From Aulosira sp. ZfuVER01 (GTDB lineage Bacteria; Cyanobacteriota; Cyanobacteriia; Cyanobacteriales; Nostocaceae), in contig JAVRCV020000063.1 of the NCBI GenBank assembly GCA_034530615.2, positions 8,976-72,975 on the forward strand: DNA of 64,000 nucleotides, given 5' to 3'. How positions within the stretch are numbered: the stretch's first letter is position 1; every line of letters starts with the position of its first letter. Below, in pieces: positions 1-64,000 of this stretch. Position numbers and translations under genes: made by a program. The notes beneath the pieces were generated by a model that did not search any database, was not told the DNA's origin, and worked only from the letters and a program-made list of their open reading frames with translations.

Positions 1-2
1 TT

Positions 3-524
3 GCTGGAGTTTTGGAATTATGCGGCTTGGCAACTTTGCTGATTGATTTGCTAACTCCCGAAGAAGAAGAACTCGATCTGCGAACAAGGCATTTAGGTTT
101 TGATATGAGGTTGTTAGCATCGCGGTTAGTTGGTGCTACAGATTGGTTGTTACAAAACTCAAATACTAGTCACCTGAACATAGGTTACTTTGGAGCTAGT
201 ACTGGAGGTGGTGCGGCGCTAGTTGCAGCCACAAAACGTCCAGAGGTAGTTAAGGCAGTTGTGACTCGTAGCGGACGCCTTGATTTAGCTGGTTTAGTAT
301 TACCTCAAGTTCAAGCACCAACGTTACTAATTGTAGGGGGCTACGATTTGCCAGCGATCGCAATGCATGAAGATGCACTAAAACAATTGCAGACAAAGAA
401 ACAGCTAGAGATTATTTCCAATGCTACCCATTTATTTCCCGAACCAGGGACGCTTGCAGAAGCGGCGCGAGTAGCAAGTGAATGGTTTAAATGCTACCTG
501 GTAGAAGACGCATCTCAAAACTAA
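3..524 (+). CDS. Dienelactone hydrolase-like alpha/beta hydrolase, 5' end outside window
   Basis: GYFGASTGGG nucleophile elbow, PTLLIVGG and ATHLF motifs; the frame is open to the window edge. Confidence 0.75.
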   Translation, partial: AGVLELCGLATLLIDLLTPEEEELDLRTRHLGFDMRLLASRLVGATDWLLQNSNTSHLNIGYFGASTGGGAALVAATKRPEVVKAVVTRSGRLDLAGLVLPQVQAPTLLIVGGYDLPAIAMHEDALKQLQTKKQLEIISNATHLFPEPGTLAEAARVASEWFKCYLVEDASQN

Positions 525-593
525 AATTCAAGTACCGCTTTGCATAAGTTTGTCAGTTTTTTAAACGCAAAGGATTGCAGCGGTTAGCGCAGC

Positions 594-727
594 GAAAAGT
601 TCCTCGAAGCCGGGTTTCCCGGCGTAGGAACGCCACTTTGCACAACGGGGAGGCAGCCGTGTGGGCGGGTTTCCCGACTTGAACGGACTGCCGTGGGAAC
701 CCCCGCAAGCAAGTGGCTCAACTTTTC
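594..727. repeat. Three nested hairpin-type dispersed repeats
   Basis: GAAAAGTT(594-601)...AACTTTTC(720-727) encloses GCCACTT...AAGTGGC, which encloses a 44-nt GGCAG...CTGCC unit (651-694). Confidence 0.65.
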
Positions 728-782
728 AAGACAGAGGAACGCAGAGGAAATTCACCACGAATTGATGAAATGGTGTACTAAG

Positions 783-1538
783 ATGGGCAAAAATCAGCGC
801 GATCGCACAGCCAAACTTTACCCAGCAGCACCACCAGGAGTTGTCTTTCACGTGCATGGAGTTGCTAAAATCTACCGCATGGGTGAGGTGGAAGTTCATG
901 CACTAAAGTCGGTTGACCTTGACCTTTATGAGGGAGAATTTGTCGTACTACTGGGGCCTTCAGGTAGTGGTAAGTCAACTCTGCTTAATATTCTGGGTGG
1001 TTTGGATGTGCCTTCTCAAGGTCATGTTTTTTTTGGCGATCGCGAGCTGACAAATGCTAGCGAGGCAGAACTTACCCGGTTTCGGCGCGACTGTGTGGGT
1101 TTTGTCTTTCAGTTCTACAATTTAATTCCCAGCCTCACCGCTAGAGAAAATGTCATGCTGGTGACAGATATTGCCCGTCATCCCATGCGTCCGGAGCAAG
1201 CTTTGGCTTTGGTAGGATTAAGCGATCGCCTGGATCATTTTCCCGCCCAAATGTCTGGTGGCGAACAGCAACGAGTAGCGATCGCCCGGGCTATTGCCAA
1301 GCGCCCGCAGGTATTGTTATGCGATGAACCCACAGGCGCGCTGGATTTTCAGACAGGTAAATTAGTATTAGCAGCCCTAGAACAAGTCAATCGTGAACTC
1401 GGTACAACAACTGTGGTAATTACACACAATGCAGGTATCGCAGCAATGGCAGATCGAGTGGTGACAATGCGTAGCGGTCAAATTGCCAAAGTACAGCAAA
1501 ATCAGCAAAAGCTGGCTCCTGAGGAATTAGAGTGGTAG
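783..1538 (+). CDS. ABC transporter ATP-binding protein (LolD/MacB-like)
   Basis: Walker [10 protein letters not shown], signature [14 protein letters not shown], Walker B LLCDEPT; start placed at ATG 783 because the upstream extension is repeat DNA. Confidence 0.9.
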
Positions 1539-1734
1539 AAGGAGGCAGTCCCATTCATGAACAGGAGACGCGGAGACGCGGGGATACGGGGAAAAGATCA
1601 ATGATTCTTTCAAGTCAGTCAATCACGGGAAAAACCCACAACCAAACATAAAAATCTAATTCCCCGCTTCTCCCTGTCTCCGCGTCCGCATGTCTATCTC
1701 AAAGCTAAAACTGCCCTTTGCCTTCAACACATTC

Positions 1735-4101
1735 ATGAAAGCTACTGATATCAAACTGCTACGTGACCTCTGGCATTCTCGCGGTCAAATGATTGCGATC
1801 GCTTTGGTTGTGGCTTGCGGAATTGCTAGCTTTGTCTCGATGCTGAGTGCTTACGAATCCCTGAAGCTGTCCCAAACTACTTATTACCAAGAATATCGTT
1901 TTGCTCAGGTCTTCGCTCAACTCAAACGCGCCCCTGAATCCCTGAGAACGAAAATTGAGGAAATTCCGGGAGTAGCGCAGGTGCAAACACGGGTAGTAGC
2001 AGATGTTAGCCTCGATATTCCGGGCAGAAGTGAACCAGCGATCGGCAGGTTAATTTCCATACCTGAACGGCAAACACCCATACTCAATGACCTGTTTATC
2101 CGTCGGGGGCGCTATATCCAACCAGAGCGAGATAATGAAGTATTAATTAGTGAAAGCTTTGCCAAAGCCCATCGGCTAGATTTAGGCGATACGCTAGGTG
2201 CAGTGATTAATGGACGCTGGCAAAAATTACAAATTGTTGGGATAGCACTTTCACCAGAGTATGTCTACGCCATCCAAGGGACAGGTGATATTTTCCCAGA
2301 TAATCAGCGATTTGGCGTTTTTTGGATGGAACGCAAGGGACTAGGAACGGCCTTTGATATGGATGGGGCGTTTAATGATGTCACCCTAACACTGATGCGG
2401 GGAGCAATTGAGCCAGATGTAATTTTTCGCCTTGATAAATTGCTAGAAAGATATGGCGGATTTGGTGCTTACCTGCGCAAAGATCAGCTTTCTAACCGCT
2501 TTCTCTCAGAAGAAATTACCCAACTGCAAGGCACAGCAACTATAGTACCTTCAATTTTTTTGGCGATCGCTGCCTTTCTGCTGCACATTTTATTATCTCG
2601 CCTCATCGCTACCCAAAGAGATCAAATCGCTGTCCTTAAGGCTTTTGGCTACAACAATTTCAGCATTGGTTGGCATTACCTGAAGTTTGTCTTGGCAATT
2701 GTCTTTACAGGTGCAACCTTGGGAACGACTTTAGGACTGTGGTTTGGTTCGGCTATAACTCACAACTATGCCCGCTTTTTCTCTTTTCCCATTCTCCGCT
2801 ATCAAGTAGGCATAGCTGCGGCGATCGGGTCAATTCTCATTAGTGGTGGTGCAGCAGTAATTGGTGCTTTTATGGCTGTACAAAAAGCGGTTTCTCTCCC
2901 GCCAGCAGAAGCAATGCGTCCTGAACCACCCGCCCATTTTCGCCCCACCATAGCCGAACGCCTGGGATTTAGGCATCTTTTATCACCCACGGGTTTAATC
3001 GTACTGCGCAATCTAGAACGCAAACCAGTACAGGCAATTTTATCTACCGTAGGTGTAGCTTTAGCTGTGGCGATTTTAGTTGTTGGTCGCTATTCTACAG
3101 ATGCGATGCAACACATGATTGATGTACAGTTCCGCAATGTCCAGCGCGAAGATGTGACAATTGTTTTCAATCAGCCGCGTCCATCCCGTGTGAGGTATGA
3201 AGTTGCTCATTTACCTGGTGTTTTACACGCTGAACTATTCCGGGTAGTAGCCGCTAGGTTGCGATTTGAACACCGTACCTATCGCCTGGCAATTACTGGG
3301 TTAGAAGCAGGGGGAGAATTGCGGCGTTTGGTAAATCGGCAATTGCAGACTGTCTATTTACCCCCGAATGGCGTGGTATTAACAACAAAGTTAGCAGAAA
3401 TTCTCCGAGTAAAACCCGGTGATATGCTGATAGTAGAGGTGTTGGAAGGAGAAAGACCAACCCGCACCATTGCCGTAGTTGGCTTGGTAGATGAACTGAT
3501 TGGTGTGGCTGCATATATGGATATCCATGCTTTAAATCAGTTGATGCGTGAAGGCGGAACTGTCTCCGGCGCTTATCTGGCTGCTGATGCGTTGCAAATC
3601 AATCGCTTGTATTCTTTATTAAAACGCACGCCCGGAGTTACAGGCGTGTCTGTGCGAGAAATGGCGATCGCGCGTTTTCAAGAAACTATTGCTGGTAGTC
3701 TCGGTATTTTTACAACTGTATTGGTAATTTTTGCTGGCATTATCGCTTTTGGTGTGATTTACAACGCCGCCCGTATTGCCTTATCAGAACGCAGTCGGGA
3801 ATTAGCAACTTTACGGGTAATTGGTTTTACGCAAGCTGAGATTGCATTTATCCTCCTCAACGAACAAGCTGTATTAACTCTTGCAGCTATTCCCTTAGGG
3901 TTTGCGATCGGATTTGGCTTGTGTGCTTTGATGTCTATTGGTTATAACTCAGAACTTTATCGCTTTCCCTTATATGTCACTAAAGCAAGCTTTGCCTTTG
4001 CTTTTATTTATGTAGCAATTTCGGCGGTAATTTCTGGGTTAATTGTCCGTCGCCAGCTTGTTCATTTGGATTTAGTTGCTGTATTGAAAACGAGGGAATG
4101 A
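1735..4101 (+). CDS. ABC transporter permease with duplicated MacB/FtsX-like domains
   Basis: Two FtsX-like halves (QRDQIAVLKAFG; ERSRELATLRVIGF) with multiple TM segments; follows the ATPase gene. Confidence 0.88.
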   Translation: MKATDIKLLRDLWHSRGQMIAIALVVACGIASFVSMLSAYESLKLSQTTYYQEYRFAQVFAQLKRAPESLRTKIEEIPGVAQVQTRVVADVSLDIPGRSEPAIGRLISIPERQTPILNDLFIRRGRYIQPERDNEVLISESFAKAHRLDLGDTLGAVINGRWQKLQIVGIALSPEYVYAIQGTGDIFPDNQRFGVFWMERKGLGTAFDMDGAFNDVTLTLMRGAIEPDVIFRLDKLLERYGGFGAYLRKDQLSNRFLSEEITQLQGTATIVPSIFLAIAAFLLHILLSRLIATQRDQIAVLKAFGYNNFSIGWHYLKFVLAIVFTGATLGTTLGLWFGSAITHNYARFFSFPILRYQVGIAAAIGSILISGGAAVIGAFMAVQKAVSLPPAEAMRPEPPAHFRPTIAERLGFRHLLSPTGLIVLRNLERKPVQAILSTVGVALAVAILVVGRYSTDAMQHMIDVQFRNVQREDVTIVFNQPRPSRVRYEVAHLPGVLHAELFRVVAARLRFEHRTYRLAITGLEAGGELRRLVNRQLQTVYLPPNGVVLTTKLAEILRVKPGDMLIVEVLEGERPTRTIAVVGLVDELIGVAAYMDIHALNQLMREGGTVSGAYLAADALQINRLYSLLKRTPGVTGVSVREMAIARFQETIAGSLGIFTTVLVIFAGIIAFGVIYNAARIALSERSRELATLRVIGFTQAEIAFILLNEQAVLTLAAIPLGFAIGFGLCALMSIGYNSELYRFPLYVTKASFAFAFIYVAISAVISGLIVRRQLVHLDLVAVLKTRE

Positions 4102-4280
4102 ATTGAAGAAGGCAGTCCCGATGAAACAAGTTTCACCGCCAAGCATGAAAGAGGGACATGGGGACGCGGGGACGCGGGGAAGTGGCAAATTATTCTTTCA
4201 AGTCAGAGGGCAGAAGGCACAAGGTTTTTGAGGGATTCCCAACCAATAACGCAGCTAATTAATTATTAGGAATAATTGCT

Positions 4281-4838
4281 GTGAAAGACTTAAACTTATA
4301 TTACAAAAACGAGCATAATATCTATTTAATTGAAATTCGTCTGGGTAATATTAGCCAAATATTTAACTCATTCGATCCTTCGCCATTTTTAGAAAAAGAC
4401 CTTGATGAAGATGCCGAATCTTATATTGTCCAGTCGGTTAGTGAATTCCAACTGAAAACTCCTCTGAAATTAGTTTTTTATCTACCTCAACAGTTTCACG
4501 AAAAAGCAATGCAGATTCTACCAGAAGCTATTCATAACTATTTTGATTACAAAAAAAATAATGCTGCCACAGAACTGCGTCTGGTTCTCCGTCAAGGTCG
4601 TCTTTCTTTAATGATTGGTTTGTTATTTTTAGGTGTGTGTATTAGTGTGAGCAAACTAGTTATGCTATTAGGTAATGGAATGTTTGCGAATATCGTTACA
4701 GAAGGACTTTTGATTCTGGGTTGGGTAGCAATGTGGCGACCTTTAGAAATGTTTCTTTATGATTGGTGGCCGATCCATCGCACTCAACAAGTGTTTGAGA
4801 AACTTAGTTGCATGACAATTGAAATTCGGATTTTATAA
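4281..4838 (+). CDS. Hypothetical membrane protein
   Basis: 185-aa ORF with a DPSPFLEKDLD motif and two C-terminal hydrophobic helices (GWVAMWRP). Confidence 0.7.
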   Translation: MKDLNLYYKNEHNIYLIEIRLGNISQIFNSFDPSPFLEKDLDEDAESYIVQSVSEFQLKTPLKLVFYLPQQFHEKAMQILPEAIHNYFDYKKNNAATELRLVLRQGRLSLMIGLLFLGVCISVSKLVMLLGNGMFANIVTEGLLILGWVAMWRPLEMFLYDWWPIHRTQQVFEKLSCMTIEIRIL

Positions 4839-4866
4839 TTATACTTTCTGTATAGTTACTAATTAT

Positions 4867-5337
4867 ATGAAAATAAGATTGTTTCATCAGCAAGATGCCG
4901 AGCAAATAGCACAATTATTTCACGAAACAGTGCGTGAAGTTAATATTAGCGACTACTCAAACAATCAAGTCGCAGCCTGGGCACCAGATAATCTATATTT
5001 TAGAGATTGGGCAAAAATTTGCTCAGAAAGATTCACTTATGTTGCTGACGATCGAGGTGTGATTGCAGGTTTTGGTGAATTAGAGTCAAACGGGCATATA
5101 GACTGCTTCTACTGCCATAAAAATTATCAACGAATGGGTGTTGGTAGCCAGATTTATGCTGCAATCGAAGCAAAAGCTGATGAATTAGGAATTAATCGCT
5201 TATACGTTGAAGCAAGCATTACCGCCAAGCCTTTCTTCTTGCGCAAAGGATTCTCCATCATCAACGAACAACAGGTAGAACGTAGAGGAGAAACCTTTAT
5301 TAATTATCTAATGGAAAAGTTTTTAATTCCCCAATGA
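4867..5337 (+). CDS. GNAT family N-acetyltransferase (YafP-like)
   Basis: Acetyl-CoA motif YQRMGVGS and EASITAKPFFLRKGF. Confidence 0.85.
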   Translation: MKIRLFHQQDAEQIAQLFHETVREVNISDYSNNQVAAWAPDNLYFRDWAKICSERFTYVADDRGVIAGFGELESNGHIDCFYCHKNYQRMGVGSQIYAAIEAKADELGINRLYVEASITAKPFFLRKGFSIINEQQVERRGETFINYLMEKFLIPQ

Positions 5338-5413
5338 CAAATTCATTTAACAAACCTCCGCGTCCCTCCGCGCGTACTCTGCGTCACTCTGCGTTAAAAA
5401 AGTCTTCTTTCTT

Positions 5414-6790
5414 ATGAAACTATTACCTTTCCGCGACGAAGTTAAAGACTTAAGAAAGCGCCTCCCAACAATCTCACCAAAATTGTTGATTTATTCAGCG
5501 ATCGCTCTGGGAACCACAATCTTAATAATCTGGGCTTTCCGTCCGGCTCCAATTGCAGTAGATACTGGGCGTGTCAGTCGCGGTGATTTGCAGGTGACAG
5601 TGAATGCAGAAGGTAAAACCAGAGTACGCGATCGCTTTGTAGTTTCCGCCCCCGTTGATGGTCGTCTAGCGCGGATTGAATTAGATGAGGGAGATACAGT
5701 CAAACCAGGAACCATCGTCGCCCGGATTGACCCTCTACCGTTGAATTCCTCAGTAAAACAAGCTTTAGCACAGTTAGCTGAATGGCAAGCGCAACGCGCT
5801 GGCGTAGCCACCCAGCGACCCAAACAAGCCACCCTAGAACAAGCACAGAAGCGCATCCGAGCAGCTGAAGCATTACAGAAGCAAGCAGTTGCCAAAGTGT
5901 CTCAAGCGCAAGCAGCACTCACCCAAGCACAACGCGATCGCCAGCGCGCCCAACAATTACAATCTACAGGCGTCATCTCTCGCAAAGAACGGGAAACCGC
6001 AGAATTGAATGCAACCACGCAGCTTAAAGAATTTCAAGCGGCAGAATTAGCAGCAAAAGCCGCCGCCGCAGAGGTTGAGCAAGCACGCGCCGCCCTGGCT
6101 GTATTGCAAGCACAACAAAGCGACCCAGATTATTTACTGCGAGTCTACGATGCGCGCATTGCTAATGTTGAGGCGGAACTATCCAAGCTGAAAGATGAAA
6201 CAGCGCGTACCGTAATACGCTCCCCCGATCGCGGTCAAGTGCTGCGGATACTGCAAAAAAGCGCTCAGTATGTCACATCTGGAACTCCTTTAATCGAGGT
6301 AGGGGATGTTTCTCGCTTGGAACTAGTAATTGATGTACTTTCCAGCGATGCGGTCAAGATTAAGCCAGGTAATCCCATCCTCATCGATCGGGGAACAGAC
6401 ACTCAACCACTGCGAGCGAAAGTTAGGCTGGTGGAACCCTCAGCTTTTACCAAAGTTTCTGCCCTTGGGGTAGAAGAACAACGAGTCAATGCGATCGCTG
6501 ATTTTGTAGACTCACCCGACTCCTTCGGTGATGCCTACCGCGTCGATGTCAAAATCGTCATTTGGGAAGGTAAAAATATCTTAAAAGTACCACTGAGTGC
6601 TTTGTTCCGCTGTGAAAAATCTTGGTGTGTCTTTACAGTTAAGGATAGTAAAGCATCTCGCCGTTTAGTTGCAGTCGGTCAACGCAGCGACTTTGAGGGA
6701 GAGATTCGCCAAGGACTTCAGCAAAATCAAGTGGTGATTCTCCATCCCTCAGAACAAATTAAAGAAGGTAGCCGAGTTACCCCTAATTAG
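5414..6790 (+). CDS. Efflux periplasmic adaptor / membrane fusion protein (HlyD family)
   Basis: N-terminal TM, lipoyl-like VSAPVDGRL...EGDTVKPG, long coiled coil, SALGVEEQRV. Confidence 0.88.
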   Translation: MKLLPFRDEVKDLRKRLPTISPKLLIYSAIALGTTILIIWAFRPAPIAVDTGRVSRGDLQVTVNAEGKTRVRDRFVVSAPVDGRLARIELDEGDTVKPGTIVARIDPLPLNSSVKQALAQLAEWQAQRAGVATQRPKQATLEQAQKRIRAAEALQKQAVAKVSQAQAALTQAQRDRQRAQQLQSTGVISRKERETAELNATTQLKEFQAAELAAKAAAAEVEQARAALAVLQAQQSDPDYLLRVYDARIANVEAELSKLKDETARTVIRSPDRGQVLRILQKSAQYVTSGTPLIEVGDVSRLELVIDVLSSDAVKIKPGNPILIDRGTDTQPLRAKVRLVEPSAFTKVSALGVEEQRVNAIADFVDSPDSFGDAYRVDVKIVIWEGKNILKVPLSALFRCEKSWCVFTVKDSKASRRLVAVGQRSDFEGEIRQGLQQNQVVILHPSEQIKEGSRVTPN

Positions 6791-6818
6791 AGATTGTAAT
6801 CTTCTTGAGAAGATCTAG

Positions 6819-7370
6819 TTAAGCTCGTTTCCCAAGGGAAAATGCCGGACGTTCAGACAAGCGTTTGACATAATCCAATACGGCTGGATAAGCACTCAGA
6901 TCTAGCTTCAGCAGGAGCGAAGCATAACTTAATATAGATCCCACAGCTACATCAGCAACAGTAAATTCATTACCCAGTAAAAAAGGTTGCTGCTCAAAAA
7001 TGTTATTTAAGGGAGTTAACAAACGAGGCATTTCCCGTTCTCGATTCTCTTCTCCAAAAAGTCCCGGCCCCAAAGTAGCATTAGCAAACAATACCCACTG
7101 CGACAAAACACCACGCAACTCCGGTGAAAGTGCTGTTTTGCCATATTTATCGGCAAGATACAACAAAATTGCTCCTGATTCCCAAAGCTGAAAGTCCCCA
7201 TCTACTACTGCTGGAACTTTGCCCATTGGGTTAATTTTCAAATACTCAGGCTGAAGATGTTCACCTGATTGCATATCTAGGAGCACAAATTCGTAGGGAA
7301 TTGCCAATTCTTCTAAATACCACTCGATGATTGACGCACGACTACGAGTACCACCGTAAAGTTTCAGCAT
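6819..7370 (-). CDS. Glutathione S-transferase
   Basis: INPMGKVP, LWESGAILLYL and FTVADV motifs. Confidence 0.92.
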   Translation of the reverse strand: MLKLYGGTRSRASIIEWYLEELAIPYEFVLLDMQSGEHLQPEYLKINPMGKVPAVVDGDFQLWESGAILLYLADKYGKTALSPELRGVLSQWVLFANATLGPGLFGEENREREMPRLLTPLNNIFEQQPFLLGNEFTVADVAVGSILSYASLLLKLDLSAYPAVLDYVKRLSERPAFSLGKRA

Positions 7371-7678
7371 AATTACTTTAGATTCAAGAACTTTGTAAGT
7401 GTGGGAATGCTTTTTAATGTTAACTTTTGTTTTGACCTAGTTACTATTGTGATTCTCAATTCATTGTTTTTGTGACTGGAGATAGAACTTGAGCACAATT
7501 TTCTAGCTGGTTGCGCTTTACAGATAATCTCGCAGCACGCCTGCACCAAAAACTGTAGGCATTGGCAGGTTGCAGTGGTTAACATTGTGGGTGAAAAATA
7601 ATGTTGGGTTTCTGAGCATCAATTTAACCCACCAGAACAGCGATCGCACTTTATCCCTTGACTCTGAGCCAGCAAACA

Positions 7679-8497
7679 ATGAGCAACCTGAACTATAGCA
7701 ACCAGATATTGCACGATCGCTCTTTCAAAGGGCAGGACTTATCTGGTGCAGATTTCAGTGGTGCAGACTTGCGGGGGTGCAATTTTACAGGCGCAACCTT
7801 AATTGGAGCAAACTTTCAGCAGGTGAAAACAGGACAGAGCCAGCGCCAAGTACGTATGTTAGTTGTTAGCACTATAGTCAGTCCAGTGGTTTTATGCGGC
7901 TCTGGTGCGCTCTTTGTGTATCTATTAAGTTTATTGTTGAGCGATCGCGCCATCAACTTCTTAATCGGTTCGCTTCCGGTATTATTTTTTTTTGCTGAGA
8001 TTTTCCTCAGAGATAGTATTAACTTTCACTTTCCCCAAGCCACAACTTTCTTTGGTATAGGAGCTATTAGTATACTATTTGCAGTCATGGTCGCGCTCAC
8101 CATCGGACTTGCTTGTATTGGCTTCTCTGGCTTTGGTAATGGATCTAGCGCTCAAGGATTTTTCTTCTTAATCATGGCGGTTGTTTCTGCGATCGTCACT
8201 TTCCGGATTTTTCAATGGCTGATCCAATCTATTCAAAGTCATCCCGGAACATCTTTTAGAAAAGCGAACTTAACCGATGCAGACTTTAGTTATTCTGAAC
8301 TTAAAAATACAGATTTTTCCCTTGCAGTGTTGACGGGAATCTGTATTTTTAAGTGGGCGATCAAACCTTATACCGATTTTACAAATGTTTATTGTAAATA
8401 TCTTTATTTAGAACCAGAGCAGCAAAATCGCCAACCTGCTGAAGGGAATTTTCAAGCAAATGAATTGGAACGGGTACTAACTCAATTTAGAAGATGA
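7679..8497 (+). CDS. Pentapeptide-repeat membrane protein
   Basis: A(D/N)LXX repeats at both ends flanking about four TM helices; GTSFRKANLTDADF. Confidence 0.8.
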   Translation: MSNLNYSNQILHDRSFKGQDLSGADFSGADLRGCNFTGATLIGANFQQVKTGQSQRQVRMLVVSTIVSPVVLCGSGALFVYLLSLLLSDRAINFLIGSLPVLFFFAEIFLRDSINFHFPQATTFFGIGAISILFAVMVALTIGLACIGFSGFGNGSSAQGFFFLIMAVVSAIVTFRIFQWLIQSIQSHPGTSFRKANLTDADFSYSELKNTDFSLAVLTGICIFKWAIKPYTDFTNVYCKYLYLEPEQQNRQPAEGNFQANELERVLTQFRR

Positions 8498-8729
8498 ATA
8501 TAGAAATTGTATTTGAGTGGTGAAATTAGTTGTGGAGGCAGACAATAAAAGTTACTAGGCAGATGCTTGGAGATTGCTACCCTAAGTATGAGCTTTGTTG
8601 TCTAATGTAGATATTGATACAATCCATTTAGAGCAGTTGGAATGAGTTTAAGCGTTACTGTTTAAGCAAACTAGATTCGTATTCGACGTTTGCCGCTGTT
8701 ACATAATATCGAACTTTTCATTAATACAG

Positions 8730-10484
8730 ATGATACAGTTAGTATTTTTTGTAAAATTAGTTAATCCTGTCTCTGCACATGTATATGATAATGAAAATGT
8801 TAAATTCAGGATACTTTTACCAATGAACAAATCTTTAAAAAAGGCAAATCTAAAAAATTCACTCTTACAAGTCTTTACCAGAAGAAGTACTGTTAAAGGG
8901 TTTTGCCAAATATTTATTGCTTTGGTCTTTACTTCTACTATATTTATAGTAATACCCTATTGGGAACCACAAACAAAAAATGAAAAAGGAGAACTAGTCT
9001 GTCAGGGACAGAAAGTTGCTACTGAAGATTTTATTTGTAGGATTGGTAATTCTAAATTATTGCAACAAATTCAAAACTTCAGCGTTATTTTTGTCGCATT
9101 TTTATTTATTTTAGATACCTTTGAACGCAAGAAACGGGCATACCGTGAGGCATGGAGTTTGATAGATGGAGCTAGAGATTCTGAAACGAGTGGAGCCAGA
9201 ATTTTAGCTCTCAAGGAGTTACAAGAAGATAAAGTTTCTTTGAGAGGGCTAGATGCAGAAAAGGCAGATTTGATGGAAATTAATTTGCAAGGAGCTTTTT
9301 TGGAAAAAGCAAATCTTCGAGGTGCTCTACTTCAACGTATTAACTTAATAAGTGCTAACGTACAAGATTCTGATTTTCGAGAAGCTAACCTGCAAGAAGC
9401 AAAGCTACAGAAGGCTAACCTACGCAGGGTTAAGCTGCAAAGAGCTAAGTTAAATAAAGCTGAGCTTCAGGGTGCAATACTTAGTGGAGCAAATATGCAA
9501 AAAGCAACTTTAGAAGAGACTCAACTGCAAGAAGCTGATTTATCAGGCGTTGACTTTCGAGAGGCAGATTTATGGAGAGCCAATCTTAGCGGAGCTAATA
9601 TAGAATCTGCGATATTTACAGGTGCTAAAAAATTGGATATAGCTCAAGTTCAAAAAGCTAAGAATTGGGAAAAAGCTATATATGGAAAAGACTTTGCCCC
9701 TGAACTAGAGAAATCATTGTTAAGACGAGATTATCCAAGTGAACTAAATATCGAACAATTAAACCAAAAAACAGGAGAAAATGATTTATTACAATCTTTT
9801 ATCAAGCTATTTATGCTATCTGAATCAAGTAACATTCAAGCAATATTAGAATTGCGGAGAAAACTTGATACAGCTATTGAATTGCTGACAATCAATCAAC
9901 CCTTATCTGCTCAGGATAGTGTACAATTAGAATCCATCGTCACAGAAGTAGTTTCGGAATGGTTAAAAGCTAAGAATGCTACTCCTAGAGATGTAGAAGA
10001 TGAACTCAGGGATAAGTTACAGAATTTTCAAGATATTGGCGAGAATGCTAGAAAGAAACTTGAAAAGGAACAGGAGTTTGATCTTAGCGCTAGCGAATGG
10101 TTAAAAATTAGATATGTCAATTTGAAAGATTTAGGAATTAGAGGTTTTCTGAATAAACATCCAGAGATGACAAAGCCAGGAGCTTTGCTTTATTCACCCG
10201 ATCAAATTAATCAACTTAGTGACGATATTGGGAATTGCTTAAATCTTTTAGTAGAAAGCCTTGCCGCACATAACCTTCCTTCTATTGCTAAGGGAACTAT
10301 GCTGAAAATGCCTAAATCAATATACTTGGGTGTACTTCGCGAGATTTGGGAAGAGGTGATGCCAAAATTTATAGAAATTAAAATGGAAAATGAATCAGAA
10401 CCACTATCTGATGGAGCGTTTGAACGATTAAAAGGATATTTCTTTATTCTAAGAAATCAAATCAATCAACTTCAAGACGAATAA
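8730..10484 (+). CDS. Pentapeptide-repeat protein with N-terminal TM segments and unknown C-terminal domain (start uncertain)
   Basis: SGARILALKEL motif followed by a long run of pentapeptide repeats and AKNWEKAIY. Confidence 0.8.
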   Translation: MIQLVFFVKLVNPVSAHVYDNENVKFRILLPMNKSLKKANLKNSLLQVFTRRSTVKGFCQIFIALVFTSTIFIVIPYWEPQTKNEKGELVCQGQKVATEDFICRIGNSKLLQQIQNFSVIFVAFLFILDTFERKKRAYREAWSLIDGARDSETSGARILALKELQEDKVSLRGLDAEKADLMEINLQGAFLEKANLRGALLQRINLISANVQDSDFREANLQEAKLQKANLRRVKLQRAKLNKAELQGAILSGANMQKATLEETQLQEADLSGVDFREADLWRANLSGANIESAIFTGAKKLDIAQVQKAKNWEKAIYGKDFAPELEKSLLRRDYPSELNIEQLNQKTGENDLLQSFIKLFMLSESSNIQAILELRRKLDTAIELLTINQPLSAQDSVQLESIVTEVVSEWLKAKNATPRDVEDELRDKLQNFQDIGENARKKLEKEQEFDLSASEWLKIRYVNLKDLGIRGFLNKHPEMTKPGALLYSPDQINQLSDDIGNCLNLLVESLAAHNLPSIAKGTMLKMPKSIYLGVLREIWEEVMPKFIEIKMENESEPLSDGAFERLKGYFFILRNQINQLQDE

Positions 10485-10724
10485 TGCATAATATATAAAA
10501 ATATTCAGGCAATCTCTATCAGAGAGATATTTGTTTTGAGCAATTGAACCAGATATTAACTTCATATCTGAAATATCTTAAAAGCGCAAAATGCACTTTC
10601 GGCTTTTGCGAATTTGTGCATAGCCTTCTTGGGAAGAAAGCTATGCTATCTTTCTTCCCTTAACCAACATCAAAAAATTCCCGATTTAAAAGTTGCAAAA
10701 TTATAGATAAACAGAATATCTTGT

Positions 10725-10958
10725 TTACCAACATCCGCAACGATACCAAAGATATTGGAATTCATTTTTTAAATCCGGAAAACAATTCAGAACATAACAA
10801 ATATTTTCCTTGTAATCATCTACTTGGTCAGAGTTGTTATCTATAATCTCCTTAATACTAAACAAAATTTGTCTTAGAGCATTGATATCATTGGTTTGCA
10901 ATGCATTGGCAATTTGGAAATTAATATCCAAATCTTCATCAAAATCAAATTGTCTCAT
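10725..10958 (-). CDS. Small acidic hypothetical protein
   Basis: 77-aa AT-rich ORF with ATG start; no family recognised. Confidence 0.4.
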   Translation of the reverse strand: MRQFDFDEDLDINFQIANALQTNDINALRQILFSIKEIIDNNSDQVDDYKENICYVLNCFPDLKNEFQYLWYRCGCW

Positions 10959-11172
10959 CGTTTATTTTTCTGTGAGTAATATTACCTGTGCTGGAAAAAG
11001 ATCAAAGCTATTCAGGCGCAATAATCATATTTCTAGTAACATTAATCACAAAGTATTTGCAGTATCAGGAAGCTTGAGACTTACTTTGCAAAGATAGCTT
11101 AATTCTTTATAAGAGCTTCATAAAGTACTACATGAGGCTACGTATTTACTTGGACTTAAATTTTGATAGTCA

Positions 11173-12339
11173 CTAATTCAACTTGCTGTCACAAGTTTGT
11201 AGAAACGCTAGCTGAGTAATGATTTCATCTTCATTACCAGAGACAAATTTCGCAAAACGCTGTGCTAAAGGTGGTACGAGAACTAAGGGATTACTGAAAC
11301 CAGAAAAAATATGAATATTGGCAAATTCTGGAATAGCACCAATCAAGGGAAGGCGATTAGGGCTAAAAGCAACTAAGCAATGATGCCAAGTTCCTGGTAA
11401 ATTTGCTAAGGCTGGTAAAATTTTTCCAATACTTTCCCTCAGCCACCTTTCACTTTCTTGGGAATTTACTTCAGCATGAGGATCTGTGAGTGTACGGCTA
11501 ATTTGACCTAAGCGCAAACTCCCATATTGAAACTGAATTGCACCTGCATCTAAAATTGGCGGTACTGGCTGATTACCTGGTTCATCCCATAATTCATCAA
11601 CTTGGGTAGATTGTGCTTCTAGTTGAAATCGTTGCAGATTTGCTGGCATTACTAAAGTATTTAACCGCACATCCACAGGTGGGATTTTAATGATTTCTGC
11701 ATGGGTGAAATAGAGTTTGATGGGAATCCCAGCTGATTTTAATAGTTGTCGGCTGAGTCCACCTGCACAAATAACTACATTAGCGCTAGAGAATGTTGCA
11801 GTAGCTGTTGTTACACTATCAGGTTTAATATGTAGGACTTGCGCAATTTGCATTTCACCACCAACACGTAGAAAAGCTTGAATGTAAGCTTGTGTTGTTT
11901 TTTCTGGGTGGATATGACCGTGTTTTACAGTTAAAGCACCGGAAATTGCATCTGGATTTAGCAATGGTTCTAATTCACAAGCTTCTTTGACTGTGAGTAA
12001 ACGGGGAGGAATGGGAAAATTAGCATAAGACGCAGCAGTGATTTCTGGATCGCTAGTACCGGGAATAGTAAGTAATAAATCTAATTCGCGGAATTGAATA
12101 TCAGCGTCTAACTCTTGCGAGAGGATTTGGTAACGTGCGATCGCATCTTCGCACAATTGGCGAGTTAGGGGTGTAGTACCTGACCAATAAGCTAACCCAC
12201 CATAACTATAGCGAGTTGCGTTGTGTGGTGTTGCGTCTTGCTCTAACAACAGCACCGCAAAGCCTGTTTTTGCTAACTCGTAGGCAAGTGTAGCACCTGT
12301 GATGCCACCACCAACAACAATCCAGTCGTAAGTCTTCAT
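11173..12339 (-). CDS. FAD-dependent oxidoreductase (DAO/glycine oxidase family)
   Basis: N-terminal Rossmann VVGGGITG, VVICAG and LPLIG motifs. Confidence 0.85.
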   Translation of the reverse strand: MKTYDWIVVGGGITGATLAYELAKTGFAVLLLEQDATPHNATRYSYGGLAYWSGTTPLTRQLCEDAIARYQILSQELDADIQFRELDLLLTIPGTSDPEITAASYANFPIPPRLLTVKEACELEPLLNPDAISGALTVKHGHIHPEKTTQAYIQAFLRVGGEMQIAQVLHIKPDSVTTATATFSSANVVICAGGLSRQLLKSAGIPIKLYFTHAEIIKIPPVDVRLNTLVMPANLQRFQLEAQSTQVDELWDEPGNQPVPPILDAGAIQFQYGSLRLGQISRTLTDPHAEVNSQESERWLRESIGKILPALANLPGTWHHCLVAFSPNRLPLIGAIPEFANIHIFSGFSNPLVLVPPLAQRFAKFVSGNEDEIITQLAFLQTCDSKLN

Positions 12340-13229
12340 TAATATGTTGCTTGTAAACGGCTCAATAGATATTCTCCCGCAAGGATGGGTGGATAAATTG
12401 GGGAATGATTATTTTGGCAACTCTCAAGACAAGCAATTTCAATATCATCATTAGGATGGCAGAAAAAAGCAACAGAATAGCGAGACTGTTTCACCCTATT
12501 GTCGTTGGGAATTATCACCCGATGCTTAGTTGAGCAAAATACATGATTTGTCCATCGCTGCATTAAATCGCCAGTATTCACGACTACAGTACCAGGAATC
12601 GACGGCGCTGCAATCCATTCCCCAGATGTAGTTTGCACTTCCAACCCGCCAATGTCATCTTGGAACAATAAAGTAATACTGCCATAATCAGAATGCTCGC
12701 CAGCACGTATCTGTCCGGGTTTAGGGGTTGTGGGTAACGGTGGATAGTGGAGCGATCGCAGAGTATGATTTTGTTGATTGTGTCTGGAGGTAAAAAAATC
12801 TTCTGGTAATTCCAACGCTAAAGCAAAAGCCTCTAGCACAGTGTTAGCTAGTTTTGTACAAGCCTCATAAAATGCGAGTGAATTAAACTCAGGTAGATTT
12901 TTACTGTTATCACCTTGTTTACCTATATTCAACGCCTCTTTCAAGTCTCCTGGTTTGTTAGGGTCAAGACGTTCTCTTTCTATGCCAACATAACCAGTAT
13001 TGCTCAATTCATCACTCCAAGCTAGCTGTTGCTTCACAGCTAAAGGTAAATTAAAAAAAGATTGACTTTGTGCAAATATTTGCTCGATCAACTCTTGTGA
13101 TATTCCATGATTTTGCAAGTACATAAAGCCAATTTCATGGCAAGCCTGATAAATTTCTTGAACTACAGTTTGCTTTGTTGTATTATCCTGGCTGAAGGCA
13201 GCTAAATCAATTATGGGGATTTCAATCAT
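12339..13229 (-). CDS. 2-oxoglutarate/Fe(II) dioxygenase (IPNS family)
   Basis: IPIIDL, HSDYGSITLLFQD (HxD), STKHRV and RYS motifs; overlaps the next gene's start (TAATG). Confidence 0.9.
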   Translation of the reverse strand: MIEIPIIDLAAFSQDNTTKQTVVQEIYQACHEIGFMYLQNHGISQELIEQIFAQSQSFFNLPLAVKQQLAWSDELSNTGYVGIERERLDPNKPGDLKEALNIGKQGDNSKNLPEFNSLAFYEACTKLANTVLEAFALALELPEDFFTSRHNQQNHTLRSLHYPPLPTTPKPGQIRAGEHSDYGSITLLFQDDIGGLEVQTTSGEWIAAPSIPGTVVVNTGDLMQRWTNHVFCSTKHRVIIPNDNRVKQSRYSVAFFCHPNDDIEIACLESCQNNHSPIYPPILAGEYLLSRLQATY

Positions 13230-13282
13230 TTTAAGTTTTGGAATTATAAAAATCCGGTTTGAATAAAATTGAGTCTAACATC

Positions 13283-13789
13283 ATGAATATTCGCAGCGAA
13301 ACTATCCAAGACTATCCAGCAATAGCTGAGGTAAATATACTAGCTTTTGGACAAGAGAACGAGGCTAAATTAATTGCAGAAATTCGTGATTCTGACCGCT
13401 ATATTCCAGAACTTTCTTTAGTTGCAGAAGTTGAAGGTTTAGTAGTTGGTCATATTCTCTTCAGCTACATTGACCTGGTAGGTGAAGAAACATTTCAGGT
13501 ACTTGGTTTAGCACCGATGGCCGTGCTACCAAATTTTCAAAGAAAAGGAATTGGTAGCGCACTAGTACAAGCAGGTTTAGAAATAGCAAATAAGCGAAAA
13601 GAAGCAATAGTCATTGTCCTCGGTCATCCCCCATTCTATACACGCTTTGGATTTGAGCCATCAGTTAATTATGCGATCGCCTCTCCCTTTCCAGTTCCAG
13701 AAGAGTTTTTCATGGTTAAGCCACTCCAAAGTTATCAGGAAACCTACAAGGGAAAGATTGTTTATCCACCCGCTTTTGAAAAGGTGTAA
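13283..13789 (+). CDS. GNAT acetyltransferase (YhbS-like)
   Basis: LAPMAVLPNFQRKGIG and VLGHPPFYTRFGF. Confidence 0.88.
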   Translation: MNIRSETIQDYPAIAEVNILAFGQENEAKLIAEIRDSDRYIPELSLVAEVEGLVVGHILFSYIDLVGEETFQVLGLAPMAVLPNFQRKGIGSALVQAGLEIANKRKEAIVIVLGHPPFYTRFGFEPSVNYAIASPFPVPEEFFMVKPLQSYQETYKGKIVYPPAFEKV

Positions 13790-13916
13790 GGCCAATTTGA
13801 AGCAAGAATGCGACAATCTCTTCTCTCTGTGTCTCTGTGGTTTAATCAGACAAAGAGAGCATAATTGTAATTTTTTGGTAAGAATGCTTGTATCTAGTGT
13901 TGTTATTTAGATACTC

Positions 13917-14921
13917 TTGGCAAAAATCACAAATAATATAGTTATGGCTATCCTAAAAGCTTTGTCTGTAACTTCGGCTAGCGTAGTATTGATAATTTGC
14001 AGCCTTGGGGAAACAGTTACCGCTGAAACCTCTACACCTCAGCCTCTGTTTAAAGATGTCGATAGCTACACTACAAAAATCTCTGAAAATAATGACATAG
14101 CTGATATTTACTTTCCTAAAATATCAAGTAAAAAAACTGGTAGCCCTTCATTTCCTATTGCTTTGTTATTACAAGGCGCAAATGTAGATAAATCCAATTA
14201 TTCAAATTTCGCCAGTATAGTAGCTAGCTACGGATTTGTTGTAGTTGTTCCCAATCACAAAGCAAAACGTCCAACGGTTGGTACAGGACTTTTCGCTGAC
14301 ACTTCACAAATCCAAGCTGTGTTAGCGCAAATGAGGCTAGAAAATCAAAATCCTAAGTCACCTGTTACTAACATTATTAATACAGAAAAACTAGGCTTAC
14401 TTGGTCACTCTCTAGGGGGTGCTGTTGGACTATCTGCTATTGCAAACTTATGCTTACCTTTTTTATGTCAAGGTTCTTTTAGCCGTCCCAAACAACTCTT
14501 AGCAGGAGCTTTTTTTGGCGCAAGTCTTCGTAATGTGACTACTCAACAGTACGTTCCTATTCATAATTCTTATATTAAAGTAGCCCTATTACAAGGAAGC
14601 GTTGACAGTATAGGTCTTCCACAAAGAGCGCAGGCAACTTACGAACAAATTCAAGACCCTCCTAAGACATTAATTACTATTTTAGGTGCAAATCACTATG
14701 GCATCACAAATACTAACAATCCTACTGGTGCAAGAGCAGATAGAAATTTCCCATTACTCAAGCAAAATACATCAATAGAAACCATTGCTCGTTGGAGTGG
14801 ATTGTTTTTGCGTGCTAATATTTTGAATGACCAAGTTGCTGGAAATTACATATATTCTACAGGTGATACTTTAGATGAAAATGTGACAGTTATCAACCAA
14901 AATAATAAATATAAGAAATAA
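13917..14921 (+). CDS. Secreted alpha/beta hydrolase (chlorophyllase-like)
   Basis: Signal-like N-terminus, ASYGFVVVVP, GHSLGG nucleophile motif, GANH. Confidence 0.75.
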   Translation: MAKITNNIVMAILKALSVTSASVVLIICSLGETVTAETSTPQPLFKDVDSYTTKISENNDIADIYFPKISSKKTGSPSFPIALLLQGANVDKSNYSNFASIVASYGFVVVVPNHKAKRPTVGTGLFADTSQIQAVLAQMRLENQNPKSPVTNIINTEKLGLLGHSLGGAVGLSAIANLCLPFLCQGSFSRPKQLLAGAFFGASLRNVTTQQYVPIHNSYIKVALLQGSVDSIGLPQRAQATYEQIQDPPKTLITILGANHYGITNTNNPTGARADRNFPLLKQNTSIETIARWSGLFLRANILNDQVAGNYIYSTGDTLDENVTVINQNNKYKK

Positions 14922-14965
14922 TTTTTGTTTTGGTTAGCTTGCGTTTCTAAAACTTTGATTTTTCT

Positions 14966-15802
14966 CTAGATAAATGAGTAGTCGTGCCAGTCACAAATAG
15001 GATGGTAGCCAATCTTTTTGTAGATGTAATTAGAGGTTGGATTTTCCAGATCCGTAAACAGAAAACAGCGATCGCATCCTTGATTTAAAAGTTTTTGGCT
15101 CAAAGCTGCAACACAGGCAGTAGCATAGCCTTTGCCACGATACTCTGGTGGTGTGTAGACTGGGCCAATCCGCGCCGCCGCAGGTAAAGATTGACTACCG
15201 CTAGCCCATGAAACTGGGATGCCATCATCCCATAGATAAATACTCTGCCGCGTCAGTCCGGTATTAACTGCTTGTTCTGCATCTTGAGAAACCACCTCAC
15301 CAACTTCAGCAGCAAACCTTGTAAACCACTCTAATAGCAAAGGGCGATCGCTTTGGGTAGCAAGTCTGAGATAACCATTGACAGTTGCCACAGGTTCTAC
15401 CTGAGTCAACTGGTGGATTCTCATCTCCATCACCCGTCGATAGGACTGTCCTGTCAATGTTTGCCATGTCTGCAAAAACGTTTCTACCTCTGCAACCAGT
15501 CCACTTACACCAGGGTGTTGCTGTGGATCGTCTTGCAAATCCTCAGCAATTAGCCTGACAGCATTTAAATCCTGTGCTTTGGAAAGTATCAGCTTGTATG
15601 GAGGAGTACAGATAGCGACAGCCAGAATCTGGCCTTTTGTTTCCGCGATCGCCAAGTACGGAGGCTCGGGATAACGTTCTGGGTAATGCAATAAATTGTG
15701 TGAGATCCCAAGCAACAAATTATGCTCTGCTTCATACTGGAGTAAGTAATCCTGAGCTTGATGCCAGAATTCCTTGATGTTCTGGAATCGGCGTAATTGC
15801 AT
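14966..15802 (-). CDS. GNAT family acetyltransferase (two-domain)
   Basis: IGPVYTPPEYRGKGYA and FTDLENPTSNYIYKKIGY. Confidence 0.88.
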   Translation of the reverse strand: MQLRRFQNIKEFWHQAQDYLLQYEAEHNLLLGISHNLLHYPERYPEPPYLAIAETKGQILAVAICTPPYKLILSKAQDLNAVRLIAEDLQDDPQQHPGVSGLVAEVETFLQTWQTLTGQSYRRVMEMRIHQLTQVEPVATVNGYLRLATQSDRPLLLEWFTRFAAEVGEVVSQDAEQAVNTGLTRQSIYLWDDGIPVSWASGSQSLPAAARIGPVYTPPEYRGKGYATACVAALSQKLLNQGCDRCFLFTDLENPTSNYIYKKIGYHPICDWHDYSFI

Positions 15803-16152
15803 GATTTACCTCCTGAGTGCGGCTAGATCAGCTCCTTTAGGAAATTCAAAATTACAACCCCATAAATTTATTGTTTGGGATTGTATCCTTTTTCTTCTCC
15901 AGTCAATCCAAAATTGTTTGACGATATGGAACACGGCATTACTGAAAATTTATAACCAATTACCAATTAACACAAATGCCGACCAGTATGTGCTGCTCAG
16001 ATTTGATGCGCAGTTTGAATTTTACAAGAGGTGCGATCGCCAATTTCATCAGGTGAGTTTTAGGAAAATGGGATCGCATTCTCCCAAAAAGTTCTCGATG
16101 AGTCGCGTTAAGCTAATAGTAACTGAGATGATAAATGTAGGTGGGGTGGGTT

Positions 16153-17217
16153 ATGAGCGATCGCACCGTGACTGTGAATAGTATCACTCAAGAGTTACAG
16201 CAAGTCACCGCCGACTTACACCGAGTTAATCCTAGAGCCGGATTACTACGTTTTAGTATACTGGGCTTGATATTTGTGGGGTTAGTCATATTAGCTTGGT
16301 CAGTGCCAAACGGTATTTTATTTGTAGCGGCAACAATGCTGGCGGGAATTTTTTATGGTTTTTGGCTGATTTGTACCCATGATATGACACATCAAACCTT
16401 AACAGGTTGGAAGTGGTTTGATACGATCGTGCCGCGATTGATCAGTTGGCCAATGCTGTGGCCTTACAGTATCTATGCAGAGATACACCGCTTGCATCAT
16501 GGCTGGAATGGCATTGACTTGCGAGATCCAGAAAGACTCCAATGGACTTGGCAAGAATACCAGCAAGCACACCCGATACTGCGTTGGTATGTCAGTCATC
16601 AGTGGCTGTGCGATATTTTTATTTTGGGGGGAATAGGGCTAATTATTAAAACCTTTATTAAAGGTGTACGCTTCCGAAACCTAGCTAGTATGCGGCGACA
16701 GCTAATGCTGGATATTACAGGTATAGTGTTTGTTCAGAGTGTTCTATTAATGTTAGCAATCTTTCATGGAGAATTAGGGCGCTACATTTTATTTTGGTTA
16801 ATTTTAGAACGGATAGTTGGGATCGTAGCGCAGACACGCGATCACTTAGAACACTATGCACTGTGGGGAAAATTTACCACTCACCAATTAACGCAGCTTT
16901 ATGCTTGTCGTAATATTGAGACTAGTTCTTTAGTTGGCTGGTTGATGGGTGGACTAAATTATCATGCAGTGCATCACGCCTATCCTGATATTCCCTTCAA
17001 CCATCTACCACAAGCATTTGAGCGAATTCAAAAGGTGTTAGAAAAGCATAATTTGCCACTCATGAACCAGGAACCTGGTTATCTCAAATCTGCATACTGG
17101 TTAAGTCGTCGTCCATCATTAATTAGTGAAGTTGACTGTTCTCATCCAACAAATCGCCATCAGATGATTCCACTAAACGACCTCTCTGTTTCTGGCAACA
17201 GAAGCCTGGGGGCATGA
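16153..17217 (+). CDS. Membrane fatty acid desaturase family protein
   Basis: Three His boxes HDMTH, HRLHH and HAVHH plus TM segments. Confidence 0.85.
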   Translation: MSDRTVTVNSITQELQQVTADLHRVNPRAGLLRFSILGLIFVGLVILAWSVPNGILFVAATMLAGIFYGFWLICTHDMTHQTLTGWKWFDTIVPRLISWPMLWPYSIYAEIHRLHHGWNGIDLRDPERLQWTWQEYQQAHPILRWYVSHQWLCDIFILGGIGLIIKTFIKGVRFRNLASMRRQLMLDITGIVFVQSVLLMLAIFHGELGRYILFWLILERIVGIVAQTRDHLEHYALWGKFTTHQLTQLYACRNIETSSLVGWLMGGLNYHAVHHAYPDIPFNHLPQAFERIQKVLEKHNLPLMNQEPGYLKSAYWLSRRPSLISEVDCSHPTNRHQMIPLNDLSVSGNRSLGA

Positions 17218-18185
17218 GTATGCGCTTTTCATACTGTGGCGCAATATTCCTCTTGCGGCAGGTAAATAATCTCAACAGTTCGCACCAAAGTAAACTGATA
17301 TGCAATGGACTATACCTTGCCTTGCTGCGATCGCTCATGGATTACAAGCAACAAAAATTTTTTCAGCGTTGGCATTGATATTTCCTTCCTATCTAATGAT
17401 ATTTGTCTACGTATTCTTCACTTTGGATCTCATCCTCAATGGTCGATCAAACATCTGCCAACAGTCTTGTTTTTCTCAGAAAAAATTGGAGAACAGTTTC
17501 TTCACGAGAAATGATATCTGCTCTACCCTCCATTCCTAATTTGATCGTACATTGGTTTTTGCCTTGACCGAAGACTAAACTTTCTGGTGCGATCGCCTAA
17601 TATCTTCTGTACCGGATCGTTGCTGTAATCTAATTTGAGACGAAAATCGGCAGATAATGCGCCGCCAACTACATAAGTAGGACGAATAGCCGTAACTGTC
17701 ACTAAGATCAAAGTTGACAATAACAGTTCGCGATCTGTTTTCGCTATTTGCCAGGGTAATACCTAATTTTTGTCCTCGATGAGACCAATTAGCGTTATCA
17801 ACATTCTTTTCCAATAGGACACCTACTATTTTTTAGTTTTATCTTAAACTTTTAAATTTTAGCAAATTGGTATTTATAAAAGATCTATATATCGGTTAGT
17901 TTAAACATGATTATTTGATGTGATTAGGGGTATTTGCATTAAATTTTTCTGGGATTTATTATTTTATTTTTAATATTTTTCATATAATAATTATCCCCTA
18001 ATCCGATATAAATATGATTTATTAAAACAGAAGTTTTGACAGTTCAATAATAAACTATATAGCCAACGAGTATGCTGATTTTTCAGCTTCCAATTTGTCC
18101 AATGTCTGCGATTCTCAATCAGCATTGGCAGCACTGAAGTTACCAGTAATTTCAAGCTACTCTCGCCGCAATATGACCAGTACAA

Positions 18186-18494
18186 TTGACCGACATCAGG
18201 GTTTTGTTGCATACTATCAGTTCGCAAGACAACTACTCAGGATGTACAGATGTGAAACTTTACCTAGCTAACGTATCTTCAAATCTACCTGACTGGGCAA
18301 CTGTTACCTCAAAAAATTCAGATTTAATTGAAGTGGCAATCAAAGATCATCACCCTGAGTTTCAGTTATTACTTGCTAATTTAGCAACTGAGATTCAGCC
18401 AGGAGTCATAGGAGTGAAAGCAGCTGATTTATGTTCAGCTTTAGTATCACAGATGACACTCCCCAAGTTGAGCGCTCTTGCAGAGATAGCTTGA
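18186..18494 (+). CDS. Hypothetical protein (start uncertain)
   Basis: ORF with plausible protein composition; no family recognised. Confidence 0.35.
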   Translation: MTDIRVLLHTISSQDNYSGCTDVKLYLANVSSNLPDWATVTSKNSDLIEVAIKDHHPEFQLLLANLATEIQPGVIGVKAADLCSALVSQMTLPKLSALAEIA

Positions 18495-18546
18495 TTAATT
18501 TCTGTTATTTTACGCAAAACCATCAACGTTGTTTGAGAGTCGGTTG

Positions 18547-19083
18547 CTACACCTCAATACCTCGTACAAGTGCATCAATTGTTGCTCTAAGCGACTGCAC
18601 GGTGTCGGGATCTATTAGTTCACCTTTACCATTCAGTTTCTTACTGACAAAGGGGACAGTCAGTGATGCTCCCTCGATAATGTTGGCAGCTAAGGCAGTC
18701 AGTGTCAGCACCAAAGAAGCATGGGCTTTGTCAGCACCAAATTCTGATGGAGATGCACTAATCGTAGCAACAGGCTTCCCCACCAACTCGCCCGACGAAA
18801 CAATCCAGTCTAGTGCGTTCTTCAGCACACCAGGCATTCCATAAGCATACTCTGGTGTGCAGATGAGTACACCATCAGATGTTTGAAACTGCTCACGCAG
18901 ATTTCTTACAGATATTGGCGGAGTATCACCATCGAGTTCGGGATTAAAGTGCGGTAAGTCTGCTAATCCTTCATAGATTGTCAGATCAATGCCTTCAGCT
19001 ACAAGTGTTGCAGCAGCCTTTAGCAGCGAAGTATTGGCAGAACCTGGTCTGAGACTTCCGGAGATAGCTAGAATTTTCATCAC
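18547..19083 (-). CDS. NADPH-dependent FMN reductase
   Basis: ISGSLRPGSAN and TPEYAYGMPGVLKNALDW. Confidence 0.92.
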   Translation of the reverse strand: MMKILAISGSLRPGSANTSLLKAAATLVAEGIDLTIYEGLADLPHFNPELDGDTPPISVRNLREQFQTSDGVLICTPEYAYGMPGVLKNALDWIVSSGELVGKPVATISASPSEFGADKAHASLVLTLTALAANIIEGASLTVPFVSKKLNGKGELIDPDTVQSLRATIDALVRGIEV

Positions 19084-19246
19084 ATATCTAACCTGGTTTC
19101 TTCAACTTTTCACGGTAAGCCTGCACAATAGCAAAATACTCGTGGATTTTATCTTTTAATCTAGATTACATCAGTTTTCACTTTGGGAAAATTCTCAAGT
19201 ACTATGTAAGGCTGCATAGTTACTGCAAGATTTTTGTAAGCAATTG

Positions 19247-19291
19247 AGGTGTTGTACTAAGCGTTAGCCAGAACCTGAGAATACTACACCT
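19247..19291. other. Putative site-specific recombination (att) site at the nifE breakpoint
   Basis: AGGTGTTGTACT (19247-19258) and AATACTACACCT (19280-19291) form a 10/12 inverted repeat centred at 19269, where NifE homology starts. Confidence 0.55.
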
Positions 19292-20137
19292 TATGATATT
19301 AACTTAATCGGTGAGTACAACATCGCCGGCGAAATGTGGGGAGTGACACCGCTATTGGAAAAATTGGGCATCCGCGTCTTATCGAAAATTACAGGTGATG
19401 CTCGCTATCAAGAAATTACTTACGCTCACCGTGCCAAGTTGAATGTGATGATCTGCTCGCGCGCATTGCTCAATATGGCGAGAAAAATGGAGGAGCGTTA
19501 TGGCATTCCTTACATTGAAGAGTCTTTTTACGGCATCGATGACATGAACCGCTGTCTGCGGAACATTGCTGCTAAGTTAGGAGATCCCGATCTGCAAGAG
19601 CGTACAGAAAAGCTAATTGCCGAAGAAACTGCTGCTTTAGATTTAGCTCTAGCTCCCTATCGTGCCCGCCTCAAAGGCAAGCGCGTTGTCTTGTATACTG
19701 GCGGTGTCAAGAGTTGGTCAATTATCTCCGCAGCTAAAGACTTAGGCATAGAAGTTGTCGCCACCAGCACCAGAAAAAGTACAGAAGAAGACAAAGCCAA
19801 GATTAAGAAGTTAATCGGTAACGATGGCATCATGCTCGAAAAAGGCAATGCCAAAGAACTACTGCAACTGGTTAAAGATACCAACGCCGATATGTTAATT
19901 GCTGGGGGTCGTAACCAATATACAGCCCTTAAAGCCAGAATTCCTTTCCTCGACATTAACCAAGAACGCCACCATCCCTACGCAGGTTATGTAGGCATGG
20001 TAGAAATGGCACGAGAACTGTATGAAGCTCTCTATAGCCCAATTTGGGAACAAATCCGCAAGCCTGCGCCTTGGGATGAGGAAACGGGGATGTTCAACGC
20101 CTTTGATGAAACCGGCTTAGTAGAAGAGGTTAGCTAA
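19271..20137 (+). CDS. nifE: Nitrogenase FeMo-cofactor scaffold NifE, 3' portion only (interrupted gene)
   Basis: Frame reads [23 protein letters not shown] from 19271 with an in-frame TAG at 19265; YTGGVKSWS and [13 protein letters not shown] motifs; the N-terminal third or more is absent from the window. Confidence 0.93.
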
Positions 20138-21456
20138 TGGCGATCGTTACTGCTCCCAACAAACCACTGACAGTTAATCCCCTCAAGCAAAGCCAAGCTT
20201 TGGGTGCATCTTTAGCCTTTTTGGGATTGAAGGGAATGATTCCCTTGTTTCACGGTTCACAAGGTTGTACTGCTTTTGCCAAAGTCGTCTTAGTACGGCA
20301 TTTCCGGGAAGCAATTCCCCTAGCAACTACAGCCATGACGGAAGTCACTACCATTTTGGGTGGTGAAGAAAATGTGGAACAAGCAATTCTCACTTTGGTA
20401 GAGAAGTCCCAGCCAGAAATTATTGGTATATGTAGCACCGGGTTAACCGAAACTAGAGGTGATGATATAGAACGGTTTCTTAAGGAAATTCGCAAACGTC
20501 ACCCAGAATTGGATCGCCTACCGATTGTCTTTGCACCGACACCAGATTTTAAAGGTGCTTTGCAAGATGGCTTTGCGGTGGCTGTAGAAAGCATCGTTAA
20601 AGAAGTTCCCCGACTTTGTGCAACCAGAATTGAACAAGTGACCATCTTAGCTGGTTCATCTTTTACACCGGGGGATATACAAGAAATCAAGGAGATGGTA
20701 ACTAGCTTTGGACTAGTTCCCATTGTTGTACCCGATTTGAGTGCTTCCTTAGATGGACACCTAGAAGATTCCTATAGTGCGATTACAGCCAGTGGGACAA
20801 CTGTGGCTCAACTGCGGGAAGTTGGCGGTTCTGCCTTCACGATCGCACTTGGTGAAAGTATGCGGGGTGCAGCGCGGATTCTGCAAGAACGGTTTGGCAT
20901 TCCCTACGAAGTTTTTGGACAACTCACAGGATTAGAACCTGTAGACGAGTTTCTCCACGCCTTGGCAATTCTTAGCGGTAACAGCGTCCCCGAAAAATAC
21001 CGCCGCCAGCGTCGCCAACTGCAAGACGCAATGTTAGACACTCACTTTTATTTTGGTGCCAAACGAGTATCCTTAGCCTTAGAACCTGATTTGTTGTGGT
21101 CAGCAGTCCATTTCTTGCAATCAATGGGAGCGCAAATTCATGCTGCGGTGACAACAACGCGATCGCCTTTACTCGAACAACTCCCCATCAAAAGTGTAAC
21201 TATCGGTGATTTAGAAGACTTTGAAGAACTAGCAGCCGACTCAGACTTGCTAATTGGCAATTCTAACGTAAGTGCGATCGCAAAACGCCTTTCCATTCCT
21301 CTCTATCGTTTGGGACTGCCCATTTACGATCGCTTAGGTAATGGTCAATTTACCAAAGTTGGCTACCGAGGCACAATGGAGCTTTTATTTGGCATGGGCA
21401 ACCTCTTCTTAGAAGCAGAAGAAGAGAGAGTTAAACACTTTCACGGAGATTGGTAA
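20137..21456 (+). CDS. nifN: Nitrogenase FeMo-cofactor scaffold NifN
   Basis: NPLKQSQ, HGSQGCT, DAMLDTHF and PIYDRLG motifs; coupled to nifE by TAATG. Confidence 0.97.
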   Translation: MAIVTAPNKPLTVNPLKQSQALGASLAFLGLKGMIPLFHGSQGCTAFAKVVLVRHFREAIPLATTAMTEVTTILGGEENVEQAILTLVEKSQPEIIGICSTGLTETRGDDIERFLKEIRKRHPELDRLPIVFAPTPDFKGALQDGFAVAVESIVKEVPRLCATRIEQVTILAGSSFTPGDIQEIKEMVTSFGLVPIVVPDLSASLDGHLEDSYSAITASGTTVAQLREVGGSAFTIALGESMRGAARILQERFGIPYEVFGQLTGLEPVDEFLHALAILSGNSVPEKYRRQRRQLQDAMLDTHFYFGAKRVSLALEPDLLWSAVHFLQSMGAQIHAAVTTTRSPLLEQLPIKSVTIGDLEDFEELAADSDLLIGNSNVSAIAKRLSIPLYRLGLPIYDRLGNGQFTKVGYRGTMELLFGMGNLFLEAEEERVKHFHGDW

Positions 21457-21464
21457 TCGGTATT

Positions 21465-21590
21465 GTCATTTGTCAATCGTCATTAGTCATTGGTTGTTGT
21501 GCATGAATTTTTTAGCGATTGCTAATTACTAAACACAAATGACAAAGGACAAAAGACAAATGACCAAAAACAAATGACAAAGGACAAATA
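21465..21590. repeat. STRR-type heptamer repeats in inverted arrangement
   Basis: TGTCATT/AGTCATT units followed by AAATGAC/AAAGGAC units. Confidence 0.7.
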
Positions 21591-21593
21591 AAA

Positions 21594-22007
21594 ATGAAAA
21601 TTGCCTTCACGACAAGTGACCGAGTTCATATTAATGCTCACTTCGGATGGGCAAGACAAATTGAGGTTTATGACGTCTCAGATGAGGGATATTCATTTGT
21701 TGAGACTTTGAACTTTGAGGGCGACCTCAAAGAAGATGGTAACGAGGATAAAATCACACCCAAACTAGAAGCGCTAGAGGATTGCACAATTGTTTATGTT
21801 TTAGCAATTGGTGGTAGCGCTGCTGCTCGTTTAATTAAAAAAGGTGTTACCCCAATTAAAGCGCGATCGGAAGAAGAAGAAATCGCAGAAGTGCTAACTA
21901 AATTAGTGCAAACACTTAAAGGTAATCCGCCACCTTGGTTACGTAAAGCTTTAAAGCAAAAAGACACATTATTTGTAGATGAACTCGAAAATGAAGCAAC
22001 AGTATGA
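21594..22007 (+). CDS. nifX: NifX
   Basis: INAHFGWA, AIGGSAAA and PPPWLRKAL. Confidence 0.95.
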   Translation: MKIAFTTSDRVHINAHFGWARQIEVYDVSDEGYSFVETLNFEGDLKEDGNEDKITPKLEALEDCTIVYVLAIGGSAAARLIKKGVTPIKARSEEEEIAEVLTKLVQTLKGNPPPWLRKALKQKDTLFVDELENEATV

Positions 22008-22480
22008 GCATAGATAATAGTGTTAACGGAACCACCAGCACCACAGTCTTAAACTCACCTTTTCTTAAAGCCATAGTCCAACAAATCCGGGGACAAGATA
22101 CTTATGGAACTTACCGGAAGTGGTCTGATGACTTAATTCTCAAACCTTATGTTGTCACCAAACAAAAGAAACGCGAAATTTCTCTTGACGGTGAAGTAGA
22201 TCCGTTGACTAAAGCACGGATTATGGCATTTTACCGGGCTGTAGCCGCTTGTATTGAACAGGAAACAGGTTTAATTTCCCAGGTTGTGGTTGATTTAAGC
22301 CATGAAGGATTTGGCTGGGTACTTGTCTTCTCTGGTCGTCTTTTGTTAGTTGCCAGAACTTTACGAGATGCTCACCGCTTTGGGTTTGATTCCCTAGAAA
22401 AAGTCGCAGAAGAGGGAGCCAAACTCATAGAAAAAGGCGTTGATTTAGCAAAACGCTTCCCCGAAGTTGGCAAGCTTTAA
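22004..22480 (+). CDS. NifX-associated nitrogen fixation protein (DUF269)
   Basis: QIRGQDTYG, SHEGFG and RDAHRFGF; position after nifX. Confidence 0.88.
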   Translation: MSIDNSVNGTTSTTVLNSPFLKAIVQQIRGQDTYGTYRKWSDDLILKPYVVTKQKKREISLDGEVDPLTKARIMAFYRAVAACIEQETGLISQVVVDLSHEGFGWVLVFSGRLLLVARTLRDAHRFGFDSLEKVAEEGAKLIEKGVDLAKRFPEVGKL

Positions 22481-22582
22481 GAGTCCTGAGTTCTGAGTCC
22501 TGAGTAAGAACTGCAAGATTAGGGATTAATAATTGCAAAATTCTTAACTAAATACTCGGCACTCTTTAATAAGGAGAGGCTA

Positions 22583-22801
22583 ATGGTGCAAGCAGAAGAT
22601 AAAAGTATTGAGGAGCTAAAAGGTAAAATCAGAAGACTCAATAGTAAAGCAGGTCAAATGAAAATGGATCTGCACGACTTAGCCGAAGGGCTACCAACAG
22701 ACTTTGAAAAACTAATGGATGTTGCGGCTGATACTTATGAAATCTATCGCCAATTAGATGAACTTAAGAAACAGCTAAAAAAATTGGAGAAGGGTGAATG
22801 A
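22583..22801 (+). CDS. Rop-like nitrogen fixation protein (DUF683/CCE_0567 family)
   Basis: KMDLHDLAEGLP motif. Confidence 0.88.
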   Translation: MVQAEDKSIEELKGKIRRLNSKAGQMKMDLHDLAEGLPTDFEKLMDVAADTYEIYRQLDELKKQLKKLEKGE

Positions 22802-23115
22802 GCCGGACTATTGATGAGTTCAAGCAGCTCGTAGATGCAGAGGAATTCTTTATTTTTTTTAACCTGCCCTACGACCAAAAATTTGTGAATGTAAATCGGT
22901 TACATATTTTGAAGAAATTCTCCCAATATATGAGAGAAATTGATGAGAATTCTCCTGACTTAAACGCAGAAGAAAAACTCAATCAATATGCCATTGCTTT
23001 GCAAAAAGCCTATGAAGTATTTCTTGAATCAACACCTCAAGAACAAAAGCTATTCAAGGTGTTTAACGAGAAGCAAAAAAATGTAGTCAAGCTGACAGAA
23101 ATCACTTCTGATTAG
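22798..23115 (+). CDS. nifW: Nitrogenase-stabilising protein NifW
   Basis: AEEFF, VNVNRLHILKKF and LFKVF. Confidence 0.93.
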   Translation: MSRTIDEFKQLVDAEEFFIFFNLPYDQKFVNVNRLHILKKFSQYMREIDENSPDLNAEEKLNQYAIALQKAYEVFLESTPQEQKLFKVFNEKQKNVVKLTEITSD

Positions 23116-23125
23116 GAGGTAAAAA

Positions 23126-23926
23126 GTGGTAAACCTGACGCCTACCGAATTAGAACGCTATAGTCGCCAAATGATGCTCCCTAACTTTGGCGAACTAGCT
23201 CAGAAGCGCCTGAAGTCAGCGACGGTTCTGGTTACAGGTGTGGGGGGATTAGGCGGTACGGCGGCGCTTTACCTAGCAGTAGCGGGCGTTGGGCGACTAA
23301 TCTTAGTACGGGGTGGTGACTTGCGGCTAGATGATATGAATCGTCAAATCCTCATGACAGACGATTGGGTAGGTCAGCCAAGGGTATTCAAAGCTAAAGA
23401 AACTCTGGAAGCGATTAATCCTGATGTCCAAGTGGAAGCAGTTCATGATTACATCACCCCGGAAAACGTAGACGCCCTGGTACAGTCCGCTGATATGGCT
23501 CTTGACTGCGCCCACAATTTTACCGAGCGCAATTTGTTGAATGCAGCTTGTGTGCGTTGGCGTAAGCCGATGGTGGAGGCAGCAATGGACGGGATGGAGG
23601 CTTACCTGACTACGATTATTCCTGGTGTAACTCCTTGTTTGTCCTGTCTGTTTCCAGAAAAGCCTGATTGGGATAGGCGTGGCTTTTCAGTTCTCGGCGC
23701 TGTTTCTGGGACACTAGCTTGTCTGACAGCTTTAGAAGCCATCAAGCTGATCACTGGGTTTAGTCAACCGTTACTGTCACAACTGTTGACAATAGACCTC
23801 AGCCGGATGGAATTTGCTAAACGCCGTTCTCACCGCGATCGCTCTTGTCCAGTATGTGGTAACAGTGCGCCCTGGAGATACGCGCAATCAGATTCAATGG
23901 AACCCACTGGTAATTGCACAAAATAA
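23126..23926 (+). CDS. hesA: HesA (ThiF/MoeB family)
   Basis: ERYSRQ, GVGGLGG and two CxxC motifs; nif context. Confidence 0.93.
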   Translation: MVNLTPTELERYSRQMMLPNFGELAQKRLKSATVLVTGVGGLGGTAALYLAVAGVGRLILVRGGDLRLDDMNRQILMTDDWVGQPRVFKAKETLEAINPDVQVEAVHDYITPENVDALVQSADMALDCAHNFTERNLLNAACVRWRKPMVEAAMDGMEAYLTTIIPGVTPCLSCLFPEKPDWDRRGFSVLGAVSGTLACLTALEAIKLITGFSQPLLSQLLTIDLSRMEFAKRRSHRDRSCPVCGNSAPWRYAQSDSMEPTGNCTK

Positions 23927-24023
23927 TCAGCTTATACCAATTCGTAATTCGTAATTACGAAAGTCAATAGCAAATACCCCACCTGTAAACAGAACACCTT
24001 ATCGCTACAAATCAGGAGAATTG

Positions 24024-24395
24024 ATGACTGTAACTTTGACAGAAAAAGCCGAATTTCGTTTGCGGGCGTTCTTAGTCGCCTCTGCCCCCGATCCTAACGG
24101 TGCGACTAAAGGCGTCCGCATTTCTGTAAAAGACGGTGGTTGCAGTGGCTATGAATATGGAATCGATATTACTAGCAAGCCGCAACCAGACGATTTGGTA
24201 ATTGAGCAAGGCAAGGTGTTACTTTACGTTGATGCTAAAAGCGTACCTTTATTGAAAGGAGTTGTGATCGATTTTGTTGATGGGGTAATGGAAAGCGGCT
24301 TTAAGTTTACCAACCCTAATGCAACTGATAATTGCGGTTGTGGCAAGTCTTTCAAAGCAGGTGATTGCACACCTGATGGTGTACCTTGCAGCTAA
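24024..24395 (+). CDS. hesB: HesB, IscA-type Fe-S carrier
   Basis: GGCSG and CGCGKSF. Confidence 0.93.
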   Translation: MTVTLTEKAEFRLRAFLVASAPDPNGATKGVRISVKDGGCSGYEYGIDITSKPQPDDLVIEQGKVLLYVDAKSVPLLKGVVIDFVDGVMESGFKFTNPNATDNCGCGKSFKAGDCTPDGVPCS

Positions 24396-24583
24396 ACTAA
24401 AACACATCTAAATTGCATCATCACTTCATCTGTTCGTCTTTTGTCATTAGTTATTTGTGTTGACAAAATACAGAGGACAAATGACAAGTCGCGCTTCAGG
24501 TAGCTTGAAAACGAGTAGCACAGAGCGACTGACAAATTCTGGGAATTCAATCTAATTGTATAAAGTTTGAGGAGAATCGGAAA

Positions 24584-24883
24584 ATGGCTACCTACCAAGT
24601 TAGATTAATCAACAAAAAGGAAGACCTCGACACCACAATTGAAGTGGATGAAGAGACTACCATCCTAGAAGCAGCAGGAGAAAATGGTATTGATTTGCCT
24701 TTCTCTTGCCACTCAGGGTCTTGCTCTAGTTGTGTTGGTAAAGTTGTTGAAGGTGAAGTAGATCAATCCGATCAAATCTTCTTGGATGATGAGCAAATGT
24801 CTAAGGGCTTTGCTTTACTTTGTGTTACTTACCCCCGTTCTAATTGCACAATTAAGACTCATCAAGAACCATATCTTGTCTAG
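24584..24883 (+). CDS. fdxH: Heterocyst [2Fe-2S] ferredoxin
   Basis: [12 protein letters not shown] with the FdxH-type His; follows hesB. Confidence 0.95.
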
Positions 24884-24989
24884 AGTGCAGTTATAGCTTG
24901 AACTAGGATGAAGGATGAAAAGTATCTTCATCCTAGCCTGGTACAAGCTGTTTTAATAGCATATACCTAATTCATGTTGCATATTTCTC

Positions 24990-25244
24990 ATGTTTACTCC
25001 TTTTATTGTTAAGGGTTGTTCATTAGAATTGCTCAGAATTGGAGAAAAAGCAATTGTCACTTTCTGCAATATTCCAAATGAACCAATCTGCAAACAATTG
25101 AGAGATGCTGGTATAAATGTAGGAACTAAGATAGGTTTAATCCAAAAATTTCCCTATTTGCAAATTCAAGTTAATGATATAACTATGGCAATAGATCTAG
25201 ATATAGCTCGTACAATTTATGTACGAGTTATTGATAGTGAATAA
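24990..25244 (+). CDS. feoA: FeoA family protein
   Basis: SH3-like FeoA pattern (LRDAGINVGTKI...IARTIYV); usual position after fdxH. Confidence 0.75.
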   Translation: MFTPFIVKGCSLELLRIGEKAIVTFCNIPNEPICKQLRDAGINVGTKIGLIQKFPYLQIQVNDITMAIDLDIARTIYVRVIDSE

Positions 25245-25247
25245 TCT

Positions 25248-26624
25248 TTAATTCTTTAAAAATACAGAGCAAACTCCCTTAGCTTCTAGCACAGATGCAA
25301 TTTTTAAAATCAACGCTTCATTGTAAGGTGCTGCTATTAATTGCACGCCTAAAGGTAAAGCATTTGGACGCTGAATTGGCACTGATAATACAGGTAAACC
25401 AATAAAAGATAATGGTTGAGTAAATAATCCTAGATGCGGACGAACTATAATTTCTTCACCATCTACGATCATAGTTTGTTGCCCAATTAATGGGGCAGCA
25501 ATTGGTGTGGTAGGTGCAAGAATTATATCGACATTTTGAAAGATTTCGCGGACGCGATCGCGGTACCATCTTCTAAACCTTTGCGCTTGCAAATACCACT
25601 GACTGGGAATTAACGCCCCAGCCAAAAAGCGATCGCGTGTTGCATAATCAAAATCTTGAGGACGCGATCGCAATTTTTCTAAATGCAGATTTGCCCCTTC
25701 ACTAGCTGTAATCACAAATGCAGCAGCCCTAGCGCGGTGTGCTTCTGGTATCGTCACGTACTCATTCACATCCAAAGCACGGGCAACCTGTTCCACAGCT
25801 GCCAATGCTTCTGGTTCCGCACCCTTCATGAAATAATCACCAGCAATAGCAATTCTGATACCAGAGATATCTCGATTGAGTTGTGGTAAACATAATTCAG
25901 GAGGACGTTTTGTACAAACCGGATCGCGATCGTCTTCTCCTTGCAGAATATCAAACACCGTCGCAATATCCCTTACAGAACCCGCAAAAGGGCCAACATG
26001 GTCAAAACTGCTAGAAAATAAAGCTACCCCAGCACGTGACAACCGCCCATAAGTGGGTTTTAAACCAAAAATCCCGCAAAAAGCCGCCGGAACGCGAATT
26101 GAACCATTTGTATCAGAACCCAGCGTTAACGGAACTAACCCAGCCGCCACCGCCGCCGCCGAACCCCCAGATGAACCACCAGCTACACGCTGTAAATCAT
26201 GGGGATTGTGAGTAGCGCCGTAATGGGCATTTTCCGTCACAAACCCATAGGCGTACTCATCCATATTTAACGCCCCCACCAAAACCGCACCAGCCTGTTT
26301 CAACTTCGCCACTGCTGTTGCATCTTGGGTAGCTGGGGGATTTTCCGCATTAATTTTCGCACCGGCTAGAGTAGTTAAACCAGCGATATCGTAGAGGTTT
26401 TTCGCTGCAAAAGGCACACCAGCCAACGCACCAGGGTTATTACCTTGAGCAATTTCTTTGTCAATCCTAGCTGCATCTGCTAAAGCCGTTTCTGCAATTA
26501 TCGCCGTAAAACAATTGAGTTCAGCATCTCGTGCAGCAATTTTAGCTAACGCAGCCTGAGTCAGTTCCAGCGCGCTAACTTTGCCTTCACGCACAGCCGC
26601 AGCTATTGAGACAGCATCATTCAT
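25248..26624 (-). CDS. AtzE-family amidohydrolase (amidase signature)
   Basis: GGSSGGSAAAVAAG, GSDTNGSIRVP and NMDEYAYG. Confidence 0.88.
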   Translation of the reverse strand: MNDAVSIAAAVREGKVSALELTQAALAKIAARDAELNCFTAIIAETALADAARIDKEIAQGNNPGALAGVPFAAKNLYDIAGLTTLAGAKINAENPPATQDATAVAKLKQAGAVLVGALNMDEYAYGFVTENAHYGATHNPHDLQRVAGGSSGGSAAAVAAGLVPLTLGSDTNGSIRVPAAFCGIFGLKPTYGRLSRAGVALFSSSFDHVGPFAGSVRDIATVFDILQGEDDRDPVCTKRPPELCLPQLNRDISGIRIAIAGDYFMKGAEPEALAAVEQVARALDVNEYVTIPEAHRARAAAFVITASEGANLHLEKLRSRPQDFDYATRDRFLAGALIPSQWYLQAQRFRRWYRDRVREIFQNVDIILAPTTPIAAPLIGQQTMIVDGEEIIVRPHLGLFTQPLSFIGLPVLSVPIQRPNALPLGVQLIAAPYNEALILKIASVLEAKGVCSVFLKN

Positions 26625-26809
26625 GGTTCAAAAATGGGTGCAACTTCAACTTCTTCTGGTATGGGGAATTCGTTTACCAAAAGAGCAATCGCTTTAATTC
26701 TCTCAAAATTTGCCACCACCCCATCACGATACTCATCCCTCAGTTGCAAATCTACCAATAACGCCATCTGATCTACATACTCACCCACATCAAACCCCTG
26801 ACTCTCCAT
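26621..26809 (-). CDS. AtzG-like small protein (DUF4089)
   Basis: YRDGVVANFERI...APIFEP; overlaps the amidase start; the upstream EGR-repeat extension is treated as repeat DNA. Confidence 0.75.
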   Translation of the reverse strand: MESQGFDVGEYVDQMALLVDLQLRDEYRDGVVANFERIKAIALLVNEFPIPEEVEVAPIFEP

Positions 26810-26847
26810 CTCTCTTCCTTCGCGCCCTTCGCGTCCTTCGCGGTTCG

Positions 26848-27198
26848 TCAATCTAAATCTACAACTTCTTGCGGCAACTCAAACAAACCATTTTCCCCAG
26901 ATTCAAAATCAATTACCTGAAACACAGCATCAATATTTAACTCTCCATAAATATGGGGAAATAACTCATCTATTTCCGCCTCCTCATAACGAATTTTAGC
27001 CTTAACTTTATCAGCATCAATAAATAGTAATACTAATCCCTTTTGATTACGGAAAAATTTATTTGCAACCTTGACTATTTGGTTAGCTTCCGAACAATGA
27101 ATAAAGCCCTCAGTATCTAGTGAATCAGCATGATAGCTACCGTTGATTTTGGCTTGATCCCATTGTTTTGTTTGCGTAATATGAAGAATATTTTTCAT
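26848..27198 (-). CDS. DUF952 family protein
   Basis: SLDTEGFIHCS and FPHIYG. Confidence 0.88.
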   Translation of the reverse strand: MKNILHITQTKQWDQAKINGSYHADSLDTEGFIHCSEANQIVKVANKFFRNQKGLVLLFIDADKVKAKIRYEEAEIDELFPHIYGELNIDAVFQVIDFESGENGLFELPQEVVDLD

Positions 27199-27200
27199 AT

Positions 27201-27614
27201 TTATTGAATCCTTTTGCGGATATCTTCTAGAGGTAATTCAGGTTCATTTTGTTCATCTGGATAAAATTCAATAACTAAATTATTTCGTTTGTCACTATTA
27301 GGATATATAGATATCTAAATTTCTAATTTGCCTTTTTGCCATCCTCTACCATCAATTTTAAGAACCCGACAATCTTTTACAGCATGTAGTTTAACTTCAC
27401 TGAAGGGTATGGACTCGTCACCAGTAGAAATGTTAGCAAATAAACTACCAACTGAATCATTAGTCGGCTGAGTTTTATATGTGTGAATTTCCTGACGCCA
27501 TTTCTTGATAAATTGTTGTATGACTAATTCCCTTAATCTACTTACTGTATAAGTATTTTTTTCTAACCAAACTACATCATCTCCACATTCTAAAGGAATA
27601 CATTTATTTTCCAT
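27201..27614 (-). pseudogene. KGK-domain protein with an internal TAG stop
   Basis: GWQKGKLEI* continues in frame as ISIYP...EFYPDEQNEPELPLEDIRKRIQ*. Confidence 0.75.
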
Positions 27615-27648
27615 GTCACTATTAATACAAAACTTAAAAATTTTAGTC

Positions 27649-27734
27649 TGTAGGGTGTGTTATGCCGTAGGCTAACGCACCTTGAATTTTGATAGTGCAA
27701 TGGTGCGTTGCGCTACGCGACAACACACCCTACA
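27649..27734. repeat. GTAG-type REP-like inverted doublet
   Basis: TGTAGGGTGTGTT...AACACACCCTACA enclosing inner hairpins. Confidence 0.7.
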
Positions 27735-27868
27735 TTTAACTTCATTAACAGTTGAAATATGAGCACCAACTTACTTATTTTAATCTTCATTTTTTTTACA
27801 TCAATTCAGTAAAATCACTGGATTAAAATATCTAAACAATATTTGCGCTTATGCGCGAAATCATCATT

Positions 27869-29386
27869 CTATAAATTAGGTGGAACACAAATATCCGGCG
27901 CACACAAACCCTGAAACTTAAACGTCGTTACCGCAAACGAATTCAAATCAACACAACGAATCACATGATTATTCGTATCAGCAATATATAAATTTGAATC
28001 AAAAATACTCAATCCCGAAGGTTCAAAAAAGCGGGTATTCTTTCCTACACCATCTTCCAAACCCATCACCCCATCGCCCAAAATTGTTTGACAATTACCC
28101 GTACTGGGACTAACTAATTTAATTTTGTGATTGTAAGTATCTGCTACCCATAAATAATTCTGAGCATATTCTACCCCCAAACAATGCTGTAACCGCACAT
28201 TTTCACCTTGTCCATCTACATCGCCAAACCCAAATAAATCACCACTACCGCACACAGTTCTAACTAAACGCGGTTCCACTATTCTCACACCGCGAATTGA
28301 ACTTACTTCACTATCAGCAATAAATAATTCTTCGCCATTACTACTAATACCACTAGGTTGAGCAAAAGCAGATTCACTCAAGGAACCATCAATACAAGCT
28401 TCTGCACCCATACCAGCATAAGTTTTAATTACCCCTGTTTCTAAATCCATTTCCCAAATTTGATGGTTTCCCGCCATTGCAATAAATAGGGTATTTCCTA
28501 CCTTCACCAAATCCCAAGGAGAATTTAGCGCTGTGTCTAAACCAGCACCACCATGAGGACGAATATTACGACTTTGTTCGCCAGTTCCCGCAATAGTCTC
28601 TACAACCTGACGCTGTAAATCAACTCGTCGCAAAGCATGATTTTCTGTATCTGCAATGTAGAGAATTTGATTATCTGCATCAAATGCTATTCCTTGAGGT
28701 GCAGAGAACTGTGCTTCATTAAAATTACCATCAATTAAACCAGATTTTCCTGTGCCAATTATATGCAGAATTTCCCCTGCAAAAGTACTCATCACCAAGC
28801 GATGATGTCCAGAATCAGCGATAAATAAGCCTGCTGATGTCGCTAAAACTTTACCAGGAAAAGCCAGGGGTGTAATTAATGGTTGGCGTTGTTTTTCTAA
28901 ATTCAGGCTGAGTGCTTGAAAATTAATTATGCCTTTTTCTCGATGTTCTTGAAGTAGTTTTTCAATTAATTCGTCTAAAGCTTCACGATGTCCTTCACCA
29001 GAAACATAGCCAATTACATAACTTTCGGGATCGATAATCATTAAAGTAGGCCAAGCACGTACAGCATACTCTTGCCAAACTCTAAACCCACTATCTACTA
29101 CAACTGGATGTTCGATATCATAGCGCAAGATTGCTTGCCGAATATTTTCAGTTTCTTTTTCATTATCAAATTTAGCAGAATGGACACCGATAACTGTCAG
29201 GCTATCTTGATATTTTTGTTCTAAATATTTTAAGTCTGGTAGGATGTGTAAACAGTTAATACAACAGTATGTCCAAAAATCTAATATTATTACTCTACCC
29301 TTGAGTTGTTTAATAGATAATGGTTTATCTGTATTAAACCAAGGAGAATTTTGCGGTAGTTCTGGCGCTCTGACACGGGGCATCAT
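27869..29386 (-). CDS. Thioredoxin-like domain plus NHL beta-propeller protein (NHLRC2/SOQ1-like)
   Basis: DFWTYCCINC motif followed by NHL repeats (IADTENH, VADTYNH). Confidence 0.9.
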   Translation of the reverse strand: MMPRVRAPELPQNSPWFNTDKPLSIKQLKGRVIILDFWTYCCINCLHILPDLKYLEQKYQDSLTVIGVHSAKFDNEKETENIRQAILRYDIEHPVVVDSGFRVWQEYAVRAWPTLMIIDPESYVIGYVSGEGHREALDELIEKLLQEHREKGIINFQALSLNLEKQRQPLITPLAFPGKVLATSAGLFIADSGHHRLVMSTFAGEILHIIGTGKSGLIDGNFNEAQFSAPQGIAFDADNQILYIADTENHALRRVDLQRQVVETIAGTGEQSRNIRPHGGAGLDTALNSPWDLVKVGNTLFIAMAGNHQIWEMDLETGVIKTYAGMGAEACIDGSLSESAFAQPSGISSNGEELFIADSEVSSIRGVRIVEPRLVRTVCGSGDLFGFGDVDGQGENVRLQHCLGVEYAQNYLWVADTYNHKIKLVSPSTGNCQTILGDGVMGLEDGVGKNTRFFEPSGLSIFDSNLYIADTNNHVIRCVDLNSFAVTTFKFQGLCAPDICVPPNL

Positions 29387-29394
29387 AAATTATT

Positions 29395-30276
29395 TTAAGA
29401 GATATCTTTTAATTTACTCCATAATTCAAGCGCAGGAATTTGGCAAATTCCTGCAAATTGGGCATCTGCTGTTTCTATCACAATCCACTCACCAGTTTCT
29501 AATTGCCCAATATCAATTGCCACATAGGGAACTCCAAGGCGTTTAGATGCTAGCAATGCCAAGTTTAAAACTTGCTTTTCTTCTTGTTGAGATAACTTGC
29601 TCAAATCATCTTTACTATCCCAATAATATCCATACTTGAGAATATGATGATTATAAATAAAGCATCTAAATTCTCTTCCCATAGGAAAGCCGTTAGGAGC
29701 TAAACGTTGATGTCGCAGCTTCACTAACTTTCTGACAATCACTCTACCTCGTGAACCATATTTGAGTTTTAATAACCATTCTGTTAACTTGACTAATTCT
29801 TCTTGATTATTGGCTACGCAAGATTCCCATCCTTGTTGCTTTCTTGATTGAACTGCGCCTTTAATAAATACAGGAAATCCCAATAATTCACCTGCTTTGA
29901 TACATTCCTGCGTCGATGTAATAACTACACTATCAGGCGTTAATCCTTGTAAATGTGGGTAAAACAAGTCAAATTCTAGTGCTGTCTGATGCTCTAACGG
30001 AGTGTTGAGTAATTTTATCTTTTTAGCTAAAGCAGCTTGATATATAGCTTCGTACCTTTCTAACTCAGGAATATATCCTACCCAAATTCCAGCAGTTTCT
30101 TTGGGATAGTTAGGAACATGCCATAGAGCATTTTCTACTGTGCCGCAGCGTTGAAAATCTCTTGGTATATGGTAAACTTTAAAACCTAATATTTGAGCAG
30201 TCTCAGTCATTAATTTATTTTCATTAGCGCTGGCTGATGCTGCTATTTGCTCGGTAGATTCGCTTAAAACAATCAT
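29395..30276 (-). CDS. ATP-grasp domain protein (DUF4343-like)
   Basis: FPVFIKG, REFRCF and AIDIGQLETGEWIVIE. Confidence 0.75.
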   Translation of the reverse strand: MIVLSESTEQIAASASANENKLMTETAQILGFKVYHIPRDFQRCGTVENALWHVPNYPKETAGIWVGYIPELERYEAIYQAALAKKIKLLNTPLEHQTALEFDLFYPHLQGLTPDSVVITSTQECIKAGELLGFPVFIKGAVQSRKQQGWESCVANNQEELVKLTEWLLKLKYGSRGRVIVRKLVKLRHQRLAPNGFPMGREFRCFIYNHHILKYGYYWDSKDDLSKLSQQEEKQVLNLALLASKRLGVPYVAIDIGQLETGEWIVIETADAQFAGICQIPALELWSKLKDIS

Positions 30277-30334
30277 TGATTTACAGCGCTTTTCATTGAC
30301 ATTAAGTACACACTTTGAACACTAAATTATCGGA

Positions 30335-30360
30335 AGGGCACAGCACTGCTGTGCCCCTAC
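30335..30360. repeat. GTAG-type palindrome just downstream of rtcB (possible terminator or processing hairpin)
   Basis: GGGCACAGCA-C-TGCTGTGCCC-CTAC. Confidence 0.55.
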
Positions 30361-30365
30361 GTGAT

Positions 30366-31085
30366 TTATCCTTTTACACACAAGACTTGCTTGAGTGTTG
30401 CTACAACTTCAACCAAATCTGCTTGATTTGCCATTACTTCATCTATCGGTTTGTAAGCACCGGGAATTTCATCTAATACCCCCTCATCCTTACGGCATTC
30501 TACGCCTTTAGTTTGCTCTATTAAATCATCGAGAGTGTAGACATTTTTTGCCTTGTTTCTAGACAGTAGCCTGCCTGCACCATGACTGCAAGAGCAAAAA
30601 CTGTGAGCATTACCTTTACCTTTAACAATGAAAGATTTAGCTCCCATGGAACCGGGAATTATGCCATAGTCTTCAGTTCGGGCACGGACTGCTCCCTTAC
30701 GAGTAACATACACATCTTCGTCAAAATGTACTTCTTTTTCGGCATAATTGTGATGACAATTCACTTCTAATAAAGGTTTAGTAGGCTTTCCTCCTGCTAA
30801 ATGTTTTTCGATAATACGCTTAAATCGCGCCATCATCACATCACGGTTGAAACTTGCGTAATCTTGTGCCCATTGTAAATCGTTCCAGTATGCTTCAAAT
30901 TCTGGTGTACCAGCGACAAAATGAGCTAAATCTGGATCGGGTAATTTATTACCTGCCATCTTTGCTAATTCTTTAGCTGTATTAATATGGCATTGCGCTA
31001 AATTATTGCCGATGTTGCGCGAACCGGAATGCAGCATCAACCAAACTTGGTTCTCTGTATCGAGGCAAACCTCAATAAAATGGTT
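30366..31085 (-). CDS. rtcB: RtcB RNA ligase, exon 2
   Basis: NHFIE, LHSGSR, CHHNY, TRKGA, PGSMG and SHGAGR motifs. Confidence 0.93.
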   Translation of the reverse strand, partial: NHFIEVCLDTENQVWLMLHSGSRNIGNNLAQCHINTAKELAKMAGNKLPDPDLAHFVAGTPEFEAYWNDLQWAQDYASFNRDVMMARFKRIIEKHLAGGKPTKPLLEVNCHHNYAEKEVHFDEDVYVTRKGAVRARTEDYGIIPGSMGAKSFIVKGKGNAHSFCSCSHGAGRLLSRNKAKNVYTLDDLIEQTKGVECRKDEGVLDEIPGAYKPIDEVMANQADLVEVVATLKQVLCVKG

Positions 31086-31896
31086 CAATTTGTTACTGAT
31101 TGCTTGCTTTGCTTATTTAGTCTCCACAGTCTTAATTCAATACTGTTTCGACTTCTGCCTAGCACTTTCATCAATAAATTTTATAGATAAAAGTTGCAAT
31201 CGATCAAGTCATTTCTGCTTGATTCTATACCTTCCTATTTGGTATAGTTCGGAGCACACCTTCATCCTAAATAAATTAGGATGCTCAAGTCCCTCTGCTC
31301 TCTACGGGGCGTTTTACCGCTTCCCTCGGTATTAGCGAGTAAATCTTTTAAGATACTGCTGCAAAAACTGTCTGAACTCATCATCTGTTCTTTTACCTTT
31401 TAATTGGTTACAGTTTTGACAAGTTACAGATATGTTGGTTATGTGGTGTAGTTCGTTTCTACTTAAAAGTGTTTTGTGGTCAATACGACTTGTTCTTTAT
31501 TTAATTGGATTTGGCAATAAAAGCAACACGGATTTCTTTCATATAATTCTTTTAAATCCTTTGCTTTTAACGGTTCTGATAATTTGATTATTTGTCCTGC
31601 CAAACCTTTTCGTCTTGAACCACTACTATTTAATGATTTTGATCTTATATTCCAATATTGAGGTTGGTTTTTTTTCGCTCCATTTCTGAATTGCTCGGTC
31701 AGTTTGAACTTTTTTGCTACACCACATTTAGAGCATATCTTTGTACCGATTTTATATACTTCTTATTTTACAGTTTCTTTGTTATTAGATTACCGAAAAT
31801 TAAGACCGAAGTATATAACAGATTTACTATTTCTCAGCCTTCACCGATTTGGACGAGTTTTGATTACTGCATTACTACAGTAAGGGGCAATCTTTT
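31086..31896 (-). ncRNA. Group I self-splicing intron (811 nt) in rtcB
   Basis: Exon 1 ends in U with P1 GGGGU/GCCCC (U-G wobble); AAAUCGGUGAA (31840-31850); GCUAAUACCGAG (31325-31336); P7 GAGCA/UGCUC; P8 CAUCCUAA/UUAGGAUG; terminal G at 31086; removal restores GSLGGG-NHFIE in frame. Confidence 0.92.
31332..31760 (-). pseudogene. Intron-encoded HNH homing endonuclease, frameshifted
   Basis: KICSKCG...CCFYC in one frame, then DHKTLLSR...TNISVTCQNCNQLKGKRT in another after a frameshift near 31482; no in-frame start. Confidence 0.8.
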
Positions 31897-32358
31897 ACCC
31901 CCTCCCAGAGAACCCATTTGTTTCATTGCTTTACTTTGCAGATTTTGCACACCACGATGCAAATCTTTAAAGCTACTCCAGCGTTGCCAATTACTAACAG
32001 ATTTTTCAACCTCTTTATTTTCGTTGAATCCAGTAGGAATTGCTGCTTCAATATCCAAGCGGATTTTCTTTAGTTTGCCTTCTAGTTGTTCACCAGTAAA
32101 TGGCATTTTAATCGCACACATTCCGCAACCCACATCTACACCGACAGCAGCAGGTATAATGGCTTCTTTTGTCGCTAATACAGAACCAACTAAAGCACCT
32201 TTACCTAAATGGACATCTGGCATCAATGCTACGTGTTTAAATACAAATGGCAATGATGCTACATTCTTGGCCATTTTGGTTTCTTCTGGCCCCAAAGCAT
32301 GATTAGCCCAAGATAAAACTGGTGCTGGTGTAGTAATTTCTAACTTTTCGTAGGGCAT
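31897..32358 (-). CDS. rtcB: RtcB RNA ligase, exon 1
   Basis: MPDVHLGKG, AVGVDVGCG and QMGSLGGG; 154 codons, giving a 393-aa spliced product. Confidence 0.93.
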
Positions 32359-32552
32359 AATTTCCTCTATTTAAGATTGTTCCAGTGTAATTTGAAATTA
32401 GGTGGATTCTTACGCATATACATCATGATTAATGGTATTAATTTACATCTTATACCATTTTAGATTTTAGATTTTGCGGAAAGTTGCGTGGGCGGCTCTG
32501 CCGACTTGAGCAAATTTTCCAAATCGGATTCCTATATATAATTCAATACAGT

Positions 32553-34754
32553 TTAAGTTAGAGATTTTGTGAAAAGGCGACCATCCAAAACTAGGCTAAG
32601 TTGCCTGTTGGCAAGAACGCTAGTTCCTAGGATATAAGGAGCAACTGGGATTGCTTCCCCTAGAGGATGGATCGTAGAGGATTGTTTGCCGATGATGCAA
32701 TCTACTTCTAAAGCACATAGTTTGTCTAAATAACGAAATACTAATAACGGCTTATCCTGCTTGAAAGCATTTAGTGTATCTGTACTGTAGGTGTTAACTG
32801 GGGTAGGAAAGTGGTTAGGAGAAATCAGCACATCAGTCAGTAAGTGGATAGGGACGAGCATTTCCGTTGTTGGGAAGCCACTGGTGCCAGAAGACTGCAA
32901 AAATAACATGCGTCCCGCTTGAGTTTGGAGAATTTGTTCGGACTGGGATAAACAAATTTGCTCTACGGAATCGGCAACAAATGCATAGAGTCTGGAGTTA
33001 GCTTGACAGACGATAAGTTGAGCAATTTTTTGCTCTAGGGGAATTTGCAGCGAGAAGGCTGTACCATGTCCAGCTTTAGACTTCAATACTATTCTTCCTT
33101 GAATAGCTGTTAATTGCTTGCAAACTTCAGTTAATTCTGCTCCTAACTCTAAAGCAGCGCGATCGCACAAAACAGATGAAACTTCTGGTTCAAGTATTAG
33201 TTCAGTCGGTTGTAGAATATCCCCTGGTTTTGTCAGGGCGAATCCTTGGGCTAAAGCTTGTTGATAGATTTGAGATAAGTTAAGTCCTGCGCCATCATCA
33301 CAGCCATCAATAATTAGTTGATTTCCCTGCTGGTAAACTTGAATTTCGATGATACCATTGCTATTTTTACCTAGCTGTTGGCGTGTTTGGCAAGACTCTA
33401 TACTTTGTTCTAGTAAATAACAACTGATATGCAGTAGCAGGACACGGAGGCGATCGCTCAACGCCCGATCGACTTGGATATCACTAATTTGTAAATGTAG
33501 TCTAGCAGACTTATCTTGTAGAGCTTGTAACTGAGACCAAAGCCGATACAATGGTTCTAAGGCTACTTTTAAAGGAATAGTTGTAACTTTTTTAACTAAA
33601 TCAGCAGAACGGTTAAGTAAATTTTCCTGCTGTACGATTTCTTGTTTGAGTTGGTAACGCTCGTTATTCAGGGAATGAACAGTTGATGCCACAACAGACG
33701 CTTGAGCTAAAACAGATTGCAAAGTACTGTACAATTGCTGAGAGCGAGAAGCAGCTAAAGGGGAAAGGGTATCTGAAATTGCTGCTAAAAGTCCTGACCA
33801 TTCCTGTAAATTATCCAGCAGGCGTTGTAATCGTTTAACTTGTCGAAGCAACTGCCCGATAGTATGTTGCTGTTGTTCTTCCTGACAAGCTTGCTGATTA
33901 TAGTGAGTTAGTAATGTTGTAATCAGTGCATTTAGTTGTTCGAGATGCTGAATATTGATTGGTGTGGCGGCTGGAATACTGGTTGCAACAAGGGTGGGAA
34001 TGTATTCTTGTAAAGAGAGTGTATGGCGATCACTCAAAGATTTAACTAGGGATGCTTCAGATGTTTCAGCAGGTAGGAAAAAATCTCCCAACCAAGCCTG
34101 AAACTCTTCTTCCCCATATTCCTCCAGGTTTGCTAGTTCTCCTATCTTAGCGGGAAGTCGCTCGGTATCTACGTGATAAAGGCTGCCAGACTGAGGGCTA
34201 GTTTCATCTATTAGCTCCTTGTCTTTAACCGTAACTTGCTCTGCTAGAGCCGCAGAAGATTCTACCTCGGACAAGGAATCGCCAAACTGGATAACTGATT
34301 GATGTTCCGGTGATCGCTCTAACGATGTATCAAGGTTTGTTTCCTGGGAATCCCTAAACTCTGCTTGCAAACGAGCAACAATGGCAGACATCCGCTCCAG
34401 AATTTCTACTTCCTCAATTTTCGAGGCTGTTAAAAATCCCATCAACAGCATCTGTAGGCAATCTAATCCTTCCGACAATAGGGAGGCGATGGGAGCGTCA
34501 ATAATTGCCCGATACTGATACAAAAGCTGAAAAATCTCTTCTAGTGCAGCCGCAACTATAGCAATCGTCTCTAGTTCGGCTGCTATAGCAATCGAATGCA
34601 GAGAGCCAGCAGCTTCCATGAGAGCCAAAGCTGTACCGGGGTTACTGTCTTTTGTATAGTTAGGCAACTCCTGCTCCAAGAACAGTAACAAATCGATCGC
34701 TTCTTCTAGAAAGCGATCGTCGTTCTGCGGTTGGGGGACAAAATCGGTACTCAT
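32553..34754 (-). CDS. Degenerate CheA-like protein (Hpt-like, HATPase-like and CheW domains)
   Basis: FLEEA start, DDGAG, GHGTAFSLQIP and C-terminal CheW; Hpt His and N-box are replaced. Confidence 0.8.
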   Translation of the reverse strand: MSTDFVPQPQNDDRFLEEAIDLLLFLEQELPNYTKDSNPGTALALMEAAGSLHSIAIAAELETIAIVAAALEEIFQLLYQYRAIIDAPIASLLSEGLDCLQMLLMGFLTASKIEEVEILERMSAIVARLQAEFRDSQETNLDTSLERSPEHQSVIQFGDSLSEVESSAALAEQVTVKDKELIDETSPQSGSLYHVDTERLPAKIGELANLEEYGEEEFQAWLGDFFLPAETSEASLVKSLSDRHTLSLQEYIPTLVATSIPAATPINIQHLEQLNALITTLLTHYNQQACQEEQQQHTIGQLLRQVKRLQRLLDNLQEWSGLLAAISDTLSPLAASRSQQLYSTLQSVLAQASVVASTVHSLNNERYQLKQEIVQQENLLNRSADLVKKVTTIPLKVALEPLYRLWSQLQALQDKSARLHLQISDIQVDRALSDRLRVLLLHISCYLLEQSIESCQTRQQLGKNSNGIIEIQVYQQGNQLIIDGCDDGAGLNLSQIYQQALAQGFALTKPGDILQPTELILEPEVSSVLCDRAALELGAELTEVCKQLTAIQGRIVLKSKAGHGTAFSLQIPLEQKIAQLIVCQANSRLYAFVADSVEQICLSQSEQILQTQAGRMLFLQSSGTSGFPTTEMLVPIHLLTDVLISPNHFPTPVNTYSTDTLNAFKQDKPLLVFRYLDKLCALEVDCIIGKQSSTIHPLGEAIPVAPYILGTSVLANRQLSLVLDGRLFTKSLT

Positions 34755-34778
34755 CGAAACTCCTGGTTTGTGACAATT

Positions 34779-35999
34779 CTATGGCTTCGACATTGATTTG
34801 AGGGTACAAGCAGCGATGTCGGCGATCGCTTTAAATTGTTCTTGGATTTGCGCGATTGACTCCAGCCCAGCACTGATTTGGCGATCGCACGGTTCGATAG
34901 CAGAAGCTACATCTCCTGTTGCCACCTGGAGTTCTTGAAACCATTCCTCTATATTGAGCGTGCTTTCGCGGGCTTGGCGGGCGAGAATTTCTACCTGTTC
35001 GGCAGCAGCTAGCAAACTTAGTTCTTGATCGTTAGCTTTTGTTGCTTCAATAGCTGTATTCAAGGACAAAATCTGAATTTTGCTACTCAAGCCTTCCACA
35101 AGTCCAACAAAGCCAGAAGCTTGCTGGCAAAATTCACCAAGGTATTGCAGCTGTTTATTTGTAAAAGCAACAGTATCTTGAATAGACATTAAATACTCAC
35201 GCTCTTGCTCGGTAATTCTTGCTCCTTCTTGTACGGCTTGACTCACCTGCTGCAATGGCACTAATAACTGTGAGCGATCAAAGGATTCAAGCTGTTGAAC
35301 AGGTGGAGTTACTATTTCAGCCGAGTGCAAGTTAATTGTCAATATCATTCCTACTTGTTGCAGCAAACTGCGCTCTGCTTCTTGCCATTGTCGGGGTGTA
35401 AGGCAATGCTGAATAACTAACAAACCCCAGGGCTGTTGTTTGACAATCAAGGGTAAGCACAGACTCGCTTGCACCTGAAAGCGTTGCCAAAATTGCTGTT
35501 GGCGCGGGGTTAGTTCTAATACTTCAGTTGGGTTACTAAAATCAGGTTTGGTAACAAACAAATTTATCGGTAGGGATTGGTTGAGCAAGGATGTCCAACC
35601 CGGTTGTATAGCTTCAGCGATCGCCCGAGAGCGATTATCTTCCTCAAAACGATAAATCAGGACGCGATCGGCGTTAAGAACATCTTGCAGGGCGGTGACT
35701 GTAGCTTCCAAAAGTGCGGTTTGATTTTTTGCTTGCTGCATTTGCCGAGCAATTACCGCCAGTTGTTCTCGCTGGAGGTGAAAAGCCCTTTGCACATTAT
35801 CATCATTGTCACTGGGCGAATCCTGAGCCAAAGCTTGGATAAAAGCTTCGATTTGACTTACCTTGTGCTGCAATTGAGCGACCTTTGGCCCCTTAGCAGA
35901 TTGAAAGACTGCTTTGAGTACAGCCACATTAGCCAAAATTTCTTCTATCGGGATTTGATTGTCAACAGGCTCGGTTTGGTCTAAAGTTGCGATCGTCAC
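34779..35999 (-). CDS. Soluble GAF plus truncated methyl-accepting domain protein
   Basis: ADRVLIYRF...WGLLVIQHC GAF domain; ILSLNTAIEATKA hairpin-tip motif. Confidence 0.8.
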   Translation of the reverse strand: MTIATLDQTEPVDNQIPIEEILANVAVLKAVFQSAKGPKVAQLQHKVSQIEAFIQALAQDSPSDNDDNVQRAFHLQREQLAVIARQMQQAKNQTALLEATVTALQDVLNADRVLIYRFEEDNRSRAIAEAIQPGWTSLLNQSLPINLFVTKPDFSNPTEVLELTPRQQQFWQRFQVQASLCLPLIVKQQPWGLLVIQHCLTPRQWQEAERSLLQQVGMILTINLHSAEIVTPPVQQLESFDRSQLLVPLQQVSQAVQEGARITEQEREYLMSIQDTVAFTNKQLQYLGEFCQQASGFVGLVEGLSSKIQILSLNTAIEATKANDQELSLLAAAEQVEILARQARESTLNIEEWFQELQVATGDVASAIEPCDRQISAGLESIAQIQEQFKAIADIAACTLKSMSKP

Positions 36000-36028
36000 A
36001 GAAAACTCCTTGGCAGCATCAAGTTAAA

Positions 36029-37042
36029 TCAGTGGGTTTGCCATTGCAATGTCTGGGCGATCGCTTTGGTGTCTAAAATCCAGCGATCGCCTGGCAGAAT
36101 ACCTCGAACAAAATTTAGTAGTTTGTTGGGGGAAAAGTCGGTTGGTGCCGATTGTGCTTGCTGTAAATCCTGCCACTCTACATCTAAGACATGAGCGACC
36201 AAAAACCCGACTACCTGATTTTGAAGTTCAAGAACTAGAATTATTGGCTTTTCTGGTCGTGACTGTCGCTTAAAAAGCGGTGCATAACCAAGCAAATGTT
36301 CTAAGTCAACCAGTCGCAGCATCTGTCCTTGCCAATTATAGAAACCTAAAATCCAACTTGGTAAGGCCGGGGCTGGAGAAATTTCTGAGCTAGCGATATG
36401 AATCGTGTCCACTACTGAGTGAAATGGTAGCAATCCACTTCCGCGATCGCCCAAGGAAAAACGCAGAAATCTCTGCCGTTGTTCGCATGATGTCAGTCCA
36501 GGAGCAAATGACTGGGTTGTTCCGGGCAACCCCAACTTATCAGCTAATATCTGGTTCATGCCTAGAAGCAGGACTTTGAGTGGTTCTTCATTTGGTGCTA
36601 CAGATAAGACAGCCATGTGGCTAACAAAGTTTAACTCCGCTACTTGCCGATAAGACCAAGGCACCGGACGCACAGCTGACAAAGGAATATCGATTAAAGC
36701 AGGGGGCTTGTCCACAGGAATGCCACAAAGTTCTCCAGTCCGTGTTTGAGTTAGAAGTAAAAAGCGTCCTGAAGTGTCAATTCCAGAGAGAACTTGGTGC
36801 GTTTGTTGGGGTTGTACTTTCTGGCGCAAGTCCACAATCGTAATAGTTTGCGCTCCCAGATCGACCATCCCGATCCCGCTTTCAACCGTACTGCTAATAG
36901 GAGGACAAGCAATCACCTTGAGAACTGCACCAACTGGCAGGGCAAATAAATAGTCTGCGATCGCAAAAACAACAACTCGTAATGAGTCGCTCTCGGTCAC
37001 AGTGCCAGATAATCGCTTAAACGGAAAGGGAGTGTTAAGCAT
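36029..37042 (-). CDS. cheW: Double CheW-domain protein
   Basis: Two CheW-like domains (GIGMVDLG...VDL; ILGFYNWQG...VDL). Confidence 0.82.
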   Translation of the reverse strand: MLNTPFPFKRLSGTVTESDSLRVVVFAIADYLFALPVGAVLKVIACPPISSTVESGIGMVDLGAQTITIVDLRQKVQPQQTHQVLSGIDTSGRFLLLTQTRTGELCGIPVDKPPALIDIPLSAVRPVPWSYRQVAELNFVSHMAVLSVAPNEEPLKVLLLGMNQILADKLGLPGTTQSFAPGLTSCEQRQRFLRFSLGDRGSGLLPFHSVVDTIHIASSEISPAPALPSWILGFYNWQGQMLRLVDLEHLLGYAPLFKRQSRPEKPIILVLELQNQVVGFLVAHVLDVEWQDLQQAQSAPTDFSPNKLLNFVRGILPGDRWILDTKAIAQTLQWQTH

Positions 37043-37109
37043 AAGTCGGTTGGTGTGGTGTTAGGGGGGCAGGGGAGTAGGGGAGCAGAGGAGCAGGGGA
37101 GAAAGAATA

Positions 37110-37539
37110 TTAACGCTTCATTAGCCAAGGTGAGGGGTCAGTAATCATATTCACCAAACCATCTAAGATGCGATTGTAGATTCCATATAATTCTCTGCCT
37201 AATTCAACATCCAAATAATTGCACTTAACAGCAAATTCAAGCCATGTTTGTGTTTCTGCTGCCTCTGCTTGTCTACGACACGCTTCGCGAACACAGTCAT
37301 TGAGTTTAGCCACAAAAGCTCCTTCATATCTACGCTTTCTCCAAGCTACCCTTCGGGAACGCTGCGCGAACAGCTAGATTTGCACAAACAGAACGTGACG
37401 AACGACGGATCTGATCTGTTAATGAATACCGCTCCTCGACAGGAAACTTTTTAGAGAGTTCAAAGATTTTCATAGCTCCATCGAATGCCATTTGATAGAC
37501 TTTCAAGTCTTGATGATTTTTAATTGGTTCTTTTTCCAT
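37110..37539 (-). pseudogene. Four-helix-bundle (23S rRNA IVP-like) protein frameshifted by a small repeat insertion
   Basis: DLKVYQ...EERYSLTDQIRRSSRSVCANLA / AWRKRRYEGAFVAKLNDC / EAAETQTWLEFA; inserts at 37348-37370 and 37271-37291. Confidence 0.85.
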
Positions 37540-37571
37540 CTCTATCTACTCCTCTGCTCCCCTGCCTTATC

Positions 37572-40500
37572 TCAGGTATTAACCAATTCAGCGATCGTGG
37601 CTAGGAAGTTCTGTTCGGAATAGGGTTTGGTCAGGTAAGCTTTCGCCCCTAGAGCTAAAGCTAATTGGCGATGCTTCTGTCCGCTACGGGTAGTCAGCAT
37701 CACCACAGGAATCCCTGCCAAACGCTCGTCTTGGCGATGGTGTTCTAAGAACTCAAATCCATTCATACGTGGCATTTCAATGTCACAAATCACCAGATTG
37801 ACATCACCGTTTTGCAGCATTTGCGCGATCCCTTCTCGACCATCACCTGCTTGCAACACTTGATAATCGGCTTTCTGGAGCGTCTGCACCAAACTTTGCC
37901 TTTGGACAACTGAATCTTCCACTACTAACACCGTCTGTCGATTAGGTTGAGCAACGGCTGTATTAACTTCGATTGGCTGTTGCTGCGGTTGCGTTATCGT
38001 TAGCTCGGATTGCTGCCCCTCTAGAGCCAGAACAGGCTCAGGCGCAGGCAATAGTTTAGTTGCAAGACTGGATGCCTGAGAAGTCGGCATCATATCTGTC
38101 TCCCAGGTTTGGCGAACTAACTCCAACGGATCAATGGTGAGGGTGAGACTACCATTTCCCAAGACACTGTAGCCTTGGATGTAACTAGGTAAAGTCAGGA
38201 CTCTGCCGAGGGATTTAATTACTAATTCCTGCTCGACTAAAATCTGATCGACTTGCAAACATAGGTATTGCTGCTCTGTTTGCAACAGCAGCAGAGGTTC
38301 GACGGTGTTCCGTTGTTTGACTGGAAAAGGACTGAGGGTTAAATTGTGGTCTTGGGTGAGTAAAGGATATTTGTAATCCAGCAAATTGGCAAGCGGGCGG
38401 ATGGGAACTAGTTGCTGATTTTGCCCTTCTCCCCACTGCCAGAATTTTTGGATGCCTTGGCCGTGTAAAGATTGCTGCACTTGAATCTGGTCTGGCTGCG
38501 GTAATAAAACCTGGCTAATTCCTTCAGACAGCAAGGCATAAGTAATACCTTGAGATTGGCAAACAAGCAAGCGTGCTGTTGTCAAGCTCAGAGGCAATTG
38601 CAGGATAAAGGTGGTTCCCTGCCCTGAAAGCGATCGCACCACAATCGAACCTTGTAAAGCTTGCAATTGCGTGCGAACGACATCTAAGCCGATACCGCGA
38701 CCAGATAATTCACCAATCTGGGTAGCGGTAGAAAAGCCTGGTTCAAATAATAACTCTGCCAGTTGGTCTTCGGAGGCGTAGACTGCTTGTTCCGGTGTCA
38801 GCAGATGTTTTTCTATACCTCGCTGACGAATGGATTCCCAGTTAAATCCTCGACCATCATCTCGTACCTCAATAGTAGTGCGGTTGCCTTGATGATAGGC
38901 TTGAATTGTAATTGTTCCGGTTTCTGATTTACCTTGCTGTCTACGGTTTTCTACTGATTCAATGCCGTGATCGAAGGCATTGCGAATCATGTGTAGCAAG
39001 GGATCGTACAGCTGCTCGGAAATGGCTTTATCTACCAGTACTTTCGTACCGTCAAGCTTGAGTTCAACAGGCTTATGATAAGTTGCTACCATCTGTTGCA
39101 GGAGGCGGGGAAAGCGATTTAACACTGTTCCCAGGGGAACCATTCTGGCTTGCAGCAAATCTTCCTGCGCTCCTGAAAGGAGTTGCTTGCGCTTGCCGAG
39201 GCTGAAGCGAGATTGCTGAACTAAAGTATTAAAAGTCTCAATCCGTTCTCCTAATTGCACCATGTCTTCTGTGAGATTTTGCAGGAGAATGTGCAACTCG
39301 CTATAGCTATCCATTTCTAAGGCATCAAAATTAGATTGTGCCTGGGCAGTTGGGGAAGCACGGACAATTGAGCAGCGTGGGTATCGCTGCTTTGCGCGTT
39401 CGGGAACCAGTTGTCGATCCGACCAAGTAAAAACTTTACTAAGTTGTTGTTGACAGTGCAAAAACTGTAGTAGAGTCTCTTGAGCTGCTTTGTGGATGTG
39501 ATTAGATTGTAGGTTTTGTTGGTTTTCGTTGATTAGCAATTCCCCAATCGTGTGGCTGAGGCGATCGAGTTGTTCGATCGCTACTCGGATAGTGGGAAGT
39601 GATGCCGATGACTGAACCTGGAGGCTTGGCGCTGGTGGTGGAGAGGCAGGCCGATCTGAATCTGAGTAGCGGCAGGATGTCTGTGAATCTCCTATCCAGA
39701 TTGACTGTAAAATCCGATCTATGGCAGAGGGGGCTACTACCGCATCCTGAGAAATTGGTTCGAGTACCTCCGGTGCTTTCGCTACGGAATTATCAGTTCG
39801 CTTGGGGAAAAACGACCAAATTGATTCTGCTTCGCTGGCATTGAGGAGGGGGGATGGCTGATTCGTAGTCGTTGGTGTTAGTTGGGCAGCGATGAAAACT
39901 GGCTGCCCTTGCGGTTCTGGAACACGAGTAGTTAACCCTGCCCATGCTCGCAATTGTGGAGATATTTCTCCGCCTTGAGTGCGATCGCCTGCGAGTACTG
40001 CTGCTTGAGCCGCTTTAAAATTTTCTAAAGCCACCTGAGCGATTTGCCGTACTTTGTCTGGATGCGCTTTGAGGGCGTTGAGGGTCGCCTGAGCAATTTC
40101 TCCCAATCCAGATAAGCCATAAGATGCTGCTAGTTCGGCAAAAAATTCTGCTTGGGAACTGAGTGTTGTTTGAATTTGTTGCGGATCTTGGCTTTGGATG
40201 TCAGCTTCCAGGTGTTGCAAATCCTGGGGTACACTCCCGGAAAAGATTGACTCTACCACATCAAAGCCAAGTTCTTCTGAACTGGGAAGCGGAGCCTCAC
40301 GACCAAAAAAGTCGCCTAGTTTATGTTGCAGTTGAGCGAAGATTGAGGCAGTTTTATCGAGTATTTCTGCCTCATTGCAGGTTAAGCCCATCAAGGTTGC
40401 ACTCAATGGAGTTCGCAGGCACTCATAAGCATCTAGAAGCAAAGCACCCAATTCTGGATCGATTTCCAATTCTTGCGGGTATAACGCCTGGAATACATCT

Positions 40501-40715
40501 TCCAAATGATGGGCAATTGTCTTAATCGTTTCCTGTCCAACACTGGCAGCACTCCCTTTGAGAGTATGGGCGCTTCGCATCAAAGCGTGAACTTTGTCTG
40601 TGGTTTTTTCATCAAGTAAACCGATAAGACTCTGTTCGATGGTTTGCAACAACTCTGCCGCTTCAGCCAGAAAAGCCTGCTCTAACTGCCGTTGATTACT
40701 GGGATCGGTGTTCAT
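37572..40715 (-). CDS. cheA: CheA-like hybrid histidine kinase (Hpt-HATPase-CheW-receiver), PtxE/PixL-like
   Basis: MRSAHTLKG, HMIRNAFDHG, DDGRG, GFST, SGRGIGLD; C-terminal receiver CDIEMP. Confidence 0.93.
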   Translation of the reverse strand: MNTDPSNQRQLEQAFLAEAAELLQTIEQSLIGLLDEKTTDKVHALMRSAHTLKGSAASVGQETIKTIAHHLEDVFQALYPQELEIDPELGALLLDAYECLRTPLSATLMGLTCNEAEILDKTASIFAQLQHKLGDFFGREAPLPSSEELGFDVVESIFSGSVPQDLQHLEADIQSQDPQQIQTTLSSQAEFFAELAASYGLSGLGEIAQATLNALKAHPDKVRQIAQVALENFKAAQAAVLAGDRTQGGEISPQLRAWAGLTTRVPEPQGQPVFIAAQLTPTTTNQPSPLLNASEAESIWSFFPKRTDNSVAKAPEVLEPISQDAVVAPSAIDRILQSIWIGDSQTSCRYSDSDRPASPPPAPSLQVQSSASLPTIRVAIEQLDRLSHTIGELLINENQQNLQSNHIHKAAQETLLQFLHCQQQLSKVFTWSDRQLVPERAKQRYPRCSIVRASPTAQAQSNFDALEMDSYSELHILLQNLTEDMVQLGERIETFNTLVQQSRFSLGKRKQLLSGAQEDLLQARMVPLGTVLNRFPRLLQQMVATYHKPVELKLDGTKVLVDKAISEQLYDPLLHMIRNAFDHGIESVENRRQQGKSETGTITIQAYHQGNRTTIEVRDDGRGFNWESIRQRGIEKHLLTPEQAVYASEDQLAELLFEPGFSTATQIGELSGRGIGLDVVRTQLQALQGSIVVRSLSGQGTTFILQLPLSLTTARLLVCQSQGITYALLSEGISQVLLPQPDQIQVQQSLHGQGIQKFWQWGEGQNQQLVPIRPLANLLDYKYPLLTQDHNLTLSPFPVKQRNTVEPLLLLQTEQQYLCLQVDQILVEQELVIKSLGRVLTLPSYIQGYSVLGNGSLTLTIDPLELVRQTWETDMMPTSQASSLATKLLPAPEPVLALEGQQSELTITQPQQQPIEVNTAVAQPNRQTVLVVEDSVVQRQSLVQTLQKADYQVLQAGDGREGIAQMLQNGDVNLVICDIEMPRMNGFEFLEHHRQDERLAGIPVVMLTTRSGQKHRQLALALGAKAYLTKPYSEQNFLATIAELVNT

Positions 40716-40754
40716 AACACAATACGCTTGGTGTCAAGGAGATTTATCTGTTAA

Positions 40755-40852
40755 GGCAGGGGAGGCAGGGGAGGCAGGGGAGCAGGGGAGAGTTTTTGTA
40801 CAAGTTCTTTCCCCTCCGCCCCTCTGCCCCTCTACCCCATGCCTCCTGCCTT
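40755..40852. repeat. STRR-type purine/pyrimidine inverted repeat
   Basis: AGGCAGGGG x3 followed by complementary CCCTCTGCC/CCTCCTGCC units. Confidence 0.65.
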
Positions 40853-40883
40853 ATCCTGAGAATAAATATTCACCACGACCTAC

Positions 40884-43800
40884 TTAGTCAACTTTGAACT
40901 GGCTAACGCTGGTTTCCAGTTGTTGTGAAGTCATCCGTAGTTCCTCAAAAGACTCGGAAATGTGCATTGCACTTTGTGAAGTCTTGCGGGCGATCGCCGA
41001 AACATCCATCATCGCTTCTGTCAATATCTGAGATTGCTGACTTTGGTTGGAAACTGCTTGAGTAATTCCTTGTACCAGTCCACCAATTTCGTTGGTAGCT
41101 GCCACGATCGCACTCAGGGAATAACGAGTTTCATCGATCAATTTCGAGCCTTGGACAACTTGGGTAATCCCTACTTCCATTGCTGCGGTAACTTCGTTGG
41201 TTCCACTTTGAATTTCTTGCACGAGTCGCTCAATTTCTGTGGTAGCACTCGCTGACTGATAAGCCAGGGAACGAACTTCATCTGCAACCACCGCAAAGCC
41301 TTTGCCATATTCTCCAGCGCGAGTAGCCTCGATCGCAGCATTAAGTGCTAGCAAATTAGTTTGAGTGGCAAAGTTTTCAATCAAACTCACTACTTTCGAG
41401 ATTTTCTGAGAAGCTTCACCAAGGCGTTTAATCTTCTTGGCTGTTTCGGACACGGTTTCCCGAATCTCCAAAATGCCATCTACGGTTTTTTCCATCAGGG
41501 AATCGCCAGCTTGGACGGTGTTATTAGCTCTTTGCACCGCCTGTCCTACTCTTTGGGCATCAGTAGCAACTACCTGGGTGGAAGTTACCATCATTTGTAA
41601 TTGTTCCAGAGCGTTTTCGAGGCGTTCTGCTTGCTGTTGAGCTTGGTCAGATAGTTTTACTACTGAGGTGGTGTTGTTACTGGAAGTTTCACTCACCCTG
41701 CTGGCAGCAATCTGCACTTGTCGGACTAAATCTCGTAAACTTTGGATCGTAGTGTTGTAACCGTCGGCGATCGTGCCGATTTCATCTTCAGATAGGGGCG
41801 CGCGAACGGTGAGATCGCCCCTGAAGGATGGTTCCAAAGCCATGAGAACCCGTATAGCTCCTTGTTGCAGTTTTTCCCGGGCGGTGCGATCGCGCTCTGC
41901 TGCTTCTGCTAGTTGCTGCTCTTGAGTACGAACCTGTTTGAGGTATTCTGCAAGATTCAGGGCAATACCAATCTGGACGCTGGCTTGGTTGAGAACATCC
42001 TCCTCTGATTGCTCCCACTGGCGTGCTGCGCTATTTTGATAAACTCCCATCAGCCCCCATAGCCGATCTTCTTGAAAAATCGGCGCAATCATGTAGGCTT
42101 TAGTTCCCCACGTTTCTAACAATTGAATGTGGCATTCGTCATGACCGACACCATATATATTGTCAACCCGCAAACTTTCTTTGCGGGCATAACGCCCGCC
42201 TTTGTTGTACTGAAGAAAGGTATCTCTAACTCTGGCAAGGCTAGTTCCCACAAGCTTTGGCCAATCCCCACTCACAGACTCAACTACAAATTCTCCAGAC
42301 CAATCAGGCTCAAAACGGTAAACTCCAACTCGATCTACTTTGAGTAGCTGACGAAGTTCGTGGGTGGCAAACTGGACAAATTCCAGAACATCACCATGAC
42401 TTTGGGCCATCTCTGTTAACCGACTTGGCAAGCGATAGGAAAATCTGGCGTTTGCTACTTCCCGTTCTGCCAGTTTTGTCAGTTCCTCATTCTTGTTTAA
42501 GGTTTGCTGTAAGTATTGCGATTGCTGGACGGCAACCCCAAACTGCGTGCCGATTTTGGTTACCAAGTTGATTTCATTATCTTGCCATTGCCGCGGCCCG
42601 TCATTCTGATATGCTCCTAACAAACCCCAGAGCTTGTTTCCAGCAATAATCGGGGTGATGATATAAGCTCTAATCTGGAATTGCTCGAGAATTTTTATGT
42701 GGCACTGAGCATGACCAGAAGTGTAAATGTCATTGATCGTAAAGGTCTCGTTGTGGCGATAGCGCCCACCTTGGGTTTGTTGGAGGTGTTCGTCTTCCCA
42801 TACAGTCCTGATATCTGGGCCAACCAAAGCCACCCATTCACGACTTACAGATTCGGCAACAAACTCCCCACCCCAATCTGGATTGAAACGATACACTGCG
42901 AGGCGATCGCATTCCAAGTGCGATCGCAATTCTGGTAGAGCATTGCGGAAAATTGTATCTAGCTCTTGAGCTTGGCGAATTTTTTCTGACAGCCGTGTCA
43001 GCGCTCGTTCCCCTTCTGCGGTTCTGGCTAACTCTGCATTCTTCTTCTTGAGCTGTTCGATATACTTAATCTGCTGCAAGCCAATACCCATTTGCAAAGC
43101 TAGTTTTCGCAACAGCTGCACATCCTTAGATTTCCACTGCCGAGGGCCAATATTTTGGTATGCTCCTAAAAAGCCCCAGAGTTTGCTGCCAGTGAAGATA
43201 GGAGCGATCGCGTAAGCTTTGGCCTGAATTTTTTCTAATATCTCTAGGTAGCACTGAACGTGACCGACAGTGTAAATATCATCGACAACAAAGGTTTCAT
43301 GATTGCGATAGCGTCCGCCCTGAGTTTCTTGTAAGTGTTCGTCCATCCAAATCGTTTTGATGTCGGAACCAGCTAAAGATAACCATTTATCTTTTACGGA
43401 TTCGGCAACAAACTCCACACTCCAGTCGGGATGAAAGCGAAATACTGCTAGGCGATCGCATTGTAGTTGTTTGCGTAAACTTGGCAGCACATTCTGGAAA
43501 ATTGTATCTGTATCCTGTGCCTGACGGATTTTTTCCACCATCGCTGTCAGCACTTGTTCCTCTTCTGCTGTTTGCGCCAACTCAGCATTCTTCGTTTTCA
43601 GTTGTTCGATGTACTCGGCTTGCTGCACGGTTAACCCCAACTGAATCCCCAATTTGGTCAGCAATCGCACTTCTTCGGAATTCCACTGGCGGGGGCCGCT
43701 ATTTTGGTAAGCTCCTAATAAACCCCAAAGTTTGTTGCCGACAAAAATCGGAGCGATGGTGTAGGCTTTAACCTGGAACTGCTCCAGCAGGTCGATGTGG

Positions 43801-46130
43801 CACTGGGCATGACCAACAGTATAGATGTCATTGACGACATAAGTTTCATTGTTGCGATAGCGTCCGCCTTGGGTTTGCTGTAGGTGTTCGTCTTCCCATA
43901 CGGTTTTGATATCGGGGCCAACCAAAGGCACCCAGTCACTTCCCACAGATTCGGCAATAAATTCACCACCCCAATCTGGATTGAAGTGATATATTGCCAG
44001 GCGATCGCATTTGAACAACTGCCGCAATTCTGCCAAGGTAGTGCGGTAAATCGTTTCTGGCTGTTGGGAATGACGCATTCTCTCCGCCATACGCGCGATG
44101 GCGTTTTCTACTTCAGCTACTTGGGTCATTTGTATATTTTTTAACCGTAGCTGTTCGATATATTCAGCTTGTTGGAGGGCAATACTCAACGGTTCGCCAA
44201 TCTGCAACAAAGCGCCAGTCTCTTCTTCAGTCCATTTCCGCACATCAGAATTTTGATAGGCTGCTAACAAACCCCAAAGCTTACCAGTGCGGAAAATCGG
44301 AACAATAATGTACGCTTTAGCTTGGAATTTCTCTAATGACTCTAAATAGCAAGGTGAAAAACCAGCAGCATAAATATCGTTAACTTTGCGGAAGCGCGTT
44401 CCTTTGGCGTACATTCCACCCTGGGTTTCCTTGAGATATGTATCGGTATCAAGTTTCGCAGGGGAGCCATAATCCTTAACACTGCAACGCTCTGAAGATA
44501 TCATACCTGTTTTTAAAATGCCCTCTTGTTCCTGCATCTCCAACAGTGACGACCAACCAGCAGCCACAGATTCAGCAATAACTTCTCCACTCCAGTCCGG
44601 ATAAAATTGATAAACGACTACGCGATCGCATTTTAGGAATCGGCGCAGTTCTTGGGTTGCAGTGCGGAAAATGTTTTGAATATCCGTTGCTTGCCCAATC
44701 TTTTCAATAATGCCGAAAACCGTACGTTCTCGTTCAATAAGTTTGGCTGACTCCTCAGAGCGTTGATAAAGTTGTTGCTGATATTGCAACTGTTGAATAG
44801 CAATACTAGACAAAGATGCCACCTGCACCATCAGTCGCACTTCGCTATCTTTCCACTGACGAGGCTGAGAATTTTGATAAGCAGCGAGCAAGCCCCACAA
44901 TTGTTCTCCCTGGAAGATGGCAACAATAATATATGCTTTGGCTTGATAGCTTTCTAAAATTTTGATATAGCAGTCTGAAAAACCAGCACTGTAGATATCA
45001 TTAGTGACTCGATAAACCTGTCCGCGATGGAAAGTTTTGCCTTGGGTATGCTGAATGTAGCTATCTGCACTGTGCGATCGCCCTGTTGTCCCAGCTAATC
45101 CCCCTTCCTCTGCAAGGTGCCTCACACTGCAATAGTTAACGTTATTGACAATTGCTGGATTGTTTCGCTGTTCTTCTAACAGAGAAACCCACTCAGTTCC
45201 AACAGATTCAGCAACAAATTCTCCAGTCCAATCTGGTTTGAAACGATAAATTGCCACGCGATCGCATTTTAGTGACTGTCGCACTTCTTGGGTGGCAACG
45301 CGAAAGATGGTATCCACATCTTTGGACTGGAGAATTTTATTTGCTACACCAGTAAGAATTTGGTCTTTTTCCACTTCTTGTTGCAATGTAGCTTGAATCA
45401 TGGCAACTTGCAGTTGCGCTTCTAATTCCTGCGCGAGCAATTTTAGCGACCGAATTTCAGCATTCTGCCACTGGCGAGGTGCAGTACATTGCTGCACTAC
45501 CAACAAACCCCAAACCCCATCTTTTGTTAAGATTGGCAAGCTCACACAAGCTTTTACCTGAAACCGATCCAAGAGTTGCTTTTGGTAAGGAGACAAGCTT
45601 GCAGTGTAGGTATCCGCGATCGCTACTAATTTTTCTTGTTGATAAAGCTTGGCAGAACCTAACCCAAAGGTGATGGCGGGCAGTTTTTCCTTTAGCATTG
45701 GGGTAAAGCCATCTCTCATCGCCTCCGCAGCAACTATCCCCAGCGTCGGATTGGTAAACTCATACACCACTACGCGATCGGCTTGCAGGGCACTTTGTAA
45801 CTCCATAACAGCAGTAGCAAGCAAGGTATCTAGATCGGAAAATTGGCGGATTTTGCTGGCGATCGCCTGTACTTGCTCTACCTCTAATCCATCTCCTCTG
45901 TCTTGATATGGCAACACACTTACCAATTCTTTTAACTTGCGGATTCTGTCTCGCAATGGCCCTGTTTCCACCCAATCAGCTTGATCCAGTTCAGTTCGCA
46001 ATTCTTCTAGAGTGGAGGTGATTTGTTGTTGTGCAGGTAAACCAACGGTATGCCCGTTATCGGCATCTTTATAACCGTTGCTGAAATTTGAGTGTGGTTG
46101 GTTGGGTGTAAGATTGGGTTGCGTTACCAT
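40884..46130 (-). CDS. ptxD: Cytoplasmic multi-GAF cyanobacteriochrome methyl-accepting protein (PtxD/PixJ-like)
   Basis: Seven GAF domains, six with a bilin-binding Cys (CY/CH); HAMP; MA domain [31 protein letters not shown]; no TM helix. Confidence 0.85.
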
Positions 46131-46181
46131 AATCTTTCTTGCTATTAAGGTTGTCGGAGTTAATAAGTAGAATGCAGAGTG

Positions 46182-46715
46182 TTAAATAGACTGAAGGGTT
46201 TGAATCACAGCATCGGTGTCAACTAACATCAAAGGGCTACCTTGAGCATCCATAAAGTAACCCTGCAAAAACGATTTGAGTCGGGCGGGTAACATTGATG
46301 CCGAAATCGCTAACCGTTCTTGGGAATCGTAAACTTCAATGGTATTGACTTGCTCCACCAATAGCCCGACAGTTTGATTCTGGACTTGAACAAGCATCGC
46401 CATGCCAGAGTTGCGTACATTTTCTCGCCGACACCAGTGTGTTGCTCCCAGTAAACCTGCTAAATCAAGAATCCAGATAGCTTCTCCCCGCCAATTCATG
46501 ATGCCTAACAAGAATTCTGCTACCTGTGGCACTGGTAAAATCTCTGTGAGTGCAACTTGAATTACTCCCCGCAACTCAGCTAGTGGGAGTAACCCATTTA
46601 CCTTTCCATTTAACGGAAATCTTAAAAACCTCTGGTTGTTTCCTTGGGGAGAGTTATCAAGTGGAAATTGGCTAGTTATGGGTAGCGCTCTAAAGCTATC
46701 ATTGCTCTGTACCAT
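46182..46715 (-). CDS. cheW: CheW protein
   Basis: ILPVPQV...LGIMNWRG...VGLLVEQV. Confidence 0.9.
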   Translation of the reverse strand: MVQSNDSFRALPITSQFPLDNSPQGNNQRFLRFPLNGKVNGLLPLAELRGVIQVALTEILPVPQVAEFLLGIMNWRGEAIWILDLAGLLGATHWCRRENVRNSGMAMLVQVQNQTVGLLVEQVNTIEVYDSQERLAISASMLPARLKSFLQGYFMDAQGSPLMLVDTDAVIQTLQSI

Positions 46716-46729
46716 TGCCCCAGCTTCCT

Positions 46730-47092
46730 TTAGCGAATAAATTTACTAACAGTCTGGAGCAAGGTATTTTCATCTACAGGTTTGACTAAATAGGCATCAG
46801 CACCACTCATATTGCCCCAAGTTCTATCAACATCTGTGTTTTTAGTTGAGCAAATCACTACCGGGATTGCTTTTGTTATCGGATCGGCTTTTAACTTGCG
46901 GCAGAACTCAAATCCACTTTGTCCTGGCAAAATCAAATCCAGTAATATCAAGTCAGGTTTTTGTTGTTTCAACCGCAGTTGAGCCTCTTCACCACTGCGA
47001 ACTTCATAAACTGAATATCCTCCTTGCTCTAGGAAACGTGTCATCTTTTCGGATTCTGTGAGACTATCTTCAACTAAAAGAACTTTTTTCAT
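46730..47092 (-). CDS. cheY: Single-domain response regulator (CheY/PilH-like)
   Basis: LLVEDS, LLDLILP and GADAYLVKP. Confidence 0.9.
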   Translation of the reverse strand: MKKVLLVEDSLTESEKMTRFLEQGGYSVYEVRSGEEAQLRLKQQKPDLILLDLILPGQSGFEFCRKLKADPITKAIPVVICSTKNTDVDRTWGNMSGADAYLVKPVDENTLLQTVSKFIR

Positions 47093-47292
47093 TTTTATTC
47101 CTAACTATTTAATTCAGAGTTTCAAAATAAGGCAGAGGAGGCAGTGCGGTGGACAGGTTCCTCGGCATAAAGCAACTGCCGTGGCAGAAGGAAGGTTTAA
47201 GAATTTTCATGCTTGGTTGTGCCAAAATTGGGCATGAATAGCTGTCTTGAAAATGGGTGTAAAGGAGCCTGTTGTATGACTGTCGCTTCAAC

Positions 47293-48801
47293 CTAAACGG
47301 TTAAATACTTGTGAAGCATATTGAGTACCTTTTCTGCCTCTACGGGTTTACCCAAAAAGTCAGTTGCTCCTACTAATTTTGTTCGCATCCGATCTACTAT
47401 TCCATCTTTCCCAGTTAGGATGACAACTGGCACATCTTTGAGACTTGGAGTTTTACGGATTTGAGCACAAATTTCATAGCCATTCACTTTTGGCATCAAA
47501 AGATCTAAAAAAATGAAGTCGGGCTTGCTTTTAATTAGCTTTAAAACTGCCGTCAAGGAATCTTGAATGCCAACAAAGCGATAATTTTGATGAGTGAGAA
47601 TTTCCTCCAAACTGCGACAGATTGTCGGGCTATCATCTACACAGGCTACTAAAGGCCTTGAGACATCAATAATTGTTTTGCTAGCCGCTGGGGGGGCAGT
47701 TTGTATAACAGTTTTCTCTTCTGTCTTCGGTGAAGAATTGGGATGATTAACTGCACTCGACGGACTGACAATTTGTTTGCTAGCCGCTGGGGGAGCAGTT
47801 TGTATAACAGTTTTCTCTTCTGTCTTCAGTAAAGAATTGGGATGATTAACTGCACTCGACGGACTGACAATTTGTTTGCTAGCCGCTGGGGGAGCAGTTT
47901 GTATAACAGTTTTCTCTTCTGTCTTCAGTAAAGAATTGGGATGATTAACTGCACTCGACGGACTGACAATTTGTTTGCTAGCCGCTGGAGGAGCAGTTTG
48001 TATAACAGTTTTCTCTTCTGTCTTCAGTGAAGAATTGGGATGATTAACTGCACTCGACGGGTTGCTAATTTCTTGACTAATTCCAACCTTTCTGGGGCTT
48101 GGGGTGGGTGAAAAAGCGATCGCTCCTGTTTTTACCAATGGCATCAATACCCGAGTCAAAGCTAAGGCATCCCGGCCGATTTTTTGCCCTAGACTTCGTA
48201 AAGTTTTTGTGCCATCAACTAGAGAAATAATCACTTTAGAGGATGCTTGTCCTTGGAGTAACTCAAGTTGTTGAATGACAGGATATAAATTGGGCGAGTA
48301 ACTTGCCAGTCCTGCATCTCGCCATTCTTGCCAAGCTTGTGTAGCCTGTTTCCAGACTTCCTCAGTTGGTATTACAGCTAGGAGAAACCCAGGAACTTCA
48401 CCAACAACGGTAGTATATGACAACTGCCCTGCTGGATTGTTGTTATTTCTTTTGGCTTCAACGAACTGGATTATATCAAACAGAACTTCAGCTATTAAGC
48501 TTGTAATCAGGCTAACAAGTTGTTGTTGTTCGATTAATTTTTGTTCTCGCAATTTAGCAAGAATGCAATACTCGCGATAATTTTCCTGGGGAGAGACAAG
48601 CCCCTCCAACTTTGTCACATCCAGATTAGGAAAGTATTGCGACAAGTATCGTCGCCATCGCTCATCGGCATTAGAACCGCCAGCCTGCCAAATTAATCGT
48701 CCTAAACGAAAATATAGCGTCCAAGTCGGCCCGTCCTTAGCTCCAAGATTCAGCCTGCCTGTGAATAATTTAGTTTGAAGTTGCTCGATCAATTGTTTCA
48801 C
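47293..48801 (-). CDS. PatA-type response regulator (PATAN plus receiver), PtxA/PixG-like
   Basis: WTLYFRLGRLIW PATAN motif; C-terminal CVDDS...FLDLLMP receiver; GTG start at 48801 preceded by AAGGAGG. Confidence 0.88.
   Translation of the reverse strand: MKQLIEQLQTKLFTGRLNLGAKDGPTWTLYFRLGRLIWQAGGSNADERWRRYLSQYFPNLDVTKLEGLVSPQENYREYCILAKLREQKLIEQQQLVSLITSLIAEVLFDIIQFVEAKRNNNNPAGQLSYTTVVGEVPGFLLAVIPTEEVWKQATQAWQEWRDAGLASYSPNLYPVIQQLELLQGQASSKVIISLVDGTKTLRSLGQKIGRDALALTRVLMPLVKTGAIAFSPTPSPRKVGISQEISNPSSAVNHPNSSLKTEEKTVIQTAPPAASKQIVSPSSAVNHPNSLLKTEEKTVIQTAPPAASKQIVSPSSAVNHPNSLLKTEEKTVIQTAPPAASKQIVSPSSAVNHPNSSPKTEEKTVIQTAPPAASKTIIDVSRPLVACVDDSPTICRSLEEILTHQNYRFVGIQDSLTAVLKLIKSKPDFIFLDLLMPKVNGYEICAQIRKTPSLKDVPVVILTGKDGIVDRMRTKLVGATDFLGKPVEAEKVLNMLHKYLTV
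47677..48062. repeat. 99-bp coding tandem repeat, about 4 copies
   Basis: Units start at 47677, 47776, 47875 and 47974 and encode PSSAVNHPNSxxKTEEKTVIQTAPPAASKQIVS. Confidence 0.95.
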
Positions 48802-49224
48802 AATGGATCGCACCTCCTTATATATCTTGAGTTTTGCATTTACATTAGAATTCCTCAAACAATCAAGCTTATTAACCTCATCGTGCGATCGCCAATAGCA
48901 CAGGTCTAAACCTCGATTCAGCTACCCTAGCTTGTTATATCCCTTTCCAATCCGAACATTTTTAAAGTTTAAAGCCGGAAGCTCGAACAAAGATTTAAGC
49001 TCTTTTTTAATTAGAAATCGGTTATCTATATTACTTCTGCAACGTTACATATACTGAGACAATTGCCGATTAATACAAACCTTAAAAAGATGGAAATGTT
49101 GAATACTACAAAGCATAGACCAGCTTTAATGCTTATCGATTGCGTAATGTGCCTGCTGAAGACACAAGACACAAGCGATCGCCTAACAGCTAGTCTGCAA
49201 TTACAAAAAATGAGATTGAGTTTG

Positions 49225-49944
49225 TCAAGAAATTGCTTGTTGCCGAATAAAGTATTGGCGATCGCGTTGTTCTAGTAACCCTTGCTTGATCAAAGAGCGC
49301 AGGATATCTATCGTTTGCACCCGGCTTAAGCCTATTACTTCTTCAATTTCTATTAGAGTAGCTCCTTCAGCTTGCTGAATATATTGCTGCACTTTGGATC
49401 TAAGAGTATCTGCATTTGACGCAGGCACTTTCCTAGTCATGGTAGTGACGGCAGGACGAAAACCAGTGGCTTTAATTGAAGAACGGGAAACTGACCATTT
49501 TGGAACTGTTGCAACTAATTTCTCTTGTTTAGCAGGAGTCGGGGAAACTGGTTGTTCATGACTGCGTAGGCGCAGCCCGTCGGAGACATCGCCCCAAACA
49601 CTTTTATGTAAAATTGCTCGGAAATTTTGCAAATCTTGGAATAATACCTGAGCCTTTGCTGCCCGCTGTTGGCGGTATTCTTGCTGGCGTTGGCAGACAT
49701 CTGTTTTTATTTGCAATATTTCTAATTGCCGTTCTACAATCTCTTGCTGAAATTGCTGCTGTTGTAACTTCCTGTTGTTGTGAAGGCTACTAACAGAACT
49801 GTTCAATTCTTGATGAAGTAAATCTGCTTGCAGCTGCAATTCTTGTTGAGTTAGCTGTTTCCATTGGTTAACTTGTTGACGGCGTTCAGCAGTTATTTGC
49901 AATCGCTGCGATCGCTCTTGTTCCCATAAATTCTTGAGAGCCAT
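49225..49944 (-). CDS. GvpC-like Gln-rich helical protein with C-terminal winged helix
   Basis: Directly after gvpA; MALKNLWEQER...QRAAKAQVLFQDLQNF helical region; HTH-like tail. Confidence 0.6.
   Translation of the reverse strand: MALKNLWEQERSQRLQITAERRQQVNQWKQLTQQELQLQADLLHQELNSSVSSLHNNRKLQQQQFQQEIVERQLEILQIKTDVCQRQQEYRQQRAAKAQVLFQDLQNFRAILHKSVWGDVSDGLRLRSHEQPVSPTPAKQEKLVATVPKWSVSRSSIKATGFRPAVTTMTRKVPASNADTLRSKVQQYIQQAEGATLIEIEEVIGLSRVQTIDILRSLIKQGLLEQRDRQYFIRQQAIS
49567..49587. repeat. 21-nt small dispersed repeat (SDR5-like) inserted in a HIP1 site
   Basis: GCG[TAGGCGCAGCCCGTCGGAGAC]ATCGC. Confidence 0.85.
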
Positions 49945-50019
49945 CAGATGAAATCTCCTATTTTCTTAACTAGAAACATTAAATGGGAGCCATGAAGACT
50001 CCCTTTTTCTAATGTGGTG

Positions 50020-50241
50020 TTAAGCAGCAGACGGAACAGCAGCTTGAGATGTTAAACCAACTGCCTCTGCATATCTTAAGTAAGTTTCAACTGAAGCAAT
50101 GACAATGCGAGCTTCGACTGCTAGCAATTCAATACCAACTAAAGAAACACGCACCCAAGCATCAACTACAATTCCTTTGTCTAGAATGCGGTCAATAACT
50201 TCAGCCAGGCTTGAAGATGAGTTAACTTTTTCAACAGCCAT
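50020..50241 (-). CDS. gvpA: Major gas vesicle structural protein GvpA
   Basis: [40 protein letters not shown]. Confidence 0.98.
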
Positions 50242-50418
50242 TTTATTTTCCTCACATAACTTTAATTATTGGTTTAATCTTGCTCTGCGCGAGCAGTAGG
50301 TAAAACTTACACAATGTGTTTTATTCTTCCTGAATTTAGTTTTCCCAAAAATATAAGCTAAATAGCAAATAATAAAAAAATACTTAAAAGTTCACAACAT
50401 TTTTTTGTCTAAAAAAAT

Positions 50419-50454
50419 TCAAGAAAAAATCATCTTATCTTGATTTTTTCTTGA
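50419..50454. promoter_or_regulatory. Perfect 14-bp inverted repeat between gvpW and gvpA (operator or terminator)
   Basis: TCAAGAAAAAATCA-N8-TGATTTTTTCTTGA. Confidence 0.5.
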
Positions 50455-50482
50455 CAAGTTTTAAATATTATTTTTTATGAAT

Positions 50483-51172
50483 TTATATAATAGTATTTTC
50501 GAGAAAATGATAGGGTGGCAGAGGTTCGCTTATTGCCAATTGCCAATGCGAGCATTGTACTTGCCAAAGGGAAAACTGCTGCTTACTGACCGTTGAATCG
50601 TTGCGTTGTGCTAAAAAGTGGATTTGTCGCACATCTGGCTGTCGAGTTTCACAGATAACATTTGTATATGTTTTAAGAATTAACTGGTTCAAGAGTTCCC
50701 ACTGTTCGCATTGTTGTGCTTGAAATGCTTGCTGTGTTTGGTAGCGTTGTTTTTTAGCTAATAAATAGGCTTTTCCCCTAGCATCAATAGTGTCAGAGTC
50801 GTCAAGCAAATTACAGGGTGTAGCTTTTAAGGTGTACTCAACTTTGTCTGTTAGGTGAGTTAGGGTTTCTAGATACTGCTGTTGGTGTTTTTCTAAATGA
50901 TTCAGCAGTGTTTCTACAGAGTTAAAACCGCTCCCAAAGCGTAGGGGAAGAAGAGGAGTTTGTTGAAAAAGTTCTCGAAGCACGCGATCGTGGGTTAACA
51001 CAGATTGAAGTAAACGCTCATCTGTTGTTTGTATTGCCTCCAGTAAGATTTCTGGCTCTACGATCGCCGCTAAACCAGAAGAGTAAACGAGTTCGGTATT
51101 TCTTTCCATCCCTAAAGGTAAAACAGGCGGTGATGCGATCGGTAGTAAAAGCGCATAGGCGTATATTGACAT
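50483..51172 (-). CDS. gvpW: GvpL/GvpF-family protein, GvpW-like
   Basis: HDRVLRELF, LLPLRFG, GKAYLLAKK and EPLPPYHF. Confidence 0.75.
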   Translation of the reverse strand: MSIYAYALLLPIASPPVLPLGMERNTELVYSSGLAAIVEPEILLEAIQTTDERLLQSVLTHDRVLRELFQQTPLLPLRFGSGFNSVETLLNHLEKHQQQYLETLTHLTDKVEYTLKATPCNLLDDSDTIDARGKAYLLAKKQRYQTQQAFQAQQCEQWELLNQLILKTYTNVICETRQPDVRQIHFLAQRNDSTVSKQQFSLWQVQCSHWQLAISEPLPPYHFLENTII

Positions 51173-51198
51173 AAATTTTCGATGGGTTGGGGGTGTTC

Positions 51199-51231
51199 AG
51201 ATTTCCGACTTCTTAAAGAAGTCGGGAATCT
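51199..51231. terminator. Stem-loop at the end of the AAA ATPase gene
   Basis: AGATTTCCGACTTCT-TAA-AGAAGTCGGGAATCT. Confidence 0.45.
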
Positions 51232-53071
51232 ATAAGCCTTCAGATTGGTGCTGATTGGCAAGCATCTGATATGTAACTTGGAAATCATCATTTGTAATCT
51301 GAATCAAGCTGGAGTCGCTTAATCCCTGGGCGCGGTATCGACGAATTGCGCTTAAAGCCGCTTGATTGCTCAACAAAGCTAAGTCTGCACCATTCCAACC
51401 TTCGGTAACTGTCGCCCAAGTTTCTAAATCGACATCAACGAGGGGACGATCTAGATTGTGAACTCGTAAAATTGCTAATCGGCTGGCTGGATCTGGTAGA
51501 TCGATTTTGATTTGTAAGTCTAATCTTCCGGCTCTGAGCAAGGCAGGATCGAGGGTTTCTGGACGATTGGTTGCTCCTACTAACAGTACTTTCGGGCATT
51601 CATGTAACCCATCCAATTCGGTGAGCAGTTGACCAACAACGCGATCGCTAACTCCAGAATCACCACTGAATCTTCCCCGTGCTGGTGCTAGGGTATCAAT
51701 TTCATCTACAAACACAACGCAAGGTGCTGCTTGTCGAGCTTTGCCAAAGAGTTCTCTGACTGCTTGTTCTGCGGCTCCTACCCATCGGCTGAGTAATTCC
51801 GGGCCATTCACAGCAATAAAGTTGGCTCTCGCCTGAGAAGCGATCGCTTTTGCTAGTAATGTTTTTCCCGTTCCCGGCGGCCCCCACAACAGAATCCCAC
51901 GGGGCGGCTGGGCTTTGGTTTGCTCGTATAGTTCGGGATAGAGGAGTGCGCCCTCTACAGATTCTTGAAGTTTTTGCTTAACATCATCCAATCCACCAAT
52001 GTCATCCCAACTTACATTTGGTGCTTCAACTGCTACAGATCTCAGAACCGAGGGTTTTATCTCCTTAATTGCTTCGAGAAAATCCTGCTGAATGATAGTC
52101 ATGTTCTCAGGAATCGGACTGTTGAGCGAGGGGACTTGACGACGCAGGGCAATGTAGGCGGCTTTTTGACAAAGTGCTTTGATATCGGCACCGACAAAAC
52201 CGACGGCTAAATCCGCGATCGCTCCTAAATCAACCGCAGTCTCCAAGGGCATGGCACTTGTCAAAATTTTGAGAATTTCCAATCTTCCATTGCGATCGGG
52301 AACGCGAAAATGAACTTCGCGATCGAAGCGTCCCGGACGACGCAGTGCCGGATCGAGATAATCGGGACGATTTGTTGCTGCTAGTACGAGTACGCCCTCA
52401 GTTTTAGCAAACCCATCCATTAACCCCAGCAACTGCGCCACTAGTCTTTTTTCAACTTCACCTTCTACTTGGCTGCGATCTGGGGCGAGACTGTCAATTT
52501 CATCAATAAATATCAGACAGGGAGCAGAACGAGTTGCTTTCTCAAAAATGCTTCGCAAACGGGCTTCTGCTTCCCCGTAATACTTGCTCATCACCTCAGG
52601 GCCATTGATGGCAATGTAGTTTAACTCTAACTCTTCTGCCAAAACACGGGCTGTTAAAGTTTTTCCTGTACCGGGAGGGCCAACTAGTAAAACCCCACGC
52701 GGAGGTTCTAAGCCTAATTTCGCCAATAAATCAGGACGTTTTAGAGGAATTTCGACTAACTCTCTGATTTCCTTGAGAACATCACCCAAGCCGCCGACAT
52801 CTTGCCAAGGAGCTTTTGAGTTCGTCCGAGGTGATGGGGGAGTGACTTCAACATCATCCATTGGTGTCGCTGTATCGGTGCTGCCAACGGTGGAATTAGA
52901 TCGGACTCGGCTGGAATTACTTCTTCTCGGAATATTGCCTTGCCGGGGAATACTACTGAGATTATGAGAGCGAATTTCAATAGAAGTTTTTAACTCACCT
53001 TTCTCTGCTTTTTCTTCTAATGCTTTGGCTATTTCTAATAGCTGTTCAAATCCTTTAAATATGTCGTCCAT
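51230..53071 (-). CDS. Cdc48/VAT-like double AAA+ ATPase lacking the canonical N-domain
   Basis: Two GPPGTGKT Walker A motifs, IDEID/VDEID Walker B, ATNRP...[13 protein letters not shown]. Confidence 0.9.
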
Positions 53072-53113
53072 TGATTTTACTTAAATAAAAGGTAGAGAAA
53101 AATCTAATTTCAA

Positions 53114-53281
53114 TAGGCTTCTTGCACGAATGTTGAAAACAAGAATTTTTTATCTCACGCAGAGAAGCCACTGCGTTGGGCGGGTTTCCCGACTTGAAGC
53201 AAGTGGCGCGCGCAGAGGCGCAGAGAGTTACAGAGAAATAAACTGTTTAGTAGCCATGAAATGATTTATGCAAGAGGTCTA
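53114..53281. mobile_element. MITE-like element with imperfect 13-bp terminal inverted repeats
   Basis: TAGGCTTCTTGCA...TGCAAGAGGTCTA (11/13), TA at both ends, non-coding, contains a 44-nt hairpin repeat. Confidence 0.55.
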
Positions 53282-53312
53282 ATAATTTTTGATTTTCAAT
53301 TTTTATTGCTGT

Positions 53313-54083
53313 TTAGTTAGAACTGAATAATCGCAGACGAGCAAAGTTAAAGGGGGCAGTGAAGTTGTTGTAGCGAATTCGCAAACGTTCTTCAAATTGA
53401 CGATCGAGTGCTTCAACCTGTTCGCTAAATTGTGATTCTGCTTCCCAAGGAATTAGGTAGGCTGCGTTGTAAATCATTGTGTCCATTTGGGGGCTATTTT
53501 CCACCACATCGATCGCAATTGAGTTGAGCGTGCCTTGAAATAAATTTATGATGCCTTGTTTGCGATCGCTCATTCCCTGTTCGATGGCTTGTCCTATTTG
53601 GATTACCTGCTCCATATTCAGAGGTTGACCCGCTAGCTTGTCCCTTTCGGTTTTGATATCTGGATTTTCTGCTAACAATCCCTGAATTTCTGCCTCGGTA
53701 TCCCAAAAGACTTTGACACTAACTTCTCGACGGCCCGATAACTTTGCTAACAATTGCGTCAATTCTTCTTGATGAGGACGAATTAATTGTTGTGAAAACG
53801 TTTCCCAGCTTGCAACCACAAGTCCAAATTGCACGGGTAGTAAATTGCGTTGGCGTAGCCCGTCGTAGACATCGCCTCCTTGCATGATCTCCTCAAGGAC
53901 TTTCTCATGACTTAGCAGGTTACGACGGCTTGCCAAATAACGCTCCTGCTGTGCTTCGGAGTAGATGACTGCAAAACCATCCAAAATTTTAATTTGTATG
54001 GGTTGCCGATCTAAACCCTCTAAATTTAAGTTTTCTGGAGCAGGTAAGGTCAAAATGCCATAAATGTAAAAGCCATAACTCAT
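53313..54083 (-). CDS. gvpF: Gas vesicle protein GvpF
   Basis: YIYGI, RYLASRRNLLSHEKVLE, LLPVQFG and RYNNFTAPFNF. Confidence 0.9.
   Translation of the reverse strand: MSYGFYIYGILTLPAPENLNLEGLDRQPIQIKILDGFAVIYSEAQQERYLASRRNLLSHEKVLEEIMQGGDVYDGLRQRNLLPVQFGLVVASWETFSQQLIRPHQEELTQLLAKLSGRREVSVKVFWDTEAEIQGLLAENPDIKTERDKLAGQPLNMEQVIQIGQAIEQGMSDRKQGIINLFQGTLNSIAIDVVENSPQMDTMIYNAAYLIPWEAESQFSEQVEALDRQFEERLRIRYNNFTAPFNFARLRLFSSN
53850..53870. repeat. 21-nt small dispersed repeat (SDR5-like) inserted in a HIP1 site
   Basis: GCG[TTGGCGTAGCCCGTCGTAGAC]ATCGC. Confidence 0.85.
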
Positions 54084-54299
54084 AGAAATGTATTACCAAG
54101 AAGAATGTAGATGAGAAGGCAGGAGGCAGAGGGCAGAGGGCAGAAGGTTTTATTAAGAAAGGGATTCAGTTTCCTCTTGTCGGGGTTTTAAACCGCAAGT
54201 TCGCTACCCTGCGGGAACGCTACGCGAACGGTTACGGCAAAGGGCAAGATTCAGAATTCCCTTATGCCTCCTGCCTCCTGCCCTCTGCCTTTCAAAAAG

Positions 54300-54734
54300 T
54301 TACAGGGGCTTAGAGGTGAGTACTAATCTTAACTTGGCATGGACTAAGTTTAATTGAGCCAGTCCTAAGTCCAAGTCACCTTCAACCACCACACCTGTAT
54401 TTAATAGGCGATCGAGGAGTTCTAGTATAGAGGGTTGACTAGAGGTTTCACCAGGGTAGTATCCTCCAGATTGGGGAAGTAAAGTTCCCATTTCACCCAA
54501 GTTAATATTTAGATCGGCTGGATCAATATCAAATATCTCGCAAAGCTTAACAACCTGTTGTTCAAGCTTTTGCAGGCTTTCGGCAGCTCGATCTAACTCA
54601 TAGTCGTTGAGAGTGCCAGCATCCATGCGCCGAATCACTTGAGCTTCCATGAGTTGTCGTATCAGCTCAACAACCGTCAATAACAACGGTGCTAAACCTG
54701 AATCGGAACCTTTTGATTTGCTAATCGCCTGCAT
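54300..54734 (-). CDS. gvpK: Gas vesicle protein GvpK
   Basis: GLAPLLLTVVELIRQLMEAQVIRRM plus a C-terminal GvpA-like LELLDRLLNTGVV. Confidence 0.93.
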   Translation of the reverse strand: MQAISKSKGSDSGLAPLLLTVVELIRQLMEAQVIRRMDAGTLNDYELDRAAESLQKLEQQVVKLCEIFDIDPADLNINLGEMGTLLPQSGGYYPGETSSQPSILELLDRLLNTGVVVEGDLDLGLAQLNLVHAKLRLVLTSKPL

Positions 54735-55068
54735 TCTGATGATTAATAGGATTGAGTGCTTTGAGCGATCGCAGTTCTGTTTCTAGACTGGCAACACGCT
54801 CTTGAAGTTGTTGATTAGTTGTTAATAAGGAACGAGCTTGACTATTGAGGTAGGGGTCGCTCTCCCACCAGTTAATTCCAATCTCTTTGGCTTTATCAAC
54901 AGAAGAAATCAACAAGCGAATCCGAATGTTGAGCAGTTCTGTGGAGCCGACGGAAACAGAAATATCTCCTGCTATAACAATGCCTTTATCCAAAACCCGT
55001 TCGAGGATATCTGCCAAGGTAGAACCTTGAGTTGCTGTGATAACTCCCCGGTTAGTATGAGTACTCAT
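54721..55068 (-). CDS. gvpJ: Gas vesicle protein GvpJ
   Basis: [20 protein letters not shown] and GINWWESDP. Confidence 0.93.
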
Positions 55069-56237
55069 TTGTTTATTAAATGGCCAGAATCAAAAGCCAC
55101 TTGTGATAGGTTGGGCAGTTCGGCATTACCCTGCATTTGCAATAATACTCCCTGCTCTCTGAGAGACTTGAGTGCAGCTACAATTTGACTGCGATCGATC
55201 CCTAATTCTGCTGCCAAATCAGAGAAACGTTTTCCTGGAGACTTGCACAGGTAGTTGTAAACTTCATGCTCGTAAGGTACTCGTTGTTCTAGTGCAATCT
55301 GATTTTGGCTGTCTGGTATTATCTCTTCTGCTGGCTGAGATTGAGTATTTGTACTACGATACAATTCACTCAAAACCTCTTCCAGTAGCCGAGTCGCTTC
55401 CATACGAGTTTCATTTGTGCGAGAAAGCAGGATATCGGCACAAATATCTTGGAAGTTAGGCTCTTCAAAGTTTACGGAAATTTCGTGTTCGTGGCAGATT
55501 CTAGCAATCATCAGGCAGGAACGTAAGCCACCGCCTTGTCCAGAGCCAGAGCGACTCCAAAACATTCGCACTAAGCGCACGATTTTGTCTGCTTTCTCAG
55601 AATCTATGCCTGTTTTTTGAATTACAATCTCCTGCTGAGTTAGTTCATCAGGTGGAGGCATATCGATGGTAATAACACGATCCATCAAAGCATCCTGGGT
55701 TGCATGGACTCCACAATACTCTTGAGGGTTCGATGTTAAGATTGCCCGAAACTGAGGATGAACCCGGATATACTCGGCTCGCTGTTGGTTTGTTGGCAAG
55801 ACTAACAACCTCTCTTCAAGTACGGAAAGTAAAACGTTGTTTACCTCCGGGTGCGAGCGATTGAATTCGTCGTAAACCAGCGTAAATCCTTCTTTACAAG
55901 CTAGGGTTAATCGGGCATCAACCCAGTGTTGTCGGAGTTCATCCTCAACTTTCACAACGCTGTGGATGAAGTTATCAACAACCTTTTTGCGGGTGTAACC
56001 TAATTGATTACCAATCAAGTCTGAGGTTTTAAACTCATCATCTCCAAATAAGAGGATGATAGGCTGGTTGAGCAAATCAGCTAGATGCATTGCCAGAGTA
56101 GTTTTTCCGACTCCAGCCGCACCACGTAAATGTACTGAAAAACCTGACTGTAGATAGCGCAAAGCACGTTGAGCGATGCGTTGAATAGCAGGGGTATTGA
56201 CAAATCGCTGGGGAGATGCATTTAATACTGTTGTCAA
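55065..56237 (-). CDS. gvpN: Gas vesicle AAA+ ATPase GvpN
   Basis: [27 protein letters not shown] and QDALMDR. Confidence 0.95.
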
Positions 56238-56449
56238 GCTCTAAGTACCTCCTAAATAGAAATTTTATAAAAAAGTAATTTTTTGTACATCGGATATATA
56301 AAATACGGATGTCAATAAGCCTTAACTGGACTCAAATCCAACGTATTTTGGCATCAACATAAGATTAATTAATGTCTAATATTGATGTCATCAGCATGAT
56401 TACGGTCTTGCGAGACAGCTTTAATAAATCTACACAAGTGTAAATTAAT

Positions 56450-56701
56450 ATGGTTCTGCGCTTTTTACTATTACCGATTACCGGTCCATTAATGGGGGTA
56501 ACGTGGCTTGGGGAAAAAATTTTAGAACAAGCAAGTACTGAAATTGATGATAAAGAAAATCTCAGCAAGCAGCTTCTTGCACTGCAACTTGCTTTCGATA
56601 TGGGAGAAATTGCTGAAGAAGAGTTTGAAATTCAGGAAGAAGCTCTTTTGTTAGCGATTCTGGAAGCAGAAGAGCAAGAACGCGATCGCACACAAGAGTA
56701 G
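56450..56701 (+). CDS. gvpG: Gas vesicle protein GvpG
   Basis: LLLPITGPLMGVTWLGEKI and LQLAFDMGEIAEEEF. Confidence 0.9.
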   Translation: MVLRFLLLPITGPLMGVTWLGEKILEQASTEIDDKENLSKQLLALQLAFDMGEIAEEEFEIQEEALLLAILEAEEQERDRTQE

Positions 56702-56837
56702 TGAAATTTTTCCTAGCTTGTGTGATTTATTGCTTTAACTAACGTGCTCCTCCGTTGGAGACCCACGTTAATTTTAAAAATGTTGTTAGCTATTATACTT
56801 AAATAAATTATGCTTCTACTATACAAGTATTAATTTA

Positions 56838-57146
56838 ATGGAAGCTTTACCCGATAATTGGGCAGATATTCAACCTGATACTGTATATCTTTCAATCAGT
56901 GGTCTGTTAGTTTCATTTGGCAGCGAACAAATAAAGCTGGGATTAAAATACGATCGTAAGGGGAAACATTTAAAAGCCATTGAGAAAGGGCTTGTACCTC
57001 CTCGCGGTAATGTTGGGTTGGTGGCTTCCCAAGAATCTGGCTATGATTTGAAATCTAAAGTCTTAGGTAAAGGTGGCGATCGCCGATTTCATGCAAAATT
57101 TATTGATGGTATATTGCACTTCCCAGGTTTGGTAACAGAACATTAA
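56838..57146 (+). CDS. Hypothetical protein (possible RelE-fold toxin)
   Basis: 102 aa, ATG start; C-terminal GDRRFHAK...LHFPGLVTEH. Confidence 0.6.
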   Translation: MEALPDNWADIQPDTVYLSISGLLVSFGSEQIKLGLKYDRKGKHLKAIEKGLVPPRGNVGLVASQESGYDLKSKVLGKGGDRRFHAKFIDGILHFPGLVTEH

Positions 57147-57158
57147 ACCCACATAACT

Positions 57159-57560
57159 ATGACAAGGCTCGAATTAAAAAATCATCCAGTTTGGCAAGAT
57201 TTAACTGAAATATTACAAAGTTTAGATGCTAATCTTCTTGTTCAGGAACATCTTGACCAGTGTGATTATAAAGTGTGTGGCTATTGGGATGAACAAGATG
57301 AATATTATGAGCAAATTACGTTACCTCGTACCCTAAAAGCCGAATTAGTTAGCAGTTCAATAGGCGTTACTCACAAAGAACGTTTTTTACAACTAAAGTT
57401 TTTGCTCATAGCTGATGCTGTTGATAATACGAAAACTGCAAGTAGCAATGCTCAAAAACTTGGTGAATTAGTTCTTGTTTATGATGAAAATCTAGAATTT
57501 ATGGATGAGAATTGGCTTTTAGATGTCGATTCTCCATTCCTTGTGAAGCGATCTGGCTAA
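57159..57560 (+). CDS. Acidic hypothetical protein
   Basis: 133 aa, 12 bp downstream of the previous gene. Confidence 0.65.
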   Translation: MTRLELKNHPVWQDLTEILQSLDANLLVQEHLDQCDYKVCGYWDEQDEYYEQITLPRTLKAELVSSSIGVTHKERFLQLKFLLIADAVDNTKTASSNAQKLGELVLVYDENLEFMDENWLLDVDSPFLVKRSG

Positions 57561-57681
57561 TGTTAAAAAATTAGCTAAATCCTTAAATTTTTTCTTAGTT
57601 TTTTATTAGCAAAATAACTTCTAATTGGGAGTGATGTAGATGCTAAAAATAGTGCAAAATATTTGGAAATAACAAAGTTTT

Positions 57682-58254
57682 ATGTTTATTAGAATATTTT
57701 TTTTAACTAAAATCGTTTTAATTAACTTGCTGATTGCTGGATGCACTAATATATATTCGCCAGGGGACGAACTATATTATGAGGAGTTAGCTGAAAAGCA
57801 AATTAAAGCTATGCTTCAGTCTCAAAGAAAGTATTTTTTAACTCACAAAATATTTTTAATAAAAAATGAAAAACTATTAAAATCAAATTCATCTCTTTTT
57901 AATACTAAAAAATGCTATGCTTACTATACTAAAACTCTTAATCAAGTTGATAGACAATTAACAGTGAATGGTATTTATAGTTATGCAATGCAGGAAGCCT
58001 GTGGTGGTAATTGGGGCATAGATCTAAGCCATTATGTTGGAGGTGTGTTTGCTATTCCTAGTATTAATAAAAGAGATATAAAATTAGTAAGTATCATTTG
58101 TAAGAGTGATGGCCCAGCATATGCACCATTGAAATATCTACCAAATTATAAGAATGGTTTAGTAGATTGTTCTCCTAAATCGTATAAAATATATTTAAAC
58201 ACTGAGTTTTTGAAAATTCAAAAAGAAGAAAGTAACGAAGATACCGTTAACTAA
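57682..58254 (+). CDS. Putative lipoprotein, type IV pilin-like G/H family
   Basis: Lipobox-like LLIAGC; SQRKYF and YVGGVF...SIICKS...C motifs; AT-rich. Confidence 0.55.
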   Translation: MFIRIFFLTKIVLINLLIAGCTNIYSPGDELYYEELAEKQIKAMLQSQRKYFLTHKIFLIKNEKLLKSNSSLFNTKKCYAYYTKTLNQVDRQLTVNGIYSYAMQEACGGNWGIDLSHYVGGVFAIPSINKRDIKLVSIICKSDGPAYAPLKYLPNYKNGLVDCSPKSYKIYLNTEFLKIQKEESNEDTVN

Positions 58255-58438
58255 TTCCGAAAATATCTAACTTAAGAGACTGAGAATCGCACTCGTTAGC
58301 TAATTGTAAGCTAGTTTCTGTAGAATCTCGGCATACCCATATAATCCGACATCAAAGGGCGATCGCACTTAAAAAAGATTTTTTAGCATACACTTTACCA
58401 AAATGGGATGGTAAATTCTGCAATACAAAGGTCAGTAG

Positions 58439-58825
58439 ATGAAGATAACTGCTCTTGAGTTGTTGCAGCGATATGCTGCTGGGGAGAGAGATTTTAGTGG
58501 GGCCAATTTGGAAGAGGCTGACTTGAGTGGAGTTAACCTGAGTGGGGCTAATTTGAGTCGAGCTAATTTGTTAGCTGCTAACTTGAGTGGAGCTAACTTG
58601 AGTGGGGCTAATCTCAGCTATGCCGAATTGAGTCTGGCTAAGTTCATTGGTACTAACTTGGAAGGAGCTAGTGTAACCAATGCTGACGCAGTTTGTGCCA
58701 GATTTGAAAATGCTAATCTCAAAGGGTCTTACCTCAGTGATTTCGGTCGGTCTCACGGAGCTTATTTTCAAAATACTATTGTAGGTAATGGCGATATTCT
58801 TGTCGAAGAGAGTATTGAAGGATGA
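58439..58825 (+). CDS. Pentapeptide-repeat protein
   Basis: ELLQRYAAGERDF followed by ANLSG repeats. Confidence 0.88.
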   Translation: MKITALELLQRYAAGERDFSGANLEEADLSGVNLSGANLSRANLLAANLSGANLSGANLSYAELSLAKFIGTNLEGASVTNADAVCARFENANLKGSYLSDFGRSHGAYFQNTIVGNGDILVEESIEG

Positions 58826-58961
58826 AAAATTCTAGGTTATTTTATCACCTTTCCTTGTGTATACAGTAGGAAAGCGTGAGTGTTTACCGAAGCGATCGCA
58901 ATTTTTCAGGTACAACCGCGCAAGGAAGTTGCGGAGAATAGGCAAGCTGAAATCTTAGTAC

Positions 58962-59246
58962 TTAGTATTCCAATGTTATGGTGTTGAATTTGGGTGTATT
59001 GTCCTCTAAGTCAGTATTTGCTTGCTGATGAGTGATGTCCTCTTCAGCGATGATTTGATTATTTAAAATAGCAAGACGCTGCTGAATCTGATGTCGGCGT
59101 GCTTCGAGTTTCTGTAGTTCCTGCTCTAAACGCTCTTTTTCCAACATCATTTTGTAAGCATTTAAGTAAACTCTTGCTTGTGAACGTTGAGGAGGCATTG
59201 AGCTAAGTTTGGCTTGAATTTGTCCGCGATTTGGAGTGCGATGCAT
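58962..59246 (-). CDS. gvpV: Gas vesicle protein GvpV-like
   Basis: KLSSMPPQRSQARVYLNAYKMMLEKERLEQEL coiled coil ending ITLEY; gvp context. Confidence 0.75.
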   Translation of the reverse strand: MHRTPNRGQIQAKLSSMPPQRSQARVYLNAYKMMLEKERLEQELQKLEARRHQIQQRLAILNNQIIAEEDITHQQANTDLEDNTPKFNTITLEY

Positions 59247-59291
59247 AATAAATTTCTCTCTGGGTATGAAAGTATTTAGTCTAATTAGCCG

Positions 59292-61175
59292 TTAAAATAA
59301 ACAGCCAGCTGCTGCTTGGATGCGTTCTAAAGGCTGAACTGAGCGAGGAAGCACTGGTAAGCGAACCGTTGTCAAACCTGGAAAATCGCAATTAATGGTT
59401 GCTGTAGAAGTAAAGCGGTTGAGAACAACGTAATTCTGGCTGACACCTATTTCTTGCAGAGATTTGAATAGGCGTTGTTGTTCGGCAAGTACGCTAGCCT
59501 GGTTAAGCGTAACCCCAATGAACTCTGCTTGTTGTGGGTCTTTTAGCACTTTTTGGGCTTTGACTACGCGCTGTCGCAAAGTTCGTAAACGCCCCATGAA
59601 CTCTGTACGACCAAGGACATTTTGATACTTGATCCAGAGTTTGAAAATCCAAGCTAGCCAGTCTGCCAGTGCAGTTGGCATTTCTAGAAAACGCAGAAGA
59701 TGACCTGTAGGAGCAGTGTCTAAAATAATCAAGTCTTCTTCTTGTTGCTCTAGCAATTCCATTACTGTTAATAGGGAAAGCATTTCATCAATACCTGGTA
59801 AAGCTTGCTCGACAATTTTGCGCCAAGCAACAGGAGCATAAGCCATTTCAATGGCTTCGCTTGTTTGGGTTTCGCCACTCATCATTTCGGCTAGTTCCCA
59901 TAGGTAATCGGCTCTGAATCGATCGAGAATGCGATCGCTATCCACTTCCTGACCTCGAAGATTGGCAGTTATTTGATATGGTTCGTGTCCAAAACTCAGA
60001 CCAAAGGCATCACCCAAGGAGTGAGCAGGATCGATGGAAACCATGCGAATTTTGCGATCGGGATGTCGTTGAGCCATAGCCCAACCAATCGCAGCTGCTA
60101 CTGTGGTCTTGCCTACTCCACCTTTACCGCCAATTAGTAACAGGCGACGACCTTGGGTGAGAAAATCTCCAAAGCTAGGAGGAATTGTTTCAGGCCATTG
60201 AACTGGGAGTAGATCGATAGGAGATGGCGGTTCAAGCTGAGGAACATGGATTTGGTCGATCAGATGGCTAAGGGCTACAATCCCTAAAGGCTCCTTATCT
60301 TGCTGTGGCACGATAAAAATCGGCTTTTCGTTAGCAAGAGCCGTATACTGACCGATCAGCGGTTGTTGTTCTTGGTAACGATCTGGGTCAGTCGCACTGG
60401 CAAGGACTTGGTTGACAAACAAGCCTCCGCAAGGAACCTGCAAGGTTTGTAGGGCTTCTAGGAATCGTTTTGACTCCAACCAACTCATTGGTTCGGTGAT
60501 CGCAACTAACAAACAAGCAGTATGCTTAGGATCTTGAAGCAGACGACGACCTTGCGACAGTTCAGCTTTCAGGGTTTGCAAAAATTCGTCAGCGCGATCG
60601 CTTGTGTAACTGCCAGCAAAGGTCTTACTAATATACCGATGCTTTTCTTGAAACAGTTCCAGAGAGTGGAGGAAAGTGTCTAAAAAATCCATCAATCCAA
60701 ACAAGTTGAGAGTATGACCGCTAGGAGCCATATCCACTACTACTCGATCTACCTGCTGTTCATTGAAAAGGCGTTGGATCTCTAACAAACCCATCAATTC
60801 GTCCAGTCCAGGCCAATTTAAATCCCAAACTGGAAGTAAATCTTCGCCTTCAACAAAACTACCCCTTTCCACTAGCAGTTCCAACACCTGACCGTAACGT
60901 TCTTTAAACTTTTGTAGCAAAAGCTTTGCATCCAACGCCCTGACTCGTAGATTGGGTAGTTCCGCTATGGGACGAGGAATATCATCAACGCTAACTTGTA
61001 AGACATCTCCAAGAGAGTGAGCCGGATCGGTTGAGATTAAAAGAATTTGCTCGTTGACAAATTTCTGCGCCCAACGATATGCAAAGGTGCAGGAGATTGT
61101 TGTTTTTCCGACTCCACCTTTGCCGCTAAACATAGCAAGGTGTAGGTTATCAAAAAGTTCCATCCCGTTTGTCAT
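59292..61175 (-). CDS. Two-domain ArsA/Get3-family ATPase
   Basis: Two GKGGVGKTT motifs, STDPAH/SIDPAH, DMAPSGH/DTAPTGH. Confidence 0.88.
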   Translation of the reverse strand: MTNGMELFDNLHLAMFSGKGGVGKTTISCTFAYRWAQKFVNEQILLISTDPAHSLGDVLQVSVDDIPRPIAELPNLRVRALDAKLLLQKFKERYGQVLELLVERGSFVEGEDLLPVWDLNWPGLDELMGLLEIQRLFNEQQVDRVVVDMAPSGHTLNLFGLMDFLDTFLHSLELFQEKHRYISKTFAGSYTSDRADEFLQTLKAELSQGRRLLQDPKHTACLLVAITEPMSWLESKRFLEALQTLQVPCGGLFVNQVLASATDPDRYQEQQPLIGQYTALANEKPIFIVPQQDKEPLGIVALSHLIDQIHVPQLEPPSPIDLLPVQWPETIPPSFGDFLTQGRRLLLIGGKGGVGKTTVAAAIGWAMAQRHPDRKIRMVSIDPAHSLGDAFGLSFGHEPYQITANLRGQEVDSDRILDRFRADYLWELAEMMSGETQTSEAIEMAYAPVAWRKIVEQALPGIDEMLSLLTVMELLEQQEEDLIILDTAPTGHLLRFLEMPTALADWLAWIFKLWIKYQNVLGRTEFMGRLRTLRQRVVKAQKVLKDPQQAEFIGVTLNQASVLAEQQRLFKSLQEIGVSQNYVVLNRFTSTATINCDFPGLTTVRLPVLPRSVQPLERIQAAAGCLF

Positions 61176-61354
61176 TTAGGGCGTTTTAGGACAAATCTAC
61201 TACATATTTTTGAAAGTGACTTAAGTAATTTTGCTGAATAAAGGTATTTATAGTAGAAGGTAATTAATTTTGTTGAAGTACTTACAAAGATTAGCCGAGG
61301 AACTATAACTGAGGGAAAGATTTAGCCAGGGGTGTCCAAAGGTAAGGAGATAAG

Positions 61355-64000
61355 ATGGTTAACAGTTCTGAAGGCGATATAAATATTGGCTCTCATGTCC
61401 AAGGTATTTCTGAATACTACTTGTTTTCTGACAGTAAGTCTGAGGACATTCATCGTCGTCCACTTAAAATAGACTCTCCATACTTAGGACTAAAAACTTT
61501 TGAAATTCAAGATAAAGACAAATTTTTTGGTCGGGAGAAGTGGATCATTGAGATTAGCGATCGCTTAAAACAAGATAATGTACTCTTGCTTTTGGGAGTA
61601 GCATATAGTGGCAAATCATCGTTGATTCTGGCAGGTTTAATTCCTTATTTAGGATTTCGTGAAAATTCCTTAATTTGCATAACTTTTCAACCAAATAAAA
61701 ATCCTTTTAAATCCCTTTATGAAAGTCTTAATTTTAACCCTGAAAAACAATCAAAAATAGCGGATGGCAGTCGAGAAATAAAAGAAGATGGTCTAATTAA
61801 AATTGTGAAATTTATCAAACAAAATTATCAGTATGTTCTGATTTTTATTGACCAATTTGAAGAACTGTTTACGGAAACTCCAAAGCCGGAACGTGACAAA
61901 TTTGTTGCTAGTCTCTTTCAACTGATCCAGCAGCAGGATAGCTCTGTCAAAATTGTTTTAACAATGCGATCTAGTTTTTTGGATAGATTTAGTGAGTATA
62001 CGCAACTTGCGAAGCTTCACGACCGCTATAGTTGTATACTCACTAGAATGAGCGATGATGAATTAAAGTTAGCGATCGCTAAACCTGCTGCTCGAAATGG
62101 CGTTACCTTTGAACCAGGACTAATTGAGCAAATTATTCATGATTTTCACCAACAAGGTGATTCTTTACGACTTCTGGAATACACTCTGGATGTATTGTGG
62201 AAAAGCGAAAATATTCAAAACCGAGTTCTGAAAACAAAGACTTATAAAGAACTAAAAGAGCACATATTTGGTTATTTCAGCGAACAAGCTAATCAATTTA
62301 TTCATCCTAGTGTTGGATGGCACGATCGCCATTTGAGAGAAAAGGAACAAGAGATTCAAAAGTTAAACCTTGCACTGACTGAATTAAAACTGCGCGAGCA
62401 ATCCGCCAGGGTTTTGAATTTACTTCCTGTCCAACCGTTAGAGGGTTTGGTGCTGGCAATTCAAACAATGGGTGAGAATCTAGAGAAATACCCAAACCAG
62501 CTTCTAGCTTCTGTTTTGGGAAGCTTAAAGGAAGCAACGAACACACCTATAGAAGCAAATAGCTTGCGTGGACACGAGCAAGAGGTTAATTGTCTAGCCT
62601 TTAGTCCTGATGGCAAGTTTATTGCCAGTGGCAGTAGTGATTCTACGGTGTGCTTGTGGAATATTATTGGCAATCCGACTGCTCAATTTTTGCTGGGACA
62701 CGAGCAAGAGGTTAATTGTCTAGCCTTTAGTCCTGATGGCAAGTTTATTATTAGTGGCAGTATTGATGGAATTTTATGTTTATGGGATTTACAAGGTAAT
62801 CTCATTACTCAGCCGTGGCAGGGACATGAGGAAGGAGTTATTTCCGTCACCTTTAACTCAAATGGCAATTGCATTATTAGTGTTGGTTTTGACGGGACGG
62901 TGTGTTTGTGGAATTTACAAGGTAACGCCATTGCTCAACCTTGGCGCGGACACAAGGAAGGAGTTATTTCCGTTACCTTTAGTCCAAAAAGTGATTCTAT
63001 TATTAGTGTTGGTTTTGACGGGACGGTGTGTTTGTGGGATCTACAAGGTAACGCCATCACTCAACCCTGGCACAGACATGAGGCAAAAATTATTTGCGTC
63101 GCTTTTAGCCCCGATCGCAAGTTTATTGTTAGTGGTAGTAGTGATTCTACAGTGCGGTTGTGGGACATCCAAGGTAATCCCGTCGGTCAACCTTGGCACG
63201 GGCATGAAGGACGTGTAAATTCTGTAGCGTTTAGTCCTGATGGCAAGTTTATTATTAGTGGTAGCTGCGATCGCACAATACGCTTGTGGGATATTGACGG
63301 CAACCCCATAACTCAACCTTGGCGCGGACATGAAGGACAGGTTAATTTCCTAGCCTTTAGTCCCGATGGCAAGCTGATTATCAGTGGTGGCGATAAAACT
63401 GTGCGTTTGTGGGAGCTAGATCAAATACTACAAGAACGGGTCATCGGGCGATCGCAGCGCAAATATGAGAATTGGGTCAATGCTGTCGCCTTTAGCCCGG
63501 ATGGCAACTGGATTGTCAGTGCCAGCAATGATTCTACTGTCCGCTTGTGGGATACCAACGGCAACCCCATCAGTCAACCTTGGCACGGGCATGAAAAAGA
63601 AGTCAATTGTGTCGCCTTTAGCCCTGATGGCAACTGGATTGTCAGTGCCAGCAATGATTCTACTGTCCGCTTGTGGGATCGCAACGGCAACCTCATCGGT
63701 CAACCTTGGCGCGGGCATGAAAAAGAAGTCAATTGTGTCGCCTTTAGCCCGGATGGCAACTGGATTATCAGTGCCAGCAATGATTCTACTGTCCGCTTGT
63801 GGGATCGCAACGGCAACCTCATCGGTCAACCTTGGCGCGGGCATGAAAAAGAAGTCAATTGTGTCGCCTTTAGCCCGGATGGCAACTGGATTGTCAGTGC
63901 CAGCAATGATTCTACTGTCCGCTTGTGGGATCGCAACGGCAACCCCATCGGTCAACCTTGGCGCGGGCATGAAAAAGAAGTCAATTGTGTCGCCTTTAGC
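61355..64000 (+). CDS. STAND (nSTAND1-like) NTPase plus WD40 repeat protein, 3' end outside window
   Basis: ATG after AAGGAG; SPYLGL...FFGRE, GVAYSGKSS, IDQFEELFT, then GH...AFSPDG...LWD repeats in the same frame; absent from the ORF track because it has no stop in the window. Confidence 0.9.
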   Translation, partial: MVNSSEGDINIGSHVQGISEYYLFSDSKSEDIHRRPLKIDSPYLGLKTFEIQDKDKFFGREKWIIEISDRLKQDNVLLLLGVAYSGKSSLILAGLIPYLGFRENSLICITFQPNKNPFKSLYESLNFNPEKQSKIADGSREIKEDGLIKIVKFIKQNYQYVLIFIDQFEELFTETPKPERDKFVASLFQLIQQQDSSVKIVLTMRSSFLDRFSEYTQLAKLHDRYSCILTRMSDDELKLAIAKPAARNGVTFEPGLIEQIIHDFHQQGDSLRLLEYTLDVLWKSENIQNRVLKTKTYKELKEHIFGYFSEQANQFIHPSVGWHDRHLREKEQEIQKLNLALTELKLREQSARVLNLLPVQPLEGLVLAIQTMGENLEKYPNQLLASVLGSLKEATNTPIEANSLRGHEQEVNCLAFSPDGKFIASGSSDSTVCLWNIIGNPTAQFLLGHEQEVNCLAFSPDGKFIISGSIDGILCLWDLQGNLITQPWQGHEEGVISVTFNSNGNCIISVGFDGTVCLWNLQGNAIAQPWRGHKEGVISVTFSPKSDSIISVGFDGTVCLWDLQGNAITQPWHRHEAKIICVAFSPDRKFIVSGSSDSTVRLWDIQGNPVGQPWHGHEGRVNSVAFSPDGKFIISGSCDRTIRLWDIDGNPITQPWRGHEGQVNFLAFSPDGKLIISGGDKTVRLWELDQILQERVIGRSQRKYENWVNAVAFSPDGNWIVSASNDSTVRLWDTNGNPISQPWHGHEKEVNCVAFSPDGNWIVSASNDSTVRLWDRNGNLIGQPWRGHEKEVNCVAFSPDGNWIISASNDSTVRLWDRNGNLIGQPWRGHEKEVNCVAFSPDGNWIVSASNDSTVRLWDRNGNPIGQPWRGHEKEVNCVAFS
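63485..64000. repeat. Near-identical 126-bp tandem WD40 coding repeats (at least 4 copies)
   Basis: Units start at 63485, 63611, 63737, 63863 and 63989. Confidence 0.95.

Follow-up and report, generated by a model that had tools for sequence, protein, structure and literature searches.

The sole nifE gene of Aulosira sp. ZfuVER01 is split in two, and the DNA between its halves, bounded by putative attachment sites of a large serine recombinase of the XisF family, is very probably the nifE element variant described by Hilton et al. in 2016 (PMC4874684). In the present study, the 3' part of the gene was found in a stretch of 64,000 nucleotides, which we call the window (G000:C63:8976-72975, on contig JAVRCV020000063.1), and the 5' part on another contig of the same genome. 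The genome (G000) is a draft assembly of 83 contigs and 8.03 Mb, 99.99% complete with a contamination of 0.3%. Genomes of the same taxonomic family are numbered here with G, contigs with C and extracted loci with L. We infer the recombination itself, its tie to heterocyst development and its topology. Unless the nifE rearrangement happens, FeMo-cofactor, and thus nitrogen fixation by Mo-nitrogenase, would be impossible in this strain, and annotation pipelines will miss this nifE or label it a pseudogene. With this case the nifE elements grow beyond the two known from the 2016 list, and the established picture of heterocyst genome rearrangement is unchanged. Less ordinary are the architecture of its attachment sites, the differing orientations in relatives and the extent to which the nif cluster is fragmented.

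The window had been examined before from its letters and open reading frames, and this sequence-only reading had noted that NifE homology starts abruptly at about 19269-19271 behind an in-frame stop codon. The same was found with the NCBIfam model of nifE (TIGR01283), which matches the window from 19271 to 20134 (model positions 195-459, 406.7 bits), and from the core onward the 3' half aligns without gaps with intact nifE of the same genus. The Pfam scan also agrees with that reading in two further respects. Downstream of the break, nifN, nifX, nifW, hesA, hesB and fdxH were all described as intact, which they are, together with a DUF269 gene (Table 1). Upstream, no nifHDK, 5' nifE or recombinase had been seen in the preceding 19 kb, and none of these was found by Pfam among the ORFs of at least 80 aa in the 28 kb upstream on C63, i.e. 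in the window and the remaining 9 kb of the contig. The genes in this part of the intervening DNA encode ABC/MacB-type transporters, GNAT acetyltransferases, pentapeptide-repeat proteins, a fatty-acid desaturase, an FMN reductase and similar proteins. In addition, a 72-aa ORF lies between DUF269 and nifW (window 22583-22801).

The 5' half was obtained by a Pfam Oxidored_nitro search of the whole genome, which returned a fragment at C56:42155-42586 (model positions 1-142). The ORF that contains it (C56:42023-42619) has a NifE-like start, runs to ...LLEYVVGTAEP and then continues into unrelated sequence. This nifE part matches TIGR01283 at positions 2-185, and on the NifEN fusion model the two halves abut exactly (2-177 and 178-457). 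Joining them in silico at the core gave a NifE ORF of 474 aa with no stops, which is the length of three of the four intact same-genus orthologues (G021-G024; G021 differs). Against the intact nifE of these four genomes, the 5' half is gap-free through the core (63-65 of 67 nt identical) and the 3' half is gap-free from the core on (58-63 of 67 nt), and the element-side sequences show identity at chance level (13-20 of 53-60). Thus, the sequence-only reading was right in placing a 5' nifE elsewhere in the genome, ending just before E-P-E and sharing a CA(GAA) core with the window, since the 5' half ends in VVGTAEP and CAGAACC is present at both junctions.

Codon differences were counted against the intact orthologues of equal length, with G021 excluded for its other length. 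The synonymous and nonsynonymous differences from the three orthologues were 33:2, 32:3 and 24:3 for the 5' half and 37:5, 42:6 and 48:7 for the 3' half. By this measure both halves are under purifying selection, which argues against a decaying pseudogene. Furthermore, no sequence in this 99.99% complete genome reaches the TIGR01283 cut-off, and only the two split halves have nifE as their best family; therefore, the split gene is the sole nifE. Two simpler accounts of the broken gene were rejected, namely a second functional nifE, because no sequence in the genome reaches the cut-off, and a simple deletion of the 5' part, because this part is present on C56.

The recombinase gene starts 61 bp inside the left junction, at the far end of the element, where it had been expected from the window. 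Its 468-aa product scores 503.4 bits against the NCBIfam model recomb_XisF (NF041201, cut-off 375) and carries the resolvase catalytic domain (PF00239, 98.7 bits) and the Zn_ribbon_recom domain (PF13408). The first 135 residues align with residues 1-130 of gamma-delta resolvase, including YARVST and DRLGR. The Recombinase domain PF07508 was not reported in this protein at E up to 1e-6 and was found in the paralogue of the nifK element. The ORF has its full length; identity is 94% with the nearest orthologue and only about 40-45% with other XisF-family genes. No xisH/xisI pair was found next to the recombinase or anywhere on the three nif contigs C22, C56 and C63, and ten adjacent xisH-xisI pairs lie elsewhere in the genome (e.g. 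C64:33997-34727 and C76:5308-6044); absence of the pair near the sites is compatible with an action in trans. A promoter-like CTTACA-17-TATGAT with an upstream TG was seen in the P' arm just before the recombinase gene (C56:42592-42620, i.e. L011:2592-2620). Since promoter-like sites in that region number 7 against a shuffled expectation of 6.9, this site carries no weight. The recombinase could also be expressed by read-through from the 5' part of nifE.

At the left junction (attL, on C56) the order is 5' nifE, core, P' arm and recombinase gene, and at the right junction (attR, in the window) it is P arm, core and 3' nifE. The crossover dinucleotide is predicted from the sequence to be GA at window 19271-19272. 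In relatives the stretch common to both junctions goes down to GAACC or GAAC, with GA retained. Conservation of the P and P' arms extends across genera, and the P arm of attR is shared by the attR sites of G017, G018, G019, G025, G026 and G352 (GGTGTTGTAnTAAGCGTT...). Exchange of the arms yields an attB made of nifE sequence and an attP made of the joined element ends, and in both reconstructed sites the best dyad axis lies between the G and the A of the core. With 24-bp arms flanking GA, 15 of 24 positions are complementary in the reconstructed attP, which was reached at 73 of 200,000 random genomic positions. For the reconstructed attB the value is 12 of 24 (2,422 of 200,000 random positions, p about 0.012), and this dyad taken alone is only modestly unusual. 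The outer motif ACACC stands at +19..+23 in both P arms, against +14..+18 in the B' arm. In all four pairings of P with B arms, agreement between the outer motifs peaks when they are displaced by exactly 5 bp (10, 10, 8 and 7 of 14), and other shifts (0 to 8) gave at most 8 of 14. For serine integrases, a 5-bp difference of this kind is reported, with the outer motifs nearer the centre in attB than in attP (PMC3783163). These four putative half-sites have the attP/attB architecture of serine integrases, including the 5-bp signature known from the phage enzymes, and with their counterparts in relatives they form a collection of serine-integrase att pairs that is diverse by nature and ready to use.

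The sequence-only reading had put the break at the centre of a 10/12 inverted repeat with its right arm in nifE coding sequence. This repeat is present: 19247-19258, within the P arm, and 19280-19291, within the B' arm, are complementary at 10 of 12 positions and enclose a spacer of 21 nt. When 100,000 positions were drawn at random from this genome, 613 had a repeat at least as good centred no more than 3 nt away; the repeat is thus unusual, but it is not decisive alone. That the dyad marks a serine-recombinase site is supported by the attP/attB architecture, whereas its axis had to be moved. The axis of the site is GA at 19271-19272, and the centre of the repeat (19269) lies 2.5 bp to the left. 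This offset arises because the motif of the P arm pairs with a motif of the B' arm that is 5 bp nearer the centre.

Table 1. Features at the two nifE junctions and in the neighbouring part of the window (positions without a contig name are those of the window)
Feature	Position	Strand	Evidence or remark
Right-hand end of the DNA separating the nifE halves	1-19268; 28,243 bp to C63 start	.	Pfam, synteny
Putative P arm of hybrid attR (element side)	19241-19270	+	outer motif ACACC at +19..+23 from GA
In-frame TAG closing the nifE frame directly upstream of the break	19265-19267	+	window read and translation
Core CAGAACC	19269-19275 and C56:42579-42585	+	nifE nt 557-563, codons 186/187
nifE 3' part including stop codon (20135-20137)	19269-20137	+	residues 186-474 of the rejoined protein; NCBIfam, alignment
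Putative B' arm of attR (nifE coding)	19273-19302	+	outer motif ACACC at +14..+18
nifN, intact	20137-21456	+	start overlaps nifE stop; Pfam Oxidored_nitro 379 bits, model positions 1-397
nifX, intact	21594-22007	+	Pfam
DUF269, intact	22004-22480	+	Pfam
nifW, intact	22798-23115	+	Pfam
hesA/ThiF, intact	23126-23926	+	Pfam
hesB (Fe-S_biosyn), intact	24021-24395	+	Pfam
fdxH-type 2Fe-2S ferredoxin (Fer2), intact	24584-24883	+	Pfam
nifE 5' half	G000:C56:42023-42585	+	ends ...VVGTAEP
XisF-family large serine recombinase, 468 aa	C56:42647-44053	same direction as nifE	Pfam, NCBIfam

Hilton et al. listed nifE among 22 interrupted orthologues, with two elements of one variant (PMC4874684). In Table B of that survey, element #4 of Scytonema hofmanni PCC 7110 lies in nifE with TGAACC at 558, has a length of 9.549 kb and carries a serine xis gene 66 bp from its beginning in the + direction. 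The gene and the site are the same here, with CAGAACC at 557-563 counted from this gene's own start, where the survey counts on a reference gene. The recombinase likewise sits at the start of the element, and the present interruption is therefore a further member of the published variant. In G352, which has an 85%-identical recombinase orthologue, a direct element of about 9.5 kb corresponds in architecture and size to the 9.549 kb given for PCC 7110. Unlike the PCC 7110 element as tabulated, the intervening DNA of our strain is at least 62.7 kb against 9.5 kb, holds unrelated genes and extends over two contigs. In the same survey, heterocyst elements are given lengths from 1.3 kb to nearly 1 Mb (mean 41.5 kb), and cargo is described as highly variable within an element variant.

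The fdxN element of Anabaena/Nostoc sp. PCC 7120 with its recombinase XisF is similar in that the recombinase passes as XisF equivalog, the element is large, the core is short and the target belongs to the nif cluster. It differs in target gene and core, and in that xisH/xisI are not adjacent here; XisH and XisI are stated to be required for fdxN excision (PMC4874684). In addition, the recombinase resembles the phage serine integrases described in PMC3783163 (A118/LI, Bxb1 and phiC31) in its domain set and catalytic motif, and its sites resemble theirs in the quasi-palindromic att sequences, the non-palindromic central dinucleotide and the 5-bp shift of the B arms. Unlike the case of the phage enzymes, the relevant reaction here is presumably attL x attR recombination under developmental control and not integration, and the cargo holds no phage genes.

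Full-length orthologues of the recombinase (76-94% identity) were found in 38 of the 388 other genomes of the family, and the next best matches were at most 49% identical. With this genome, the lineage is present in 39 of 389, about a tenth of the family's species genomes. The best 29 foreign recombinase loci were inspected along with the genome's own. At 27 of these 29, a nifE half ends or starts at the same site beside the start of the recombinase gene. The 5' nifE ends at the same residue just before the recombinase start at 23 foreign loci and our own, and the 3' nifE adjoins it divergently at four (G025, G324, G345 and G349). In this flipped type (loci L060/L061 of G025, L039, L041 and L042), the core is reversed relative to the recombinase-proximal arm, and the reconstructed attP of G025 contains a perfect 17-bp inverted repeat with a 14-nt spacer centred on GA. 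A nifE half was not found at two of the 29 loci: in G028 the contig begins 70 nt before the recombinase gene, and in G338 both flanks are present. The latter locus (L040, G338:C98:791-5194) has an 84%-identical recombinase orthologue, and neither of its 1.5-kb flanks contains a nifE half. When 15 genomes of the genus were searched with the 5' half, nine including this one had nifE cut at the site with an open frame of 200-209 aa, five had an intact nifE (482-496 aa), and none was found in G028 with this query.

The layout of the two halves varies among these relatives, so that one recombinase lineage at one nifE site goes with elements that differ greatly in cargo, size and orientation. Among complete genomes, G017 (about 6.3 kb) and G352 have direct repeats and a recombinase gene at the element start. 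The repeats are also direct in G025 (about 42 kb), G324 (about 29 kb) and G349 (about 109 kb), but there the recombinase gene is at the far end and the core is flipped relative to it. In G345 the halves are on different contigs. In four complete genomes of the same genus (G018, G019, G026 and G029), the 3' half lies upstream of the 5' half in inverted orientation, at a distance of about 10 kb, with an otherwise identical att structure. In G018 (L059, G018:C1:1916000-1930500), with likewise arrangements in the other three, the inverted 3' nifE-nifN part is about 10.3 kb upstream, and the segment between the halves of this type holds the nifK-element recombinase and a small nif island. Only inversion can restore nifE in these four genomes, which makes inversion a live option for our strain. 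Inverted 3' parts of nifE are also reported in Calothrix NIES-3974 and PCC 6303 (PMC11249958), and the PCC 6303 element is entered as 'odd assembly' with halves facing opposite ways in PMC4874684. The cases named in these sources belong to other genera.

A maximum likelihood tree of 30 recombinases, with the nifK-element paralogue as root, agrees for the most part with the host genera, which suggests a long vertical residence of the recombinase. The flipped type falls in two separate clades of this tree.

In our strain, the ends of C56, C63 and C22 have no mutual overlaps and their terminal 60-mers are unique; the sole end overlap is one of 30 nt between the left end of C22 and C66. With the halves on separate contigs without overlapping ends, the assembly is compatible with either orientation, with different distances and with one replicon or two. 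Direct sites would be separated by no less than 62,691 bp (34,448 bp on C56 and 28,243 bp on C63), and if the layout is inverted as in G018, at least 70,821 bp would flip. The sequence-only reading had proposed an element or inversion of over 19 kb carrying ordinary metabolic genes, without choosing between the two. The cargo of C63 and C56 is not syntenic with five complete genomes of the same genus, where its matches are scattered over the chromosomes. In the whole-genus comparison the cargo on both sides is likewise scattered in relatives; therefore, synteny gives no clue to the topology.

We propose that attL and attR are brought into synapsis while heterocysts differentiate. The recombinase, possibly aided by a directionality factor, would then make 2-bp staggered cuts at the central GA, exchange the half-sites and religate them. 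This would yield a nifE of 474 aa without interruption, running on into nifN-X-W-hesAB-fdxH, and in addition an attP-like site. With direct repeats, at least 62.7 kb would leave as a circle; with sites inverted as in the four relatives of the same genus, the part that flips would be at least about 71 kb long. As routes of nifE restoration, excision and inversion have roughly even chances, and the locus offers a testable case of one versus the other. It may be, and we hold this tentatively, that there is no simple excision, and that nifE is restored by inversion or by an ordered multi-step cascade together with the nifK, nifD and fdxN events. This reading is based on the at least 63-71 kb of strain-specific, ordinary-looking genes between the sites and on a 1.4-kb nif island between outward recombinases. 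Under it, the orientation flip of the core against the near-palindromic arms would have arisen at least twice among the relatives. If true, this would be a natural example of a serine integrase switching orientation through its central dinucleotide. An ordered multi-step nif cascade has so far been demonstrated only for Calothrix NIES-4101, in which a study of 2024 reported nif restoration by excisions plus inversions (PMC11249958).

It is improbable that the interruption is an integrative mobile element of phage or island type, for which nifE is merely attB and which is excised sporadically without developmental control. Such an element would suit the att architecture, which is of the phage serine-integrase type, the wide variation in cargo from strain to strain and the two insertion orientations among relatives. 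However, no phage or conjugation genes were found by Pfam in the 62.7 kb of cargo, and the residence suggested by the recombinase tree is long and vertical. Moreover, an element in the only nifE would abolish diazotrophic growth if it were not reliably removed in heterocysts, and in the same cluster fdxN, nifD and nifK contain elements of the type classically tied to development.

A shade less probable again is that the interruption has become fixed as a relic, with nifE functionally dead and a strain that makes no FeMo-cofactor. Without a directionality factor, serine integrases do not normally recombine attL with attR, and no gene for such a factor was found near the sites. The at least 62.7 kb of ordinary-looking chromosomal genes between the halves, non-syntenic with relatives, would also fit an old fixed rearrangement. 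The coding sequences point the other way: both halves keep an open frame with mostly synonymous differences from intact orthologues, and the recombinase ORF is of full length with 94% identity to the nearest orthologue. The att arms have, in addition, been conserved across genera, and elsewhere the nif cluster is whole or cut only at clean recombinase-associated sites.

An artefact of assembly or binning, in which the halves are truly contiguous or come from different organisms, is highly improbable, for although the assembly is a draft of 83 contigs and the sequencing runs X1-X3, which contain all sampled words of window 18600-20000 and are possibly its source data, carry metagenome labels, both breakpoints lie 28-42 kb inside contigs, the same junction structure is present in complete genomes of relatives, contamination is 0.3% and both halves show the same level of identity to same-genus orthologues. 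A scan of metagenomes with 21 nt of the 5' junction gave one match, to an unrelated low-complexity contig, which is a chance hit.

Other genes of this nif cluster are also interrupted. The nifK gene is split between two contigs: its 5' part on C22 ends in ...DLWHLRSLL, its 3' part on C56 starts with ...LLFTEPVDLLIGNSYGKY, and the two junctions share the 8-mer GTTCTCTT (C22:77015-77022 and C56:41187-41194, i.e. L011:1187-1194). An XisF-family recombinase gene of 520 aa (C56:39584-41146, minus strand) starts about 40 bp from the nifK junction, and the two parts of nifK are separated by at least 70.7 kb of DNA spread over both contigs. Between the nifK and nifE junctions lies the nif island of 1.4 kb (C56:41187-42585, i.e. 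L011:1187-2585), which consists of the nifK 3' end, a Mo-nitro_C gene and the nifE 5' half. It is flanked by two outward-reading recombinase genes, and the same island is present in G018.

The nifD gene is interrupted by an element of 19,063 bp (C22:56307-75380; L014/L015) bounded by the 11-mer GGATTACTCCG, which we take to be the classical XisA repeat. At the right end of this element, a 472-aa ORF (C22:73833-75251, minus strand) has no Pfam or NCBIfam match. The fdxN gene is interrupted near its 3' end (C22:10908-50569), where the 11-mer TATTCTCAGAA occurs at C22:10908 and 50559, 39,651 bp apart. Its right junction is adjoined by an XisF-family gene (C22:48967-50529, minus strand), and a second gene of this family lies inside the element (C22:42614-44092, plus strand). 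Two further XisF-family genes were found at C12:13736-15235 and at C57:1036-2369, the latter on a 2.5-kb contig and with an internal TAG. Finally, stretches of 45-130 nt with dozens of scattered same-genus matches at 75-98% identity, at window positions of about 530-720, 1242-1350, 1600-1665, 4100-4160 and 18057-18184, are probably dispersed short repeats.

Follow-up and report, generated by a model that had tools for sequence, protein, structure and literature searches.

The 64,000-nt stretch of contig JAVRCV020000063.1 of Aulosira sp. ZfuVER01 analysed here (the window, to which all coordinates refer) contains an rtcB gene that is split into two exons, both on the minus strand. Exon 1 (31897..32358, minus), as given by the ORF table, comprises 154 codons, ends in ...GSLGGG and matches positions 2-115 of the Pfam RtcB profile PF01139 (E 1.9e-29). 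Exon 2 (30366..31085, minus) comprises 239 codons and a stop, starts with NHFIE and matches positions 154-426 (E 4.5e-89). Joining the exons computationally gives a 393-aa RtcB reading ...GSLGGGNHFIE..., which is a full-length match to PF01139 with the GGGNHF motif restored; the histidine of NHF is presumably a metal ligand of RtcB. Residues 1-393 of the joined product align with residues 1-393 of an uninterrupted same-family ortholog (G006, 393 aa) at 89% identity and with 0 gaps, in agreement with an earlier reading of this DNA from the sequence alone (hereafter the sequence-only reading), which had expected excision to leave an intact 393-aa RtcB. The exons are under constraint, with dN/dS of 0.03-0.09 against one intron-bearing and one intron-less ortholog.

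Downstream of rtcB lies an ATP-grasp protein of the R2K clade (29395-30276, minus), and upstream a 733-aa protein whose C-terminus is weakly CheW-like (32553-34754, minus); neither rtcA nor archease was found adjoining rtcB among the window neighbours examined. Another contig of the genome encodes a further RtcB paralog, divergent and 481 aa long, in which GSGNHFVE is intact (C36:6793-8064; L031 1495-2940, minus), and a third contig carries a 130-aa ORF that matches the RtcB C-terminus alone (C50; L033 1447-1839).

The sequence separating the exons is an 811-nt insert (31086..31896, minus) that falls exactly between the codons of GSLGGG|NHFIE. The sequence-only reading had placed it there, and the coordinates, the Pfam matches and homologs inserted at the same codon all bear this out. 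Its G+C content is 34%, compared with 41% for the exons. Each of its three frames contains stops, with the first in-frame one 10 codons past exon 1, and 811 is not divisible by 3; an intein or read-through sequence is thereby excluded.

Read on the minus strand, the insert can be laid out with the helices of a group I intron, and every element named in the sequence-only reading (P1 with its U.G pair, P3, P4, P7 as GAGCA/UGCUC, P8, an extended P9 region and the terminal G) is present. The internal guide sequence (31882..31892, minus) begins with GAUU, which pairs with the first bases of exon 2 as P10, and continues with GCCCCUU, which pairs with the last bases of exon 1 as P1. It is followed by the P2 hairpin with a GUAA loop (31866..31881, minus), in which 4 of 6 pairs are compensated and which folds as a hairpin in 28/28 distinct members of the family. 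The 5' strand of P3, CUCGUCC (31851..31857, minus), pairs with 31284-31292 (GGACUUGAG) and is 100% paired across the alignment, and the 5' strand of P4, UCGGUG (31842..31847, minus), has its partner UACCGA at 31326-31331. The P5a stem, AGUAAAUCU / AGAUUUACU (31338..31828, minus), encloses an insert of ~470 nt that the alignment shows to be missing from relatives of 237-394 nt. The P6 hairpin (31306..31325, minus) is supported by alignment pairing and by segment folding. The catalytic core (31252..31300, minus) comprises the P7 5' strand GAGCA, J7/3, the P3 3' strand, the P8 hairpin, J8/7 with AAGGUG and the P7 3' strand UGCUC. Beyond it lie the P9 and P9.1 hairpins (31203..31247, minus), with a conserved L9.1 CAGAAAUGA and 4/6 compensated pairs in P9.1, and the P9.2 stem GAUUGC / GCAAUC (31098..31201, minus), again with 4/6 pairs compensated; within this stem is what is left of the position that a LAGLIDADG gene occupies in relatives. 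The intron ends in a terminal G (omega G; 31086, minus) that is invariant in alignments of 15 and 13 sequences. By eye, P7.1/P7.2 are absent, as is a long P5abc from the minimal forms.

A structure of 71 pairs from P1 to P10, with P7 as a pseudoknot, was drawn on the 237-nt form and scored on a MAFFT alignment of 15 cyanobacterial sequences. The proposed helices are 98.4% paired, a figure obtained on the same, closely related sequences from which the structure was derived. Sixteen of the 71 pairs are changed on both sides, compared with 3.1 +/- 1.4 in shuffles (0/500 reach 16) and 0-3 in slid controls, and these compensated pairs are located in P2, P4, P7, P8, P9.1, P9.2 and P10. P7 is 100% paired and shows a C-G to U-A double change in 2/15 sequences; the core of P1 is paired in 15/15, with the exon U opposite the guide G (U.G) in all 15, and P10 is 95% paired. 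Across the 28 distinct members, which include the forms from viral contigs, the long-range outer pair of P3 is C-G, G-C or U-A depending on the member. MAFFT misaligns P2, P6 and P8 between the cyanobacterial and phage forms, and these segments were therefore folded one sequence at a time; folded singly, the P2, P4-P6 and P8 segments adopt a common layout in the 28 members despite their differing sequences. RNAalifold, run on a mixed MAFFT alignment of cyanobacterial and phage forms, recovered P1, P8, P9, P9.1 and P9.2 and mis-drew P4/P7, the pseudoknot not being drawable by this program.

The P1 guide tracks the exon codons across phyla (GGGGGU/GCCCC, GGAGGU/GCCUCC and AGCGGU/GCCGC), and the last base of exon 1 is U in all intron-bearing alleles (15/15, 13/13 and 75/75), compared with A or G in 3/3 intron-less alleles examined.

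The intron also contains the remains of two homing-endonuclease genes. An HNH pseudogene (31317..31744, minus) extends over two reading frames and shows internal stops and a ~26-residue gap, as delimited by tblastn. When the intact 173-aa HNH ORF of a relative (L017, G282), which matches Pfam HNH PF01844 with E 3.6e-10, was compared with the window by tblastn, identity was 45% over 117 columns and 36% over 135 in frames +3 and +2; at the DNA level the ORF is 70% identical to the pseudogene. No open frame with an HNH domain (PF01844) is present in the window intron, the alignment running only across two frames, and from its sequence the HNH copy is a pseudogene. The second remnant is the 3'-terminal 28 codons of a LAGLIDADG gene (31088..31171, minus), of which 25/28 are identical by tblastn to the C-terminus of the 269-aa ORF that long relatives carry in P9.2 (L006; Pfam LAGLIDADG_3, PF14528, E 1.1e-8). 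These final codons alone are kept, and an open LAGLIDADG frame (PF14528) is absent from the window intron. The sequence-only reading was right about the intron and its exons, and did not notice the minus-strand orientation or either endonuclease remnant. In the genome that carries the intact HNH ORF, this ORF is immediately preceded by a class II ribonucleotide-reductase-like ORF that ends in ...NPCG (G282; L017 44-1908); judged from sequence, this locus is probably another intron with common HNH cargo.

The intron is not confined to this genome. The sequence-only reading had proposed a survey of rtcB genes for inserts at the same codon, and such inserts were found in 15/300 other genomes of the order by DNA search (16/301 including this one, in 6 families), and, among sequences sharing an exact 20-nt core of the intron, in 34/35 viral contigs and in 75/77 species genomes. 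Within the order, 23/301 genomes gave any match: 16 with conserved ends and core at E <= 8e-50, G282 with the endonuclease region alone, and 6 with short weak matches that were ignored. An rtcB ortholog is present in 215/301 genomes, so that the intron occupies 16/215, or ~7%, of the orthologs. Both junctions are readable in 14 relatives, and in 14/14 the insertion lies exactly between GSLGGG and NHF(I/L)E; in the fifteenth, G020, the locus is cut by a contig end. The lengths at this site in the order are 237, 238, 275, 394, 394, 811 and 1036-1067 nt. Comparison with the short forms identifies positions ~78-550 of the window copy as an insertion into a peripheral stem, and the long forms (1036-1067 nt) carry a different insertion of ~740 nt further 3'. 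No second copy of the intron was found in the own genome by DNA search.

Thirty-five viral contigs, 76-400 kb long, contain this exact 20-nt core, which is made up of the P7 5' strand, J7/3 and most of the P3 3' strand. In 34 of these the intron lies in rtcB at the same site, 31 having both junction motifs and 3 the exon 1 motif directly 5'. The contigs are putative phages and are redundant, with 11 distinct introns among the 31 and a common prefix in 25/35 contig names. Their introns measure 240-251 or 899-946 nt, and their RtcB exons are very unlike the cyanobacterial ones. One viral contig (L054 1392-1628) carries a 237-nt intron of the family, very near the cyanobacterial type, in the 3' end of a 297-aa ORF other than rtcB; its neighbour on the opposite strand is a 444-aa ORF whose N-terminus we take to be GIY-YIG endonuclease-like. 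When the 394-nt form was compared with the phage collection by blastn, the sole match was a chance-like 53 nt in a gut phage capsid gene.

The same core is found in 77 one-genome-per-species records, and in 75 of them the rtcB exon 1 motif G(S/T)(L/I)G(G/S)G precedes it by 94-229 nt; in the other two, L120 and L126, the rtcB context is not resolved. By record title, ~57 of the 77 are cyanobacteria and the others are Acidobacteriota, Armatimonadota, Firmicutes and single metagenome bins, giving at least four phyla overall. In bins labelled Gracilibacteria or 'uncultured bacterium' (L122, L079 and others), the core accompanies cyanobacterial-type exons, and mis-binning is possible there. Pieces of the window intron are 93-100% identical to those of G094, versus an exon dS of 0.7-1.3 for the same pair, which suggests recent lateral spread or strong constraint.

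The intron family lies below the curated threshold of Rfam. At gathering score, no Rfam family matched the window or 9 related loci, and a search of 30900-32100 at E up to 10 gave nothing of group I, with chance-level snoRNA and leader matches alone. In narrow scans with the group I model RF00028, one of three loci was matched: a 237-nt relative (L013) aligned end to end with model positions 1-253 at 27.1 bits (E 3.5e-5; gathering threshold 50), and the phage forms L039 and L056 did not match. The helices P1-P9 that the model assigns to this relative agree with our manual structure. In a pooled E-value scan, RF00028 matched 0/10 loci, and the L013 match was lost too, probably to stricter filters. 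The 50-bit gathering score, which the rtcB intron does not reach, is one model's detection threshold and not a property that defines the class. The sequence-only reading had counted the lack of a covariance-model hit, along with that of a spliced cDNA, as grounds for rejecting its call; Rfam is blind to the window copy, and the covariance-model part of this test would give a false negative.

Elsewhere in the genome, RF00028 detects one canonical group I intron, at 81 bits, on another contig (C34:33377-33627; L073), around which ARAGORN found no tRNA. An intergenic candidate below threshold scores 23.6 bits (C46:75512-75681; L074). Another sub-threshold match falls within a 726-aa ORF that is intact, and is probably spurious.

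RNA data from relatives contain the predicted exon joint. Four RNA runs were compared with the window at 85% likeness, stretches left uncovered carrying no evidential weight; the runs come from relatives and not from ZfuVER01, each holding only 6-7% of the sampled words of the gene. A joint skipping exactly 811 nt is present in 3/4 runs from 2 studies. Placed at 31083 to 31895, it can shift by 2 letters and so coincides with the predicted 31085|31897, and it carries the U typical of intron-bearing alleles. The joint is seen in assembled contigs rather than reads, with 28 letters on one side (bridging rule 31), and DNA in the libraries is possible. A single-organism transcriptome (run X5) has the joint as a 58-nt contig that agrees with the window at every letter, at a depth of 181; 58 nt would be the length expected from a 31-mer graph for a junction with a 2-letter overlap. 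The same run holds an intron-containing contig of the LAGLIDADG-bearing form at a depth of 304. Two metatranscriptomes contain the exon joint together with a 952-nt contig of an HNH-bearing form like that of the window (41 other letters over 660). This contig differs from the window by +1 at 31481, -1 in an A run at 31668 and +69 nt at 31715-31751. Since these differences sit at the frame breaks of the window copy, a close relative probably retains an open HNH gene. Run X7 gave no match.

Taken as a whole, the homology, the covariation, the endonuclease cargo and the RNA junction of relatives support the group I assignment, and we are highly confident that the 811-nt insert is a group I intron homed into rtcB at GGG|NHF that restores a 393-aa RtcB on splicing. 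Group I splicing consists of guanosine attack at the 5' splice site and, with the omega G, ligation of the exons. By analogy with the family, the pre-mRNA would fold into the P1-P10 core, with the guide GCCCC holding the last exon 1 base in a U.G pair, and an external guanosine would attack 3' of that U. Once the terminal G occupied the G site, ligation of the exons would produce the 393-aa RtcB; this chemistry is that expected of the family, and the resulting joint is the one seen in the RNA of relatives. On this reading the intron formerly carried a LAGLIDADG gene in P9.2; it now has a decayed HNH gene in P5a. Because both endonuclease genes have decayed, the window copy is most likely immobile, and most likely it is still spliced. 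The ~470-nt insert in P5a could slow its folding. The distribution of the family is best explained by lateral movement among cyanobacteria, other phyla and large phages, a part of the same reading that we hold with high confidence as a whole. There is about an even chance that a single intron lineage shuttles between large phages and the chromosomes of several bacterial phyla by way of this one rtcB position, exchanging endonuclease genes as it goes.

The sequence-only reading had also proposed that, since the ribozyme and the ligase both use guanosine/GTP and divalent metal, splicing might be conditional. Our analysis lends this no support, and insertion at a conserved motif is the usual mark of homing. 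A broader version, wherein splicing is tied to the state of the cell (GTP, Mg2+ or ribosome traffic) and thereby gates RtcB output, is quite unlikely, although some indirect observations are in keeping with it. An early in-frame stop, 1-14 codons into the intron, is conserved in all 48 introns examined (15 cyanobacterial and 33 viral). Such a stop is described as typical of bacterial mRNA group I introns in the available part of a 2014 review (PMC3984707), which also describes their splicing as likely to be affected by ribosome traffic. In the available portion of PMC8421152, translational stress induces Anabaena rtcB at a late stage. The early stop and the ribozyme might together link RtcB output to the translational state of the cell, a proposal to which we likewise give little credence; if true, it would make the intron a ribozyme checkpoint on an RNA-repair enzyme. 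However, the patchy spread (16/215 orthologs, most being without the intron), the endonuclease cargo and the presence in phages fit a selfish element. With a second, 481-aa RtcB encoded in the genome, RtcB supply is not wholly ribozyme-dependent, which qualifies the earlier suggestion that RtcB production hinges on a ribozyme.

It is very unlikely that the window copy is a splicing-dead relic, its rtcB a pseudogene and the divergent paralog the source of RtcB. The decay of the endonuclease genes, the existence of that paralog, a single C.A mismatch in P10 of the window copy and the origin of the RNA joint in relatives rather than ZfuVER01 are all compatible with such a relic. Both exons, however, are free of stops and gaps and have the low dN/dS given above, and all core helices are paired, the sole core change unique to the window being U.G to U-A in P3. 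In addition, the two metatranscriptomes pair the HNH-bearing 952-nt contig with the exon joint. A transposon, a MITE, another insertion or an intein is scarcely credible, being favoured by the lack of an Rfam match on the window and by nothing further; a transposon or MITE is contradicted by the exact RNA joint, the covarying RNA helices and the codon-exact site conserved across phyla, and an intein by the stops and length of the insert. A homed and still functional group I intron thus remains the preferred reading.

With this intron, an element of a known kind gains a new host gene, rtcB, which joins the short list of bacterial chromosomal protein-gene hosts. The intron is widespread rather than a one-off: at this codon, the exact core recurs in 75 species-representative genomes and 34 viral contigs, and the family is specific to one rtcB site. 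Annotation pipelines will probably label such rtcB genes as split or as pseudogenes, so that a functional RNA-repair gene is undercounted. The natural coexistence of minimal (237 nt) and cargo-bearing forms, with two endonuclease insertion points, is convenient for studying cargo turnover and the traffic of introns between phages and hosts.

No published report of a group I intron in rtcB was found in the titles and abstracts among the matches listed, a search whose scope excluded subscription journals and which a passing mention may have escaped; this agrees with the sequence-only reading, for which rtcB was not a known, characterised group I host. In the part of the 2014 review that is available (PMC3984707), the bacterial protein-gene hosts are flagellin, recA, nrdE of Bacillus and cyanobacterial nrdE. 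The rtcB intron resembles the introns described there in its group I core within a conserved motif, its early stop and its homing-endonuclease cargo in peripheral loops. Unlike them, it resides in a host gene that is off that list, and its lineage also occurs in large viral contigs and, by record title, in at least four phyla.

The same organisms harbour RF00028-type introns in tRNA genes, which are ribozymes of the same kind. In contrast to the 81-bit RF00028-type intron of the own genome, the rtcB intron is missed by Rfam, has P9.1/P9.2 extensions and lies in an mRNA.

Among phage group I introns, those of T4 td, nrdB and nrdD carry endonuclease genes. The DNA polymerase intron of cyanophage Pf-WMP3 encodes the HNH enzyme I-PfoP3I, as stated in the accessible text of PMC3428280. 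As in these phages, a mobile intron with an endonuclease occupies a conserved enzyme gene, and ORF-less and ORF-bearing forms coexist. Unlike the phage introns, which are described as subgroup IA2, the rtcB intron lacks P7.1/P7.2 between P3' and P8 and has another host gene. The available part of a study that discusses RtcB of jumbo phages (PMC7824862) makes no mention of introns in it.

The available portion of PMC4760082 names RtcB as a host of inteins in Cyanobacteria and in further phyla, consistent with the sequence-only reading. Same-family rtcB orthologs likewise contain inteins, at GVD(I/L)G|C...HN|CGM (L035, G214, 1005-3152, 715 aa; L036, G149, 131-1876, minus, 581 aa), and many open frames of 540-750 aa suggest that the intein is common in rtcB orthologs. 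Like the RtcB inteins (PMC4760082, as far as its available part goes), the intron is a selfish element in a metal-binding motif of rtcB; unlike it, the inteins are spliced at the protein level and occupy a different motif ~77 codons upstream of the intron site. An intron and, in sister genomes, an intein at different metal-binding motifs of one gene make rtcB a hot spot for selfish elements. The rtcB introns of the viral contigs have the GGG|NH site and the exact 20-nt core in common with the window copy, whereas the window copy is chromosomal and carries its HNH sequence in P5a.
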